Shown: positions 1-64,000 of the stretch, piece after piece
How positions within the stretch are numbered: position 1 is the stretch's first letter
How the letters are laid out: each line of letters opens with the position of its first letter
Assembly (NCBI RefSeq): GCF_000143415.4
Contig: NW_003314400.1
Span: forward strand, 124,001 to 188,000
Origin: Selaginella moellendorffii
Taxonomy: Eukaryota > Plantae > Lycopodiophyta
Length of the DNA stretch: 64,000 nucleotides
Direction: 5' to 3'
The notes under the pieces: model-generated
Databases searched by the model: none
Told to the model about the DNA's origin: nothing
What the model saw: the letters and a program-made list of their open reading frames with translations, nothing else
Program-made: the position numbers and the translations under genes

Positions 1-442
1 AAGGTGCTGTCAATTGAGCAAATGCAATAAGGAACATGGAGTTAAGAGATTCAAAACTTGCATATTGCGAGCACTTGCTTGCACTCTTCTGAGAGCTATT
101 GGTGTTGCTTTTGGTAGACCTATTTTGGAGTGGAGTGAAGTGCCTAAAAATCCCTTTCCTCTGCCTCCCCTCCCTGAGAGTGAGTGGAATCTAATCAAGA
201 GAGTTTTAAACTATTTAAAAGACTTTTAAAGTACTTAAAGAATTATTGAAATTTTTTTGAGTGTAGATGAAGTTCTTTTTAAGGGTATTGGGACAATGAA
301 AATAGTGTCCAAAGAATACAGAAGGCGCTATCGATTGAGCAAACATGGTAAGGAACATAGAGTTAAGAGATTCAAGACTCACATATTGCGAGCACTTGCT
401 TGTGCTCTTCTAAAAGCTATTGGTGCTGCTTTTGGTAGACCT

Positions 443-3400
443 TTGGCAAGTCAGAGGAACAAATCCTCTAGTTGAAGTTACTAACTTTAAAAGGGGTGGC
501 TTATAGGGCCAAGCATGGAAGAGTCTATGCATGATCACAGATTTGTCAGGTGAAAGGACTTAGTAGTGCGGAGGAACTACATTCTTAAGCTGTGATTTAT
601 AGCGCGCTTTAAGTATAAATTAGTTTACTGGTGTAGGGAGTCACGCCAGGCATCCTGTGTAATGCCGTCCGTAGATGCATATACGGAGGTTGGGTTCAAG
701 TCCTGACCCTCTAGTGCTTAGGTTCGAGTCTCAACTCACTAGGGCGTAATGATGATTTGGAATATGAGGACACTCATTTTTCAGTGGTCATAGACTCTTA
801 GTAAGGAGACTGGCTTGGGCACACCGCCAAGCGGGGGATGCCCCGGAGTCGTGATGCATGGTTAAATTGCTAAGTGTGAAAACTTAACATATCTAACTTA
901 AACACTTTGGTGCAATTGATACCAAGGACGTGGTGAATGAGATGGGGACACCCAATCTTAGTTGTTATGGACCCTTGGCTAGAAGGGTTAGCTTGGGCAT
1001 ACCACCAAATGTGGGGGATGCCCCCGGGGTCATGGTCAACAACTTAAAGGTGTAAGCAATTCGAGAGATGATCCGTTGGGGTTCAAATACAGAAGGAAAG
1101 GGCCTATAAACAAGAGTGCACCCTCTTTTCCAATCGGTTAAGGGTCTTGGGATATTTGGGATTAAGCGTCCTTGGGTTTGAATAGTACTGGGCTGGGTGA
1201 CCTCTTGGGAAGTCCAAATTCAGGAGTTTACATTTGGTATCAGAGGGGTCTCAGGTTTGACTCTGTTGGTTGGCTAGGGGAATCATACCATATGTTAATT
1301 GACATCTGGTAGGTCCAGTTTGCTCCCACTGGGCTTGACGACTCGAGGGGTAGGGTCTCAAGAGAGTGGGGCTCTCGGGAGAGCTGCGGCTCCTAGCTTC
1401 CGTTCATAAGGGCATGAACTTACAAGGAAGCGTGGTGAATTGTAAGCAACCAAAGGGAACAACTCGAGAGATGATCCGTTGGGGTTCAAATATAAAGGGA
1501 AAGGGCCCATAAACAAGAGTGCACCCCTTTTTCCAATCGGTTAAGGGTCTTGGGATATTTGGGGTTAAGTGTCCTTGGGTTAATGTTAATGGTGTGGCTT
1601 GGTTAAGGGTTGGGTGACCTAATGTTAATGTTAATGGTGTGGCTTGGTTAAGGTGACCAAGTGGGAAGAACATTTAAGGGCAATGTGATGGCATAGTGAG
1701 TCCAAAGAAAGTAGTCTTTATAAGAGACCCATAGGAGGGTTACAAAGTTGGGCTATGGATGGGGTCTATAGCAGAAAATGCTAAAAAGACCTACTAGGGG
1801 TGAGCACCTTTTGGATTTGGCAAAGTGGAGTTTTTGCCATGGAACCAAAAGAATACCTCAAGGATGAAGGTAGTGATCTTATGTTACTTAGAACAACAAT
1901 TAATGGATAGGAGCAAAAAACTAGTGGCTAAGAAAAGAGCCATGGGAATCATGGGATAAAACCCAAGTGGCAAAGTTAAGCCAAGAACACTAATATGGTA
2001 AATGCTAACAGATTGTGGGAAGGCAATGTGTTTCCAAGGATGGATTCCCAATTGTTCCAATTTGGCGAAGGTGGAAGCTCCAAGGGAGGGAGCAATAAGG
2101 TAACCAAATGATAGGGCCGTGAACAACCCTAACACAAATTATGATAACTGGAATTTAGTGCCAAAGGTGGCACAAAGTAGAAAAAAGGATGATAGTGCCA
2201 TCAAGTAGAGAACTTCCTAGGATAGGGAAGTGGAGTTGCACAAAATGTGCAATGCAAGGTGTCGGAAACACTTAGGAAATTAACTCCGAGAAGTCAAAAT
2301 TAAAAGTTCCAAAGTGCAAAGGTTATATCAATGGAAACTGAGACTACTCGAGAATGATAGTGGGATTGAGATAGAAAAGGTGTCTCTAACAAGTTTAGTG
2401 AAAACTAAACTAATAAAAGAAAAGAACCACCACAAGTGATCAAATGAGTCTCTAAGTTGAAGAGACTATGCTCCTTACTTTTGGCATCAAACCGTTGACA
2501 AATATTGACTAAGTGCTAAGGATGGAGAAGGTAATACATGCTAGTATTACTTTATGAAATAGTTTGTCATTCAATAAGGACATCGAACTTTGTATGGGTG
2601 GTGGAGTTGTGAGACACAAAATCCCTAGGCCCCAAAGGGGAGCCAAAACGGTGCCACGTGGTAGTGGCGGAGGCAAAAGCTAAATGAGCGTAACACATTT
2701 GGACTAAAAGCTCTGACTCGAAAAGTTGAGAGTGGGAGTGGAACTCCCAACGAAACGAGCACGAAGAAAGCATTAAGTGAGTCTCTAAAAAAGGGACATA
2801 AGAGGACTAGCATATGACACATGGAAGTGTTCGAGATGGAGTCCGAGATGGAATCAAGACCGAGATTGAGACCAAGACAGAGTCTGAGTCCGAAACCGAG
2901 ACCGAGTCTGAGTCCAAGTCCAAGTCTAAGTCCAAATACTAATACAAACTGTTGGGTGAAAGCCCAAAGAGATCGTCCCCCAAGGGGGGGGGGGGTAAGG
3001 GGGGGGGGGTAAGGGGGGGGGGGCAAGTGGCTATAGGGGCTTCCAAAAGTATAGTAGGGAGAGTATAAGGGTTGGAACCTAGTGGAGTCAATTTGGCCAA
3101 GAAAGGCTAGTTTGGCCCAGGAAAACTATACCCAGGTGTTGGGTGATGAGTTGACCACTGGGAAGTCCAAGATTAGAGTGAATACAGACCAACAAGCGGG
3201 GTAGCTTGGTGAAGTGTTCAAGAGCCGGCTCTAGTTCCCCTAGGAGATCGAATGGTTAATGCTCCCAGTTCAAGGGTAGGTGGCACTACCTGCTTGGATA
3301 CCTGGCATGGCTCAATGGAACCTCGCTCTAAGCCCATGGCTAGAGCACCCAAAGGCAAAAGGTGGGGAGAGTACCCACGAGGCTCACGAAGGGCCACGGT

Positions 3401-3772
3401 GTTCCGAAATGTTGTCCTAGAATCTCGAATGGTGGAAAGGAAGAAGAGCAATCCTCTGGTGTAGTGACCAAGGATGCGGTCATATGACAAGGAGGTCTTG
3501 GAGAACAAAGGGACCTAATGGTCAAGCTTGTAAGCCTTGATCTAGTGGCAGTGTTAGCGAACACAACCATGGACAGAAAGGGACTTGGTGGGGACCGAAA
3601 AAGGGATATTGAGGAAGGCTATTCCCCATGCCTGTAGGCATCTTAAGGATGCTAAGGGGTGGATCTAAGATGATCACTCATGGACGGATGGCCCAATTTT
3701 TTAGAGACAGGACTATGATATAGGTGGTGTGGTTAAATGACTAATGTAGAATGGAAAAATTAGTCAGTGACA
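443..3772 (+). mobile_element. Older, 5'-truncated copy of the non-autonomous LTR element (internal region 443-2607, 3' LTR 2608-3772)
   Basis: 443-1050 aligns to ~9781-10388 and ~1590-2607 aligns to ~10530-11592. PPT ATGGGTGGTGGAGT is followed by TGTGAGACAC at 2608. The LTR ends ...TTAGTCAGTGACA at 3772 and is shorter and diverged relative to the 1.7-kb LTRs. Confidence 0.85.
1051..1581 (+). mobile_element. Cassandra-type TRIM, 3'-truncated, nested in the older LTR element
   Basis: LTR1 1051-1232 (TGTAAGC...TTTACA) contains the 5S-like TTAAGCGTCCTTGGGTTTGAATAGTACTGGGCTGGGTGACCTCTTGGGAAGTCC. PBS TGGTATCAGAG at 1235-1245. Internal region ~210 bp. LTR2 starts at 1441 (TGTAAGCAACC) and breaks off near 1581. 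Confidence 0.88.
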
Positions 3773-5155
3773 GCCAAGTATGCTATCACGGGAGAGGGCA
3801 GCAATGAGTGCAGCAGCCACGCTAGGTATGCTATCGCAGGAGAAGGTAGTAGCAGCAGCAACATCGGCAGCAATAGCTGCAACAGCTGCCGGAGCAGTAG
3901 CAGCAGTAGTAGCAGTAGCCTTCATTAGAGGTCACAGGTTCGATGCTTTCATGAGAAGGAATTACCAAAACTACGCAACCCTAAGATTAACAGCCGCCCT
4001 CTTTCTTTATTGTTTAGGGTTTTTTAGTTGTCTTGGTTGTTATGACTTATTCCAAAGAATACAAAAGGCATTATCAATTGAGTAGATGCGGTAAGGAGCA
4101 TAGAGTTAAGAGATTCAAGACTCGCATACTATGAGCACTTCCTTGCGCTGCTCATGCTGCTTGCGTTCTTCTAAGAGCTATTGGTGTTGCTTTCGGTAGA
4201 CCTATTTTGGAGTGGAGCAAAGTGCCTAAAAATCCCTTTCCTCTGCCTCCCCTATCTGAGAGTGAGCAAAATCTAATTAAGAGAGTTTTAAACTACATAA
4301 AGAACTTTTAAACTACTTAAAGAACGATCGAAATTTTTCTAAGTGTAGATGAAGTTGTTTTCGAGGGTATTGGGACAATGAAAATAGTGTCCCTTTTCAA
4401 AGTGGAGAGACAGTGATATACCCATTAGAGAGGATTGATGGGGAAAGATTTGAAAAATTACTTCAAGAGTTGAAATCTGGAGATCTGTTTGCTTCGGGAT
4501 TTCCTACCCATGATGGTGAGCCTCTCATCTATCGAATGTTGCTGGAACATGGCCGCCACCTAATCTTTGTCCAAATAAGAACATTGCAACTATATAGCTT
4601 CATTTTGGTTTCTGACACATATGTTTCCGTATGTGGTGATCAATTGACCAGATTGATAAATAAACTCCTCAATGAATAGTGTGGGAATAATGATTTTCAA
4701 AAGTTAGAATACTATTTAGGAAATGGTGGCAGGAAAGTAGATATTCTTTAGTGAGTGCAAGCGAGGCAGCAGTAGCAACCAGCGCAGCAGCATCAACAAT
4801 AGCAGCCGCACAGTTGGCAAAGTAGTAGCAGTAGCAGCAGTAGTAGTAGCCGGCACAGCAGCCACGCCAGGTATGCTATTGTGGGAGAGGGCACCAGCAG
4901 CCACAGTAAATGGCAGAGCAGGAGCTGCAACAACCAAGGAAGCAGCCGATGCAGCAGCCATGCCAGGTATGCTGTCGCAGGAGAGGGCAACAACAATAGT
5001 AGCATCAGCAGTAGCTGCCGCAGCAGGAGCAGCAGTAGCAACAACCCTCGTTAGAGGTTGTGGGTTCGATGCTTGCATGAGAAAGAATTACCGAAACCAC
5101 ACATCCCTAAGATCAACAGCCACCATTCAAGTGCATTGGACTAGGGGTAAGTAAT

Positions 5156-5378
5156 GAAGAGCACTCCACAAACAAGAGACGGGTCAAGGAGTTGGAGGCT
5201 ACGGCCACAATTCGTGAGAAAGAGGTAGAAACGTGAAGAGCTCATTCACTCACTTTCGTGACTCGGGAAAATCTTGCAGGTATTTATGCTGAACACGAAG
5301 CTAGCTCAAGCCGAGAGTATGACTTACGACATTGTGAGGGATTTACTAGAAGTCAAGCACAACATTGCAAGCTTCGCA
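5156..5378 (+). pseudogene. Captured two-exon fragment of a kinesin-12 (POK-like) C-terminal coiled-coil region
   Basis: Exon EEHSTNKRRVKELEATATIREKE, GT..AG intron 5225-5279, exon VFMLNTKLAQAESMTYDIVRDLLEVKHNIASFA, then GT. Resembles the remembered POK1/2 tail motif EIFMLNARLAAAESMTHDVIRDLLGVK. Confidence 0.65.
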
Positions 5379-5784
5379 GTAAGGATTTTTTCTTTATTGT
5401 TTAGGGTTTTTTAGTGTTTTAGGTTGTTATGGCTTATTCCAAAGAATACAGAAGGCGCTATTGATTAAGCAAATGTGGTAAGGAACATAGAGTTAAAAAA
5501 TTCAAGACTCGCATACTGTAGGCACTTGCTCGCGTTGCTCGCACTCTTTTAAGAGCTATTGGTGCTACTTTCCTTAGACCTATTTTGGAGTGGAGCGAAG
5601 TGCCTAAAAATCCCTTTCCTCTACCTCCCTTCCTTGAGAGCGAGCGGAATATAATTGAGAGAATTTTAAAGTACATAAAAAACTTTTAAACTACTTAAAG
5701 AATGGTCAAAAATTTTCTAAATGTAGATGAAGTTGTTTTTAGTTGTATTAGGAGAATGAAAATAGTGTCCCTTTTCAAAGTAGA

Positions 5785-7481
5785 TGTGAGACACAAAATC
5801 CCTAGGCCCCAAAGTGGAGCCGGAAGGGCGCCACATGGTAGTGGCCGAAGCGAGAGCCAAACGAGCGTAACACGTTTGGACCAAAAGCTCCGACTTGAAA
5901 AGTCAAGAGCGGGAGTGGAACTCCCAATGAAGTGCTTGAGGAACGAGCACGAAGCGAGCAAAAGGCGAGGCTCCAAAAAGGGACCCAAAAGGACCAACAC
6001 ATGACATGTGGGAGTGTCCGAGATGGACCCGAGTTGGAGTCCGAAGTGGAGTCCGAGATGGACCCGAGATGGAGTCCGAAGTGGAGTCCGAGGTGGACCC
6101 GAGATGGACCCGAGTTGGAGTCCGAAGTGGAGTCCGAGATGGACCCGAGATGGAGTCCGAGATGGAGTCCGAGATGGAGTCCGAGGTGGACCCAAGATGG
6201 ACCCGAAATGGAGTCCGAGATGGAGTCCGAGATGGACCCGAGATGGAGTCCAAGATGGAGTCCGAGATGGACCCGAGATGGACCCGAGATGGAGTCCGAG
6301 ATGGAGTCCGAGATGGAGTCCGAGATGGAGTCCGAAGTCGAGACCGAGACCGGGACCGAGACCGAGACCGAGACCGAGATCGGGACCGAGACCGAGGCCG
6401 AGGCCGAGGCCGAGACCGAGCCCGAGCCCGAGTCCGAGTCCGAATCCGAGTCCGAGTCCGAGTCCGAGTCCGAGTCCGGAGCCTGAGAGGGTGAAAGCCC
6501 AAAGCGTTCGTCTCCCAGACCCTGGGGGGTTTGGTGAGCTCCAAAAGTATAGTAGGGGGAGGACTGCAGTGGAGCCAGTTTGGCCAGGAAAGGCCAGTTT
6601 GGCCCAGGAAGGCCGGACCCAGTGTTGGGTGATGAGCTGCCCACTGGGAAGTCCAAGACTAGAGTGAACACAGACCGACAAGCGGGGTAGCTTGGTGAAG
6701 TGTTCAAGAGCCGGCTCTAGTTCCCCCGGGAGATCGACTGGCCGATGCTCCCAGTCCAAGTGTGGGTGGCACTACCTACTTGGATACCTAGTGTGGCTCA
6801 ATGGAACCCGCTCTAAGCCCATGGCTAGAGCACCCAAGGGCAGAAGGCGAGGAGAGTACCCAGGTGGCTCGCGTAAGGCCACGGTGTTCCGAAATGTTGT
6901 CCCAAAGGCCCAGACTGTGGAAAGGAAGAGGAGCAGTCCTCTGGGGTAGTGACCAAGGACACAGTCGTGTGGTGAGGAAGTCCCAGAGGACCGTGGGACT
7001 TAGTGGTCGGGCCTGTGGGTCTCGATCCAGTGGCAGTGTTGGCCAACATGGCCAGGGGCAGAAAGGGACTTAGTGGGGACTGACAGAGGGATATTAGGGA
7101 AGGCTATTCCCCTTGTCGGTGGGCATCCTAAGGATGCTAAGGAGTGGATCTGAGATGACCACTCACGGAAGGTTTGCCTAGTCTTGGAGAGCCAAGACGG
7201 TGATGCAAGTGGTATTGGACTACCAGTGTGGCAAAGGTGATTGGGCATGGCCTTAGCGTAACGGGCTGCTATGTCGGTGGTACCTTTGAGTGTCGGTCAT
7301 GGGATCGGACACGTGGAGCACTTGGACCAAGTGCAAATGTTGAGTGGCATGGATGCCATTCTCGGGGCTAGCAAGTCCCAAGTCCTGGATTGGACTTATG
7401 GAGGTTGTGAATGAGACTCCTCCAAGTGGTCAGAGGTGTGGTTAAGTGACTAAAGTAGAATGGAAAATTTAGTCGCTTACA
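5785..7481 (+). repeat. 5' LTR (1697 bp) with internal 11/12-bp and 6-bp tandem repeat array (~6015-6480)
   Basis: Direct repeat of 11593-13307. Array units GAGATGGAGTCC / GAGATGGACCC, then (GAGACC)n, (GAGGCC)n, (GAGCCC)n, (GAGTCC)n. Confidence 0.95.
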
Positions 7482-7484
7482 ATT

Positions 7485-7496
7485 TGGTATCGGAGC
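7485..7496 (+). promoter_or_regulatory. Primer-binding site for tRNA-iMet
   Basis: TGGTATCGGAGC lies 3 nt after the LTR end; one mismatch (G:U-compatible) to the canonical TGGTATCAGAGC. Confidence 0.9.
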
Positions 7497-9602
7497 TGTT
7501 CCTTAGTCCGACTTTTATTGGTGCTCAAGTATATCACCACTGGTGTTGGCATCGGAAGGTCCGAGGAGTGGGCCTATCCTTGAGGAGTAGCAAGTCGGGA
7601 AGACATGGCTCTCCATTATAGTTCATGTGTGAACTTGTAGACAAGGTGGTGGATAGAAAAGGGCCAATAATGGAACGACTTTGGGATCTTGGGAACAGTA
7701 TATGGTTTTCCTCAAAGAGTTGAGGATGTGATCCAGATGAGCGTTTGACTTAGCAAACTGGCTAATGTAGTTGTGGTAAACAACTACAGTTGGGATCATG
7801 GGAAAGATAAAGACTCCAAACCAATAAAGGAGTCACAAGATTTTCCTCATATAGTTGAGGTTGGTGCTCATGAATGTGAGACCAGAAGTAATGACCGTGG
7901 GTTGTAAAATACGGAAGAGGACTTGAGTCCTTGAAAAGGTAGCCGGGGCTACCTCTAATAAATGTTGGAACAACCCAAGGAGTTGGGGGTGTATTAAGTG
8001 GATGAGTTGGTGTTCTCATCACATGGACAATTAGTCCTAAGGGGCAAAGGTTGCCCCCAGAGAACAAAATCAAGTGTCGGAGTAACACTTGTGAAAATAG
8101 TCCTTTTGAGTAGGACAGGAATGCAAGAAGTGTATGCCAGTGAGCTAGTGCCTCACAAGTAAGCCCTTACGGGTCTGTGGATTAACCAAGTCCAAAATTG
8201 CTGGATGACTCAAGTAGAGTCAACGGATGGTCCTAAAAGGACTGATGGAAGCATTTGGACTAAGGTGTGGTATACCCCACAAAGGATGGGGGGGGATCAT
8301 AGGATCCAAGGATGAGAACAGAGGGTATCTCATCGATGGCAAAATGTGCCATGCTAAAGTTATGGGAAAGGTGTTCCCAGAAGAAAACAACTTTGACATA
8401 AAGTTGTGTGTGACTTCTATGGTGCAGTGCTAACAGATGGTTGGCATGAGAAAGAGCGGTGTTGGTCTTGGCAAAGACTTAGACACGAAGGGGAAATGTC
8501 ATAGAGGTAGGCTCGTGGAGCCAATGGTGTGGAGACACCAAATGTGCCAAGGTGTGATACCTTGAGGCTATGTTGGTGGGTTCATGAGAACCCCTTGCCA
8601 AAGGAATCCCAATGGAAATGGGAATAGCATAGCCTAAGTTGCAGAGCATGCAGTTGGAGTGTGGTGACCCAGATAATGATGGAGGTGTGAAAGCACCAAG
8701 CAATGAGTTGTAGGACTTGACAACTATGAGGCAACTAAGCAAGAGGTGCAAAATAACTGGTTAAACGGGTAGAAGGTAGCTACCCAAGACTTCTTAATAG
8801 TATAGGGAAGTTGGATATACCCTTACGGGGGATAAGTTGCTTGTGTTGCGATATAGTAAGTCAATGTCATAAAAGGAAATACTCATTGTCAAGAAAGCCA
8901 TCATTGGGACACCCGAACACTCTAGAACACCAAAAGGTGGTGTTTGATGTCGCGAGGGCAATGGATAAAGCCCAAGGGACTAAGTCCCTAGCGAATGATG
9001 GATAGAAGGTGCTATCCAAATGTCCAAGGTTGCGGAGACAGGAGAGGACTGTCTACCCGAGTTGGACAAAGCCAAAAATGGAATTTTGGCAAGGCTAGTG
9101 ATGGGCATGTAAAGGCCCATAAGCAACAATGTAATCCCAGTGTGTGGGATTATAAGGTGAGCATACCCGGATTGAGGAACCACTCCCTCGGCTATTGAGT
9201 AGGTTCATCCCTAAGAATACTTGCTAAAGCATGATAGAAAGTGCAAAGCTATCCTCCTGGTCTGGAGGAGAATGACCAAAGGAAAGGTGTGAAGCCAAAA
9301 AGCAAGAAGTAAGGGGATAGAACCGAACCGTAGGAATCAAAGGGCATAACCAAGGTTGGTTATGCCAGCTGGGAGTGGAGAATCAAGTGGGGGCTCGAGG
9401 GTGTTGCCGCTAGCAACCGTGATGCCATGGAGAGTCTAAAATATGGAATTGTTCATGTTAGACTATGTGGCATTTGGAAGGCTTGCAAAAAGGGAGGCCT
9501 TAGCAAGCTGAGGGACAGAGTTCCTTCAAGGTTCCCAAAGACGATTCTGGGTAGCTTAGTACCTAGAAAGGCCAAGTGTAAATGGTTCATGGAACGCGCG
9601 AA

Positions 9603-9629
9603 ATCAGAGTGGCGCAGCAGAAGCGTGGT
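9603..9629 (+). other. Sense-orientation 5' fragment of tRNA-iMet inside the element
   Basis: ATCAGAGTGGCGCAGCAGAAGCGTGGT versus the plant tRNA-iMet 5' end ATCAGAGTGGCGCAGCGGAAGCGTGGT recalled from memory (26/27 identical). Confidence 0.8.
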
Positions 9630-11592
9630 CTTGAAGCTTGCCATGAAGCAAGGCTATCAAGGTTAGGGAAGTAGTTCCCGAGTGTTCAAAGAGAGGGCTT
9701 TGAACGAAAGTCGATGGTCAAGGACTTTCACGCTTATGCAGGAACCATGTTACAATGGTCGGAGGACTTGCCAAGCGAGATTGGCACGTCGGGGGAACAA
9801 ATACCCTAGTTGAAGATGATAACTTCAAAAAGGGTGGGCCATGGGGCCGAGCATGGAGGAGTCCATGCATGATCACAGACATGTCAAGTGAGAGGACTTG
9901 GCAGTGTGGAGGAACTAGGTTCCTAAACTGTGATCTGTAGCGCGCTTTAAAAATGAGTTGGTGCACCGGCGTGGGGAGTCACGCCAGGCATCTTGTGTGA
10001 TGCCGTCCGTAGATGCATATACGGAGGTTGGGTTCGAGTCCCGACCCTCTAGTGCTTGGGTTCGAGTCCCAAATCACTAGGGCGTGGTGATGGTTTGGAA
10101 TATGAGGACACTCATATTTCGGTGGTCATGGACTCTCAGTGGGGAGACTGGTTTGGGCACACCGCCAAGCGAGGGATGCCTCGGAGTCGTGATGCACGGT
10201 TAGATTGCTTAGTGTGAAATCTCAGCATATCTAACTTGAACGCTTTGGTGTAAGTGGCACCAAGGTCGTGGTGAGTGAGATGGGGACACCTAATCTCAGT
10301 TGCTATGAACCCTTGGCCGTAAGGGCTGGCTTGGGTGCACCGCCAAGTGTGGGGGATGCCCCCGGGGTTATAGTCAACAACTTGGAGGTCTAGAAGACCA
10401 AGTACCTCTTGGCAACTCTGTTAAGGTGCCAAGGTGAGATCACTAGGTGATCTTATGGCCAGATAAGGACAAGGTCCTTGGTTGGCTAAGGAATGAAGTT
10501 CCTGGTTCAAAATGTTGAAATTGAACTGTTTAAGGTGGTGTGGCTTGGTCGTGATGACCAAGTGGGAAGAGCACCTAAGGGAAATAAACTATGTCCGTGC
10601 GATGGCATAGTGAGTCCGAGGAAAGTAGTCTCTATAAAAGACCCATGGGAGGGTCACAAAGTTGGGCCGTGGATAGAGCCCATAGCAGAAGATGCTAAAG
10701 AGACGTACTAGGGGTGAACATCCTCCGGACTTGGCAAAGAAGAGTCTTTGCTATGGAACCGAAACAATACCTCAAGGAAGGAGGTAGAGATTCGATGTTG
10801 CTTGGTGCAACAATCAACGGATAGGAGCAAAAGATGAGTGGCCAAGATAGGGCCGTGGAATCCCTTGGAAGGAATCCAAGTGACAAAGTTAGGCGAGGAA
10901 CACTAATGTGTTGGACGCTAACAAGTTGCGGGAAAGGAAGTGTGTTTCCAAGGAGGGATTCCGAAATGCTCCAATTTGGCGAAAGTGGAAGCTCCAAGGG
11001 AGGGAGCGGTAAGGTAGCCAAATGATAGGGCCATGAACAGCCCTAGCACAAAGTATGATAAATGGAACTTAGTGCCCAAGGTGGCACGAAATAGAAGAGA
11101 GGATGATGGTGCCCTCGAGTAGAGAACTTCCTAGGATGGGAAGTGGAGTTGCACAAAAGGTGCAAGGCAAGGTGTCGGAGACACCTAGGAAATTGACTCC
11201 AAGAAGTCAAAATTCAAAGTTCCAAAGTGCAAAGGTTATATTGGTGGAAATTGAGACTACTCGAGAAGGAGTAGTGGGATTGACTTAGAGAAGGGTCTTT
11301 AAGAGGTTTAGCGAGAACTAAACCAATAAAAGGAGAGAACCACTATATGTGGTCCAATCAGTCTCTAAGATGGAGAGACTACCCTCCTTAGAGGATATGC
11401 AAAAGGCATGGTGAGCCTTCAATGTCCAACCATTGACGAATATGGAGAAGGCATGGTGAGCCTTCAATGTCACACCATTGACAAATATTGGCTACGCGCC
11501 AAGGATGGAAATGGTAACACATGCGGGTGTTACTTCATAAAATGGTTCACCGTTCGATGAGGACATCGAACTTCGTCTATGGGTGGTGGAGT

Positions 11593-13307
11593 TGTGAGAC
11601 ACAAAATCCCTAGGCCCCAAAGTGGAGCCGGAAGGGCGCCACATGGTAGTGGCCGAAGCGAGAGCCAAACGAGCGTAACACGTTTGGACCAAAAGCTCCG
11701 ACTTGAAAAGTCAAGAGCAGGAGTGGAACTCCCAATGAAGTGCTTAAGGAACGAGCACGAAGCGAGCAAAAGGCGAGGCTCCAAAAAGGGACCCAAAAGG
11801 ACCAACACATGACACGTGGGAGTGTCCGAGATGGACCCGAGTTGGAGTCCGAAGTGGAGTCCGAGATGGACCCGAGATGGAGTCCGAGATGGAGTCCGAA
11901 GTGGAGTCCGAGATGGACCCGAGATGGACCCGAGTTGGAGTCCGAAGTGGAGTCCGAGATGGACCCGAGATGGAGTCCGAGATGGAGTCCGAGATGGAGT
12001 CCGAGGTGGACCCAAGATGGACCCGAAATGGAGTCCGAGATGGAGTCCGAGATGGACCCGAGATGGAGTCCAAGATGGAGTCCGAGATGGACCCGAGATG
12101 GACCCGAGATGGAGTCCGAGATGGAGTCCGAAGTCGAGACCGAGACCGGGACCGAGACCGAGACCGAGACCGAGATCGGGACCGAGACCGAGGCCGAGGC
12201 TGAGGCCGAGACCGAGCCCGAGCCCGAGTCCGAGTCCGAATCCGAGTCCGAGTCCGAGTCCGAGTCCGAATCCGAGTCCGAGTCCGAGTCCGAGTCCGAG
12301 TCCGGAGCCTGAGAGGGTGAAAGCCCAAAGCATTCGTCTCCCAGACCCTGGGGGGTTTGGTGAGCTCCAAAAGTATAGTAGGGGGAGGACTGCAGTGGAG
12401 CCAGTTTGGCCAGGAAAGGCCAGTTTGGCCCAGGAAGGCCGGACCCAGTGTTGGGTGATGAGCTGCCCACTGGGAAGTCCAAGACTAGAGTGAACACAGA
12501 CCGACAAGCGGGGTAGCTTGGTGAAGTGTTCAAGAGCCGGCTCTAGTTCCCCCGGGAGATCGACTGGCCGATGCTCCCAGTCCAAGTGTGGGTGGCACTA
12601 CCTACTTGGATACCTGGTGTGGCTCAATGGAACCCGCTCTAAGCCCATGGCTAGAGCACCCAAGGGCAGAAGGCGAGGAGAGTACCCAGGTGGCTCGCGT
12701 AAGGCCACGGTGTTCCGAAATGTTGTCCCAAAGGCCCAGACTGTGGAAAGGAAGAGGAGCAGTCCTCTGGGGTAGTGACCAAGGACACAGTCGTGTGGTG
12801 AGGAAGTCCCAGAGGACCGTGGGACTTAGTGGTCGGGCCTGTGGGTCTCGATCCAGTGGCAGTGTTGGCCAACATGGCCAGGGGCAGAAAGGGACTTAGT
12901 GGGGACTGACAGAGGGATATTAGGGAAGGCTATTCCCCTTGTCGGTGGGCATCCTAAGGATGCTAAGGAGTGGATCTGAGATGACCACTCACGGAAGGTT
13001 TGCCTAGTCTTGGAGAGCTAAGACGGTGATGCAAGTGGTATTGGACTACCAGTGTGGCAAAGGTGATTGGGCATGGCCTTAGCGTAACGGGCTGCTATGT
13101 CGGTGGTACCTTTGAGTGTCGGTCATGGGATCGGACACGTGGAGCACTTGGACCAAGTGCAAATGTTGAGTGGCATGGATGCCATTCTCGGGGCTAGCAA
13201 GTCCCAAGTCCTGGATTGGACTTATGGAGGTTGTGAATGAGACTCCTCCAAGTGGTCAGAGGTGTGGTTAAGTGACTAAAGTAGAATGGAAAATTTAGTC
13301 GCTTACA
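11593..13307 (+). repeat. 3' LTR (1715 bp)
   Basis: Direct repeat of 5785-7481. It is 18 bp longer, entirely within the tandem array (offset 5808 before the array, 5826 after). Confidence 0.95.
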
Positions 13308-15874
13308 GTAGAGAGACAGTGATATACCCATTAGAGAGGATTGATGGGGAGAGATTTAAAAAGTTATTTCAAGAGTTGAAATCTGGAGATCTGTTTGCTT
13401 GAAGATTTCTTGCCTACAACAATGAGTCTCTCATCCATCGAATGTTGCTAGAACATGGCCGCCACCTAATCTTTGTCCAAACAAGAACATTGCAACTATA
13501 CAACTTCATTCTGGTTTCTGACAAATATGCTTCTGTATATGGTGATCAATTGACCAGATTGAAAAATGGACTCCCTGATGAATAGTGTGGGAACAACGAT
13601 TTTCAAAAGTTAGAACACTATTTAGGAAATGGTGGCAGGAAAGTTGAAACTCTTTAACAAGTGCAAGTAGAGCAGCAGCAACAGCCAGCACAGCAATGGC
13701 AATAGCAGCATCGGCAGCAGTAGCCACACAGCTGGCAGAGCAAGAGCAGTAGTAGTTAGCATAGCAACCACGCTACGTATGCTATCACAGGAGAGGGTAG
13801 TAGTAGTCGCAACAACTAGTGGAGCAAGAGGAGCAACAGCTGACGCAGCAGCCACACCAGGTATGCTATCGTAGGAGAGGGCAACAGTAGCATCAGCATC
13901 AGCAGCAGCTGCCAAAGTAGGAGCAATAGCAACCCTCGCTAGAGGTTGCAAGTTCGATGCTTACATGAGAAAGAATTACTGAAACCATACAACCCTAAGG
14001 TCAACAGCTGCCCTCTTTCTTTATTGTTTAGGGTTTTTCAATGTTCTTGGTTGTTAGGGCTTATTCTAAAGAATACAGAAGGTGCTGTCGATTGAGCAAA
14101 CGCAGTAAAGAACATAGAGTTAAGAGATTCATAACTCGCATACTGCGAGCACTTGCTCATGCTCTTCTAAGAGCTATTGGTGCTTCTTTTGGTAGACCTA
14201 TTTTGGAGTGGAGTGAAATGCCTAAAAATCCCTTTCCTCTGCCTCCCCTCCCTGAGAACGAGCGAAATCTAATCAAAAGAGTTTTAAACTATTTAAAAGA
14301 CTTTTAAAGTATTTAAAAAATGATTGAAATTTTTTTGAGTGTAGATGAAGTTCTTATCGAGGGTATTGGGATAATGAAAATAATGTCCCTTTTCAAAGTG
14401 GAGAGACAGTGATATACCTATCAGAGAGGATTGATGGAGAAAGATTTAAAAAGTTACTTCAAGAGTTGAAATCTGGAGATTTATTTACTTTGGGATTTCC
14501 TACCCACAATAGTGAGCCTCTCATCTATCGAATATTGCTGGAATATGGCCGCCACCTAATCTTTGTCTAAATAAGAACATTGCAACTATACAGCTTTATT
14601 TTGGTTTCTGACACATATGCTTCCATACATGGTGATCAATTGACTAAATTGATAAATAGACTCCTCAATGAACAGTGTGGGAATAACGATTTTAAAAAGT
14701 TAGAATACTATTTACGAAATGGTGGCAGGAAAGTAGATATTCTTTAGTGAGTGCAAGCGAGGCAGCAGCAGCCAGCACAACAGTGGCAGCAACAGCATCG
14801 GCAGGAGCAGTTGCACGGCTGGCAAAGCAGGAGCAACAACAGTAGTAGCAGCCGGCACGGCAGCCACGCTAGGTATGCTATTCCACAGCAAATGGCAAAG
14901 CAGTAGCAGCAGCAGCAGCAGCTGAGATAGCAGCCAGTGCAGTAGCCATACCAAATATGCTATTGCAGTATAAAGAAGTGCACAAGTGTGACTCCAATTA
15001 TCAACAACAAGCTGATGCTCTATGATTGTTTTTTCTTCGTTCATGAGTTCCAAGGCTGACATAGTTGCTACTAGTGTGCTGCCAGTTGATAAGATGACAG
15101 ATTACAAGGGTCTGATTCAGGTTATTGTGAATCAAATCCCACGGAGGCAGCTGGAAGAGACTTACGGCTTGCTCTGAAGCCAAAGCCATATTAGGATCAA
15201 AATAGGCCTCCTACTGCTGGTGAGCTTCTCAAGTCATACGCTCAGTCATGCGGCTATGTAGCTTTGAGAGGTCTTCCAGATGAGACACAATCTGCTCTCA
15301 AGGACTACCTCAATGGTAAGCTTTTAAACTACCATACTCCACCAGACGACAACACCATAAGTGACGATGAAAGCAACGACAATGATGAGAAGCTGGTGGT
15401 GTGACGTTGACGATCTCTCAGGACAAGAGGACGAAGAAGACGAAGGAGAAGAAGACGAAGAAGGATCAAAAACAGCTACAGCTACTGGTGAATCCAATCT
15501 CAAAGCTCGACTGGATGTCCAAAAGCTTTTAACGCACATGTAAGAGGTCTGGTACACGTGGCAAAATTACGCGATGCCACGTGGAGGTACTAAGCTTGTG
15601 CACGTGGCAAAATGCAATGCTGCCAAGTCGGAAGTACTTCTAGGCTAAGAAAGCCAAAACTTCTATTGATTGATCCGCATTGTAACCCGCTGGGCTTTTC
15701 TCTGATTCTCGCTTTTGATCCTGATGTCACCCTATTCTACAGCAACCACCACAAATGGATGAGTATAAATGTGTAAACATACCCTCGTCTTGTCGCAATA
15801 TCATTTGGAGTGGATTATTAAGGACTTATTAAGTGGATCTGTCTCTCCATAGCGTTCATACTGGAGCATATTCG

Positions 15875-16027
15875 GTATCGCCGAATAAAGGGATCTTCCG
15901 TTCACGCAGCTCCTTCATAGCAATCTGCAAAGAACTCCGTCACTCCACACAAATTCCTTTTCAGAGTTTCGATACCTCGAGTGGATCTGTCTCGCCCTCG
16001 AGTTCCACCATCACTGGAGTGTTAATA
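15875..16027 (-). pseudogene. NRPB6: RNA polymerase subunit RPB6 (NRPB6) 3' exons, inverted fragment
   Basis: Minus-strand exons INTPVMVELEGETDPLE (15976-16027) and IAMKELRERKIP.. (up to 15924) with a GT/AG intron match the RPB6 C-terminal motif. Confidence 0.85.
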
Positions 16028-16097
16028 CTGTCACGAAAAAGAAAAAGAAAAGAACTTTAGAGTTCTCACTAGCCAGACCATAGAAGGAATCACCACA

Positions 16098-16370
<273 letters not shown>

Positions 16371-16399
16371 TGAGCGAGTCCTCTCGCGTTCCCCTCTAG

Positions 16400-16830
16400 G
16401 TCCCAAAATCTTGGCCAGGAGCGAATATGCCATGGAAGTTTGCGGTTCGATTTCCATGACGCGCTGCGCCACGCCGCGCCTCTCTCCATGTCGCAAGCAA
16501 CCGTATAGCTCCCCAAGAGCGTACGGTACTCGACGATCCCCGGCTCGAATCCCATCCCCTTGTCCACCAATTCCTCTGCCTCCTCGAGCCGCCCGGATCG
16601 CCCAAGAACATCCACAATCGAGCAGTGGTGATCGGGCGTGATCTTGACGCCGAATTCGAGCACGATCGATGCGCAAGCGTCCCAGATACTTCACTCTCGA
16701 TCGAAACCACCACCGTGACTGCACAGGAAGAGCATGTTGGTGAATGTGACATCATTGGGTCTCACTCCCTCAAGGATCATGGCGGGGTAGAGCTCGAAGC
16801 CGGAGCTCCAATCGTGCTTAGCCTGCTCTT
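16400..16830 (-). pseudogene. PPR protein fragment (last repeats plus E domain)
   Basis: AMILEGVRPNDVTFTNMLFLCSHGG...PDHHCSIVDVLGRSGRLEEAEELV, with a stop and frameshifts. Confidence 0.8.
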
Positions 16831-16919
16831 AGAAGAGAACCCTTTCTTAAAGGTATTGGTTTGAGTTTGAGCTACGATGAAAACAAGGCAAAGGTGGGTA
16901 TGAGATGATTAAAGACAAG

Positions 16920-17380
16920 GATGCAGTGGATTTTCTGCGATGTTTATTAGTTGTGTGAGTAAATTTTTTTGGCAAACTTGTATTGGCCCTTATCACAAAA
17001 GCACGATGATGAAAGCGACTTATTTGGTATGATTGGCAGCAACTAACAAGGCAAGCATTTCCTCCCCAGTCCATAGCCCAGCGCAATGGCAACAGCTCCA
17101 AGACCAATGGCAAGTCCAATGCCGATGCATGCCAGCCCATCCCGCGCAGCTCCTCGTGCGTCGACAGAACTGCCCAGTGACTTCCCTCCAGCAGAAAGAG
17201 CTTCTTTCGCTTCCACATTCTTCGAAGCGCTCTTGAGATGAAGCATGCTGTAGCCCGCAACAATCGTGGCCCCAATGCTGATCACAACTTGCCAGGAACA
17301 CATTGCGAAAACCCTAAAATTGTCTTGCCAACTTCTTCGCAGGGAAACCTTAGAGCTTAGTATTAAAACTATTTTCAACC
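16920..17380 (-). pseudogene. Disrupted paralog of the Cys-rich secreted peptide at 21548-21835
   Basis: ~16975-17057 closely matches ~21603-21686 (ACLVSCCQSYQ...CFCDKGQYK, frameshifted). KIVLILSS near 17378 matches the signal-peptide start. Unrelated sequence lies in between. Confidence 0.65.
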
Positions 17381-17404
17381 GATTTTGACGTATAGCTAGG
17401 GTTG

Positions 17405-18599
17405 ATGGCGAGAAGGATCCTGCAGTGCGCTGCCAAAGCTGAGAACCTGTTCTACAACAGAAAGAAGGAGCTTGATGATCTCACTAAGCTGTGCAAGACC
17501 GGTAGTATGGTGCTGATCACTGGTCCATAGGACTCGGGGAAGTCTGCTTTCCTGTCAGAGTTTGCGAGGAGGCAGGAGATAAGTGGCCAAGGCCACCCTA
17601 TCTACCTCAACATGAGGGCAGGAACATTCACTGCAGCCAACTTTGCGAAGGAGCTCAAGTCTCAGCTGAATCCCTTTCTGGCAGCAGCGGCCGAGTATGC
17701 CAAGACCATCCCAACGGTGGACAATGTTGCAGCCTCTGCAGGTGGGCTAAGTGAACACATTCAAGATGTGGAGCGCACTCCGGATACAGGCTTTATTGAA
17801 AAGCATCTGCGGCCTTCTATTCTCTTGGAGACGACGTTTAGCATCTCGCAAAGACGCGGCCCTCCCGACCTTGATCATTGACGAGGCACACAGACTCCTC
17901 GAGTGGAGCCTCGCACCAGAGGAGCAACAACACCTGAGGACCTTGATGGCTTATTTCATCATGGTTACCAAAGAGCGCCAGGAGGCCAATGTGATTCTCT
18001 GCACCTCAGAAGACTTCTTCAGATTCTGGCTTCACTTGCATGTTGGCCCCGAGAGGTACCAGCCGCGGATGGTCGGTGACCTTACTGAGGAGCAGGCTCG
18101 GGAATTTTTCCTGATGGCATTACTTGACGGCTGGGTTGCCGATGGATACAAGTTTCCAGAGGATTTGTGGAAGGAGATCTTTTCTTTCGTTGGTGGAAGA
18201 ACGTTGCTCTTAAGTCGCCTGGCGCTGAATCTGAGTTCGTATCTGGAGGACGAGTCTCTCTTACTAAAAGCATGGGTGTCCCAGTGCAAGATACTGGTGG
18301 ACGCAACTCGCCAGCAAGTTGAAATGGGCTTCGGACCTATGGACTTTCAAGGCAACTTGGACAGCGATAGACCGTGCTGGAACGTTGAAGACTACGAAGC
18401 AGTGTTGAGGGAACTGACACAGGCTGAGGGTGGTGTCGTCTCTGTGCAGTACCTCACGGGCTACAAAATAATTTCCAAGGCGGCTCTCCACAGCTTGGTA
18501 CAGCACAACTTCCTGCACTATCGTTCTTTCTTGTGTCCGTGGGCGGACGACTTGGCATGGTACAAAGGAAAAACAGCAGCATCTTACCTCTATGATTGA
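17405..18599 (+). pseudogene. P-loop ATPase (archaeal-ATPase/AAA_16-like), disrupted
   Basis: ATG at 17405, FYNRKKEL motif, Walker A GP*DSGKS with TAG at 17528-17530, and a frame change before Walker B (LIIDEAH). C-terminal FVGGR motif. Apparently intronless. Confidence 0.7.
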
Positions 18600-19236
18600 C
18601 GCCATCGCATGGAAATGCGGAAGGGACGGGGCCATGACAATAGGCCACTTAGTTTTTCTACGACATAACAATGTGTGTCTACACAGGAACGTGCTAAATG
18701 TCCAACGTAACAGGTATTCCAAATTACTTCCATATCAAGTTTTCTGATTCTAATCACAGAAGTATTTTTTTCTATTTCATTTTATGTTAAACACTTGTTT
18801 ATGAATGAGGTTTACGCTAGATTTAGCAGAGCAGGGGGAAACGTTACCATCCCGTTCACTCCTTTGAAGGGAGGTTTCCAGTGACAGTATGGAGGCTTTC
18901 TGCCAAGGAACGTCCAAGCTCCACGCAAACTGATTTTGTTCTGGCCAAAGTTTGACGTTGTCCATTCCTATATTAAGATCAAGAGATCAAAAGTTAATTC
19001 TGTGCTAGAATGATCATATTTTAGAATCTCAAGAGTTTTGAAAAATGGAAATCGACATCCCAAGCAATGTTTCCTACCAGAACTTGTTAGCTCCAGCGAA
19101 TCCAGCCTTCTTTGTAGCATAACTAATATTTGAGATAACACAATAAGGATGAGTCCATTTGCAAGATGGCATCTGGAGAAAATGGCCTTGTTGAATTTAT
19201 TGTTGGCTCACCTTGTCTTTCAATCATATCCAAAAG

Positions 19237-19308
19237 GTGGCTGTAGTTTAGTGGTGAGAATTCCACGTTGTGGCCGTGGAGACCTGGGCTCGAATCCCAG
19301 CAGCCACA
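19237..19308 (+). tRNA. tRNA-His (GTG)
   Basis: GTGGCTG/CAGCCAC acceptor stem, anticodon arm CCACG-TTGTGGC-CGTGG, T-arm CTGGG-CTCGAAT-CCCAG, A73 discriminator, upstream CAA motif, TTTT at 19313-19316. Confidence 0.96.
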
Positions 19309-19321
19309 GTCGTTTTGACTA

Positions 19322-21511
19322 ATGTTGACTAGGAATCATTGGCTTCAGTTGATACAGTCATGCAGCTCGCTATCTGATGCCAGACAGATCTATTCAAGCC
19401 TACCACCAAAGTCTCTCACCTCTGATACTTACTTGGCAAACAAGCTCATAGAAATGTATGGAAGATGCGGCAGCCATTATCATGCTTGGATAGTCTTTGA
19501 TCAAATCCAGCCAAAAGATTCATTCAGCTGGGATTTGATGCTCACTGCTTACCTGCGAAATGGGAGCTTTGACGAGGCCAAGCGGTTCTTCAGCTCCATT
19601 CCTCACAAAACTGCTGTTGCAGGGACTGTGATGCTGAACGTATTTGCCGAAAACGGGGATCTCCCGCAGGCTAAAGAGATTTTTGATCGTATGCCCGAGA
19701 GAGATGTGGTTTCGTGTAGTGCTATGCTCGCCGCATACATAAAAAACGGTTTTCTTGAAGAGTGCGAGATAGTTTTTAACCAAATGCCGATCCTTGATAT
19801 TGCATGTTGGAACTTAATGGTTACAGCATATGCCCGAACAGGGCATGTTAACGAGGCTAAGCTGGTGTTTGCAAAGATGCCTGAGAAGAATCTCGTCTCT
19901 TGGACAGCCATGTTATCGGCTTTCTCTCAAGGTGGTTTTGTCACAGAGGCTTGGGAGACATTCCTCGCGATGCCAGCCACGGATTTGGGTGCCTGGAACG
20001 CCATTCTAAATGCGTTTGCGCAGCAGAAGGGAAACTTCTTTCTACAACAGGCTGAGATTTTGTTTGATGAGATTCCTGAGAGGAACCTGGTCTCGTGGAC
20101 TGCAATGTTTTCTGTCTACGTAACAAACGGGATGATTAGAAAAGCCAAGGAGATATTTGATGGAATGCCGCAACAAGATCTCATCTCCTGGACTTCAATG
20201 CTCACGGCTTATGCCCAACTTGGGCATGTTGAGAAGGCAAAAGAGATATTTGATAGAATGCCTCAATGGAGCGTTGTTGCTTGGACAGTCATGATTCATG
20301 CTTATGGCGAGTGCGACCTTGTCAACCAGGCAAAAGAGCTCTTTGACACAATGCCGGAAAACAACATTGTTTCGTGGAATGGAATCCTGTCTCTCTATGC
20401 CCGGAACGGATATATGAAAGAAAGCCTTGAAATTTTCCATGGAATGCCTGCTTGGGACGTGATTTCCTGGACAACCATGCTACTCATGCAATGGCAAAGT
20501 GGGCGTATCAAAGAGGCCGAAAAGTTGTTTGAAAGAATGCCCCAGCGAAACCTGGCAGCTTGGAACGCGATGATTTTTGGGTATGCCCAGGCTAGTCAAC
20601 TGGACGAAGCGAAGAAAGCTTTCAACGCGATGCCTCGTCGAGACATGGCCTCGTTCAACGCAATGCTAAGTGCCTACACCCACAACGATAAGAATACGAG
20701 AATGTTGGATTTAGCAAAGGTTCTGATTGATGAAATGCCACAACAAGACCTGGGCTGTAAAAATTCAATGCTTAGATTGCTTTCTCAGTTTGGCTATGTT
20801 GATGAAGCTCAAAATATGTTTAATTGTATGCCAGAAAGGGACATTGCTTCTTGGAATACAATTTTATCCGCATATGCACAAGAGTGGCACATTTCTAAAA
20901 TCAAACTTGTGTTTTATCGATTGATGCCTCAAAGAGACTCAGTATCCTGGAACACAATGCTCACTGCCACTGCAAGAAGCTGTGGACATGAGGCAGTTGC
21001 AAAAGAATTCCGTTTAATTCCAGAAAGAGATCTTATAAGTTGGAAGATTTTGCTGGCTGCTCATGTGCAAGAGCAAAACTTCTCTGGAGCTTTTAATACT
21101 GCTTACGATTTGAGTTTGACAGGCTTACCAGATTCAACATGTTTTGTGTCAATTTTATTCGCATGCAATCACAGTGGAAGTGTTGCTGCTGCCAAGTCAT
21201 GGTTTGGCTCTTTAGTCTGGGATTTTATGTTGAATCCGTCAAAGCAGCATTACTGTTGCATGGTTGACATTCTAGCCAGAGCTGGGCACTTGAGCGATGC
21301 AAAAGAACTAATTTGCAGCATGCCTTACGTTCCAGATGCTGCAGAGTGGACATGCCTGTTGCGAGCCTGTGTGAGCCAAAACAAGCTTGAGCTTGGAAGT
21401 GAGGCTGCAAGAATGTTGTTCGAGCTAGAACCAAGAAACAAAACCCTTTTTGTTACAGCTTCAAACTTGAATATGTTTTCTGCACAAACAAAAAATTTGC
21501 TGAAAATTTAA
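19322..21511 (+). CDS. PLS-class pentatricopeptide repeat protein with E domain (729 aa)
   Basis: Intronless ORF with many ~31-aa repeats (FDRMPERDVVSW..M..AYA..G) and HYCCMVDILARAGHL...MPYVPD E-region motif; no DYW. Confidence 0.93.
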   Translation: MLTRNHWLQLIQSCSSLSDARQIYSSLPPKSLTSDTYLANKLIEMYGRCGSHYHAWIVFDQIQPKDSFSWDLMLTAYLRNGSFDEAKRFFSSIPHKTAVAGTVMLNVFAENGDLPQAKEIFDRMPERDVVSCSAMLAAYIKNGFLEECEIVFNQMPILDIACWNLMVTAYARTGHVNEAKLVFAKMPEKNLVSWTAMLSAFSQGGFVTEAWETFLAMPATDLGAWNAILNAFAQQKGNFFLQQAEILFDEIPERNLVSWTAMFSVYVTNGMIRKAKEIFDGMPQQDLISWTSMLTAYAQLGHVEKAKEIFDRMPQWSVVAWTVMIHAYGECDLVNQAKELFDTMPENNIVSWNGILSLYARNGYMKESLEIFHGMPAWDVISWTTMLLMQWQSGRIKEAEKLFERMPQRNLAAWNAMIFGYAQASQLDEAKKAFNAMPRRDMASFNAMLSAYTHNDKNTRMLDLAKVLIDEMPQQDLGCKNSMLRLLSQFGYVDEAQNMFNCMPERDIASWNTILSAYAQEWHISKIKLVFYRLMPQRDSVSWNTMLTATARSCGHEAVAKEFRLIPERDLISWKILLAAHVQEQNFSGAFNTAYDLSLTGLPDSTCFVSILFACNHSGSVAAAKSWFGSLVWDFMLNPSKQHYCCMVDILARAGHLSDAKELICSMPYVPDAAEWTCLLRACVSQNKLELGSEAARMLFELEPRNKTLFVTASNLNMFSAQTKNLLKI

Positions 21512-21547
21512 ACTTTTATCAATTATTGTATAGATAAATTTCACTTT

Positions 21548-21835
21548 CTAATGTTTACAGAATGTAGATTTACACTCTTTCACGACTTGCATGAAAGAGG
21601 GTAGTTTGTATTGGCCCTTGTCACAAAAGCACGATGATGAAAGCGAGTTACTTTGGTATGATTGACAGCAACTAACAAGGCAAGCAGATCCTGGAGTGCT
21701 ACAAACCTTTATGCAATTGGACACTTTGTTTGCATGGCTGATGCAAGAAGGATTTTTCTCCGCTGGAACCATTCCTTGTGTTTGATCGGGAGCAAACACT
21801 AGCAAGCTTGCTAACACCAAGATCACAATCTTCAT
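21548..21835 (-). CDS. Small secreted cysteine-rich protein (95 aa, 10 Cys)
   Basis: Signal peptide MKIVILVLASLLVFAPDQTQG followed by 10 Cys including CC and CxC. A decayed paralog lies 4.6 kb away. Confidence 0.7.
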   Translation of the reverse strand: MKIVILVLASLLVFAPDQTQGMVPAEKNPSCISHANKVSNCIKVCSTPGSACLVSCCQSYQSNSLSSSCFCDKGQYKLPSFMQVVKECKSTFCKH

Positions 21836-23050
21836 CTCTAGCCTCTCTCTCAATTGAAACATTTTTGAGTTTCCAATATTTATCAATGAAATGGCTTTGG
21901 ATGCTCCGATCACATTTTGTTTTTTATTTATATCACATTGAGAATGCAGGCAATGACAAATTCACAAAGAACAGTTCTTATGTATGACTACAATTATAGG
22001 TAGTCATATTTCTACAATTACGATTTCTTATGTGCACGCGTGTTCCGTCATTTCCTGAAACACGAGTCTTGCTTAGTCTACGTTTCCACAAGACTATGTC
22101 TCGCTATGAAATTGAAGAAAAGTTTGCCCGTCTCAGGATGCCCCCTTTGGGTATCCACTGCAAACATGATATCCGAACATTATGAAATTCGAAGGCTGCC
22201 GAGCCTTTTCGATCGATCTGCACGCCCCATACGGACGATCGAATTGGACAGCAATCAGCTTTGTGAGTGAGGGGACCCAAGAATTGAATTTGCTTGACAT
22301 TTGCAGATCCCTCTCAGATAGGCGAGGTATGAAACCTCACCACACACTCCGCCCAAGATTCTCGTATCAGTACTACTTACTAGTGGCAAGGAAAACCACG
22401 TTTTTGACAATATCATCCATGGGTTACACTGTCTCCCTCTGGCAATTCAAAGCAGTGCAAACAAAAACCAAAGGTGGTGGTGCCCCCAGACATTGACACC
22501 CGAGCTACGCCAATGGCTGCGTTCTAGTTTTACTTGCCTGGAATGAGGAACACAGCGAATCTCAAAGACAAAATCCATTGAATTGTTGCGCAATGTTTGA
22601 GGCAACTACTTCTCAAAACCATGGAAATATTAAAACAACACAAACAAATATTTATCTAAACCATGGCCGATTAAAAGGTCACAAGCAGAACAATATGGCG
22701 CACATGGTCCTTAGTGGCGGGCGCGGGAGTTTTGGCCGTTAGCGAATTTGGGCACATGGCCACAAATGCGGATGGGCCGGTACCAGTGCTACGTGGCAGC
22801 AATAATAGACTTCGGTAGATAAGAGCCAGCGCAGTTTTGTGGTCTTGCAATTTTCCACGTGTGCATGCGACAAAGGAAATTGTCCTTGCAATTGGGAAGA
22901 CGCCATTAAAAGTTTTTAGGTATACAGAAAGGTGTGGTGTGGTCAAAAGAGAGTGCTTCTTTGCGGCTGCCATAGCCACGGAGCTCTTCCTTCTTCTTCC
23001 TCTCCATTCTTGCTTGTGGTGTGGATCCATTGATTCATCTTTGCGGAGAG

Positions 23051-24114
23051 ATGAGCGCTGGAGTGGGAATTCCTGGTCCCTGGAGCTTGGAATCGCAGCC
23101 CATTAGCTCCGGGTTCTTGGCGGTGCCTGGGAATCGCGGTGCCCGATTCGATGCGCGAGTCGAGAGATCGAGACATTACGACATTCCATCGAGCGACAGC
23201 GAGAGCGGTGACGATCTGGACGACATTGGCGATGATTTCCTGGACGAGTCCGGGGATTTCATCGACCATGGATCGGGCGCGGGGATCGAGAGCTGCGGGA
23301 GTAACATCTCATCGCCCATTGAGATTTGCCCCAAGACCGAGGGCGCGACGAGGATCCTCCGCCAGAAATCCCGGCGATGCGCGGCGGAGCAGTCGCGGGA
23401 GGAGGCCTGGGAGCGGCGCCGCTTGATCGAGGAGCTCAAGTCCTCGTCATCGGAGCACTCGAGCAAGCTCATCGCGCGCTCCAATTCCGACTGTGGTCCG
23501 CAGCAGCCATCGCTCCACAGCGATGAGGATCTGGGCGATTGCCCGCGATCGAGGAGCCTGACCGAGGAGGATTTCGAGGAGCTGCGCGGCTGCATTGATC
23601 TGGGCTTCCGATTCAATGCCGAGAAGGAAGACCCAATGCTGTGTAACACTCTCCCCGCGCTCGAGGTGTGCTACGCCGCCAATCGGCAGCTCCAGGATCT
23701 ACACTCGCCCTCTGGATCGAGCGATTCGTGTTCGTCTTGGCAGGTCGCTAGCCCAGGTACGAGAATTTCTTTCTTTCTTTCTAGTTCCTCCTTGGCAGCG
23801 TAATTTAGGGTTCTTCGTGAGCTAACCACAAGAACGATGGAGAAGAAGCTCTGTTTTCTCTTGTTTCTCTTTAGCTTTTCTTTGCAGAGCTCTAAAAGCC
23901 AGGCCTAGCAATCGCTCCTCTACTCTAGAGGTGTGGTATCACTAAATTTTCCCAGGCAGCATTGATTCGTACTAGGATCGTTGATCGATTGTCTCGAGAA
24001 AACACTCACAAATTCTGTCTTTTTGTTCTTGCAGGAGAGGAGCTCCAACAAGTGAAAGAGAAGCTCAAGCATTGGGCTCGTGCCGTGGCTTGCATTTCCA
24101 GGCAATCGTGCTAG
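23051..24114 (+). CDS. DUF1685 family protein (exons 23051-23756 and 24035-24114)
   Basis: SLTEEDFEELRGCIDLGF...LCNTLPALEVCYA...SWQVASPG spliced to EELQQVKEKLKHWARAVAC*; canonical GT/AG intron. Confidence 0.88.
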
Positions 24115-24224
24115 CTGCTAGCTACCGAGATTTTCATAACGACACAAAAATTTTGGTAGCTCTCTCCAAACAATGTGATATACTTCCACCAAGAACCCTA
24201 AAATCAATAACAAAACTGTATAGA

Positions 24225-24614
24225 ATGTTCTTCGCGCGATCGCTCGCAGCGCTCTTCAATCCAATCCACGCCAATGCCGCCGTCACGATCGCCGGATCGC
24301 GCGTCCTCACCGAGATCCTCCGCGAATTCCAGGTCCTGTCGAGCGAGGCGCTGTGGAAGCACGCCTCCGCGCGGGGGATCTCGAGCGTGGAGCGCATGGA
24401 GCTGGTGATCCAGTGGATGGCCGAGAGGGGCCAGATCCGCATTGTCCCGGCCAGTGATTTGGGGCTCCCGGGCGTGTCCAAGCTCCATATGCTTCCGGAC
24501 GCGCCGTTCTCGCGCTGGAAGAGCGAGGATTCTCCCGGCGATTGCGCGCAGAGGAGGCAGATCAGGAAGCAGAAGAAAAGGAGTGGCGTGCCCAGGATCT
24601 TCTGGGATGTGTAG
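24225..24614 (+). CDS. Putative plant mitoribosomal mL80-like protein (129 aa)
   Basis: Basic N-terminus. RVLTEILREFQVLSSEALWKH..GISSVERMELVIQWMAERGQI resembles the remembered family pattern TRxIxDILKEHGPLTVxETW..GLTSKxHMKIVLRWMRERQKL. Confidence 0.5.
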   Translation: MFFARSLAALFNPIHANAAVTIAGSRVLTEILREFQVLSSEALWKHASARGISSVERMELVIQWMAERGQIRIVPASDLGLPGVSKLHMLPDAPFSRWKSEDSPGDCAQRRQIRKQKKRSGVPRIFWDV

Positions 24615-24734
24615 AGCGCGCGATCTTAGATCCTTGGCGCCTACATTGGAGAGATTTTAGGGTTCTTGAGGATTTGGGGATTTTAGGGTTCTTGAGATTT
24701 AGGGTTCCTGGGAGAGGACGATCGATCAAGGAGA

Positions 24735-25148
24735 ATGCTGTTCCCATCGACTGCCCGGCGGATGCGGCATTTCCGTCCGCGGGTAGCGCTGGGCGACACG
24801 GAGACTTTCACGCGGCTGGTGACTGACATCCTGCGCGAGCACGAGATGGTGACGGTGGACGAGTGCTGGGGGCATTTGCAGGAGCGAGTAGAGCACGGGG
24901 AGCTCAAGAGCAAGCGCCACATGAGGCGGCTGCTGCAGTGGATGGGCGATATGCAGATTCTGCGCAGGGAGAGCGTTCGATCGGGCGGCCCACCCGTGCT
25001 GCTGCTATGGGATGCGCCGCCAATCCACAAGGAGCGGCAGCCGGATCCAGATCTGTCGCGAGAGCAGCGCGGTAGCCGGTCTCGCGAGTGGGTCTGGAAG
25101 CCCAGGAAGATCACGCTGTGGGGCGATAAGAAGCTGGATTGGATCTAG
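24735..25148 (+). CDS. Putative mL80-like protein, second tandem paralog (137 aa)
   Basis: Arg-rich presequence-like start; TRLVTDILREHEMVTVDECW...LKSKRHMRRLLQWM; upstream telo-box-like TAGGGTT motifs. Confidence 0.6.
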   Translation: MLFPSTARRMRHFRPRVALGDTETFTRLVTDILREHEMVTVDECWGHLQERVEHGELKSKRHMRRLLQWMGDMQILRRESVRSGGPPVLLLWDAPPIHKERQPDPDLSREQRGSRSREWVWKPRKITLWGDKKLDWI

Positions 25149-26147
25149 CCTGTAGCGATCGAGTTCTTGCGTGGAGGAAGTTATTTTGGATTTTTTCTTT
25201 CCTTGTCCGCTGTGGCTTGAAGGAGTCGCCCAGTCTGGCTGCTTCTGGCAAGTTTGTCAACAACAGACAGGCACAGGACGACAAGTTGGCACCATCGAAT
25301 TTAATCGCCTCGCCACTGCCAGTGAGATAAATCTCTCTTCCGCGAGCCTGGGAATTTGTGGATGAGTGAAAGACTGGCCGCTGGGACTGTGCTGCCCTGT
25401 GCTCGCTCGGACGACACAGAGAGCTTGTCACGTCTGACGACTAGAATCAAGATCATAGCTGTCTTCGATCGATGTTTACGGTGGATTAGCTTTGATCACG
25501 AAACAAGTGGCTCGTCAACCAGGTTTGTTGGTTTTGTCTGTATCGATTTGTTTCATCGCTTTTTCTTTCTTGTTTCTTCTCAGGCTCGATGGATTGAGTT
25601 TGAGGCGACTAGAGAAGGTCATAGCCAGATGCTTCTGGAAAGAGCCAATTGGTATTATAACATATATTTTATGGTTTCCTTCCATTGGATCACTTTTCTG
25701 TCTCGATAGATTCTACGCGTGCTGAGTCCTTTCAACTTTCACATATCATTTCCTGAGATCATCGCCAGGTACGAAAGTATCCGAACAGTAGAAGCGGAGA
25801 TCAAAGTTTTGATTGTTGGACAATGCAGGAAGGGAAAAGTGTGAAACGAGGAAGTGTCTTTACGACCTTAACACGGAATCGTGACGCAAGTGAAAAGCTT
25901 TACAGCAGTCAAGCACTGCTCAAACAAGTTGAACTTTAAGGTCTCGTCTTAATCTAGGACCCGTTTCCTCATTTTCAACTTTTTTTTTCTCACAGGTCAA
26001 GAACAAGCGGCCACCTCCGAAATTCTGTTAGATCAGAATCAAAGTAGCTGACCAGAACGACAATGATGTTCTTCACGTAAGCATCAGCGTTGTTATGTTA
26101 GAACTCTTTTCTGATTTTAATCTCTGGACATAGGCAAAATCGATGCT

Positions 26148-29100
26148 TCACTGCATACTTTGGAGCATCTGTACAACCTCTCTCATACTTGGCCGTTCCT
26201 TCGGATCCAACGTGGTGCACAGCAGGCCGAGCTTGACGAACTGCATCATCACTTCTACCGACGCTCCGGTCTCCAGCAAGACGTTATCCACAAACTCCTC
26301 TATTCGAAGCGTCTCGCTCGACAGCAAAACTTGAGCCCTCACCCACGACACCAGGTCCATTCCCTCGGCTGGAAAGTTCCGATCGAATGGAGACTTCCTT
26401 GTTGCCAGTTCGAGCAGCACAACGCCGAAGCCGTAAACGTCGACCTTGTCGCTCAGTCTCATCGTGTAGCCATACTCTGGAGCAACGAACAATCAAGGTT
26501 AGCATCTGTATACGAGGAACAGGAGGTGAAAGCTTACCTGGAGCCATGTATCCCAGAGTTCCAACGATCGCAGATGCAGTCTGAGGATCACGCTCATACG
26601 TGAGCTTGGCGATCCCAAAGTCCGTCAACTTGGCTTCCATATCGGCATCCAGGAGTATATTACTGGCCTTGACATCGCGATGGATTACCGAGGGGACACA
26701 GTCGTGGTGCAAATAAGCCAGTCCGTGAGCAGCTCCCAGCGCGATCTTCCACCTCGTCGGCCAGTCAAGTTGATCGCCATTCTTGTGCAACGCAGTGTCG
26801 AGGCTCCCGTTCGGCATAAACTCGTAGACGATCATGTTGGAGTCGGGCTGCGAGCGCCTGTAAGCGACGAGCTTCACCACATGCCTATGCCGGAAGCTGC
26901 CCGCCGTCACGATCTCTCGCTCGAAGCTCTGGTTGGTATCGTCATCTTGGCTCCGGTACGTGAGCTTCTTCACTGCAAAGACATGGCCGGAGGAAGTTGT
27001 GACGCAGTAGACGACGCCGTGAGCACCACGGCCGATGATATTGTCGTCCGAGACTCCAGCGATCGCCTGGGCTATATCTCGCAGTGAGACTGCACGCCGG
27101 GAGGAGACGAAGAGCTTGATGGAGTCGAGCCTCTGCTGTTCGCGGTGGAGGCTGTACTTCTCCGAGGTTTTCTTCACCGAGATCCAGATGACCAACACGA
27201 GAAGGACGAAGAAACTCAAGGCCGACGCGAAGGCGATGCCGATTATAGCTCCCGAGCTGAGACCACGCTTCGTGCTTCTGGGTTGAGCGCTGGTGGTCGA
27301 GTTACAGCTGCTCGCGACGCACAGGCCGGGATTTCCAAGGAAGGAGCTCGCTGGGAATTGCTGCCACTGGAGCTGGCCGCTGGGCAGCTTCCCGGAGAGC
27401 TGGTTATAGGAAAGGTTGACGGAAATCAGCGAAACCATGTTGCTGAGAAGCTGTGGAAGGCTTCCTTCAAGGGAGTTGTGTGAGAGATCCAAGCTCTGGA
27501 GCATGTCGAGGCTGGACAGAGCTTGAGGGATCGGACCAGTGAGCGAGTTCCAGCTGAGGTTTAAGGCGATGCTGAGCTGCGAGAGCTGTCCCAGAGCCGG
27601 CGGGATCGCTCCTCGCAGCTTGTTCTCTGCGAGGTTGAGCTCCATCAGACCACCCAAGCTCGATATCTCGTCGGGGATCACTCCGGTCAGCTCGTTTATC
27701 TGGAGCCGAAGATAGTTCAGCGACGACGATGAGGCGGCCGCCATCGAGAGCTCGCCATGGATGGAGTTGCTGCTCAGATCGAGCGTCGCCAAGCTGCTCG
27801 AGTTCCAGAAGGTGGTGGGGATGCTTCCATTGAGGAAGTTGGAAGAAACGTCGAGGTACCCGAGCTTGGTCAGTCGCCCGAGTTCGTCAGGGAGAGCTCC
27901 TGAGAGGCGGTTTTTCTGGAGCTCGATCCGGCTCAAGTTGGCGCACGACCCCAGCTCAGGAGGAACCGGTCCGCGCAGATCATTCCCGGCCAAGTCAAGG
28001 AAGTAGAGCGCACTGTTCTTGGCGAAATCGACAGGAATGCTACCGTCAAACAAGTTGTTGCTCAGCCTCAAACGTTGAATCCTCGAGCAGTGCCTCGCGA
28101 CCTCGTCCAAGGTTCCATTCAGCTGGTTCGCGAGGGCGTTGAATAGACGGAGTTGTCCGGAGCTGCACAGGCTTTTGGCCGGGATCTTCCCGGTGAGGAG
28201 ATTGTTGCTGAGCTCCACCTCGGTCAAGTTGTTCGTGGCTCCAAGCGATGGTGGTATCTCGCCATGCAAGCGATTGGCATCGAGATAGAGTACCTGGAGA
28301 TGGCGGAGCTCGCAAAGCTGTCTAGGGATCCTACCAGTGAGCTGGTTGTCCGCGAGCCGGAGCTCCAGCAAGCTCGTGGAGTTTCCAAGCTCGGGTGGTA
28401 TCTCGCCGGTGAGAGTGTTGCTCTCCATCCTGAGAGTTTGGAGCTTGCTCGATCGGCCAAACTCCCGCGGGATGCTTCCATTGAGCCTGTTGCTCGAGAC
28501 GGAGAGATAGACCAAGCTCAGACAGCCTGCCGCGATCTCCGGTGGAAACTCTCCCGTGAGCTGGTTGTAGGAGAGATCCATGATGGTGACGAGCTCGAGA
28601 GCTCCCAGGCTGGACGGGATCCTTCCGGAGAGATGGTTGTAGAAGAGATAGAGGCTCGTGAGGCTCGAGCAGCCGCCAAGCTCCGGTGGGATTGGACCCG
28701 AGAAGGAGTTCCGCGAGAGATCGATGCGCTCGAGAGCCTTGCAGCGGCCGAGCGATGGAGGGATCTCGCCGGAGAGGTTGTTCTGCGAGAGGCCGAGCTG
28801 CTGGAGCTGCGTGAGCGACGAGAAGCCATCGCGCGGGAGCGTGCCGTGGAAGAGATTGGTGGACAGATGGAGGGACGTGAGGTTGGCGGAGGTGAAGATC
28901 ACCGGCGGGATCTCCCCCGAGAGGGAGTTTTCGTAGAGCCAGAGGTCGGAGAGATCGGGCAGGACGCGAGTGAAAACCGAGGCTAGATCGCCCGAGAGGT
29001 TGTTGGTGTTGGCGTAGAAGCTCTGGATTCTCGTGAGCCGCGTGAAAACCTGTGGAGGGATGCTACCCGAGAAGGAGTTGGTGCCCAGATCGAGGTATCT

Positions 29101-29478
29101 CATCCTGGAGCAATTGCCCAGCTCTGGAGGGATCTCTCCCGAGAGATCGTTGAGCGAGAGATCGAGATAGACGAGCTGGGCGAGAGAGCCCACCGCGGGG
29201 GAGAGCGTTCCCGAGAGACCCATCTGCTGGAGCTGGATGGATTTGACGCGGAGGGATCGTGTGTGGCATTTGATCCCTGTCCAGGCGCAGGGGCAGGCAT
29301 CGGATGCGTTCCAGGTGCTGAGCGATCGAGATGGGTCGTGGAGAGAGCTCTTGATGGCGATCAAAGAGGCGACCTCGTTGCGAAGCTCCTCGCTTGGTGG
29401 GCAGGACAGGGAGGAGGTAGCGAAGAGGAGGAGGAAGAAGAGGGCGCTGGGGATTGGAGCTGGATGGTGAGACGCCAT
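26148..29478 (-). CDS. LRR receptor-like kinase (subfamily XI-like), ~1089 aa; exons 29478-26538 and 26476-26148
   Basis: Signal peptide, CxWxGIxC cap, >20 plant LRRs, TM segment, kinase motifs (GRGAHG, HRDVKASN, DFG). A 61-nt intron splits GYMAP/EYGY. An upstream in-frame ATG exists at 29526. Confidence 0.95.
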
Positions 29479-29847
29479 ACCTGGACGAGCATTGGAGAGC
29501 TTCCAAATCGCGGATTGGAAGCGCATTGATGGGTTTTATAAGAGCCGACAACGCGTCGACCGACACTTGCGACCATTGTGTGTGAAACGAGACTCTTTTT
29601 TGGAATCTCGCTCGCAACCGGCCAATCCGAAAAGCGATAAAAAAGGCACGCACTCGTGTGTGAGAACATTCCAAGAAATGATCATTGGTAGCCACAAAGG
29701 TGGTTCTTTCTTCCATTTGGGTTGACTCTCCATCCAAATGCCTCAAGAGGGCAAATGCATTCCTTTGTAGCATATACCCAGTATGGGAGTTTGCAATGCC
29801 CATGCCATTTAAAAGCTATGAGCTTGAGATTTCTGTGATCTCATGAA

Positions 29848-31638
29848 ATGGAAAACATAGTGGCCAGCATCCGATCTTGCACAGCGTCGAGGGATCTGGA
29901 GCAGGCCCGGAGCATCCACGCCCGGGTTCTGGAGGGCGAGCATCGAGACAACACCCTCCTCGCCAACTTGCTCATGAAAATGTATGGCAGGTGCGGATGC
30001 CCGGGCGAGGCACGGAAGATCTTCGACGCCACGCTCCATCCCAACGCCTACTCGTGGAGCATCCTCATCGCTGCGTATGCTTTCAATGGCCAGCTTGATC
30101 TCGCCCGCCAAGTTCTGGAATCAATGCGAGAGCCCGACGTCGTCTCGTGGACAGCGCTTCTCACAGGCTATGCCCAGAACGGGGATCTGGACTCAGCGCA
30201 AACAATCTTCGATTCCATGCCTGTGAGAAACGTTGTTTCCTGGACGGCGATGATCACCGGCTATGCCCAGCTCGGCCAGTTTCTAAAAGCCGAGCTCTTG
30301 TTCAAGGCCATGCCGGAGAGGAACATAGTGTCTTGGACAGCTATGGTGTCTGCATATGCCCAGAACAGGCATTTGCAAGAAGCTCGCGCCTTGTTCGATT
30401 CTATGCCCGAGAAGAACGTCGTCACGTACAACGCGATGATCCAAGCGTACGCCGATGCCAGAGAGATCGACGAGGCGAGAGCTTTGTTCGATCGAATGCC
30501 CTCGAGGAACGTAGCGTCGTGGAATGTGATGCTCAAGACTTATGCCGAGGCTGGGCTTGTGGACAAGACGGAGAACTTGTTCCGGGACATGCCCGAGAAG
30601 GACACCGTCTCGTGGAACATCGTGATCCAATCCTACTTCTCCAGCACCAAGATCGAAAAGGCGAGGCAGGCCTTCGCAGAGATGCCTCGCCCGGACGTCG
30701 TGACTTCCAACATCATGATCGCGGGCTTCGTCCAGAACGGGCATCTGGAAGACGCGAGGAGGATCTTCGACGGGAGGAGCTCGCAGCTCGACATCGTCTC
30801 CTGGAACACGATCATCTCGGCGTACGCGCAGCGGGGAGACTTCGCAGTGGCGCAGGAGCTCTTCGATTCCATGACGCACCGAACGAAGATCACTTGGAAC
30901 GCTCTCTTCTCGGCATACGCCCAGCACCGCCGTCTGGAGGAGGCCAAGCTTCTCTTCGATCGAATGCCGCACGAGAGAAGCACGGAGATTTGGAACGCGC
31001 TGGCGGCGGCCTACGTCCACGACTCGCGATTCAACGAGGCCAAGCGATTGTTTGACGAGATGCCCGAAAGAGATGTCTTCTCCTGGACGGGGATGGTGGC
31101 GGCCTACACCACGAGCGGGAACTTGGATCTTGCCAGGAGGATGTTCGACAGCATGCCCGACAAAGATCTTGTCGCCTGGAACTCGATGATTGCAGCGCAC
31201 TGTCGTGTCGGGAATGTGGACGACGTGCTGCGCCTGTACACCGGTCTGCTGCTGGCCGGCACTGTCCCCGACGAGGTGACATTCACGACCGTGCTGGGAG
31301 CTTCCAGTCACGCGGGGCTCCTGCGCGAGGGACTGGCTTACTTCGTCTCGATGACGCTCGATCACCGGATCATGCCTTTGCAGCGCCACTACCGCTGCGT
31401 GATCGATCTTCTCGGGAGGTCCGGGCTGCTGCTGGATGCCGAGCAGTTGCTCAAAGGCCTGCCTTACAACTTCGCGGCGGATGACATCGCTGGAGCGGCG
31501 TTCCTGGGAGCTTGCAAGACGCACAGAGACGTCGATCGTGGAGCTCAAGTTGCGAGAGAAGTGATAGATATGGATGCCAAGGATGACACTCCATATGTGC
31601 TTCTCTCCAGCATCTACTCCGGACGAAGAGCTGTGTAG
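29848..31638 (+). CDS. PLS-class PPR-E protein (596 aa)
   Basis: Intronless short-PPR array ending HYRCVIDLLGRSG...GACKTH...PYVLLSSIY. Confidence 0.93.
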   Translation: MENIVASIRSCTASRDLEQARSIHARVLEGEHRDNTLLANLLMKMYGRCGCPGEARKIFDATLHPNAYSWSILIAAYAFNGQLDLARQVLESMREPDVVSWTALLTGYAQNGDLDSAQTIFDSMPVRNVVSWTAMITGYAQLGQFLKAELLFKAMPERNIVSWTAMVSAYAQNRHLQEARALFDSMPEKNVVTYNAMIQAYADAREIDEARALFDRMPSRNVASWNVMLKTYAEAGLVDKTENLFRDMPEKDTVSWNIVIQSYFSSTKIEKARQAFAEMPRPDVVTSNIMIAGFVQNGHLEDARRIFDGRSSQLDIVSWNTIISAYAQRGDFAVAQELFDSMTHRTKITWNALFSAYAQHRRLEEAKLLFDRMPHERSTEIWNALAAAYVHDSRFNEAKRLFDEMPERDVFSWTGMVAAYTTSGNLDLARRMFDSMPDKDLVAWNSMIAAHCRVGNVDDVLRLYTGLLLAGTVPDEVTFTTVLGASSHAGLLREGLAYFVSMTLDHRIMPLQRHYRCVIDLLGRSGLLLDAEQLLKGLPYNFAADDIAGAAFLGACKTHRDVDRGAQVAREVIDMDAKDDTPYVLLSSIYSGRRAV

Positions 31639-31760
31639 AAAGATAGTCAGTGGATTGAACATCGATCAATCGGAAAAAGCTTGTACCGGGATGACAACAA
31701 AAGCCTGTAAATGTGAGAAAGAAATAGACATCGATACGTGTGTCACGCTACCTAGCGTCG

Positions 31761-34700
31761 TCATGACTCGGACGTTGTCGTAACTGGCCCATTCCTCTGC
31801 TCCGGAGAGATATCCATCTCGAACACCAAAACTTCATCCGAGACGGGCCGAAGATCCTGTGTTCCACCGTCAAACTGACTGCTCTCGCCGTTTTCCTTGC
31901 GTTCGAGACTGTCCAAGTCTACCGCTTCGAGGTCTGATGTAATGCCGACCAGCGTCTGTCTGTCTTCTTCGTCCTCCTCCCTGTCTCGCTTGGGCCGTGG
32001 ACCTTCTCGTTCCAGATGCTGGACTTGGTTGGAAGATGTAGCCGTGTCAACCAGGTCCTCGTCCTCACCAAGAACTACTTCGCCATCGCTGCCGCTGCTG
32101 CTACTGCTGCTGCCGCTATCTGCTAAGGAAAAATGTATGTTTTGTCCATCTTCAGTCACGTCTGGATTCGTTTCAAGATCGTCTTGAAACGGAAACCATG
32201 GTGAGTCCGACCCAAAGAGGCGACCACTGTAAGCAGTACATGTCAACTCAATGGCTACGAAAAACTAAGCTCGTTTTACTAACCTCTCCTGCTCGTCGCA
32301 AAGGCGAGCAGACTTGATAATCACCTCGGAAGAGTCCTCTTCAAAGAAGGCATCCTGCAAAAGAAAAGAAAAGTGTAAGTGCCGAGGAAGAACAATGACT
32401 AGAAATACCTCTTCCGTGTCGTCGTTATCAAACATGTTGTATCTGAAAACTTTTCTAGTCAAGTTACCAGCCAGCGCAGATATACCATAATCACGATCAC
32501 AAAGGTCATCTTCATCACTATCCAAGGGTCTGTTGTGGTTTGATATCGGCCGCCTGCAGACAAGCAAGTTAAACCATCACATCAACATGATGTACCATTT
32601 CAACACAACATAACTCACCCACATGACCATTGGTACACATTTTCTACCGTATTTCGCTCCTGAAGCACCGTGGACTTCCATTTGAGCCAGCTCCAATTAT
32701 CCTGAAGATGGATAGCTTAGATCAATGTGTTACGTGGATCAACAATCAAACACCTGTAAGTATCTCTGGACTTGCTCGTTTTCAGATTGTGTCAAGCTGT
32801 TGGCAATCCTCGTTAGATGTCCAATGTTCCCGACTCTTGGAGGTTGCTTCCTTTCTGACCTTGACTGCACAGATAATGCAAGCCATTAACGAAGATCACA
32901 AAAGTTTAGCAAGCTTACTTCTCGCTGCTGGTCGTGCAGCGTATTCGAAACGTATGGGTCTTTGTCCACTTCAAGCAGCCTTCCTACGAGGTTGCAATCT
33001 CGAAACAAGTTATCGACGACAGTAGAGCTCCCATAATTAATACATGTGAGTAGTACGGTCTCCACATGATGATGCAACATGTTATTAAAGGGATAGCTGC
33101 ACAAAAGACACCCTGCAAAATTAGAAATTGTCAAGCCGTATGCCTCTGCTCTATTGCATTTACGGTTCTCAAAAATTGCATCAAGAAAAATTCATACGTA
33201 CTCGAAGAACAGGTTTAGCAGTCTCTGTAATGCCTTGTGCTGAACCAGAACTTCTCCAACTCTGTCGGGATCTGCTCTTAAGAGAGCGGCAGTGAACTCC
33301 ACAATCTGCAAACCGGAAACAGTCAAGACAAATAAATAGTAAATAACACCCTCGCCTTTAGACGATGGGTACCGAATGGCGGCCTTAATATCCCATAAGT
33401 AGTCGGTAGTGACGCTTCGTCCTTAGAAACATCCAACACTTTTAGCATTTCACCTGCACAACACTGAAATAGGTGATAGTCCGAGGACAGTCCACTAAAC
33501 GTACCTAAGGTCTGAAGCATCTCATCTAAAGTCTCTGGGACAACAGTAGACGGCTGCCCCTTCGGTTCCAACAAAGAGATACACACAGACAACGAGTGCA
33601 CGAGAATTGCCTTCGAGTTTACGTTTTCCAAGGCCCGAGTGAAAAGCTTTGTCACAAATCTTGAAAAAGCAGAGTCTTAGAAGTGCGTTACTAGATTAAA
33701 ACCGAGACCATTTACCTCGGACTAGAGAGTTTCAAGGCGAGAGCAGACTGAGGCAATCGCATTACTGTGCACAAAGTGTTCGCAGCATTTGCATGGACTT
33801 CAGACTTCTTCTCCTGTATTGAAACACGACCTCAGCATTTGAAAAAACGTTTAAAAGGCAGGACTACTTACGGAAGAGCTGAGCTTGTCCACTAACATAT
33901 CAATCAACTCGGTTTCTGCTAGCCATTGGACAGCCTCTGAGTGGTATGTGTAGATTTGGTTATTGGCGCCAACGAGGCGCATCAGAACCTACAGGCCTAG
34001 ACTTCTCAACGACAACGTCTCAACGGAGCTGATTTTACCTCCATGATTGAAGTTAATCCAATGTGATCCACCATTTGCTGCAAAACTTCTGTATGATTCT
34101 GAAAACCAATGCTGCTCAGTTCACGAAAGAGTGGAGCGAGATGATTATAGTCAAATACCTGTATATAATGCATAAGTTCCTCCGTCTTTCTAACAAGCAG
34201 ACCGATAACAATCTAAGATCAAATAAAAACAGTCAAGGATGACAAATTCAGCTTTGAACGTCAACACTTACCCTGGAAAAGTTTCCAGCTTGTTGATCAT
34301 CTCGATCATAGTCAGGAACCAGAAAAGAAAAGAGAGACTCCATCAGCTGCGCACAAAACAAAACAGTTCCAGACAAAAGAATTGTTTCCTGGAAGAAGGA
34401 AAATATAAACTAGAAGAACCTCTTCATCACAGGCCAGCGTTGTCAAGATGTCGTCCACTTCCGAGCTCAGTATCGCACTCGATACAAAAGAGTACCTGGG
34501 CGAGAGAGAGCGTGTGACAAGACAGACAAAACGCGAAACTCTATTCTTACTTGTAAGATTTCTCGTCGTCGTGAACTGGCACTACGATGGCGTACGAGAT
34601 CATTTTCTTCATCCGATCCTTGTTCTGGAGGCTACACACACGCACAAACAAACAATGGTCACTCGCTCACTCCACCACAAGAAAAGAAAAAATCGAAACG

Positions 34701-34905
34701 AGAATCGAAGAAAGAGAGCTCACAATTTCATGAGATCTTGGTTGCGGTAGCAGCTCTGGAGCACATCATCCTCGTTGAGAATCTCCTCGAGAGTGCACTC
34801 TTCGCTTTCGAGCATGTTTGGCAGCTGATAGGAGGAATAGGAAGCTTAGCGCAAGGGAATGCAAGAAGGAACACCTACATTCGAGCCCCAGAAGGAGCCG
34901 GCCAT
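31761..34905 (-). CDS. SIT4 phosphatase-associated (SAPS) family / PP6 regulatory subunit, multi-exon
   Basis: Start MAGSFWG; exons CTLEEILNEDDVLQ, LVHSLSVCISLL, TTYGILRPPFGTHRLK, YPFNNMLHHHVE; acidic C-terminus; many short GT-AG introns. Exact exon boundaries are not all resolved. Confidence 0.85.
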
Positions 34906-35183
34906 GGCGCGGACGAGATTCTAGCTCCCAATCATCGACGAGCCTCTTCCCGGGACAAAACCCTAGCTAGATCCCACCTCAAAATGCGCGCCTCGATCGT
35001 GACAAGAAGAGGATGAGCAAGCCCGGAAGATATACTACCGCGCTGGAGCGTGGATTGGAAGCAAGAAAGGCGGCCTTGGGCCGAAAAGGAAGAAAGCTTT
35101 GGAACTAGGCCTAAGAAGAGAAATTTTCGTTTAGGGTTCTTCGCTAGGAACTAGGTAGGAAGGAAATATTCTCGTTCTCGACA

Positions 35184-35828
35184 ATGCAGCGCGTCCACGA
35201 TCTCGACAGCAAGATCTCGCTCTGGATTCACCAGGCCGGCGCCAGGATCCCTCGATTCGTGCTGCGCTTGCTGGAATTCTCCGGCGATGGCGTCTTCTGG
35301 ATCGTGGCAATCGCGGCGCTGGCTTGCGCGGCTCCATCCTCGCCCCAGCTCCAGCTCCTGGTGCCCGACCTGATGCTGGGATTCGTGCTGGATGTGCTGC
35401 TGGTGGCGTCGATCAAGACGATCGTGCGCCGCCCTCGTCCAATCTACAACAAAGGCATGTATGTGATTTCTTCCGTGGATCACTGGTCGTTTCCCAGCGG
35501 CCATTCCTCGCGAGCGCTCTTCATGGCGTCCTTCTTTTGGCTCAAGGCCGCGAGCTCCATTTCTTCTTCTTCTTCTTCTTCTTTGCCGCCATCGCCACCG
35601 TGGGCGAGCTTGCTCGAGTTCGTCGTCACGGTGGAATTCTTGGCTCTCTCCTGGGCTGTGGCCACCGCCATCTCTCGAGTTCTCTTGGGGAGACACTACG
35701 TGATGGATGTGTTCGTTGGCTCGATCCTGGGAGTTTTGGAGGCGGCGGTGGTGGACAAGTTCTCTCACGCCACGCTGCATCAAGCTTTGAGGGAGAAGCT
35801 CTCGGCCACCACCATCGCTTGGAGGTAG
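35184..35828 (+). CDS. PAP2-superfamily lipid phosphate phosphatase (LPP-beta-like), 214 aa
   Basis: Motifs KTIVRRPRP, SFPSGH and SRVLLGRHYVMDV, with hydrophobic TM segments. Confidence 0.92.
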   Translation: MQRVHDLDSKISLWIHQAGARIPRFVLRLLEFSGDGVFWIVAIAALACAAPSSPQLQLLVPDLMLGFVLDVLLVASIKTIVRRPRPIYNKGMYVISSVDHWSFPSGHSSRALFMASFFWLKAASSISSSSSSSLPPSPPWASLLEFVVTVEFLALSWAVATAISRVLLGRHYVMDVFVGSILGVLEAAVVDKFSHATLHQALREKLSATTIAWR

Positions 35829-35949
35829 CGAGAATCTCTACCTCTTCTATAGCTCGCTAGTTTCAGAGCATTGAATGAAAGCTTGATACCCTGGAAAAAC
35901 TTTCCAAGGTTTACATGGCATTCTTGGAACGGCCGCCTTATAAACATAC

Positions 35950-36090
35950 CTATAATAGGGCGGCGGTGGTGAAGGTGGTGGCCGTGACGGTGGTGAAGGT
36001 GGTGGCGGTGATGGTGGCGGAGGTGGTGATGGTTGGAGATGTGGTGGTGATGGTGACGAGGCAGTGATGGTGACAAGGGTGGTGCAGCCA
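35950..36090 (-). repeat. Ser-Pro(n) extensin-like repeat fragment
   Basis: The minus strand reads ..PSPPPPPSPPPPSPPSRPPPSPPPPY. Confidence 0.5.
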
Positions 36091-36437
36091 GCCTGACAAG
36101 TTCTACTGTTCTACCTGGTTGGGTGGCACAAACAAGACCACAAACAAGATGAGTGTTCATTTTATAGGTTATAGAAAAATAGAAAAATTGATATAAAGGT
36201 AATAGAGCATACGTTAAATTGATATAAAAGTCATCTTTAGGCTGAGACTTTTACGCACGAGTTTCTTGCGAGCGAGTCTTGTTCACAGATAGGGAGAGAG
36301 TTTGGTTGGGGTGGCACATCTGTTGAAAAAAAATATATTGCAGGTGTCCTCAGATTGCTCAACCAGAATAAAAAATCATGCGCGAGACCATGAGATGGCC
36401 ACGAGGCAGCAGTATATACTTAGTGGCGCTTGCGCAG

Positions 36438-36443
<6 letters not shown>

Positions 36444-36472
<29 letters not shown>
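36444..36472. repeat. (GA)n microsatellite
   Basis: Run of GA dinucleotides. Confidence 0.9.
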
Positions 36473-36476
<4 letters not shown>

Positions 36477-36585
36477 AGGCTTTGGAACTAGGAGGTGTTA
36501 GACAAGAGCTTGTAGCAAGCTATCGCTCTAGCGCAATTGCCACAATATAGGTCCCGGCTTGCGCAGCTCTGGTGGATTCTTGAGC

Positions 36586-37290
36586 ATGGTGTCTCGCCCT
36601 AGCACTCTGCTCATCCTCTTGTGTGTGGGCTTCCTTCTCTTCCCGATTTTCCAGAGTGTCAATGGAGCTCTAGAACTCACAGCCATAGACTGCGCACTCA
36701 ACGAGCAACGCTCCTGTGCGTTCCCAACAGGTTTGGTTCTCTGGCAATGCTGGGCAAGGATTAGCTACTGGGGAGNNNNNNNNNNNNNNNNNNNNNNNNN
36801 NNNNNNNNNNNNNNNNNNNNNNNNNNNNNNNNNNNNNNNNNNNNNNNNNNNNNNNNNNNNNNNNNNNNNNNNNNNNNNNNNNNNNNNNNNNNNNNNNNNN
36901 NNNNNNNNNNNNNNNNNNNNNNNNNNNNNNNNNNNNNNNNNNNNNNNNNNNNNNNNNNNNNNNNNNNNNNNNNNNNNNNNNNNNNNNNNNNNNNNNNNNN
37001 NNNNNNNNNNNNNNNNNNNNNNNNNNNNNNNNNNNNNNNNNNNNNNNNNNNNNNNNNNNNNNNNNNNNNNNNNNNNNNNNNNNNNNNNNNNNNNNNNNNN
37101 NNNNNNNNCTTCCCCTCCGCCACCATCACCGCCTCCTCCTCCTTCTCCACCGCCACCATCACCCCCGCCACCGTCGCCTCCGCCGCCATCTCCACCTCCT
37201 CCTCCTTCTCCACCGCCACCATCACCCCCGCCACCGTCGCCTCCGCCGCCATCTCCACCGCCTCCGCCTTCATCGCATTCCCGTCGTGTC
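36586..37290 (+). CDS. Putative secreted extensin-like / proline-rich protein (interrupted by assembly gap)
   Basis: Signal peptide MVSRPSTLLILLCVGFLLFPIFQSVNG before the gap and SPPPP repeats after it. Continuity across the N-run cannot be verified. Confidence 0.5.
36776..37108. other. Assembly gap (333 N)
   Basis: N run adjacent to SPPPP-coding repeats. Confidence 1.
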
Positions 37291-37418
37291 TCCATTTCTA
37301 TGATTGCAGTGACTATTATAACATCTCTCTGTTATTAGATGGCTCATTGGAGCTCCAATTTGTATAGCTGAGAGGTTTCCGTTTCGAGTTGTGAGTCTTT
37401 CATTTGGAATGGAAATTT

Positions 37419-38822
37419 ATGCACAAGGCCACAGTGAATGCCCTCGCGAGGCTCGTCCAATCTTGCAAGAACTTGGAGGAGGGCCGATGCCTCCACGCCG
37501 GGATGAAGCGCACTGATTTCTCCCGCGACTCTTACCTCAACAATCTCTTGATCGCGATGTATGGCCGCCATGGCAGCCCCGCGGACGCTCGCGACGTCTT
37601 CGACAAGCTTGGAGCTTCTGCCACTATCTTCAGCTGGAACTTGCTCATCACAGCCTTCGTTTCCAGCGCAAAGACCCAAGATGCCGCGGCTGCTTTCTCG
37701 CGGATGCCACAGCACGACGTTGTCTCGTGGAATGCGGTTCTCTCGGCTTACACCCGATCGGGAAGAACCCCAATGGCTCGCCAACTTTTCGATTCCATGC
37801 CCCAGAGGAGCGTTGTGTCGTGGACAACGATGATCACAGCATATACCGAGTCTAGGCATCTTGCCAATGCAAAGGGTTCCTTCTACAAGATGCCTCAGCA
37901 TAACAAGGTTACGTTTTGCGTAATGTTGCAAGCTCTCACGCAACACGCTGGGTCTAGTCAAGCTAAAGTCTTGTTTGATCGCATGCAAGAACGAGATAAT
38001 ACAATCTGGAACACCGTTCTCAACGCATATGCCTTGGAAGAAAGCCTTGAGCTTGCGGAAGAGATCCTTGCAAAGATGCCTCTACAGTGTAAGTTTTCAT
38101 GGACAATTATGCTCTTGGCATATGCCCGAGCCAGCTTACTCGACAAAGCGAAACAACTGTTTGATGTCATGGCCGAGAGAGACGTGGTTTCATGGAACGC
38201 AGTGATCCAGGCAAGTGCCGAGACTGGGCTTCTGGAGAAAGTTGCGATACTCTTTGATCGGGTGCCGCAATGCAACATGTCGTCATGCAACTCGACGCTC
38301 GTAGCTTACGTCCAGTGCGGATATCTTGATCAAGCACACAAACTCTTCGCGAGGATCCCTGATAGAGATTTAGCGTCCTGGAGCATCATGATCCTCGGGT
38401 GTGCTGGAAACCGGCAGGAGCGACTGGCACTGGAGCACTTCGGCGAGATGCTGCTTGAGGGGATCAAGTGCGACGAGATCACGATGCTGGGGGTCTTGTC
38501 AGCGTGCAATCACTTGGGTCTAATCCAGGAAGGAGTGAGCTACTTTGTGATGATGGTGGCAGAGCTCGGGATTGATCCGTTCGTGGAGCACTTCAGCAGC
38601 CTAGTGGATCTTCTCGCGAGAGTCGGGCAGCTGAGAGAAGCTCACGACTTGCTGAGAAACATGCCGTTCGTGCCGGACCCAGCGGCGTGCTGCTCCATGC
38701 TGGGCGCTTGCAGGACTCACGGCGATGTGGAGCTGGGAGCTTACACGGCTGCAAACGAGGAGTTTGGGATCGAGCCACACCATCCATCGCCATATCTCTT
38801 GCTCTCGAGCATGAAGCACTGA
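37419..38822 (+). CDS. PLS-class PPR-E protein (467 aa from first ATG)
   Basis: PPR repeats followed by HFSSLVDLLARVGQL...MPFVPD...GACRTH...PYLLLSS. Confidence 0.9.
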   Translation: MHKATVNALARLVQSCKNLEEGRCLHAGMKRTDFSRDSYLNNLLIAMYGRHGSPADARDVFDKLGASATIFSWNLLITAFVSSAKTQDAAAAFSRMPQHDVVSWNAVLSAYTRSGRTPMARQLFDSMPQRSVVSWTTMITAYTESRHLANAKGSFYKMPQHNKVTFCVMLQALTQHAGSSQAKVLFDRMQERDNTIWNTVLNAYALEESLELAEEILAKMPLQCKFSWTIMLLAYARASLLDKAKQLFDVMAERDVVSWNAVIQASAETGLLEKVAILFDRVPQCNMSSCNSTLVAYVQCGYLDQAHKLFARIPDRDLASWSIMILGCAGNRQERLALEHFGEMLLEGIKCDEITMLGVLSACNHLGLIQEGVSYFVMMVAELGIDPFVEHFSSLVDLLARVGQLREAHDLLRNMPFVPDPAACCSMLGACRTHGDVELGAYTAANEEFGIEPHHPSPYLLLSSMKH

Positions 38823-40128
38823 GATAGATTCCACAAGCTTAGTAACTGGGATAACAAATTTAGTACCTTAAACGTAAGAAAATCGAAGCTCTTGGCTCCA
38901 GGGAAAAATGCAACATCATACAAGTCTGCCAACTTTTGGAAGTGAAGCCTGGCTCCAAGTACGAGTGGAAGTATTACACGGCAAAAGAAGAGTTCTCACC
39001 TGTACAACTATCTTGTACGAGGTTCTTCTTTGCCATGTATTGTTTTGATGATATTCTGGACTTGGAGAAAGCCAAACCATTCTTCTTCTTTGGTTGAGAA
39101 ATCTAGCTCCATATCCGGGGCAGCTTCTTTAATACACGGCAGTGGCATCGGTGAATGGAAGCGAAGGGGAGCTGTGGATGCAACACAGCAGTGTCGAGAG
39201 CCTTTGTGTCTCTTCTCAAGTGGTGCATACAAGAGAATAATCTACACAAGTTCGTCGCGTGCACGGCTTTGTTTCCGCGAGGCATCCCGGCTGCGCTGAA
39301 GACTAGTTCGTGGGAAACACGATACTACAGGCATATGATCTAGCACATAAGGTGTTTGTGGGCATCTGGAACAAAGATCTATTCTCGTGGCCGTAGCCTT
39401 ACAAAGCATACTTGACAAAATGTTTTACTTAATCTTCTAGAAAACAGTACAAACAAGAAGAAACAGGGCGAGAATGGAAAATCAGTTACTTGCTCCTACT
39501 TTGAGTCTGAAATTGTAGGCACTGCTGCTCCCATGACCTCAGCAGTAACTTTAAAACACAAGAGAAAATAATATTTTTGTTCTTACAGTAGCAATGCTTC
39601 TATTGCAGTTTGGGATCTGCTAAAGGAAATACTGAAATGGTCTGTCAGTCAGTGTCATTGAGCGCACAAACCAACCAAGATATGTGATGAACATTAGATC
39701 TGTTGCTGTGACCAAAAAATCCTTAAAAGCGCCGCACCAGTGCCAGAATTGTGAATATGAAAGCAATGAGTGCTCCAATTCGAGTGCCCTCCTGCACTCA
39801 CAGAGAATAAATCAAAAGCTCTAACTCAAGCTGGAATAGGACATCAGATTCAAAGATATACAATTTCAGACAAGTTTAGCTTTGGAGATATAGAATTGGC
39901 AATTGGATTTACCGGATCATGATCCATTGAAGTTTTTGAACTTATCTTCTGAAACAATTTAGATAGTCACTTACATAGCTTGTCTTTCAATGTGACAATT
40001 GACATGCTTGCCAAGATCCAGGGAGCTTATTTCATGGAAGGGACTCAAAGGTGCCATACTCCTGCGGTAAAATATGCGTGATGAAATTATGAACAGAAAC
40101 CATAGAGACACATACCTCGCACATAAAG

Positions 40129-40958
40129 AAGTCGGACTGGTATCCTCCGAGACCGACAACAAAATATACTACAATGGTTTCCCTTGCATGGCCAAAACTT
40201 TGGGCCAGTGGGCACAGCCAGCACGTGCGGATTCCCACGTTCTTGTCTCCTTTGACAGAATGGTTTCCCTTGCATGGTTCCCGGCCCCGTTGCCACGTTT
40301 TCTGACAGGAATTGAACACCCGACTCCACCAACAGATCAAAGGGAGCGGTTACTACCCAGAGCGGTTACCAGATGTTGAGACTCTCGCCCCTGGAAGCTC
40401 CCACAGCCTAGGTGCCAAGTCTTGCTCGCATCGTCTAGTATCACACACAAGAGAATGAGACTATGTTTCTTCTCGTTTCTATGTACCTGGATCGCGCACA
40501 GTCCCGACCAACCCAGCCAGGATGCATCGTATAAAAGCCGACACCTTTGGATCCATACAAATTTGGCCAGTTTCGGTTATGGCAATCTGAAAATCACGAA
40601 TCTAGTTTAAGCTTCCCAGAAGAACTCATGACCACCTGGAGTCTCTTGCTACGCGCATACTGGACAAGACCAAGACACAGAGTAGAAAGCAAATCTCATA
40701 AGCAGTTAATAAGAAGCAAGTACAAAACTTTTTAGCTGTGTGAGTTGGAAATTACCCCTCTGTACTGGGCCTTATGTACGGATGATGCATCTGGTAACCG
40801 CTCTGGCTAGTAACTGCTCCCTTTGATCCGTTGGTGGAGTCGGGTGTTCAATTCCTGTCAGAAAACGTGGCAACGGGGCCGGGAACCATACAAGGGAAAC
40901 CATTGTAGTATATTTTTGTTGTCAGTCTCAGAGGATAAGTAGGGGTCCAGTCCGACTT
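40129..40958. repeat. Imperfect inverted repeat (arms 40129-40375 and 40788-40958) of a retroelement-derived repeat family
   Basis: 40259-40375 is the reverse complement of 40788-40904 with few mismatches. The same family recurs at ~42630-42960 and ~50850-51735. Confidence 0.8.
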
Positions 40959-41249
40959 TGCTAGGCTCCCAGTCCACCCTTACCATCCCAAAGTGAAAAT
41001 TCTTTTAAATCCAAAAGCAGTCATTGGAAGAGCAAGCACACCTAGAGTGATTGACGATTACGACTGGCAAATAGGACTAAGTGATGAAGAAGAGGAGGCG
41101 CTGCTTAGCAGCGAAGCTGATCTGTACCAAATGACAGTAGAAACTCAGTGCCACTGGAGCCCTGCACACACCGAATTGAGCTACTACCAACAAACCAACC
41201 ATGACGACAGGCACCGTACCACATGAACCCGAGTTTCATGGCGAAGATA

Positions 41250-41760
41250 AAAGAGGAGGTCGATAAATTGCTAAGGTTGGTTTTATCTACCCGATTGAGA
41301 TATCACTAATTGTAGTAGTACCAAAGAAAAACAGCAAGTTGAGGATCTGCGTTAACTACAAGAAGCTCAACAACAACACGGTGAAGGATTTCCATCTGAT
41401 ACCATTTACAGAGGAGATTCTTGATTTAGTCGCCGGACATAAGATGTACAGCTTTTTAGACGGATTCTCCGGGTACAGCCAGGTTCTGGTAGCCCAGCAC
41501 AAGACAGCGTTCATCAGCCCATGGGGAGCTTATGCTTACCGAGTCATGCCATTTGGTTTGTGCAATGCACCATTCACTTTCCAGCGACTGGTATCAGAGA
41601 CATTTTGCGATGGTGCTCCAAAGATATGTACCACCAGAAGAAACGAATATCGTTATCGAAGAAGTGCACGAAGGAACACATGGAGGACACTTTGCAACAC
41701 AAACAACTGGTCAAAAGATCTTGCAGGTGGCCTACACTCTTCCACAACATTGCCGAATAC
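41250..41760 (+). mobile_element. Degenerate Ty3/gypsy pol fragments (RT and integrase zinc-binding region)
   Basis: RICVNYKKLN...YSFLDGFSGYSQ...KTAF...VMPFGLCNAP; EEVHEGTHGGHFA...KILQ. Confidence 0.88.
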
Positions 41761-42755
41761 TGCTAACAATGCGACATTTGTACAAGATATGTACACGCTC
41801 TTATGCAAGTCTTCAAAGCATTGTCTCACATATGATATTTAATATCCTTAGTATTTAAATCATGAAGAAGATGTCCTCATAACAATGTGTTTTTGTTGCC
41901 GGATCCTAGCTCCCTCTTGTGCTTGTGCCTCTCGCCACTCTCAGGATCCACTGTAAGATCATTGGTAAGACGAACAATGAAACCATTTGGAAAAATCATT
42001 GCTATTTTGAAGTCGTAAGAAAATGTAATAGCAACCAAGTCTATTTCGTCTGAAAATTCAGACTCATTCGAAATATCTAAGGCTAATATCGGCTGTTCTG
42101 CCTGAATCTAAAACATAAAGTAAGCGTACAAGTAAAACAACAAGGAAAACAAATTTAACTACCTCTCCAGATGCGAGCATCTTGTGATCTCTCCTCATCA
42201 GTTCAAAAAACCACCCAAACTGTGCCAAATAGTAATCAATGAAGTCTTTGACATTGAAACAAGGTCCCACATCGGGACATATGCAGATCTCATGATCAAG
42301 CAAAGAGCAGATGTTCTAGGCATTTTGAGCTCAATCACTTCCTCGTATGTGACCTGCTTCAACTCTCCCACATACTCATAGCCCTGTGCTTCCAGAATTT
42401 GCACAGATGCATCAATCACGCCTGCTTTGCCATGGACCTGTGATTCAAATACTTATCAATTGAAAAAACGAAGTAATAATTGCTGAGAAGCAATTATTTT
42501 GCAGAACTCCAGACCTTTACTTGCGTTGTTTATTCTGACAGAGTTGCTAACAAAGCAAAATAGCAGTTTTGGAGCAGTTTGGCAGGCTGTGCTGCTGCCC
42601 GAGGCCAGCCACCAGGACAAGAAGCATCACGCACAGCTATTTATACTTAACAGCTCCCATACTGGGCCTTTTGTACGGATGAAGTCATCTGGTAACTGCT
42701 CTGGGTAGTAATTGCTCCTGGGTGTTCAATTCATGAGTAGTTATCTTCTCAAACT

Positions 42756-42898
42756 GGTTAGAGGATGCGGTTGGAGGAGCCTGTACTCGGAACTTGGAAT
42801 ATTCTTTCGTGCTTTTGGTTAGAGGATGCGGTTGGAGGAGCCCGTACTCGGAACTTGGAATATTCTTTCGTGCTTTTGGTTAGAGGATGCGGTTGGAG
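42756..42898 (+). repeat. ~60-bp tandem repeat (2.4 copies) within an LTR-like fragment
   Basis: GGTTAGAGGATGCGGTTGGAG occurs three times at ~60-bp spacing; a related reverse copy lies at ~50875-50935. Confidence 0.75.
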
Positions 42899-43514
42899 AA
42901 ACCTTGATCCTTACCCTCCAAGATGTGTTAGCGGCCTGTACCCAATTTCTCTTATGGAAGTAGTGTAAGTTTGCACCTGGAGTTGCACACTAAGCTGAGT
43001 TGTGAATCTGTCTGCCTCCTGAATTTTATGAATTTTATGTGAACTCATTTTCTTGTGTGATTACTGTTCGTTTTAGAATTGAAAAGTTTGACCCTAGAGT
43101 AGTAGGAGTCTCCATCTCCTACTTATCTCGGCATGCTGCTTCGGATATTGTCGACGAAGTACTGCAGTTGACGGTTCTCCTCGGTGAGCTTGTCAATTTG
43201 TTCCTGCGAGGTAGTGGAGTTGCCGGTGGTCTGAGATGCACTGTTCTTCAGCTCTTCGAAAGTAATCATGACTTTGTTATAGCATTCCTCGCTCCACTGC
43301 TGCAGTCCCTGTAGCAGTTGAGCGAGGAATGCCATAACAAAGTCCCTGTAGATGGTCTTCCACTCGATACATCCTATCCTCCATAGCCTTCAGCCATCCT
43401 TTGATGCGCTGGGTTACTTCATCTTCCGTGACGTACTGAGTGTCTGCAGTACGTTCCAGATGGGTCTTCTTCGTCCGCTGTACGGTCGTCCTTCTGCTCT
43501 TCCATCAGAAATCC

Positions 43515-44685
43515 CTTACCCGGAAGGGATTCCAAATCTTCGGCCCAACATCGTTCGGCTTGCCGAAACACACGCCCTAGTAACCGGGAGAAATCCCAGC
43601 ATCACAAACTTGCTCTGCCGGAGAAGATGTTTCCAGTGCAAGAGGAACCACATTGTCCTCCACCGGAGGAGGAGCTTCCATTTTATCTTCCAGAGGTTCT
43701 TGCACCATAGCAGCGGCAGAGCTGCTGTTCTTGATGTGTGTGGAAATCAGCAAGTTCTTCATGGCAGCAGCGTGCTGCTGCTTCATCGATGACGAGAGCC
43801 CGATCAAAAAGTACTGCTTCTCCTTGGACGGCGGCGACATACACCCCTGCTTGATCAGCGTGGAAACGCCGTGCCCCAGCTCGAATGCGTTGCAGATCAA
43901 AGGCGTGTTGCTCACTGGCTGCCTGGCTAGCTGCCGCAGAGAGTTGAGAAATCTGCCCCCTCTCATCTTGAGGCGCTCGGCGAAGATCAGTACTCCCAGA
44001 CGATCTGGCAAGAATCACTCACCAGCAGCCGAGCGGCATCGCCAGCGCCATCGCGGCCTCGCTCGCCATAGCCTGGCCGTTACGCGGTACAGAAAGATTG
44101 GTATACGTGGCAGCTATTTAATTTCTAAAATTTAAGAGAATGTTCGTTAGGGTTAGCGCCAGAGGATGAAGTTTGGATGAAATGCAGAGGATTTTGGAGG
44201 ATCGAGGCCTCAAGCTGCGCCCAGCAAAGAGAAATGCCAGTGGCCTTTTGTTTTTCTTCATTGCTCTCAGACAGAATGTTATTTTCTGGAAGACGATGAA
44301 GGAGGCATGATCTCGTTCGATCTTTGCTGGTTTCCAGCACGGATTCCGAGCTCGAGAAAATGGTTTTGGAAAGGCTGGATGAATATGAAAGCAATGTAGG
44401 CAACTTCGCCGCTCCGTGCGAGAGGAACGAACGCAGATAAATCTTTGTCTGAATGGGCAAAGGATAGAGGAGTCAAAAGCAACATTGGCATAGCTGGTGA
44501 GTCTGGGTATATTTTTCTATGACGATCTTAAAAGCTTTGTGACAAAACAGATTTTGAAGGATATGGTCGAGGAGGGGCTGCAGCCTGCAGCGTGCGATTT
44601 AAAAGCTGGAGATCTCGTCCTTGAGATTCCCAGCGAGATTATTAGCTCTGAAACTGTCACGCTGGAGTCGGATTTCTGTTCGATT
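43515..44685 (+). repeat. Local segmental duplication, copy 1 (copy 2 = 62788-63925); includes a SET-domain (Rubisco-LSMT-like) gene fragment
   Basis: Near-identical ORF-track peptides in both copies. Plus-strand LSEWAKDRGVKSNI, intron, GYGRG..AACDLKAGDLVLEIPSEII with frameshifts. Confidence 0.85.
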
Positions 44686-44729
44686 TTCTCCGTGCTTGTT
44701 TTGACGTCGTGATTTGAGAAGGGAAAAGT

Positions 44730-45290
44730 GGGATTCCTCAGGACATTGTTTCAAAGTTTTCTCAGCTTTTTGGACAGGACTGTTTTGGGCATTGGGGACG
44801 AAGCTCAACTTTATCATCCAGAGTCTGATGGCCAGACAGAGAGAACCAATCACACTCTAGAGGCTCTTCTACGTGCATACGCCTTCATCTTGGCTCATGC
44901 TGAATACGCGTACAACACGACTCATCATTCTGCCATTGGAATGTCCCGTATGCAGCATTATATGGTCGAGAGGTGCCTGGTCTATTTTCTCCACTGATCG
45001 TTCAAGATTCTGATCTACAAGAGCATCTTCACGCCATACAGGAACTCCACACTCTTGTTTGCAACCATCTCCATGCTGCCCAGGATTCCATGAAGTTTTT
45101 TGCGGACCAGCACAGAACTTTTCGAGCCTTTGAGGTTGGGGACTGGGTATAAATGTACGGTTTCCAAGCTGCACCTGCAATTCTTCGGACCTTTCCAGGT
45201 TTTAGAAAGAATCAACCAGGTGGCATACAGGTTGCAGCTGCCATTGGGAACTAAGCTTCATGATACTATACTTTTGAAACCCGCCACGTT
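44730..45290 (+). mobile_element. Degenerate Ty3/gypsy integrase fragment (core plus GPF/Y region)
   Basis: [17 protein letters not shown]...[16 protein letters not shown]; KLHLQFFGPFQVLERINQVAYRLQLP. Confidence 0.88.
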
Positions 45291-45369
45291 TTTGTGTGAT
45301 GCACGTTTCGGAGCTGAAGTGCCATCACAGACCTCTTCCTCTTCCTATGTGTGCTGGCTCCTACAGTCT

Positions 45370-46260
45370 CAATGGAGGACAGATCGTTACTCCATCCAGA
45401 CTGATGTACGCCAACTTCGTGGTCGCCAACTCCACTCTGGGCGTAGCCGGCCATCATCGCGTTCCAGGAAACAAGATTTCGCTCTGGCATGGCATCGAAC
45501 CTGCGCGATCGCCACGACAATCGTGATCACGTCGGGCTGCGGCATTCGATCGAAGACCTCTACAGCGGCGATCAAACCACCGCTCGCGGTGTAGGCCTGG
45601 ATCATCGCGTTCCAGGTCTCTGATCGCCGCTCTCGGCCAGCGCACTGCCGCCCCGATTCAGTCGTTCCTGGCATAGCCAGAGATCATCGACGTCCAGGAG
45701 CTACAATCCCGCCCAGGCGGCATGGCCGTGAAAAGCGACGCTGCGGCATCCACATCCCCTTCCTGACAGCCGCCTGGATCATCGCGTTCCAAGCCACAGC
45801 GCTCCTCTCCGGCACCTCGATCTTGCCCCGCGCGGCGTGACCCGTGACGATCATCGTCCAGGAGATGAGATCCGTGAGCGGCATTCTATCAAAGACATCT
45901 CTGGCCCGGCACCTCTCTTGGATCAGGAGACAACGTTCTTGCCCGGGGTGCGATCAGACGAAACCCTACATGGCTACTGCAGGCTTGCACAATTGAGTTC
46001 CAGGACACGAGGCTCTTCCTGGGCATGGAATCAAAGAGATTTCTGGCCACAGCAAGATGCCCTGATCGGGCATATGCTGCAAACATGAGATTCCACGACA
46101 CGGTATCGCGGCTGGGCATCTTCCGAAAGAGGTCCCAGGCATCTTCCAGCCCCTCGTGGCCCAGGGTGATGTTCCAGGAAAAGAGATTCTTGTGCCAGCG
46201 CCGCCTACATCTGGACAGACGTGCAATGTGGCGCACGGAGGAGGGCTTTCAATATGCCGG
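45370..46260 (-). pseudogene. PPR pseudogene
   Basis: FRKMPSRDTVSWN..AYARSGH and FDAMPERNLVSWNAM, scattered over several frames. Confidence 0.85.
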
Positions 46261-46469
46261 GATTGGGCATATTCCTGGCATCTCTATGGCTTCAAAACTC
46301 GAGGCTCTACCTTGGAAGTATACTGTTGATTGCCGATGAAGATCCTTGCCATGGCGAGTCAGTCCGATCATGCTGCTGCTGGCACTGCTGCTGGGGTCTT
46401 TGCTCGATCAGCTCTCTCGGCTCTCTCGGTCTTTGCTTAGCAACTCTCGCATCCGGGGAACCATCTCCA

Positions 46470-49330
46470 TGACGCTGAAGCATCCCGGGAGCAAGGAGCT
46501 CTCACCCTCACCTCCTCGCTGCCGGTGAGCATCGCCACAACTTTGGACATTGCTGGACGCTGTGATGCTGTCGCTTGGGTGCTTATAACTTTGTTTGTCG
46601 TCGGCATTGTCGGCTCTCTTGTCCAGGAGTTGTAGTAGCTTATCGCTTTGGTACTGATCATTGACGCGAGTTAAAGAGCAAACATTTCGTAAATCTTTAT
46701 ACGTACGTGATCGAAATGATGGGTCATGTCTTCACTCGTGGTGTCCAGATTGGTTCTTCCGCTCACGATTTCTACTAGTACCAGAACTCCAAAGCTGCAG
46801 ACATCTGCAGGCAGGTATCCCCTGAAAGAAGAAAGAAAAATCAGAGATGATCATATCAAGCAATTACAAGAACTTTGAGCTCTCACATTGTTCCTGCCAC
46901 CCTCGTACTGATGATCTTCGAAGAGCCTTGCCAAACCAAAGTCCGCTACCTTTGCCACCAGAACTTGATCCAAAAGTACATTGGTAGCTTTGATGTCTCA
47001 ATGTCTGATACGCGGTGATGACTCCTCGTGCAAATAAGCGAGCCCTTTTGCGACTCCAATGCATCTATTGAAGCGAGTTTTCCATAAACTCAAAAACAAG
47101 AATCCAATTGTTTCCTTCGGTGCAGCATCCATAAAGCTTGACTAGATCGCGATGCAGATAAGTGTGGCCTCGTTCACAACATCAGATAATCCAGTGATCC
47201 TATTAAGCTGCTTGATCGCTACCACCGTACCATCAGATAACCTGAAAGTTCAAACACTTTACCAGAAAGAAAACTTTACCTTGTAGACCTTGCCAAATAC
47301 TCCTTTCCCCAACAATCTCACGGGGTCAAATCCCCCCGTAGCGTTTTCTATTTCATCGTAAGAAAACATATGCAGCTTTCCGTCTAGAAGTTTGAGCTCT
47401 GCATGGCACAAAACATTAGTAAAAGTAATTCGCAAAAGCATTAAGTGACCTTCATCGTCGTTCTCTGTGTCGTTTCCTCCACAACAAATAACCGGAAACC
47501 ACAAAGAGCACCACGAGTGGCACCGAGACTCCAACACCTATTTTTACGCCTTTGGAACTGTTTTCACTCTGACCAGTTTCAAATTCCGAAACGCAATGTT
47601 AGAACGAAGACAAACTTTCGTAGTGGCAGCAGTATCTAACACTTACCAGGTAGAACTTGGATTGCGGATATCAGAGGACCGAAAGATCTGAATGGAGCGC
47701 AACATGTTCCTTTCCCCATCCAAAGAAGATGAATGTCAGGAACGCCGTTAGATACATTGACGGCAGTGAAGCTCCTTCTCAACGCTCTAAGAGACCCATT
47801 GGCTTCTTCCCGTATGTTGAAATCTTTGAGCTTTCTGTCGCCCTGGATACCCACTCCTGGTCCGTCCTGGCCAGTGCCGATGGTAATCTCTGCAAAGTGG
47901 AGGTGTACTGTATATGAACCACTTCGCATGCCAACTCCGAGGCACCTCAAAGATGTGGGCAGTTTGATATAGTACAGCCTGCTGACCAGTGGAACCATCT
48001 ATGCTTTGAAACCAAGTCGGGTTATCTTGAAAGGATTCCGCAAACCAGAGCTGCTAGATACCCATCCTCCTGTGGAATAGTAAAAGAACTTGGCATGTCT
48101 ATGTTAAAATCTGTCCCATCCGAAATGATCTGAGGTCCACCACAGTTGATAGCATCTGAATAGGAAATATGTCTATATCAAGTGAAGACTTTATGCAGCA
48201 AATATCACTCAACTATTTCCTTGGTTCACACTGCCGCAGTTTGAAATATCCTGTAAACACGTAGCAGTATTCGCATTTTGTCTGCAATGAAAACATGGTG
48301 AGGTGAACCTTGTTGAACACGAAGAGAACCATACCCTTGAGTTCTAGTAGCTGAGAACGGATTGCCAATAATGGTAGCATTCCTGTGCAAGTTCAGAGAA
48401 ATTAGCATGTCACATGGAGAAAAAATGCATACTTGCTCAGGTCCAGTCAGCCTGTTGAACGATACATCTCTGTATATGTGCAAAGTACTTGGTTAGAAGA
48501 GGGAAACGCTTTTGCAGTCTACGTACAAGTCGACGATTCTCGAGAGCTGGTTCGGGAGGCCTCCAGTAAGATTGTTACTTCCCAGGAAACTGAAAATGCT
48601 TGGATTGCCTTTAGACATAAATCAAGGGATGAAGAACTTACAGTCTGCTAAGACGATCAAAAGATGATATGTATGCTGGAATTGTCCCAGTCAGATTGTT
48701 GAAACTCAAATGCCTGCAATAACAACGTTAAATACATCTTCTAAGTTGTAGACCTTCCTGCAAGCTTACAAGTGTGTGAGCTGGGTAAGATTTCCCAGGT
48801 CAGGTATAAAACCAGATAGCTGACAGTTCCTTAAGGTCCTGGTAAAACAGCCAAAGTAAATGCTAACTGCTAAAAGAAACGGCTGGTGACTCACAGCTTT
48901 GTTAGAGAAGTCAAACAATTGTAGCTAGGCGGTATTGAGCCTCTGGCTGATACTTCTCCCGTTCTCTATGTAACAAGTAGTTATTTAGAAAATCAGGAAG
49001 TTTTTCGCAGACTTACAATTCTCTCAGGTTTGTAAGATTGGCAAGAGATGCAGCAAGCGGACCAGAACGTTTGTTACCATACATGGCTCTGTCAAAGGAG
49101 GCCGCATTCACATAAACTTGTAGAATGAATTTATTGCACTTACAAAACTTCGAGACTGGACATGTTGGCAAGAAAGTCTGGTATCGAGCCATTGAAGTTG
49201 CTGTCGAACATATTTCTGGTGAGTGTAAATCACACCGACTTAAGAAGCTTACAGTGTCTGGAGCCTTTGCAAACTGCTTAAGGCTGGTGGGAGCTCCCCG
49301 CCTAGACCAGTAGAGTCCAAGTACCTTCAG
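46470..49330 (-). pseudogene. LRR-malectin receptor kinase (LRR-VIII-2-like) pseudogene
   Basis: Short LRR exons, INCGGP, YTVHLHFAEI, LKDFNIREEA, WMGKGT..GPLISAI, FSYDEIENATGGF..GKGVFGKVYK, RPAMSKVVAMLTG, with deletions and frameshifts. Confidence 0.85.
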
Positions 49331-51744
49331 TTCTAATCAACTTGGTGGCCAACATGAAAATGAATGCTTACTTCTCCACAAATGACTTGACTAGTGCCAC
49401 ACGCTTGTCTCGGAAGAGCCTCTTCTTCATCAGCTCGGGCAGCTCCTCCACTGCTGCGGTTCTTGCAAATGATTTTTCAGTGTGCTTTCTCCTTGTTACC
49501 TGCATAGCTGCAAGTTTCACCATAGCTGGAAGAAGACGCCGCAATCCACTGGAAAAAGCCAGGAACTCATCCTGATCAACACCCTGTTCTTCGCTGGGTA
49601 GAGAGCAAATATGCCCCCTTACCTAATTAGCGATAACACAGCCTAGTTAGATTTAAGTATTATTGACCTAATCACTTCAGTTGAAAATCTCAAGCCGTTG
49701 GTGATTTATTCTGCGAAGAGAGGAAGGAAGAAATGTTGGAGGTGATCCTTAGTTCTATATACGACATGGTTGCCGGGAAGAAAATGCCGGAAAAACAACA
49801 ACAACAAAACCTCTCTTTTATTCTCTTCCTGACTATGAAAACACCAGGATCATGACTCTTGATTTATTTCCTGTCAAAAGGAAAATCAAAGACACATTTC
49901 CTTTGAGCTGAAAGCGCTTACCAGGCCTTTAACTCAATGAGCACCTTCTCCACGTTTGGATCAATCGTAAACTTCACACTGCGTTCATGTGTATTCATGA
50001 TGCCGTCGTACTGCGGCAAGGAAGTAAAAAACTGACAAAGAAACAGACAAATGAAACAGACAAACCTGCACAATCTGGCATTCGTAGCCCTGCTTTCCTT
50101 TTGGGAATGGCATGTTCATCTCAAACACCCACTCCCCATTCTCCTGAGTCATCTCTTTCGCTTTGTTTTTGCAGAGATATCCATCGCCGAGCCAAGGTAC
50201 TGGGCCTGAAATGAGTAACCTTGTCTCCGCCTGAAACTGATCTTTCACCTGACCCCCTCCAATGCTCGCCCTCCTCTTTCAGTGAAGACAAATCTTTTGG
50301 TTAAGACTGATTAGCACAGTGAGTGTTGTTATTTATTCAGTTTTTTCTTGACCTGAAGAAAATAAAAAGTGAAAAATGAAAATGAACAAAATGAAAATGC
50401 CACAACTTACAAAATCGGGTCCTCCACCATGATGCGCATGCCGAAACTGATCAGACCGGAACATGCCTTCAGAGAAGCATTGTTGTTTACTCCACCTCTT
50501 TCAATGAAGCCTTTCACGATGTCTACTCTTGTTTGCTTGTCAACTGCAGAAATAATCAATCTAAAATTTTGAAACATGAAAAAAAGTAAAAACGTACTTG
50601 GATCAAGCTTACTCAAGATGTGATGCAATTCAGCATCTCTCCTTGACTTCAGATGAGGCAGCGCAAGTGATTTGGCCCTAAGTTGATCAGTGCTTATCTG
50701 AAAACAAAAAATAAAATAAAATTAAAATGAAGCTTTCAAACAGGCCCGTCTTGGCGAGTTTGAGAAAGGGTTCAAACTTGCCTTTCCGCTCGGCATCCCG
50801 CTCAGCAACATCAAACCTGAGCAAATCGAGATATGTACCACGGAGTTGCACACTGACTAGTGGAGAGCAGCCGGAAGAATATTCCAAGTTCCGAGTACCA
50901 GAACTGGTACAGGTTCCTCCAACCGCATCCTCCAACCTGTTCGAGAAGATAACTACTCATGAATTGAACACCCAGGAGCGATTACTACCCAAAGTAGTTA
51001 CAAGATGACTTCATCCATACAGAAGGCCCAGTACGTAGAAATAGCTATGCGAGCTGGAAATTAAAAAAAGTTTTGTACTTGCCTCTTATCAACTGCTTAT
51101 GAGATTTGCTTTCTACTCTGTGTCCCAGGATCAACACATACATTGTTTACTCTTACACTTTTATTTTCCCCTTTTCCAATTTATTCATCTTGTTAGCGTC
51201 CTCGTGGATTCTGTGGCCTGCGCCATCCTTAGATGTGTTAGCGTCCTGCACCCAATTTCTCTGGGCTGTGGGTTTAAACGACTGGCCAATCGATTACTCC
51301 TACTCGTTTTGGGTCCATTTCCCTTCTACCAACTTTCCTCGTTTTCCAGTCCCGAGGATTACAAGCCACTGCCGGAAGAAGCTGTGGCACAGGATGAGAT
51401 GCTGTGGAAGGCGCTCCAGCAGTTGAGGCATGCTGTGGTGGCTACGCCCTCGTATGCATGGGGGCATGCTCTCTCCACCGCAGTTTTTATGTACACTAAG
51501 TATTTCCCACTGGAGCATTGACAATTACAGCATAGAGATGGGATAATTTCCATATAGTCTGGGATGATGGGTAGTGATCCGTTGGTGGAATTCCTGTCTG
51601 CGTTAGTGCTGCTGTCTACTTCTGGTTGGAGGATGTGGTTCCATAAGTGCAGAAGGGGAAAATAAAAGTGTAAGAGCAAACAATGCATGACTCAATGTTG
51701 ATCCGGGACACAGAGTAGAAAGCAAATCTCATAGAGACAATGAA

Positions 51745-52680
51745 AACGGCACTCACAAAAGCACCTATTCTAGCAGTGCCAAGAGTTTCATGTGCTTGTG
51801 GATGCATTGCACATCGCCATTGCCAAGGCACAACTTGACAGAAAGGACAGACCTATTTACTACGCCAGCAAACGCTTGTCCCCTGCAAAATTGAATTACA
51901 CAACTACAGAAAACGTGCCTGTAAGCTCCTGAGTTTGGACTTCCCAGGAGGTCACCCAACCCAGTACTATTCAAACCCAAGGATGCTTAACTCCAACTAT
52001 CCCAAGACCCTTAACCGATTGGAAAAGGGGGTGCACTCTTGTTCATGGGCCCTTTCCCTCTATATTTGAACCCCTATGGATCGTCTCTCGAATCGTTCCC
52101 TTTGGTTGCTTACAATCCACCACACTTCCCTGCAAGTTCACGCCCTCGTGAACGGAAGCTGAGAGCCGCAGCTCTCCCGAGAGCCCTGCTCTCTTGACAC
52201 CCTACCCCTCGGGTCAAGCCCAGCGGGAGCAAACTGGACCAGCCAGATGTCAATCAACATGTGGTGCGATTCCCCTAAGCCAACCAACAGAGTCGGACCT
52301 GAGACCGCTCCGATACCAAATGTAAGCTCCTGAGTTTGGACTTCCCAAGAGGTCACCCAACCCAGTACTATTCAAACCCAAGGACGCTTAACTCCAACTA
52401 TCCCAAGACCCTTAACCCATTGGAAAAGGGGGTGCACTCTTGTTCATGGGCCCTTTCCCTCTATATTTGAACCCCTATGGATCGTCTCTCGAATCGTTCC
52501 CTTTGGTTGCTTACAGTGCCTTGCGATGATATACGCCGTGAAGAAATTTCGACACTATCTTCCAGCTAATCGCATCAAATTTGTTGTTGGTCATCAAGCA
52601 CTCTTACATCTAAATCCAATAGGAAGGTTGGCCAGATGGTTCTTACTCCTTACAGGAATTTGATTTCAAAATAATACACT
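51745..52680 (+). mobile_element. Degenerate Ty3/gypsy RNase H fragment interrupted by the Cassandra TRIM
   Basis: KAPILAVP..RPIYYASKRLSPAKLNYTTTE | LAMIYAVKKFRHYL..HQAL..GRLARW..QEFDF. Confidence 0.8.
51920..52515 (-). mobile_element. Full-length Cassandra-type TRIM (596 bp) with 5S-rRNA-like domain in both LTRs
   Basis: LTRs 51920-52114 and 52321-52515 (195 bp, 3 mismatches seen), termini TGTAAGC/GCTTACA. TSD GTGCC at 51915-51919 and 52516-52520. PBS TGGTATCGGAGC at 52318-52307. LTR segment GTTAAGCATCCTTGGGTTTGAATAGTACTGGGTTGGGTGACCTCCTGGGAAGTCC matches the 5S internal control region. Confidence 0.95.
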
Positions 52681-52882
52681 GACTGAGACGCCTATACTTA
52701 CCCTACAAGACTTACAACATCCCCTAGGTAAATACACTATGGTTTTGGGCTTTCAGCCTTGGGCGCCTGCCACGCTGTCTTTTCCCTGTTGCCACGTATT
52801 CTTGTCTCCTTTGCCACGCGGGTTTCGACGTGGCAAAAGATTAACGGGACGCGATGCTTAGGGTTCCAGAGTCTGAGCCAAA

Positions 52883-55800
52883 ATGACCGCTGTTCTGTCT
52901 GACTCAGAAGACAACCAGCAGACTCCACCAAGAGCACAAGCGAACAAGGCGAGCACCTCCATCTGAGCGCTCCACGGGTGGGAATACAAGTGGAAGAAGA
53001 GCGCCGATCAAGGCTGGTTCATACAGAAGGGTTTGGGAGGAATCATCGAGGTACTGGCTAACAAGGTAGTTACCATAGATGGGCTGTTCCTTACCAACAT
53101 GATCATGGCGATGGACGAGCACAAGAAGGCGATCAGAGTCTACAGGAGGAACATCCGGCTTTCAGCGGAGTTCTTCAACCAGGTATTCGATTTTCCAGAA
53201 TTCCAGGGACACATGAAGAAGCCCAGCCGAACCATCCGACCAAGTGCGTATCGACATTTGTTCGAAGAAACAGTTGCGGGCAGAAGAAAGTGGAAGACCC
53301 ATCTCGCCAGAAGGAAGGACACCAAACGGGTGAAAGGCATCCAAGTCGGGGACTTTCCGGTTGCACACGCCAACAGGCTTCGACCCCTTACGGCTCTCAT
53401 CGGATGCAAGGAGGAGCCGAAGGCGATCCCGGCAAATGTAATGTGGGCCTATGCGAGAGCAGAGAACAGGCAATCGGTGAACTGGGGGGTGATCTTCCGG
53501 ATTTCATTTTTCCGGGTGATTGCCGCTCAGAAAAGTAGGATCCTGAGCCGTCAGGAAGGATTCACGTATCTAGCGAGGATAGCGGGGTACCTCGGGCTAA
53601 CATCAGGGTACAAGTGGAAGTTCCGACCCCTACATGAACTGCTGGAGTACTCGCTAAAGAAGCAGATGGACGACTTCATCAACGGGGTGAAGAACAACAC
53701 CGAAGGCTGGTACAAAACGCTACACTACACCAGTGATCAGGACTCGGACAGTTCGGCGGAGGAAGAAGAGCCGGAGGAAGACGGGGCCGATGTGGACCCC
53801 GAATCCCCGTCGATCCCACAGGTACCCAGAGGTATGCCAGATCAGCCGGTAGATGGTAACCCACCGCCACAGTATGGAGGCGGCGTACGAATTACCCATC
53901 GAGGAGTAACCGAAGTTGGCAGTTATGGCCAGCCAGTATACTCCGACTTTGGGACGACCCGGGCAGAACGCTAGTGTCAGCTGACGCATCAAGAAGGAGA
54001 AATGCCAGGGACGCAACCACGGCCCCCTTACCTAATTAGCGATAATAAAGCCTAGTTAGATTTAAGCATTATTGACCTAATCACTTCAGCTGAAAAGTGA
54101 CCGCTGTTCTGTCTGACTCAGAAGACAACTAGCAGACTCCACCAAGAGCACAGGCGAACAAGGCGAGCACCTCCATCCGAGCGCTCCACAGGCGGGAATA
54201 CAGGTGGAAGAAGAGCGCCGATCAAGGCTGGTTCATACAGAAGGGTTTGGGAGGAATCATCGAGCTACTGGCCAACAAGGCAGTTACCATAGATGGGCTG
54301 TTCCTCACCAACATGATCATGGTGATGGACGAGCACAAGAAGGCGATCAGAGTCTACAGGAGGAACATCCGGCTTTCGGCGGAGTTCTTCAACCAGGTAT
54401 TCGATTTACCAGAATTCCAGGGACACATGAAGAAGCCTAGCTGAACCATCCGACCAAGTGCGTATCGACATTTGTTCGAAGAAACAGTTGCGGGCAGAAG
54501 AAAGTGGAAGACCCATCTCACCAGAAGGAAGGACACCAAACGGGTGAAAAGCATCCAAGTCGGGGACTTTCCGGATGCACACGCCAACAGGCTTCGACCC
54601 CTTACGGCTCTCATCGGATGCAAGGAGGAGCCAAAGGCGATCCCAGCAAATGTAGTGTGGGCCTATGCAAGAGCAGAGAATAGGCAATCGGTGAACTGGG
54701 GGGTGATCTTGCGGATTTCATTTTTCCGGGTGATTGCCGCTCAGAAAAGCAGGATCCTGAGCCGTCAGGAAGGATTCACGTATCTAGCGAGGATAGCGGG
54801 GTACCTCGGGCTAACATCAGGGTACAAGTGGAAGTTCCGACCCCTGCATGAACTGCTGGAGTACTCGCTAAAGAAGCAGATGGACGACTTCATCAACGGG
54901 GTGAAGAACAACACCGAAGGCTGGTACAAAACGCTACACTACACCAGTGATCAGGACTCGGACAGTTTGGCAAACGAAGAAGAGCTGGAGCAGCAGAAAG
55001 ATGGGGCCGACGTGGACCCCGAATCCCCATCGATCCCACAGGTACCCAGAGGTATGCCAGATCAGCCGGTAGATGGTAACCCACCGCCACAGTATGGAGG
55101 CGGCGTACGAATTACCCATCGAGGAGTAACCGAAGTTGGCAGTTATGGCCAGCTAGTATACTCCGACTTTGGGACGACCCGGGCAGAACGCTAGTGTCAG
55201 CTAACCCATCAAGAAGGAGAAATGCCAGGGACGCAACCACGGCCCCCTTCCCTAATTAGCGATAATAAAGCCTAGTTAGATTTAAGCATTATTGACCTAA
55301 TCACTTCACCTGAAAAGTGACCGCCGTTCTGTCTGACTCAGCAGACAACCAGCAGACTCCACCAAGAGCACAGGCGAACAAGGCGAGCACCTCCATCCGA
55401 GCGCTCCACGGGCGGGAATACAGGTGGAAGAAGAGCGCCGATCAAGGCTAGTTCATACAGAAGGGTTTGGGAGGAATCATCGAGGTACTGGCAAACAAGG
55501 CAGTTACCATAGATGGGATGTTCCTCACCAACATGATCATGGCGATGGACGAGCACAAGAAGGCGATCAGAGTCTACAGGAGGAACATCCGGCTTTCGGC
55601 GGAGTTCTTCAACCAGGTATTCGATTTTCCCGAATTCCAGGGACACATGAAGAAGCCCAGCCGAACCATCCGACCAAGTGCGTATCGACATTTGTTCGAA
55701 GAAACAGCTGCGGGCAGAAGAAAGTGGAAGACCCATCTCGCTAGAAGGAAGGACACCAAACAGGTGAAAGGCATCCAAGTCGGGGACTTTCCGGATGCAC

Positions 55801-58306
55801 ACGCCAATAGGCTTCGACCCCTTACGACTCTCATCGGACGCAAGGAGGAGCCGAAGGCGATCCCGGCAAATGTAGTGTGGGCCAATGCGAGAGTAGAGAA
55901 CAGGCAATCGGTGAACTGGGGGGTGATCTTCCGGATTTCATTTTTCCGGGTGATTGCCGCTCAGAAAAGCAGGATCCTGAGCCGTCAGGAAGGATTCACA
56001 TATCTAGCGAGGATAGCAGGGTACCTCGGGCTAACATCAGGGGACGAGTGGAAGTTCCGACCCCTGCATGAACTGCTGGAGTACTCGCTAAAGAAGCAGA
56101 TGGACGACTTCATCAACGGGGTGAAGAACAACACCGAAGGCTGGTACAAAACGCTACACTACACCAGTGATCAGGACTCGGACAGTTTGGCAAACGAAGA
56201 AGAGCCGGAGCAGCAGAAAGACGGGGCCGACGTGGACCCCGAATCCCCGTCGATCCCACAGGTACCCAGAGGTATGCCAGATCAGCCGGTAGATGGTAAC
56301 CCACCGCCATAGTATGGAGGCGGCGTACGAATTACCCATCGAGGAGTAACCGAAGTTGGCAATTATGGCCAGCCAGTATACTCCGACTTTCTGACGACCC
56401 GGGCAGAACACTAGTGTCAGCTGACCCATCAAGAAGGAGAAATGCCAGGGATGCAACCACGGCCCCCTTACCTAATTAGCGATAACAAAGCCTAGTTAGA
56501 TTTAAGCATTATTGACCTAATCACTTCAGCTGAAAAGTGACCGCCGTTCTGTCTTACTCAGAAGACAACCAGCAGACTCCACCAAGAGCACAGGCGAACA
56601 AGGCAAGCACCTCCATCCGAGCGCTCCACGGGCGGGAATACAGGTGGAAGAAGAGCGCCGATCAAGGCTGGTTCATACAGAAGGGTTTGGGAGGAATCAT
56701 CGAGGTACTGGCCAACAAGGCAGTTACCATAGATGGGTTGTTCCTCACCAACATGATCATGGCGATGGACGAGCACAAGAAGGCGATCAGAGTCTGTAGG
56801 AGGAACATCCGGCTTTCGGCGGAGTTCTTCAACCAGGTATTCGATTTTCCAGAATTCCAGGGACACATGAAGAAGCCCAGCCGAACCATCCGACCAAGTG
56901 CATATCGACATTTGTTCGAAGAAACAGCTGCGGGCAGAAGAAAGTGGAAGACCCATCTCGCCAGAAGGAAGGACACCAAACGGGTGAAAGGCATCCAAGT
57001 CGGGGACTTTCCGGTTGCACACGCCAACAGGCTTCGACCCCTTACGACTCTCATCGGATGCAAGGAGGAGCCGAAGGCGATCCCGGCAAATGTAATGTGG
57101 GCCTATGCGAGAGCAGAGAACAGGCAATCGGTGAACTGGGGGGTGATCTTCCGGATTTCATTTTTCCGGGTGATTGCCGCTCAGAAAAGCAGGATCCTGA
57201 GCCGTCAGGAAGGATTCACGTATCTAGCGAGGATAGCGGGGTACCTCGGGCTAACATCAGGGGACGAGTGGAAGTTCCGACCCCTGCATGAACTGCTGGA
57301 GTACTCGCTAAAGAAGCAGATGGACGACTTCATCAACGGGGTGAAGAACAACACCGAAGGCTGGTACAAAACGCTACACTACACCAGTGATCAGGACTCG
57401 GACAGTTTGGCAGACGAAGAAGAGCCGGAGCAGCAGGAAGACGGGGCCGACGTGGACCCCGAATCCCCGTCGATCCCACACGTACCCAGAGGTATGCCAG
57501 ATCAGCCGGTAGATGGTAACCCACCGCCACATTATGGAGGCGGCGTACGAATTACCCATCGAGGAGTAACCGAAATTGGCAGTTATGGCCAGCCAGTATA
57601 CTCCGACTTTGGGACGACCCGGGCAGAACGCTAGTGTCAGCTGACGCATCAAGAAGGAGAAATGCCAGGGACGCAACCACGGCCCCCTTACCTAATTAGC
57701 GATAACAAAGCCTAGTTAGATTTAAGCATTATTGACCTAATCACTTCAGCTGAAAAGTGACCACCGTTCTGTCTGACTCAGAAGACAACCAGCAGACTCC
57801 ACCAAGAGCACAGGCGAACAAGGCGAGCACCTCCATCCGAGCGCTCCACGGGCGGCAATATAGGTGGAAGAAGAGCGCCGATCAAGGCTGGTTCATACAG
57901 AAGGGTTTGGGAGGAATCATCAAGGTACTGGCCAACAAGGCAGTTACCATAGATGGGTTGTTCCTCACCAACATGATCATGGCGATGGACGAGCACAAGA
58001 AGGCAATCAGAGTCTGCAGAAGGAACATCCGGCTTTCGGCGGAGTTCTTCAACCAGGTATTCGATTTTCCCGAATTCCAGGGACACATGAAGAAGCCCAG
58101 CCGAACCATCCGACCAAGTGCGTATCGACATTTGTTCGAAGAAACAGCTGCGGGCAGAAGAAAGTGGAAGACCCATCTCGCCAGAAAGAAGGACACCAAA
58201 CGGGTGCAAGGCATCCAAGTCAGGGACTTTCCGGATACACATGCCAATAGGCTTCGATCCCTTACGGCTCTCATTGGATGCAAGGAGGAGCCGAAGGCGA
58301 TCCCGG
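52883..58306 (+). repeat. Tandem array of 4.5 x ~1220-bp units, each an ORF plus a short spacer
   Basis: Unit starts at 52883, 54097, 55317, 56537 and 57757 (periods 1214, 1220, 1220, 1220). The last copy is truncated at 58306. Confidence 0.97.
56537..57634 (+). CDS. Only full-length stop-free copy of the array ORF; resembles plant LTR-retrotransposon accessory (Athila/Tat env-like, 'plant transposon protein') ORFs
   Basis: 365 open codons from GTG (first ATG at 56753). Motifs IRVYRRNIRLSAEFFNQVFDFP, VNWGVIF and TYLARIAGYLG, plus an acidic tail. Family assignment is by remembered motif resemblance only. Confidence 0.45.
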   Translation: MTAVLSYSEDNQQTPPRAQANKASTSIRALHGREYRWKKSADQGWFIQKGLGGIIEVLANKAVTIDGLFLTNMIMAMDEHKKAIRVCRRNIRLSAEFFNQVFDFPEFQGHMKKPSRTIRPSAYRHLFEETAAGRRKWKTHLARRKDTKRVKGIQVGDFPVAHANRLRPLTTLIGCKEEPKAIPANVMWAYARAENRQSVNWGVIFRISFFRVIAAQKSRILSRQEGFTYLARIAGYLGLTSGDEWKFRPLHELLEYSLKKQMDDFINGVKNNTEGWYKTLHYTSDQDSDSLADEEEPEQQEDGADVDPESPSIPHVPRGMPDQPVDGNPPPHYGGGVRITHRGVTEIGSYGQPVYSDFGTTRAER

Positions 58307-58309
58307 AGC

Positions 58310-59115
58310 CAGGGTAGAGCGTGGGGGAGGATTTGGCTGAATTGCGGAAGTCTCTCACGCAATCGCTATGGGGGATAGCTTCTTTTCTTGCGCCGCTGCC
58401 AAAGTCATGCAGAGAAAATTCTCCCAAGGTAGAAGAGGAAACTTCTCGAGATGATTATCAGGAAAATCAAGGAGTGGAGAATGCCAGTGTTTGTATCGTT
58501 GAGAAAGAGAAGCTTAGTGGAATGCAAAGCGACTTTGCGGAACTCAAGGGAGGATTCAGGAAAGGTTTCCGGGGGGATGAGTCCCGGAGCAGTGACAAGC
58601 CGGAGGGAGCTTCCCAGGACGCGGGGCTGCTCAAGCCTTTGATTGACAACGTTCTCACCAGCGACAAACCGGCCGGCCAGGTTACTCCTGTTGATGACGA
58701 AGAAGATACCAGTCGTGGTGGTGGCATGGAGTCGTCGTCCAAGATGGGGATTTCGGCGGCGACTCTCGTGGATGGAGTGTCCAAGCTTGTGTCGAGCTTG
58801 TTCTTGTTTGATGACGAGCCAGACGACGCCATCGAGGTCCCGGTGCTCACTGACGAGGTTGTCGCGTTTGCGAGGAACGTCTCTTTTCATCCCGAGACGT
58901 GGCTCGACTTTGCTCTTGCCTTGGACGATGATCTTCAAAACGGTATGGGAAGTGTTTTGACATTGTTTACCTTGAGGATCACTTAGCAGGAGAAAAAAAT
59001 CTCTTTTTTCTTGCAGGATTTCAGATGAACCACGCTTATGCAGTGGAGCGTGCTGCGTTGAGGCTCGCCGCCTTAATTTGTCCCCGGCATATGAACGAGG
59101 GACGTTTTTGGCTGG
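58310..59115 (+). pseudogene. BSD-domain protein fragment
   Basis: EDLAELRKSLTQSLWGIASFLAP; LTDEVVAFARNVSFHPETWLDF; HAYAVERAALRLAAL-ICPRHMNEGRFW. The 5' end is lost at the array junction and there are internal deletions. Confidence 0.8.
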
Positions 59116-59899
59116 GAATGGGAATTGTTGCAGCTCCAGGAATTAGAAAGAGAGAAACGTGCTTTAGCGAAACGACTTCTGTAAGCGGTCGTGGTGGCAA
59201 GGGCGCTAGATCGGAAGTCATTGATATCAGTGATGAGGAGAGTAATGGGGAGACGTCTATACTAGGTGAGAAGCACAATCTGCCATTGAGCTTCACACCT
59301 CGAGGCCGTCAGGAGACAGTCGCAGTGAAGGAAGAACCGGGATGGCGTGGTATGGGTGTAAAGAAGGAAGAGCCTCCCGGGAGCTATGCTCAAACAGCTG
59401 CCTGGAATGGAGCAACTTCCTCTTACGGCTGGAGAGTTGCTCCAAAGATGGAAGAAGTTTTTCTGATGGGCAGAAGGTTTGATCAGCCGGCTTCGTCGGG
59501 TTCATCTGTCCATGCAGGCCCAAAGAAGAAGGAAGAACCAGTTCAGAACACGAGCACAAACACAACTCCAAATCTGCTCAACCAGTGCCTGTGGTTCGCC
59601 GGAATGGTCAAGCCAGCATAGCAACTTCGTCTTGCCGCTGGACAGCTCCTCCAAACAAGGAAGAAGTTTTGCCAACTGGTAGAAGGTTTGATCAGCCGTC
59701 GTTGTCGGGTTCGTATGTCCATGCAGGCCCAAAGAAGGAGCCTTTGAGTCAAGAAACTCCAAAGAAGGAAGAATCAGTTCACAACACGAGCACAAACACA
59801 AGCTGCTCAACAGGTGCACGTAGACAAATGTCTTCGCCGGATCTTGGAGGTACACTTGCACTGACTGCTATTTGGATGTTTACATTTTCTTTTCCCACA

Positions 59900-60345
59900 G
59901 AGAATGATCACTCCTGATACAAACGAAGAGGCCACTCCAGATGAGGGAATGAGGTATACTTTTAAATCTTCTATGTTTCACGGGTTTAAAGCAATCTTTG
60001 TAGAGAATAGCTTTAGCTTGGATGGTGAAGAGCGAGGAGCGTGGAAATTGTTCTGGTGGCTTTCTAGCAGGTGAGCCTTTTGTATGTCATATTGGTTGAA
60101 CGATCTCCTTGACGTCAATCCGGGAACACAAGCCATTAAACCTGAGATTAAACCTAAGATCCTGAGCTTATGCCAAATAGAAGGGGTGGCACTCTTGTCG
60201 TACGCCCGACAAGCGTTTTGAGACAGTGGTATCATGAGATCGAGGAAAAAGTTACAGCGGCGGCAAGGTAACAGGAAGAGGTGTCCCTACGAGTTAGCCA
60301 AATATGACGTTGTGTTAACCACGTACTCAATTGTAACAAATGAGG
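59900..60345 (+). pseudogene. SNF2 helicase (CHR27/28-like) fragments
   Basis: EEATPDEG exon and PYELAKYDVVLTTYSIVTNEV. Confidence 0.55.
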
Positions 60346-60839
60346 TGCATTCTCCTTGCCCACCACTTCCAATTCCAGTCGCAAGTATGCCAGACCTACG
60401 CCACGCTCCTCAAGTGCGAATCCATGTCCACATTGTCGCTAACAGCCTCACCTCCGCGATCACCTTTTCCTCCGGAGCGGGATAGCTTTGGAGACTGGGC
60501 TGGTGAAGATGGAGCTATCTCATGAGTTATAGAACACCATCTCAGCTAGCACGCAGGTAGTGGCTCCTCCATTCTCAGGGCCTCCTGCTCCAGCTCTTCA
60601 AATCCAAGCTCCCAAGACTAGCATACCAAAGACAATAGGTAAGGGAAACATCATAGAAAGCTTTAGTGTACCTCAATGGAAGCTCCCAAAGCAGAGTCAA
60701 AGCTTGCATTCACAATACTTGGAAGAGTACCCTCCTGAAAGAAAATTCTTGCCCGTGCCTACGTCTGTACTTTCCCTTCTCCTGAAACACAACACACAAC
60801 ACACAAGTGAGCACGAATCGAATGGTTTCTAAACATACG

Positions 60840-61925
60840 CACAGTTTGGCATCGAAGTTGAGCCCACCAGGAGCAAGACCTCCCTACACGAAGATAAGAT
60901 AAACAAAAGATGATACGGTCAGGCGAAGAAACAAGTTTTCGAGTGACTTACATTCTGAAGCACTCAAAGCATCACTTGCGTGGTTTCTGCAATATCCATC
61001 AGGAGCAGGTCGGTATCCCATCCTGAAAGAAAATCTCTGAGGTACTGCGTGAAACGAAGTAGCGGAAAAAACCTACCTGTTTGAGCGTCACCAGTGTTGG
61101 CGTCAATGTTTCCCAAAACTCCATTGGTTCGAGAAACTTCCAGTTCATGACAGCAGCTGCATTCCACGAGTATCAGTACAAACAATAAACTTTCGGCTGT
61201 CTTACCTGTGTCGTTGCGTGGTTGCATTCGAAGTCGTCCGCGCCGGAGGAATAGAGTTAGATGGATCTACGGGGAAAACCACAAGCTAGCTTACCCTTCA
61301 ATCCATGTTTTTGCAAGAATCCAATCGCCGTTGCAGCATCCCAATCATATCTACATAAACAAACATTAAGTAAGGTGCATTAAGTTTAAAGCAAGCCGGT
61401 ACTGATGCTTCGTGGGTTCCTGAGGCTTTGGTTCAATGAGAAGCACGCCTGCGATATGAAAGAAAAAAATGTCTCAGCACCAAGCAGTCAGCGTGAGATA
61501 CTTACCGTCAAATTCGATCTTCTTCTTGTACTCAGCGGCCGATTTCAAAAATTGTCCCTGCAAAGCCTATAGCTGCCGAAGTTGAAGACGAGAACAAAGA
61601 AATTATTACCAGGTGATTGAGCTCCCTCTCAAGGTCTGTGTCCAAGAGAGACTGAAATCCTTCCCGGCCACCCCAGAACACGTAATTCTCTCCACCAAGC
61701 TCGTTCGTAGCCTGAAAGCAGAAAGCTCAGACGTCAGCATGAATAAAAGAAGAGCAAAACATGTAACATACCTCTCTTGACTTGAGCGGCTGCATAAGCA
61801 TAAATCCTAGCGTCGGGACTAGAAGCAATTACAATAGGAAAGAGAGCAACAATACCTGGTGGCTGCGCCATGCCTGTATCTTGGGTGCTTGAAAAGCTGC
61901 GCTGTTCCCTAGAGAGGTCTTGTGG
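60840..61925 (-). pseudogene. Xylose isomerase pseudogene fragment (multi-exon)
   Basis: RPL*GTAQLFKHPRYRHGAAT, LGGENYVFWGGREG, EPKPQEPTKHQY, GNIDANTGDAQT/GWDTD, GGLAPGGLNFDAKL. In-frame stop at the conserved Trp; N-terminus missing. Confidence 0.88.
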
Positions 61926-62787
61926 ACTGGTCGGACATCACAAATGCGCACATAGTTCCTGTCTCAAGCTCAAGGTTAGAAGTTCCGGAAAGTTTCAAGC
62001 TTTCATGGTACGCTAGGAAGGGGGTTTGCTGCTACTGGCCCCAAAGGAATTCTGACACAGCAGCAGCAGCGAAATGGCCGCAGACCATCAGGACTTCGTC
62101 ATCGGATTCATTTCCATAAATCCTGCTGCATGGCCTCCAAGCTGCCAATCTCGGAGTGCTCTCCCGAGGACGTTTACAATGGGCGAGATGAAAAGAGGCA
62201 CCGCGTCGGAGAAGTACCAACGTACCAGCAGTTTATCTTGTGCTCCCACTCAGAGCACACGAAAAAACCCGTTCTTTACCGCTGGCCATTTACTCCCCCT
62301 TTGATAGACCGTCTCTTGGCCATTTTGATAATGCGGGGCCTCGTCCATCTGTGCTGCTGCTGCTGCTGCTGCTGCTTGGGATTTCTGGCTGGCTGGATTC
62401 GTCGCTGGGGCTCCAGCCTCTGATCTTGTCAAAGATCTTCCAGGCCTTCGTTCAAGCAGTATGCCATGTGCCGGATATATGTGAACTCTATCTCGTTCCT
62501 CTTCCTTGATATCCAAATGGTTCTCTCGTCCTCTCTCTCTTTCTAAAATGCCGGTTTTTCAGGACCCGGATGCTCGTCGCTCGGAGGTGGTGCATTCACG
62601 GAGCTCGGCCCTTTCTATCCCGACTCCAAATCGGATGGCCTGGTGCAGGAACTGGTCGGAGAAATTCTCTGGGTTCCTGTGCTTGTTTACGTCGATACTC
62701 GCCTCAGCTTCAATTATCCGGTTCTCCGATGGCTGAAAAGCTCTCCAAGTTAGAACCATCAATGATCGGACTCAAAAAACATACGAA

Positions 62788-63925
62788 CTTACCCGGAAGG
62801 GATTCCAAATCTTCGGCCCAACATCGTTCGGCTTGCCGAAACACACGCCCTAGTAACCGGGAGAAATCCCAGCATCACAAACTTGCTCTTCCGGAGAAGA
62901 TGTTTCCAGTGCAAGAGGAACCACATTGTCCTCCACCGGAGGAGTTTCCATTTTATCTTCCAGAGGTTCTTGCACCATAGCAGCGGCAGAGCTGCTGTTC
63001 TTGATGTGTGTGGAAGTCAGCAAGTTCTTCATGGCAGCAGCGTGCTGCTGCTTCATCGACGACGAGAGCCCGATCAAAAAGTACTGCTTCTCCTTGGACG
63101 GCGGCGACATACACCCCTGCTTGATCGGCGTGGAAACGCCGTGCCCCAGATCGAATGCGTTGCGGATCAAAGGCGTGTTGCTCACTGGCTGCCTGGCTAG
63201 CTGCCGCAGAGAGTTGAGAAATCTGCCCCCTCTCATCTTGAGGCGCTCGGCGAAGATCAGTACTCCCAGACGATCTGGCAAGAATCACTCACCAGCAGCC
63301 GAGCGGCATCGCCAGCGCCATCGCGGCCTCGCTCGCCATAGCCTGGCCGTTACGCGGCACAGAAAGATTGGTCCAGGGGCGGCGAGTGTGTAGAGGATGA
63401 AGTTTGGATGAAATGCAGAGGATTTTGGAGGATCGAGGCCTCAAGCTGCGCCCAGCAAAGAGAAATGCCAGTGGCCTTTTGTTTTTCTTCATTGCTCTCA
63501 GACAGAATGTTATTTTCTGGAAGACGATGAAAGAGGCATGATCTCGTTCGATCTTTGCTGGTTTCCAGCACGGATTCCGAGCTCGAGAAAATGGTTTTGG
63601 AAAGGCTGGATGAATTTGGCACTGATGAAAGCAATGTAGGCAACTTCGCCGCTCCGTGCGAGAGGAACGAACGCAGAGAAATCTTTGTCTGAATGGGCAA
63701 AGGATAGAGGAGTCAAAAGCAACATTGGCATAGCTGGTGAGTCTGGGTATATTTTTCTATGACGATCTTAAAAGCTTTGTGACAAAACAGATTTTGAAGG
63801 ATATGGTAGAGGAGGGGCTGCAGCCTGCAGCGTGCGATTTAAAAGCTGGAGATCTCGTCCTTGAGATTCCCAGCGAGATTATTATCTCTGAAACTGTCAC
63901 GCTGGAGTCGGATTTCTGTTCGATT
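62788..63925 (+). repeat. Local segmental duplication, copy 2
   Basis: Direct repeat of 43515-44685 with small indels. Confidence 0.85.
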
Positions 63926-64000
63926 GCTGTTTACACGGATCGAGTAAAGTGACTTGCGTCACCGTTGCATTTTTCTGCCTCGTTCTTGCTTGCTCTGGTG

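Follow-up and report, generated by a model that had tools for sequence, protein, structure and literature searches.

A duplicated RNA module in a LARD-like retrotransposon family suggests that structure is probably conserved over sequence, whereas base-pair swaps between an old and a young copy occur at about chance frequency

Large retrotransposon derivatives (LARDs; Kalendar et al. 2004), as summarised in PMC7215508, are non-autonomous like the TRIMs, and both groups are said there to determine secondary structures of RNA that are well conserved. LARDs are known from Triticeae grasses and, in that account, join long LTRs, a PBS and a polypurine tract to an interior of several kilobases that holds neither gag nor pol. 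The mouse VL30/ETn-type elements are likewise non-coding LTR retroelements, and PMC4859993 describes them as using the Gag of a helper for their packaging. RNA stems can evolve by compensation, with Watson-Crick swaps and G.U intermediates, and such evolution has look-alikes that arise by template switching (PMC8794818).

Here, we compare two copies of a non-coding LTR element found in a 64-kb window, that is, the whole stretch of DNA that was analysed. The window is land-plant nuclear DNA and also carries a PPR/E-motif gene, an LRR receptor kinase, PPR repeat arrays and one tRNA; both copies of the element lie within a 1.1-1.4-kb tandem repeat. The coordinates of all features are collected in Table 1. 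The intact, young copy is recognisable as an LTR retrotransposon by its paired TG..CA LTRs, which are ~97% alike, its 5-bp target-site duplication (GTAGA, at 5780-5784 and 13308-13312), its PBS and its polypurine tract, and the empty site for its insertion is visible in the neighbouring repeat unit (4390-4425). Just inside the 5' LTR, at 7485-7496, lies the PBS-like TGGTATCGGAGC, which has one mismatch to the usual initiator-Met tRNA PBS. The polypurine tract GGGTGGTGGAG precedes both 3' LTRs, starting at 11581 in the young copy (11581-11592) and at 2596 in the old one, whose second internal segment ends in it (2596-2606).

The feature that points to the LARD type is the multi-kilobase interior, which has no gag or pol coding capacity, the longest internal ORF being 108 aa. 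Exact look-up of ten ORFs of the element in a protein collection gave no match, and a homology search with the 108-aa ORF gave no homologue. In neither interior did Rfam, at gathering and E-value thresholds, match anything, ARAGORN found no tRNA there, and one scan of metagenome data with the best-conserved 27-mer of the two copies returned 0 matches. By analogy, the family appears to behave like a LARD-type non-autonomous LTR element, the likeness to the Triticeae LARDs of PMC7215508 being one of anatomy rather than of compared sequences. What may distinguish the present element from a LARD is that its interior forms a near-continuous chain of ~100 distinct short hairpins.

Table 1. Features of the old and young copies of the element, and base pairs exchanged between them (window coordinates)
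Feature	Position	Strand	Remarks
Old internal-domain segment 1, homologous to young 9781-10396	443..1058	+	84.4% identity, 0 gaps, 78 transitions, 18 transversions
Old module A	750..866	+	Covariance model R1, 115 bits; in alignment A1
Old module B, ancient duplicate of A	928..1047	+	Covariance model R1, 126 bits
Cassandra-like TRIM insertion interrupting the old copy	1059..1634	+	~90% inverted match to 51920-52515
Old internal-domain segment 2, homologous to young 10536-11592	1635..2607	+	82.4% identity, 126 transitions, 47 transversions
Old 3' LTR, 3' end missing	2608..3728	+	~77-81% identity to 11593-13039
Young LTR retrotransposon, intact	5785..13307	+	Self-comparison and end analysis
Young 5' LTR, TG..CA	5785..7481	+	56 substitutions and 18 indel columns relative to 3' LTR
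Young non-coding internal domain, 4.1 kb	7482..11592	+	No ORF >108 aa
Young module A	10088..10204	+	Contains pair 10172:10181
Young module B	10266..10385	+	Contains long-range compensated pair 10308:10369
Young 3' LTR	11593..13307	+	End analysis
Compensated pair	Young A10172:T10181, old G834:C843
Compensated pair	Young G11305:C11324, old A2392:T2411
Compensated pair	Young C11518:G11529, old T2535:A2546

The second copy (443-3728) is a remnant. In positions 443-2607, an old copy of a LARD-like non-autonomous LTR retrotransposon has kept the 3' two-fifths of its non-coding interior; this copy is 5'-truncated, with nothing upstream of young-copy position 9781, and its second segment is missing one copy of a 44-nt sequence that is duplicated in tandem in the young element. 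We judge this copy to be old from its 5' truncation, from the TRIM inserted in it, from the GC-to-AT directionality of its changes and from a folding z-score that has fallen to about half (RNA z-score of segment 1, -4.2, compared with -8.6 for the young homologue). Read from young to old, the changes comprise 97 G>A and 60 C>T versus 28 A>G and 19 T>C, a GC-to-AT to AT-to-GC ratio of 157:47. The caveat of the preliminary description that its base-pair swaps could reflect methylation-type transitions was therefore justified. The inserted TRIM resembles Cassandra in that its positions 1142-1229 are similar to 5S rRNA (Rfam 35.7 bits, E 2.6e-4, which is below the gathering score of 38 bits) and matches a full copy at 51920-52515. 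Here it is an insertion into the old element, separate from the hairpin-rich element itself.

The hairpin content of the young interior far exceeds what base composition would give. Counting the perfect hairpins whose stem has at least 6 bp gives 58, compared with 6.2 in dinucleotide shuffles (~tenfold), and control regions elsewhere in the window show no hairpin excess. Each hairpin in the chain has a different sequence, and the loops are 71% purine and only 8% C. In bulk, folding z-scores are -8.6 for the sense and -9.9 for the antisense strand, and stems that contain one G.U and have a length of at least 7 bp number 19 in sense and 10 in antisense, with ~3.5 each expected by chance, a difference between strands that is weak.

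The preliminary description had noted three double swaps between the copies, interpreted them as compensatory base-pair changes and concluded that structure rather than sequence is conserved. All sequences quoted there are present where they had been placed, and the three double swaps do exist (Table 1), yet they are no more frequent than chance would have them. All three are transition pairs, and two of them carry GC-to-AT changes on both sides in the old copy. To count such events, we took non-overlapping perfect hairpins of the young copy (stem of at least 5 bp, loop of 3-10 nt) and scored their pairs in the aligned old copy, with simulated independent substitutions, at rates per base and per CG, CHG and CHH context, as the null. 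This young-defined set contains 42 hairpins and 233 scorable pairs; 188 pairs are unchanged, 42 have changed on one side (14 to G.U, 22 to A.C, 6 by transversion), 3 have changed on both sides and still pair, and 0 have changed on both sides and broken. Whole-alignment rates predict 5.3 ± 2.2 compensated pairs, whereas the stems' own lower rates, treated analytically, predict 2.97 (P for 3 or more, 0.57). When the 3' partner was slid by 1-3 positions, 2-3 both-changed pairs were obtained, equal to the true partner, and the LTRs contain 2 compensated pairs where 2.6 are expected. Chance compensations are indeed to be expected at this divergence, because ~15-22% of G/C sites differ by a transition and a double hit on G:C always gives A:T. 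Of the 38 young hairpins that align gap-free, 26 have lost one pair or more in the old copy.

Two other counts gave higher numbers. Hairpins defined in the old copy show 5 compensated pairs against 1.35 expected (P 0.012), but this test is biased, in that perfect old stems keep chance double hits and discard single hits, and we dropped the excess as evidence. On the whole young MFE structure (495 pairs, G.U allowed), 16 double changes keep the pair where 9.5-11.4 are expected (P 0.03-0.12), an excess on a modelled structure that is suggestive only; single changes on the same structure (46 keeping the pair, 62 breaking it) match expectation.

Could the double changes nonetheless be driven by selection, so that the pairwise comparison already proves structural constraint? 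The whole-MFE count and, at face value, the old-defined excess speak for this, as do two observations on the duplicated module described below, namely, that the double changes at 10172:10181 and 10308:10369 arose on the replicating lineage of the young copy and that, of 15 polarised changes at paired sites of the module, 14 preserve the pair. However, the unbiased young-defined test and its slid controls both return chance numbers, the old-defined excess suffers from the perfect-stem requirement, one-sided changes outnumber compensated ones by 42 to 3, and single changes do not favour G.U over A.C (14 versus 22) and keep or break pairs as expected. We consider this reading unlikely. Compensation between the old and the young copy is at chance level or marginally above it; what sets these swaps apart from compensatory RNA-stem evolution and its template-switch look-alikes (PMC8794818) is that they occur only at the frequency that chance gives under GC-to-AT decay.

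A second claim was that substitutions are restricted to loops. It is borne out by the individual stems that had been cited: TTGCAC/GTGCAA and GTGCC/GGCAC have each kept their stem (0 differences) with 1 difference in the loop, and AGTCTCT/AGAGACT has 0 differences in the stem and 2 in the loop. The supposedly different hairpin at 2368-2386 is also there, albeit a weak one, with only 4 Watson-Crick pairs plus one G.T; its young counterpart is a 7-pair stem with one G.T at 11284-11303. Over the whole alignment, stems differ at 50/473 positions (10.6%), loops at 54/235 (23.0%; Fisher test against stems, 2.4e-5) and linkers at 165/890 (18.5%; 9e-5), and simulation predicts 80.6 stem differences where 50 are observed. 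The raw stem rate thus lies below that of loops, but the deficit stems largely from demanding perfect reference stems: since stems are called by perfect pairing in one copy, the stem count leaves out the changes on that copy's own lineage. Core-stem divergence is 6.6-8.5% for young-defined and 6.5-7.6% for old-defined stems, and the two sum to 13-16%, compared with ~17% expected for the stem composition. Given that the reciprocal stem divergences add up to about the total, the stem deficit is mostly ascertainment.

The substitution classes behave differently from one another. GC-to-AT changes per G/C site amount to 0.154 in stems versus 0.222 elsewhere, AT-to-GC changes to 0.023 versus 0.071, and transversions to 0.013 versus 0.052. 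The first class is mainly decay of the dead copy, and this old copy decays about equally in stems and loops; the other two belong mostly to the young lineage and are depleted three- to four-fold in stems. Since the window holds two copies of the interior, selection and ascertainment are inseparable for this young-lineage deficit. According to forward simulation, a fully neutral history requires an ancestor 74-94% covered by perfect hairpins, and such a hairpin-saturated ancestor would be extreme but not impossible. The argument against neutrality that an ancestor could not hold so many hairpins was dropped, as the simulation permits one. Polarising LTR differences with the old LTR for a neutral spectrum was likewise abandoned, there being too few sites and a noisy outgroup.

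Independent support for a conserved fold is provided by a duplicated module, through covariation, an almost complete lack of broken pairs and a preference for the sense strand. Modules A and B, ~120 nt long and 66% identical, are found in both copies, and their duplication is the only match in a self-BLAST of the interior; a search of positions 1-16000 with the module covariance model found nothing beyond its four training copies. We aligned the four module sequences (young and old A and B) with MAFFT, blind to structure (alignment A1). The consensus fold has 34 pairs, arranged as a GACA-loop hairpin and a 14-pair outer stem around three hairpins; 9 of the 34 pairs covary, and 135 of 136 cells are paired. 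Shuffled alignments fall short on both measures, with 93.3 ± 1.4% paired cells compared with 99.3% (0/500) and 5.6 ± 1.3 covarying pairs compared with 9 (2/500), and slid controls have 0-2. Folding young A alone and mapping its pairs on young B sidesteps the bias of consensus folding, and here too 7 double changes keep the pair (2.75 expected, P 0.0036) and only 2 single changes break one (8.1 expected, P 0.0008). Similarly, the structure of old A mapped on old B gives 5 kept double changes versus 2.0 expected (P 0.02).

In silico, the module consensus reaches -30.6 kcal/mol with 34 pairs in sense and -19.6 kcal/mol with 24 pairs in antisense; G.U occupies 24 of the 136 pair cells (18%), and two G.U pairs are present in all four sequences. 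As modelled, then, the module fold belongs to the sense strand. The Watson-Crick swaps and G.U intermediates between A and B are also what likens this family to compensatory RNA-stem evolution. With the paralogous module as the outgroup, the young branch receives 12 changes, balanced in their spectrum, and the old branch 11, of which 10 are GC-to-AT; the lineage that young-defined stems leave out of the count has thus changed as much as the old one. Pairing is kept by 9/9 of the changes at paired sites on the young branch and by 5/6 on the old branch, and by 6/6 young-branch changes when the structure is taken from the old copies only, all of these being small numbers. The same outgroup assigns two double changes to the young lineage, that at 10172:10181 and that at 10308:10369, a long-range pair absent from the preliminary description, which is A:U in the young copy and G:C both at old 970:1031 and in module A, and these two may be true compensations. 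The conclusion of the preliminary description that structure is conserved over sequence is thus probably right for the family by virtue of the module, although the swaps cited for it fail to establish it.

The main rival to a conserved fold dispenses with selection altogether: a mutational process, that is, template switching or snap-back synthesis in reverse transcription or replication, would have made the hairpins, both copies would simply decay, and the compensations would be chance or the trace of one template-switch event re-copying one arm from the other. Such events create and "repair" stems in one step (PMC8794818), and the two arms of a palindrome share a methylation context on opposite strands, favouring symmetric hits; the near-additive reciprocal stem divergences and the numerical feasibility of the neutral model in forward simulation are also in its favour. 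Yet a third of the sites differ between modules A and B, which still have 135 of 136 cells paired and 9 covarying pairs, some G.U pairs are conserved, and the sense strand folds better. The loops, too, are strand-asymmetric in their purine richness and scarcity of C, the absence of indels from 616 aligned bases implies that there were no recent inverted duplications, and the sense excess of long stems with one G.U points, weakly, the same way. Module covariation and strand asymmetry argue against a template-switch origin, less so for the rest of the interior, and we regard a history without selection as distinctly improbable. That the inverted repeats act as DNA, as cruciforms or protein-binding palindromes, is very improbable indeed: perfect Watson-Crick hairpins do score about equally on both strands (z -8.6 and -9.9), but the module's sense strand folds far better, the 18% G.U cells would be A.C in DNA or on the opposite strand, the loop composition is strand-specific, and hairpins that differ in sequence offer no common binding site.

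The account that we consider likely, though by no means certain, is that a sense-RNA fold was kept while the family replicated, that copies decay neutrally after insertion and that the swaps noted between them are mostly chance. The family would be copied via a sense RNA whose interior folds into the chain of short hairpins and small multi-branch modules. Changes that break pairs would be purged as long as the lineage replicates, so that stems drift by G.U intermediates and occasional double changes, with loops and linkers free to vary. After insertion, the decay of a copy is dominated by C-to-T and G-to-A, as its spectrum indicates, and is presumably neutral, affecting stems and loops alike. 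About half of the differences between old and young would then be one-sided GC-to-AT hits in the dead old copy and the remainder would date from the young copy's own lineage; the three noted swaps would be independent transitions on G:C pairs, as chance gives.

Several observations run counter to this account. Double changes that keep the pair on the whole MFE structure are somewhat more numerous than expected. Most old-branch module changes at paired sites (5/6) keep pairing, so that selection may have acted on some of the old branch as well and the local-hairpin test may under-count compensation. Moreover, the predicted stability of the old copy is higher than the young sequence would have after decaying at random (-181 versus -154 ± 11 and -220 versus -191 ± 12 kcal/mol), a comparison to which the perfect-stem ascertainment caveat applies.

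As to what the fold might serve, the purine-rich loops lend appeal to a multivalent platform at which a helper's Gag would act in packaging or dimerisation, and purine loops are known as Gag contacts in retroviruses, according to PMC8096270. The VL30/ETn-type elements, as portrayed in PMC4859993, offer a parallel as protein-less LTR elements whose packaging by an autonomous partner must rely on features of their RNA; these are animal elements unrelated in sequence, and for the present element both helper and packaging are putative. Going further, we tentatively put forward, as a possibility that we ourselves doubt, that the element is a pure "RNA-shape" parasite, whose 4-kb interior, with ~100 hairpins and loops rich in purine and poor in C, would serve as a multivalent Gag/nucleocapsid platform out-competing the RNA of the autonomous partner, with selection acting on the fold only. 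If so, stems should turn over by compensation, as they do between A and B, and dead copies such as 443-2607 should record neutral erosion of the fold.

What is contributed here is a quantitative old-versus-young test, the ascertainment argument and a duplicated module present in both copies. Two cautions follow for plant repeats of this kind. In methylated, transition-biased sequence, chance produces G:C-to-A:T "compensations" between a pair of copies about as often as they were observed, and stems defined by perfect pairing in one copy look conserved by definition alone; a duplicated module and a family-wide, tree-based analysis are the proper tests of fold conservation. Non-coding LTR elements must recruit the proteins of another element for their copying, by a mechanism that is poorly understood, and a family that keeps its whole interior as RNA hairpins, if this is true of the one described here, would be a good system in which to study selection on fold alone.

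Between the young element, an intact non-autonomous LARD-like LTR retrotransposon, and its decayed older relative, the most conserved stretch (young copy, 9991-10080; 4-5 differences per 60 nt) contains B-box-like motifs. Two such motifs, resembling a tRNA T-arm or pol III B-box, were seen in the element interior, at 10026-10072 in the young copy and 688-734 in the old, and they take the form of GGTTCGAGTCC within stems of 5-7 bp with 7-nt loops. Neither ARAGORN nor Rfam called a tRNA there. On the sense strand, the young interior at 9603-9629 reads ATCAGAGTGGCGCAGC..., which we take to be a putative likeness to the 5'-terminal part of the initiator-Met tRNA of plants.

The interiors also differ by a 44-nt tandem duplication in the young copy (11403-11481), each unit of which harbors two hairpins; the counterpart in the old copy (2478-2506) consists of one unit only, partly deleted. 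Within the LTRs, 6- and 12-nt units (GAGTCC, GAGACC, and GAGATGGAGTCC) are repeated in long arrays at 5971-6489, 11791-12315, and 2839-2945. These arrays give rise to spurious ORFs on either strand, 200-350 aa in length, and to the majority of indels between the LTRs.

The Cassandra-like TRIM inside the old element includes a 5S-rRNA-like stretch at 1142-1229, whose Rfam score of 35.7 bits falls short of the 38-bit gathering score; a PBS, TTTGGTATCAGAG, lies near 1233.

Coding and TRIM features of the window
Feature	Position	Strand	Description
LRR receptor-like kinase ORF	26287-29526	-	1080 aa, without introns
PPR/E-motif ORF	29848-31635	+	596 aa
Cassandra-like TRIM	1059-1634		insertion within the old element
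Cassandra-like TRIM, full copy	51920-52515		inverted relative to the other copy

The kinase and PPR/E-motif ORFs are arranged head to head. Further PPR arrays lie at 19.5-21 kb and 37.7-38.2 kb, and an assembly gap (36776-37108) adjoins an SPPPP-type repeat.

Young and old elements alike are inserted into a tandem repeat with units of ∼1.1-1.4 kb, 75-91% alike (1-442, 3810-5784, and 13308-14968). Elsewhere, a 1220-bp unit with an A-rich strand is repeated five times in tandem at 52880-58053 (94-98% identity). Finally, a direct repeat of 99% identity (44385-44684 and 63625-63924, 19 kb apart) and additional inverted repeats near 40.2-42.8 kb and 50.9-51.1 kb suggest the presence of further young repeats or elements.

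Follow-up and report, generated by a model that had tools for sequence, protein, structure and literature searches.

A recently inserted LARD-type retrotransposon of Selaginella moellendorffii with a non-coding interior rich in short perfect hairpins

LARDs are LTR retrotransposons whose name is used for an internal domain of more than 4 kb without protein-coding capacity (PMC9033089), and PMC7215508, citing Kalendar et al. 2004, states that they encode RNA secondary structures that are conserved. In the autonomous Sireviruses of maize, palindromes are concentrated in a hotspot confined to the cis-regulatory part of the LTR, which has been proposed as a source of hairpin-derived small RNAs that aids silencing (Bousios et al. 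2016, PMC4728375). TRIM, Cassandra and Helenus elements are only a few hundred bases long and carry a small-RNA copy in the LTR as a promoter (PMC10886601). Here we describe an LTR element in a 64,000-nt window of Selaginella moellendorffii (contig NW_003314400.1, positions 124,001 to 188,000, forward strand; positions below are those of the window) whose non-coding interior is built from about a hundred short, mostly different hairpins.

The element is an intact, recently inserted LARD-type non-autonomous LTR retrotransposon of a very abundant family (Table 1). With the tandem repeats left out, its two LTRs differ by 6 substitutions in 1226 aligned bases (0.49%); the repeat block itself is of unequal length in the 5' and 3' LTRs. 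The primer-binding site TGGTATCGGAGC has one mismatch to what we take to be the plant initiator-Met type site, TGGTATCAGAGC, a mismatch that would be a G-U wobble, and its position at 7485-7496 makes + the RNA strand. The purine-rich tract is unchanged in an older family copy at 443-3772. A preliminary description of this DNA had called it a non-coding LTR element with an interior beginning at 7482, and both points hold: the 5' LTR ends at 7481, target duplication, LTRs, primer site and purine tract are all in place, and the 20 longest stop-free pieces gave no Pfam match. Assignment to the LARDs also fits by size and absence of coding, as the interior of 4111 nt exceeds 4 kb and lacks gag, pol and env; at about 7.5 kb in all, with LTRs of 1.7 kb and an interior of 4.1 kb, the element lies outside the range of TRIMs, whose LTRs measure about 100-250 bp and enclose a very short interior. 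We found no autonomous LTR element within the window. A PPR gene, for which no exact protein match turned up, neighbours the element, and a protein-based taxonomic check resolved the DNA only to Streptophyta. The flanking repeat has, near 4400, a paralogous empty site that reads GTGGA.

Table 1. Features of the element and of an older family copy, in window coordinates
Feature	Position	Strand	Basis or detail
Older 5'-truncated family copy	443-3772	+	Module B 443-2607, LTR 2608-3772, small nested insertion
Target-site duplication GTAGA, 5' copy	5780-5784	+	Identical 5 bases at 13308-13312
5' LTR, 1697 nt, TGTGAG...CTTACA	5785-7481	+	Alignment with 11593-13307
LTR tandem-repeat block: 12-mers GAGATGGACCC/GAGATGGAGTCC, then GAGACC/GAGTCC hexamers; hairpin-poor	6010-6480	+	
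ORF-less interior, the hairpin chain	7482-11592	+	4111 nt; hairpin counts, folding energy
Primer-binding site TGGTATCGGAGC	7485-7496	+	3 nt past 5' LTR; read in sequence
Module A, missing in short family variant	7497-9781	+	One contig of run X15 joins 7482 to 9782
Sense piece ATCAGAGTGGCGCAGCAGAAGCGTGGT, about 27 nt	9603-9629	+	Read in sequence
TGG-initial stretch TGGCACGTCGGGGG	9782-9795	+	2 nt past LTR in short variant (X15 contig junction)
Module B, common to short variant and older copy	9782-11573	+	82-85% identity with older copy, 443-2607
Small multibranch domain, 8-bp outer stem GATCACAG...CTGTGATC	9871-9935	+	Encloses hairpins 9885-9900 and 9910-9924
Two tRNA T-arm-like hairpins, loop TTCGAGT	10026-10082	+	10026-10046; 10056-10072 within 8-bp outer stem
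Purine-rich tract GGGTGGTGGAG, polypurine-tract position	11581-11591	+	Adjoins 3' LTR
3' LTR, 1715 nt, TGTGAG...CTTACA	11593-13307	+	Alignment with 5' LTR
Target-site duplication GTAGA, 3' copy	13308-13312	+	Read in sequence

We counted perfect hairpins with loops of 3-9 nt over 7483-11592 and compared them with 100 dinucleotide shuffles. The interior holds 101 stems of at least 5 bp (20.8 +/- 4.6 in shuffles), 55 of at least 6 bp (5.2 +/- 2.2, z 22) and 23 of at least 7 bp (1.4), whereas in five other stretches of the window the ratio of observed to expected was 1.1-1.6, which bears out the earlier claim of a hairpin chain and places it far above chance. In a scan by 1-kb bins, those from 7 to 12 kb (7-12 kb) held 9-15 stems of at least 6 bp per kb, while most of the remaining bins held 0-4, and the other repeats of the window have no hairpin excess. 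Apart from the tandem-repeat block of the LTR, the whole RNA-templating body reads as roughly 100-120 short hairpins, mostly non-overlapping and mostly different in sequence, with stems of 5-10 bp (10 bp being the longest) and loops of 3-8 nt, mostly 4-7. The seven hairpins quoted in the preliminary description, and the outer stem at 9871-9935, all lie where it had placed them; its wording that most stretches form hairpins was somewhat generous, as strict perfect hairpins of at least 5 bp cover 40% of the interior, but the chain is real. It had also reported the same pattern in the 3' part of the LTR, which is correct but too narrow: the excess (2.6-4.3-fold for the whole LTR) occurs in both non-repeat parts, and the 200-nt bins over 5985-6584 contain no stem of at least 6 bp.

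Among stems of at least 7 bp, 23 are perfect and 8 carry one mismatch, and this predominance of perfect stems suggests that the hairpins are kept perfect in the active lineage. Medium-range stems are also in excess (17 against 6.4 expected), part of which is probably due to re-used words such as CCAAG/CTTGG; the most enriched word is CCAAGG (12 against 2.1). Nesting in multibranch domains, proposed earlier, stands for the domain at 9871-9935 but is clean for 5 of the 17 medium-range stems, not above random (P 0.17).

Folding predictions agreed with these counts. Over 100-nt windows of the interior the mean folding z-score was -2.0 on the + strand and -2.2 on the - strand, with flanks near 0; a separate check gave z -3.24 for 7890-8189 and -0.56 for a flank. 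The local minimum free energy of the interior was -1366.8 kcal/mol against -1078 +/- 27 in shuffles (27% below, z about -10.7), and the predicted fold contains 123 hairpin loops against 87 +/- 6. The loops of perfect hairpins are 70% purine, with C at just 9.7%, and bases left unpaired in the predicted fold are 44% A, 31% G, 18% U and 8% C. Taken together, loops and linkers have a purine content of about 75% and very little C. In the predicted fold this purine bias of the unpaired bases looks like negative design. Likely-open 8-nt windows made up 10.8% of the interior compared to 19.5 +/- 1.2% in shuffles, roughly halved rather than abolished.

We found no strand-specific signal of the kind that RNA alone would leave. 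The energy excess was equal on both strands and G-U-containing stems were only slightly more enriched on the + strand; stems with one mismatch were too few to compare G-U with A-C. With no difference between the strands in how well they fold, the pairing counts as Watson-Crick, and it cannot be proved to take place in RNA.

The interior consists of two modules. Module A has 26 stems of at least 6 bp (3.1 +/- 1.8 expected) and module B has 28 (2.5 +/- 1.6 expected), and BLAST found no similarity between them. Repetition inside the interior is confined to one 44-nt duplication, near 11403-11481. A simple or tandem repeat is therefore ruled out as the cause of the hairpins, which differ in sequence, in agreement with the preliminary description. 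Judged by its place in the short variant, TGGCACGTCGGGGG is probably the primer site of that variant; the older copy begins at the same point (9782), and no tRNA matching TGGCACGTCGGGGG was found. Upstream of it, ATCAGAGTGGCGCAGCAGAAGCGTGGT is presumably about the first 27 nt of a plant initiator tRNA-Met, in sense orientation. The outer stem of the domain at 9871-9935 is retained in the older copy save for one C to T change, and the T-arm-like hairpins at 10026-10082 sit in the best-conserved stretch of the interior. ARAGORN and Rfam called no tRNA at these hairpins or elsewhere in the interior, and the interior gave no Rfam match at E up to 1. An Rfam scan of 5500-13600, also at E up to 1, found no hammerhead or other ribozyme, the mark of a retrozyme. 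The only Rfam matches in the element were sub-threshold and within the LTR repeats. Between them, Rfam and ARAGORN identified neither an established RNA family nor a tRNA gene in the element.

We compared the element with its relatives. The older copy is 82-85% identical to module B, and its hairpin excess is down to about 3-fold, with many hairpins lost. The covariation anticipated in the preliminary description did not appear in this one comparison: we counted 4 compensatory changes in 248 pairs, about the chance level, and single changes within pairs went to G-U in 25 cases and to A-C in 24. The older copy decayed neutrally. Variants within the family were also examined. For 37 sites, among 40 of the 431 variant places that were listed, and with the fold predicted from this one copy, variants in the interior broke 2 pairs against 5.2 by random placement (P 0.04) and those in the LTR broke 4 against 6.55 (P 0.11), together 6 against 11.7 expected, about half. 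We take the shortfall in broken pairs, measured on a predicted fold, as weak evidence that the fold has been kept. Among the same listed variants 7 changes led to G-U and 3 to A-C, which reveals no strand.

The family is abundant in DNA and scarce in RNA. With a 5.3-kb query made of part of the LTR and the interior, one DNA run with 2.8 million contig records gave 152,152 records (about 5%) that matched at 85% identity or more, spread over the whole interior, and the hairpin architecture seems to be a sizeable part of the genome. Of 9.2 million reads taken from each of two RNA-seq runs, 11 and 18 matched, so the family is almost silent in them. Two metagenome scans, for which we used a 26-mer and a 24-mer pattern from conserved parts of the element, returned no copies.

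Selection on the fold of the single-stranded genomic RNA of the element is in our judgement the best reading of these data, and we hold it with about even confidence. Several features point to maintenance rather than accident: the dissimilar halves of the interior are equally rich in hairpins; perfect stems far outnumber those with one mismatch, and the older copy has lost many hairpins; stems end at 10 bp, unpaired bases are biased to purines and open windows are reduced; and the listed family variants break fewer predicted pairs than random. The lineage that keeps transposing would be the one selected for its RNA fold. As nearly all unpaired bases are purines, which cannot pair with one another, the RNA would remain a string of insulated local hairpins. 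Such an RNA would offer no helix long enough for Dicer and fewer open stretches for small-RNA-guided slicing, and would display about 100 G/A-rich loops of the kind bound by retroelement nucleocapsid or Gag. Loops that bind Gag, combined with avoidance of Dicer and slicing, would let the RNA compete well for the particles of a helper element. We infer the selection on the fold, its action in RNA and both benefits, packaging and escape from silencing; the preliminary description had likewise suggested packaging, dimerisation or avoidance of Dicer as possible roles. Counting against selection on the fold are the equal excess on both strands, with nothing to tie the pairing to RNA over DNA, the lack of covariation above chance in the older-copy comparison and the near absence of RNA-seq reads (11 and 18). 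The preliminary description had called the RNA selected for its fold; with listed variants breaking about half the expected pairs, but strands equal and covariation at chance, that statement is plausible and unproven.

The hairpins could instead be a functionless mutational by-product, an explanation we consider doubtful but well worth weighing. Short template switches, made by reverse transcriptase over many replication cycles or by DNA polymerases, would take a few bases at a time from the nascent or the opposite strand, creating and re-perfecting short inverted repeats that a non-coding body is free to gather; Löytynoja and co-workers reportedly found that template switching both makes and repairs hairpins. 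Pairing that is entirely Watson-Crick and does not differ between strands, stems that are perfect rather than wobble-rich and a pair of copies without covariation above chance are all consistent with such an origin, and the sense tRNA-iMet 5' piece at 9603-9629 would fit past template switching onto a co-packaged RNA. What this mechanism does not predict is purine-only, C-poor loops and linkers. It also sits poorly with a ten-fold excess across 4 kb, made of about 100 mostly non-overlapping hairpins of narrow size range, with the scarcity of imperfect hairpins, with the lack of excess in other repeats of the window and with listed family variants that avoid breaking pairs.

If the palindromes acted in DNA, they might do so by folding in the minus-strand cDNA while reverse transcription is under way, or as dense short symmetric sites in the DNA duplex that matter to a dimeric protein, to chromatin or to methylation. 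The minus strand does fold as well as the plus strand and the RNA is barely detectable, but duplex DNA does not extrude stems as short as 5-8 bp, the genomic RNA lasts far longer than the cDNA strand, which is short-lived, and the hairpins differ so that they share no binding motif (the top word, CCAAGG, occurs 12 times against 2.1); we regard action in DNA as improbable. Even less probable is an interior that is hairpin-rich only because it is a patchwork of captured structured cellular RNAs such as tRNAs. The 27-nt initiator tRNA-Met piece at 9603-9629 and the T-arm-like TTCGAGT hairpins at 10026-10072 suggest such capture, and the same genome has small LTR elements with tRNA-like sequence (Helenus-1_SMo, PMC10886601), yet recognisable pieces amount to fewer than 100 of 4110 bases, and neither an Rfam family (E up to 1) nor an ARAGORN tRNA was found in the interior. 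That the interior is a decayed gag-pol with incidental hairpins found no support, and we give it almost no weight. With both strands considered, none of the 20 longest stop-free pieces, of which the longest is 134 aa, had a Pfam match at E up to 1, the 134-aa piece had no homologue in a large protein collection and two ORFs of the element had no exact protein match. LTRs that are 99.5% identical outside repeats leave too little time for coding sequence to decay beyond recognition in this copy. On the Pfam and homologue searches, which showed no trace of gag or pol, we reject a recognisable decayed gag-pol, in agreement with the preliminary description.

If the fold is selected, few non-coding RNAs known from eukaryotes would match this one in length and density of structure, and it would be a natural case of negative design, in which a restriction of unpaired bases to purines leaves local hairpins as the only possible pairing. 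Within a single, very abundant family, the element could make testable how non-autonomous retroelements win helper particles and whether a transposon transcript can be shielded by its RNA structure against silencing by small RNAs. Should the hairpins prove to be a by-product of template switching, the family would be an unusually clear record of that mutational process in reverse transcription. We tentatively propose, as a possibility short of a favoured conclusion, that hairpin-chain retroelements follow a distinct strategy in which selection acts on the multi-kilobase, protein-less RNA as a product in its own right: some 100 mini-hairpins, insulated from one another by unpaired bases that are all purines, would soak up helper Gag and resist small-RNA silencing, and unrelated modules and families of the same genome would have converged on this form.

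Four kinds of known system resemble the element in part. Like TRIM, Cassandra and Helenus elements (PMC10886601), it is a non-autonomous LTR element of the same presumed host with small-RNA-like sequence, target duplications of 5 bp and a primer site of the initiator-Met type; it differs in its 7.5-kb length and in having its tRNA-like bits as short pieces inside the body. The palindrome-rich LTR region of maize Sireviruses is likewise a hairpin-capable part of a plant LTR retrotransposon for which small-RNA silencing has been discussed, whereas the hairpins of the element are much shorter, fill a 4-kb non-coding interior as well as the LTR, and are too short for Dicer. The GORS of some RNA viruses and the RNAs of viroids and retrozymes share with the element pervasive folding along a whole replicating RNA. 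In viroids structure is linked to resistance against small-RNA-guided cleavage, and the energy excess of the element (27%) appears larger than that of GORS viruses. Those systems are RNA replicons or circular RNAs with ribozymes, while the element has no hammerhead or other Rfam family and forms a linear chain of very short local hairpins instead of a long-range or rod-like fold. LARDs such as Sukkula of Triticeae, as characterised in PMC7215508 and PMC9033089, have in common with the element two LTRs, a primer site, a purine tract, a non-coding interior of more than 4 kb, abundance and a presumed dependence on helpers. The element differs in its LTRs (1.7 kb against about 4.4 kb) and in plant lineage, no sequence relation is shown, and its defining traits are short perfect hairpins, ten times as many as expected throughout its body, and the purine-only unpaired bases. 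We found no published description of this architecture in the searchable literature, which did not extend to Kalendar et al. 2004 itself. The term undescribed class, used in the preliminary description, was too strong; the locus is better seen as a LARD-type element with an extreme and apparently undescribed sequence architecture.

The interior of the element (7482-11592, 4111 nt) is crowded with short hairpins. Counting perfect stems with loops of 3-9 nt across 7483-11592, we found 101 stems of 5 bp or more, 55 of 6 bp or more and 23 of 7 bp or more, compared with 20.8 ± 4.6, 5.2 ± 2.2 and 1.4, respectively, in dinucleotide shuffles. Five other parts of the window contained only 1.1-1.6 times the expected count, and a 1-kb scan set the element apart from the remainder of the 64 kb. 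Folding of 100-nt windows gave a mean z of -2.0 in the interior and about 0 in the flanks (with the fold tool, -3.24 at 7890-8189 vs -0.56 for a flank), local folding of the interior reached -1366.8 kcal/mol compared with -1078 ± 27 in shuffles, and the predicted fold held 123 hairpin loops against 87 ± 6. The hairpin chain claimed in the preliminary description is confirmed and striking: every hairpin it quoted was found in place, and its "near-continuous" is fair, although "most stretches" is slightly generous for an interior of which strict perfect hairpins cover 40%. It had placed the same pattern in the 3' part of the LTR; we see it there and, more broadly, in both non-repeat LTR parts, weaker than in the interior, while the tandem-repeat block is without it.

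The stems of these hairpins measure 5-10 bp and are nearly always perfect, with only 8 carrying one internal mismatch. Loop lengths peak at 4-7 nt and loop bases are 70% purine and 9.7% C; among unpaired bases of the predicted fold the figures are 75% and 8%. Predicted accessibility is reduced, with 10.8% of 8-nt windows likely open compared with 19.5 ± 1.2% in shuffles, and a median open probability for 16-nt windows five times below shuffles. At a larger scale, 17 stems of 7 bp or more span 41-80 nt (6.4 ± 2.0 expected), and stems spanning 21-40 nt are not overrepresented; part of the surplus at 41-80 nt probably arises because words such as CCAAG/CTTGG are re-used across many stems. As for the nested multibranch domains described earlier, 9871-9935 is a clean small example, but clean nesting round inner hairpins occurs in 5 of the 17 stems, no more than under random placement. 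A 44-nt tandem duplication at 11403-11481 doubles two hairpins (GAAGGC...GCCTTC and TCAATG...CATTGA); only one of its two units is present in the older copy, a 5'-truncated relative at 443-3772.

The hairpin-chain stretch belongs to an LTR retrotransposon that is complete and lies on the + strand. Its uninterrupted target site is seen near 4400, in a paralogue of the repeat that flanks the element, and the LTR pair differs at 6 of 1226 positions with the tandem 12-mer/6-mer block left out, which indicates a young insertion. The primer-binding site is, we presume, one wobble off the initiator-tRNA-Met site that is widespread among plant LTR elements. The way the primer site and the purine tract are oriented makes + the RNA strand, and implies nothing beyond that. 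The LTR tandem block is unequal in length between the 5' and 3' LTRs and far shorter in the older copy; a sub-threshold Rfam match to MIR2933 within it was rejected as a repeat artefact. With LTRs, target duplication, primer site and purine tract present and no coding remnant found, the earlier claim of a non-coding LTR element holds, and by size, missing coding and membership the element fits a LARD-type (large retrotransposon derivative) non-autonomous LTR retrotransposon, a class defined operationally by size and absence of coding (PMC9033089).

Features of the element and its neighbourhood (positions count from the window start)
Feature	Position	Strand	Details
Conserved unit of host repeat	76-442, 4002-4457, 5389-5784, 14016-14453		about 400 bp
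Nested insertion in older copy	1057-1640		about 570 bp; 122-bp direct repeats 1057-1178 and 1460-1581, 93% alike
Primer site of nested insertion	1235-1246		TGGTATCAGAGG, canonical
Target duplication	5780-5784 and 13308-13312		GTAGA, 5 bp, both sides of element
5' LTR	5785-7481	+	TGTGAG...CTTACA
Tandem-repeat block in LTR	6010-6480 and 11820-12305		~470 bp; 12-mers GAGATGGACCC / GAGATGGAGTCC, then GAGACC/GAGTCC hexamers
Primer-binding site	7485-7496	+	TGGTATCGGAGC, three bases past 5' LTR
Module A	7497-9781		own initiator-Met-type site
Module B	9782-11573		shared with short variant
Purine-rich tract	abutting 3' LTR		GGGTGGTGGAG, read from sequence
3' LTR	11593-13307	+	TGTGAG...CTTACA
tRNA-His	19237-19308		
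Intronless PPR genes (three)	19322-21511, 29848-31638, 37404-38822		
LRR receptor kinase	26284-29526	-	

In one DNA run, 152,152 of 2.8 million contig records match a 5.3-kb LTR-part-plus-interior stretch at 85% identity or more; this share is a rough abundance measure rather than a copy number, and makes the family a major repeat of the organism. It is essentially silent in two RNA-seq samples of the same species label, with 11 and 18 matching reads among 9.2 million read from each, most of them under 95% alike and covering the stretch only at their ends or in part; neither a start nor an end of a transcript was visible. In an air metagenome (run X5), 61% of sampled interior words were present, so the air at the sampling site carried DNA from the plant or from a very closely related one. 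The older copy is 82-85% identical to the element and begins at the point corresponding to 9782. A contig from run X15, a presumed RNA run that may contain DNA and includes contigs of a short variant, passes from the LTR end (7482) through one other letter to 9782. Together these establish the short variant, which lacks 7483-9781 and whose interior opens, at the primer-site position, with TGGCACGTCGGGGG (9782-9795), a probable primer site that differs from the one in the long form. The long form therefore consists of two modules. These have no detectable mutual similarity, yet they are equally rich in hairpins, with excesses of z 12.7 (A) and 16.3 (B). In our view no other internal evidence speaks as strongly for an architecture that is favoured and not inherited from a single odd ancestor. 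Within module B, the T-loop sequence of tRNAs, TTCGAGT, occurs in two hairpins at 10026-10082, of which the second stacks within an outer stem of 8 bp, as in an acceptor/T-arm minihelix; both belong to the stretch in which the two copies are most alike (about 92% vs 83% overall).

Both copies are inserted in copies of another repeat (1-442, 3773-5784, 13308-14700) with GCA-rich microsatellite-like tracts, which suggests either that this repeat is favoured as a target or that the array arose by local duplication; a gene-rich stretch (19237-38822) adjoins these repeats. The insertion nested in the older copy has a B-box-like GGGGTTCAAAT within its direct repeat. It is probably a TRIM (small non-autonomous LTR element), possibly related to Helenus, a tRNA-like kind known from S. 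moellendorffii (PMC10886601). The older copy's LTR has long G runs at 2985-3023 (GGGGGGGGGGGTAAGGGGGGGGGGTAAGGGGGGGGGG) where the young LTR has GGGGGG only.

The interpretation in the preliminary description is partly supported; its proposal that the RNA is selected for its fold is plausible. The folding excess is equal on the + and - strands and enrichment of G-U-containing stems is only marginally higher on +, so sequence alone does not place the pairing in RNA. Among 248 stem pairs in the older copy, 179 are unchanged, 25 became G-U, 35 lost pairing through a single change, 5 are doubly broken and 4 are compensatory, with about three compensatory doubles expected by chance from the substitution rate and strong transition bias. 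Single changes gave G-U 25 times and A-C 24 times, and substitutions are chiefly G-to-A and C-to-T. The pattern is that of neutral, strand-symmetric decay after insertion; it indicates that inserted copies are unconstrained and has no bearing on the replicating lineage. We also compared 37 variant places among family copies, drawn from 40 listed of 431 on a basis that is not defined. On the fold predicted from this copy, these break 2 pairs in the interior, where 5.2 are expected (P 0.04), and 4 in the LTR, where 6.55 are expected (P 0.11), and transitions at Watson-Crick pairs gave G-U seven times and A-C three times. The listed variants thus lean toward a structure-preserving, sense-strand pattern, weakly so because they are 40 of 431. 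Maintenance is further favoured by the preponderance of perfect over one-mismatch stems in the young copy, by the sharp upper stem length and by the near-absence of C at positions predicted to be unpaired.

Our preferred reading, at about even odds, is that selection on the replicating lineage has favoured a genomic RNA that folds into a series of mini-hairpins insulated from one another. Purine-only unpaired bases would prevent long-range and intermolecular pairing, the stems would be too short for Dicer's reach, fewer sites would be open to guide RNAs, and the many G/A-rich loops could favour packaging by a helper's Gag. Retroviral nucleocapsid proteins bind exposed-purine stem-loops, as in HIV-1 psi, which the element's loops resemble. 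Which of Dicer escape, guide-RNA escape and Gag packaging matters, if any, we can only infer. The main competing explanation, to which we give perhaps half that weight, invokes reverse transcription: short template switches would create small inverted repeats, and restore them to perfection, in a non-coding body. In its favour, 9603-9629, which we take to be a sense copy of initiator tRNA-Met over roughly its first 27 nt, lies mid-element and begins at the tRNA's first base; this would fit minus-strand synthesis in which the polymerase ran off a co-packaged primer tRNA at its end, and such switching probably occurred in the lineage. Palindrome-making mutation, however, does not predict the scarcity of unpaired C.

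Other readings are less likely. Pairing that acts in cDNA or duplex DNA would accommodate the strand-equal excess and is improbable. A patchwork of captured structured RNAs is more doubtful still; Rfam and ARAGORN found neither an RNA family nor a tRNA gene within the interior. Least credible is a decayed gag-pol: the interior has no long ORF, Pfam at E up to 1 matched none of its 20 longest stop-free pieces, taken from both strands, and a large protein collection contains no relative for a 134-aa piece.

In the full-text literature searched, no retroelement is described as carrying a multi-kilobase chain of short hairpins. LARDs reportedly specify conserved RNA structures (PMC7215508). The nearest described palindrome-rich retrotransposon feature is the palindrome region of maize Sireviruses, which are autonomous elements; there it is a hotspot restricted to part of the LTR and is proposed to feed silencing (PMC4728375).
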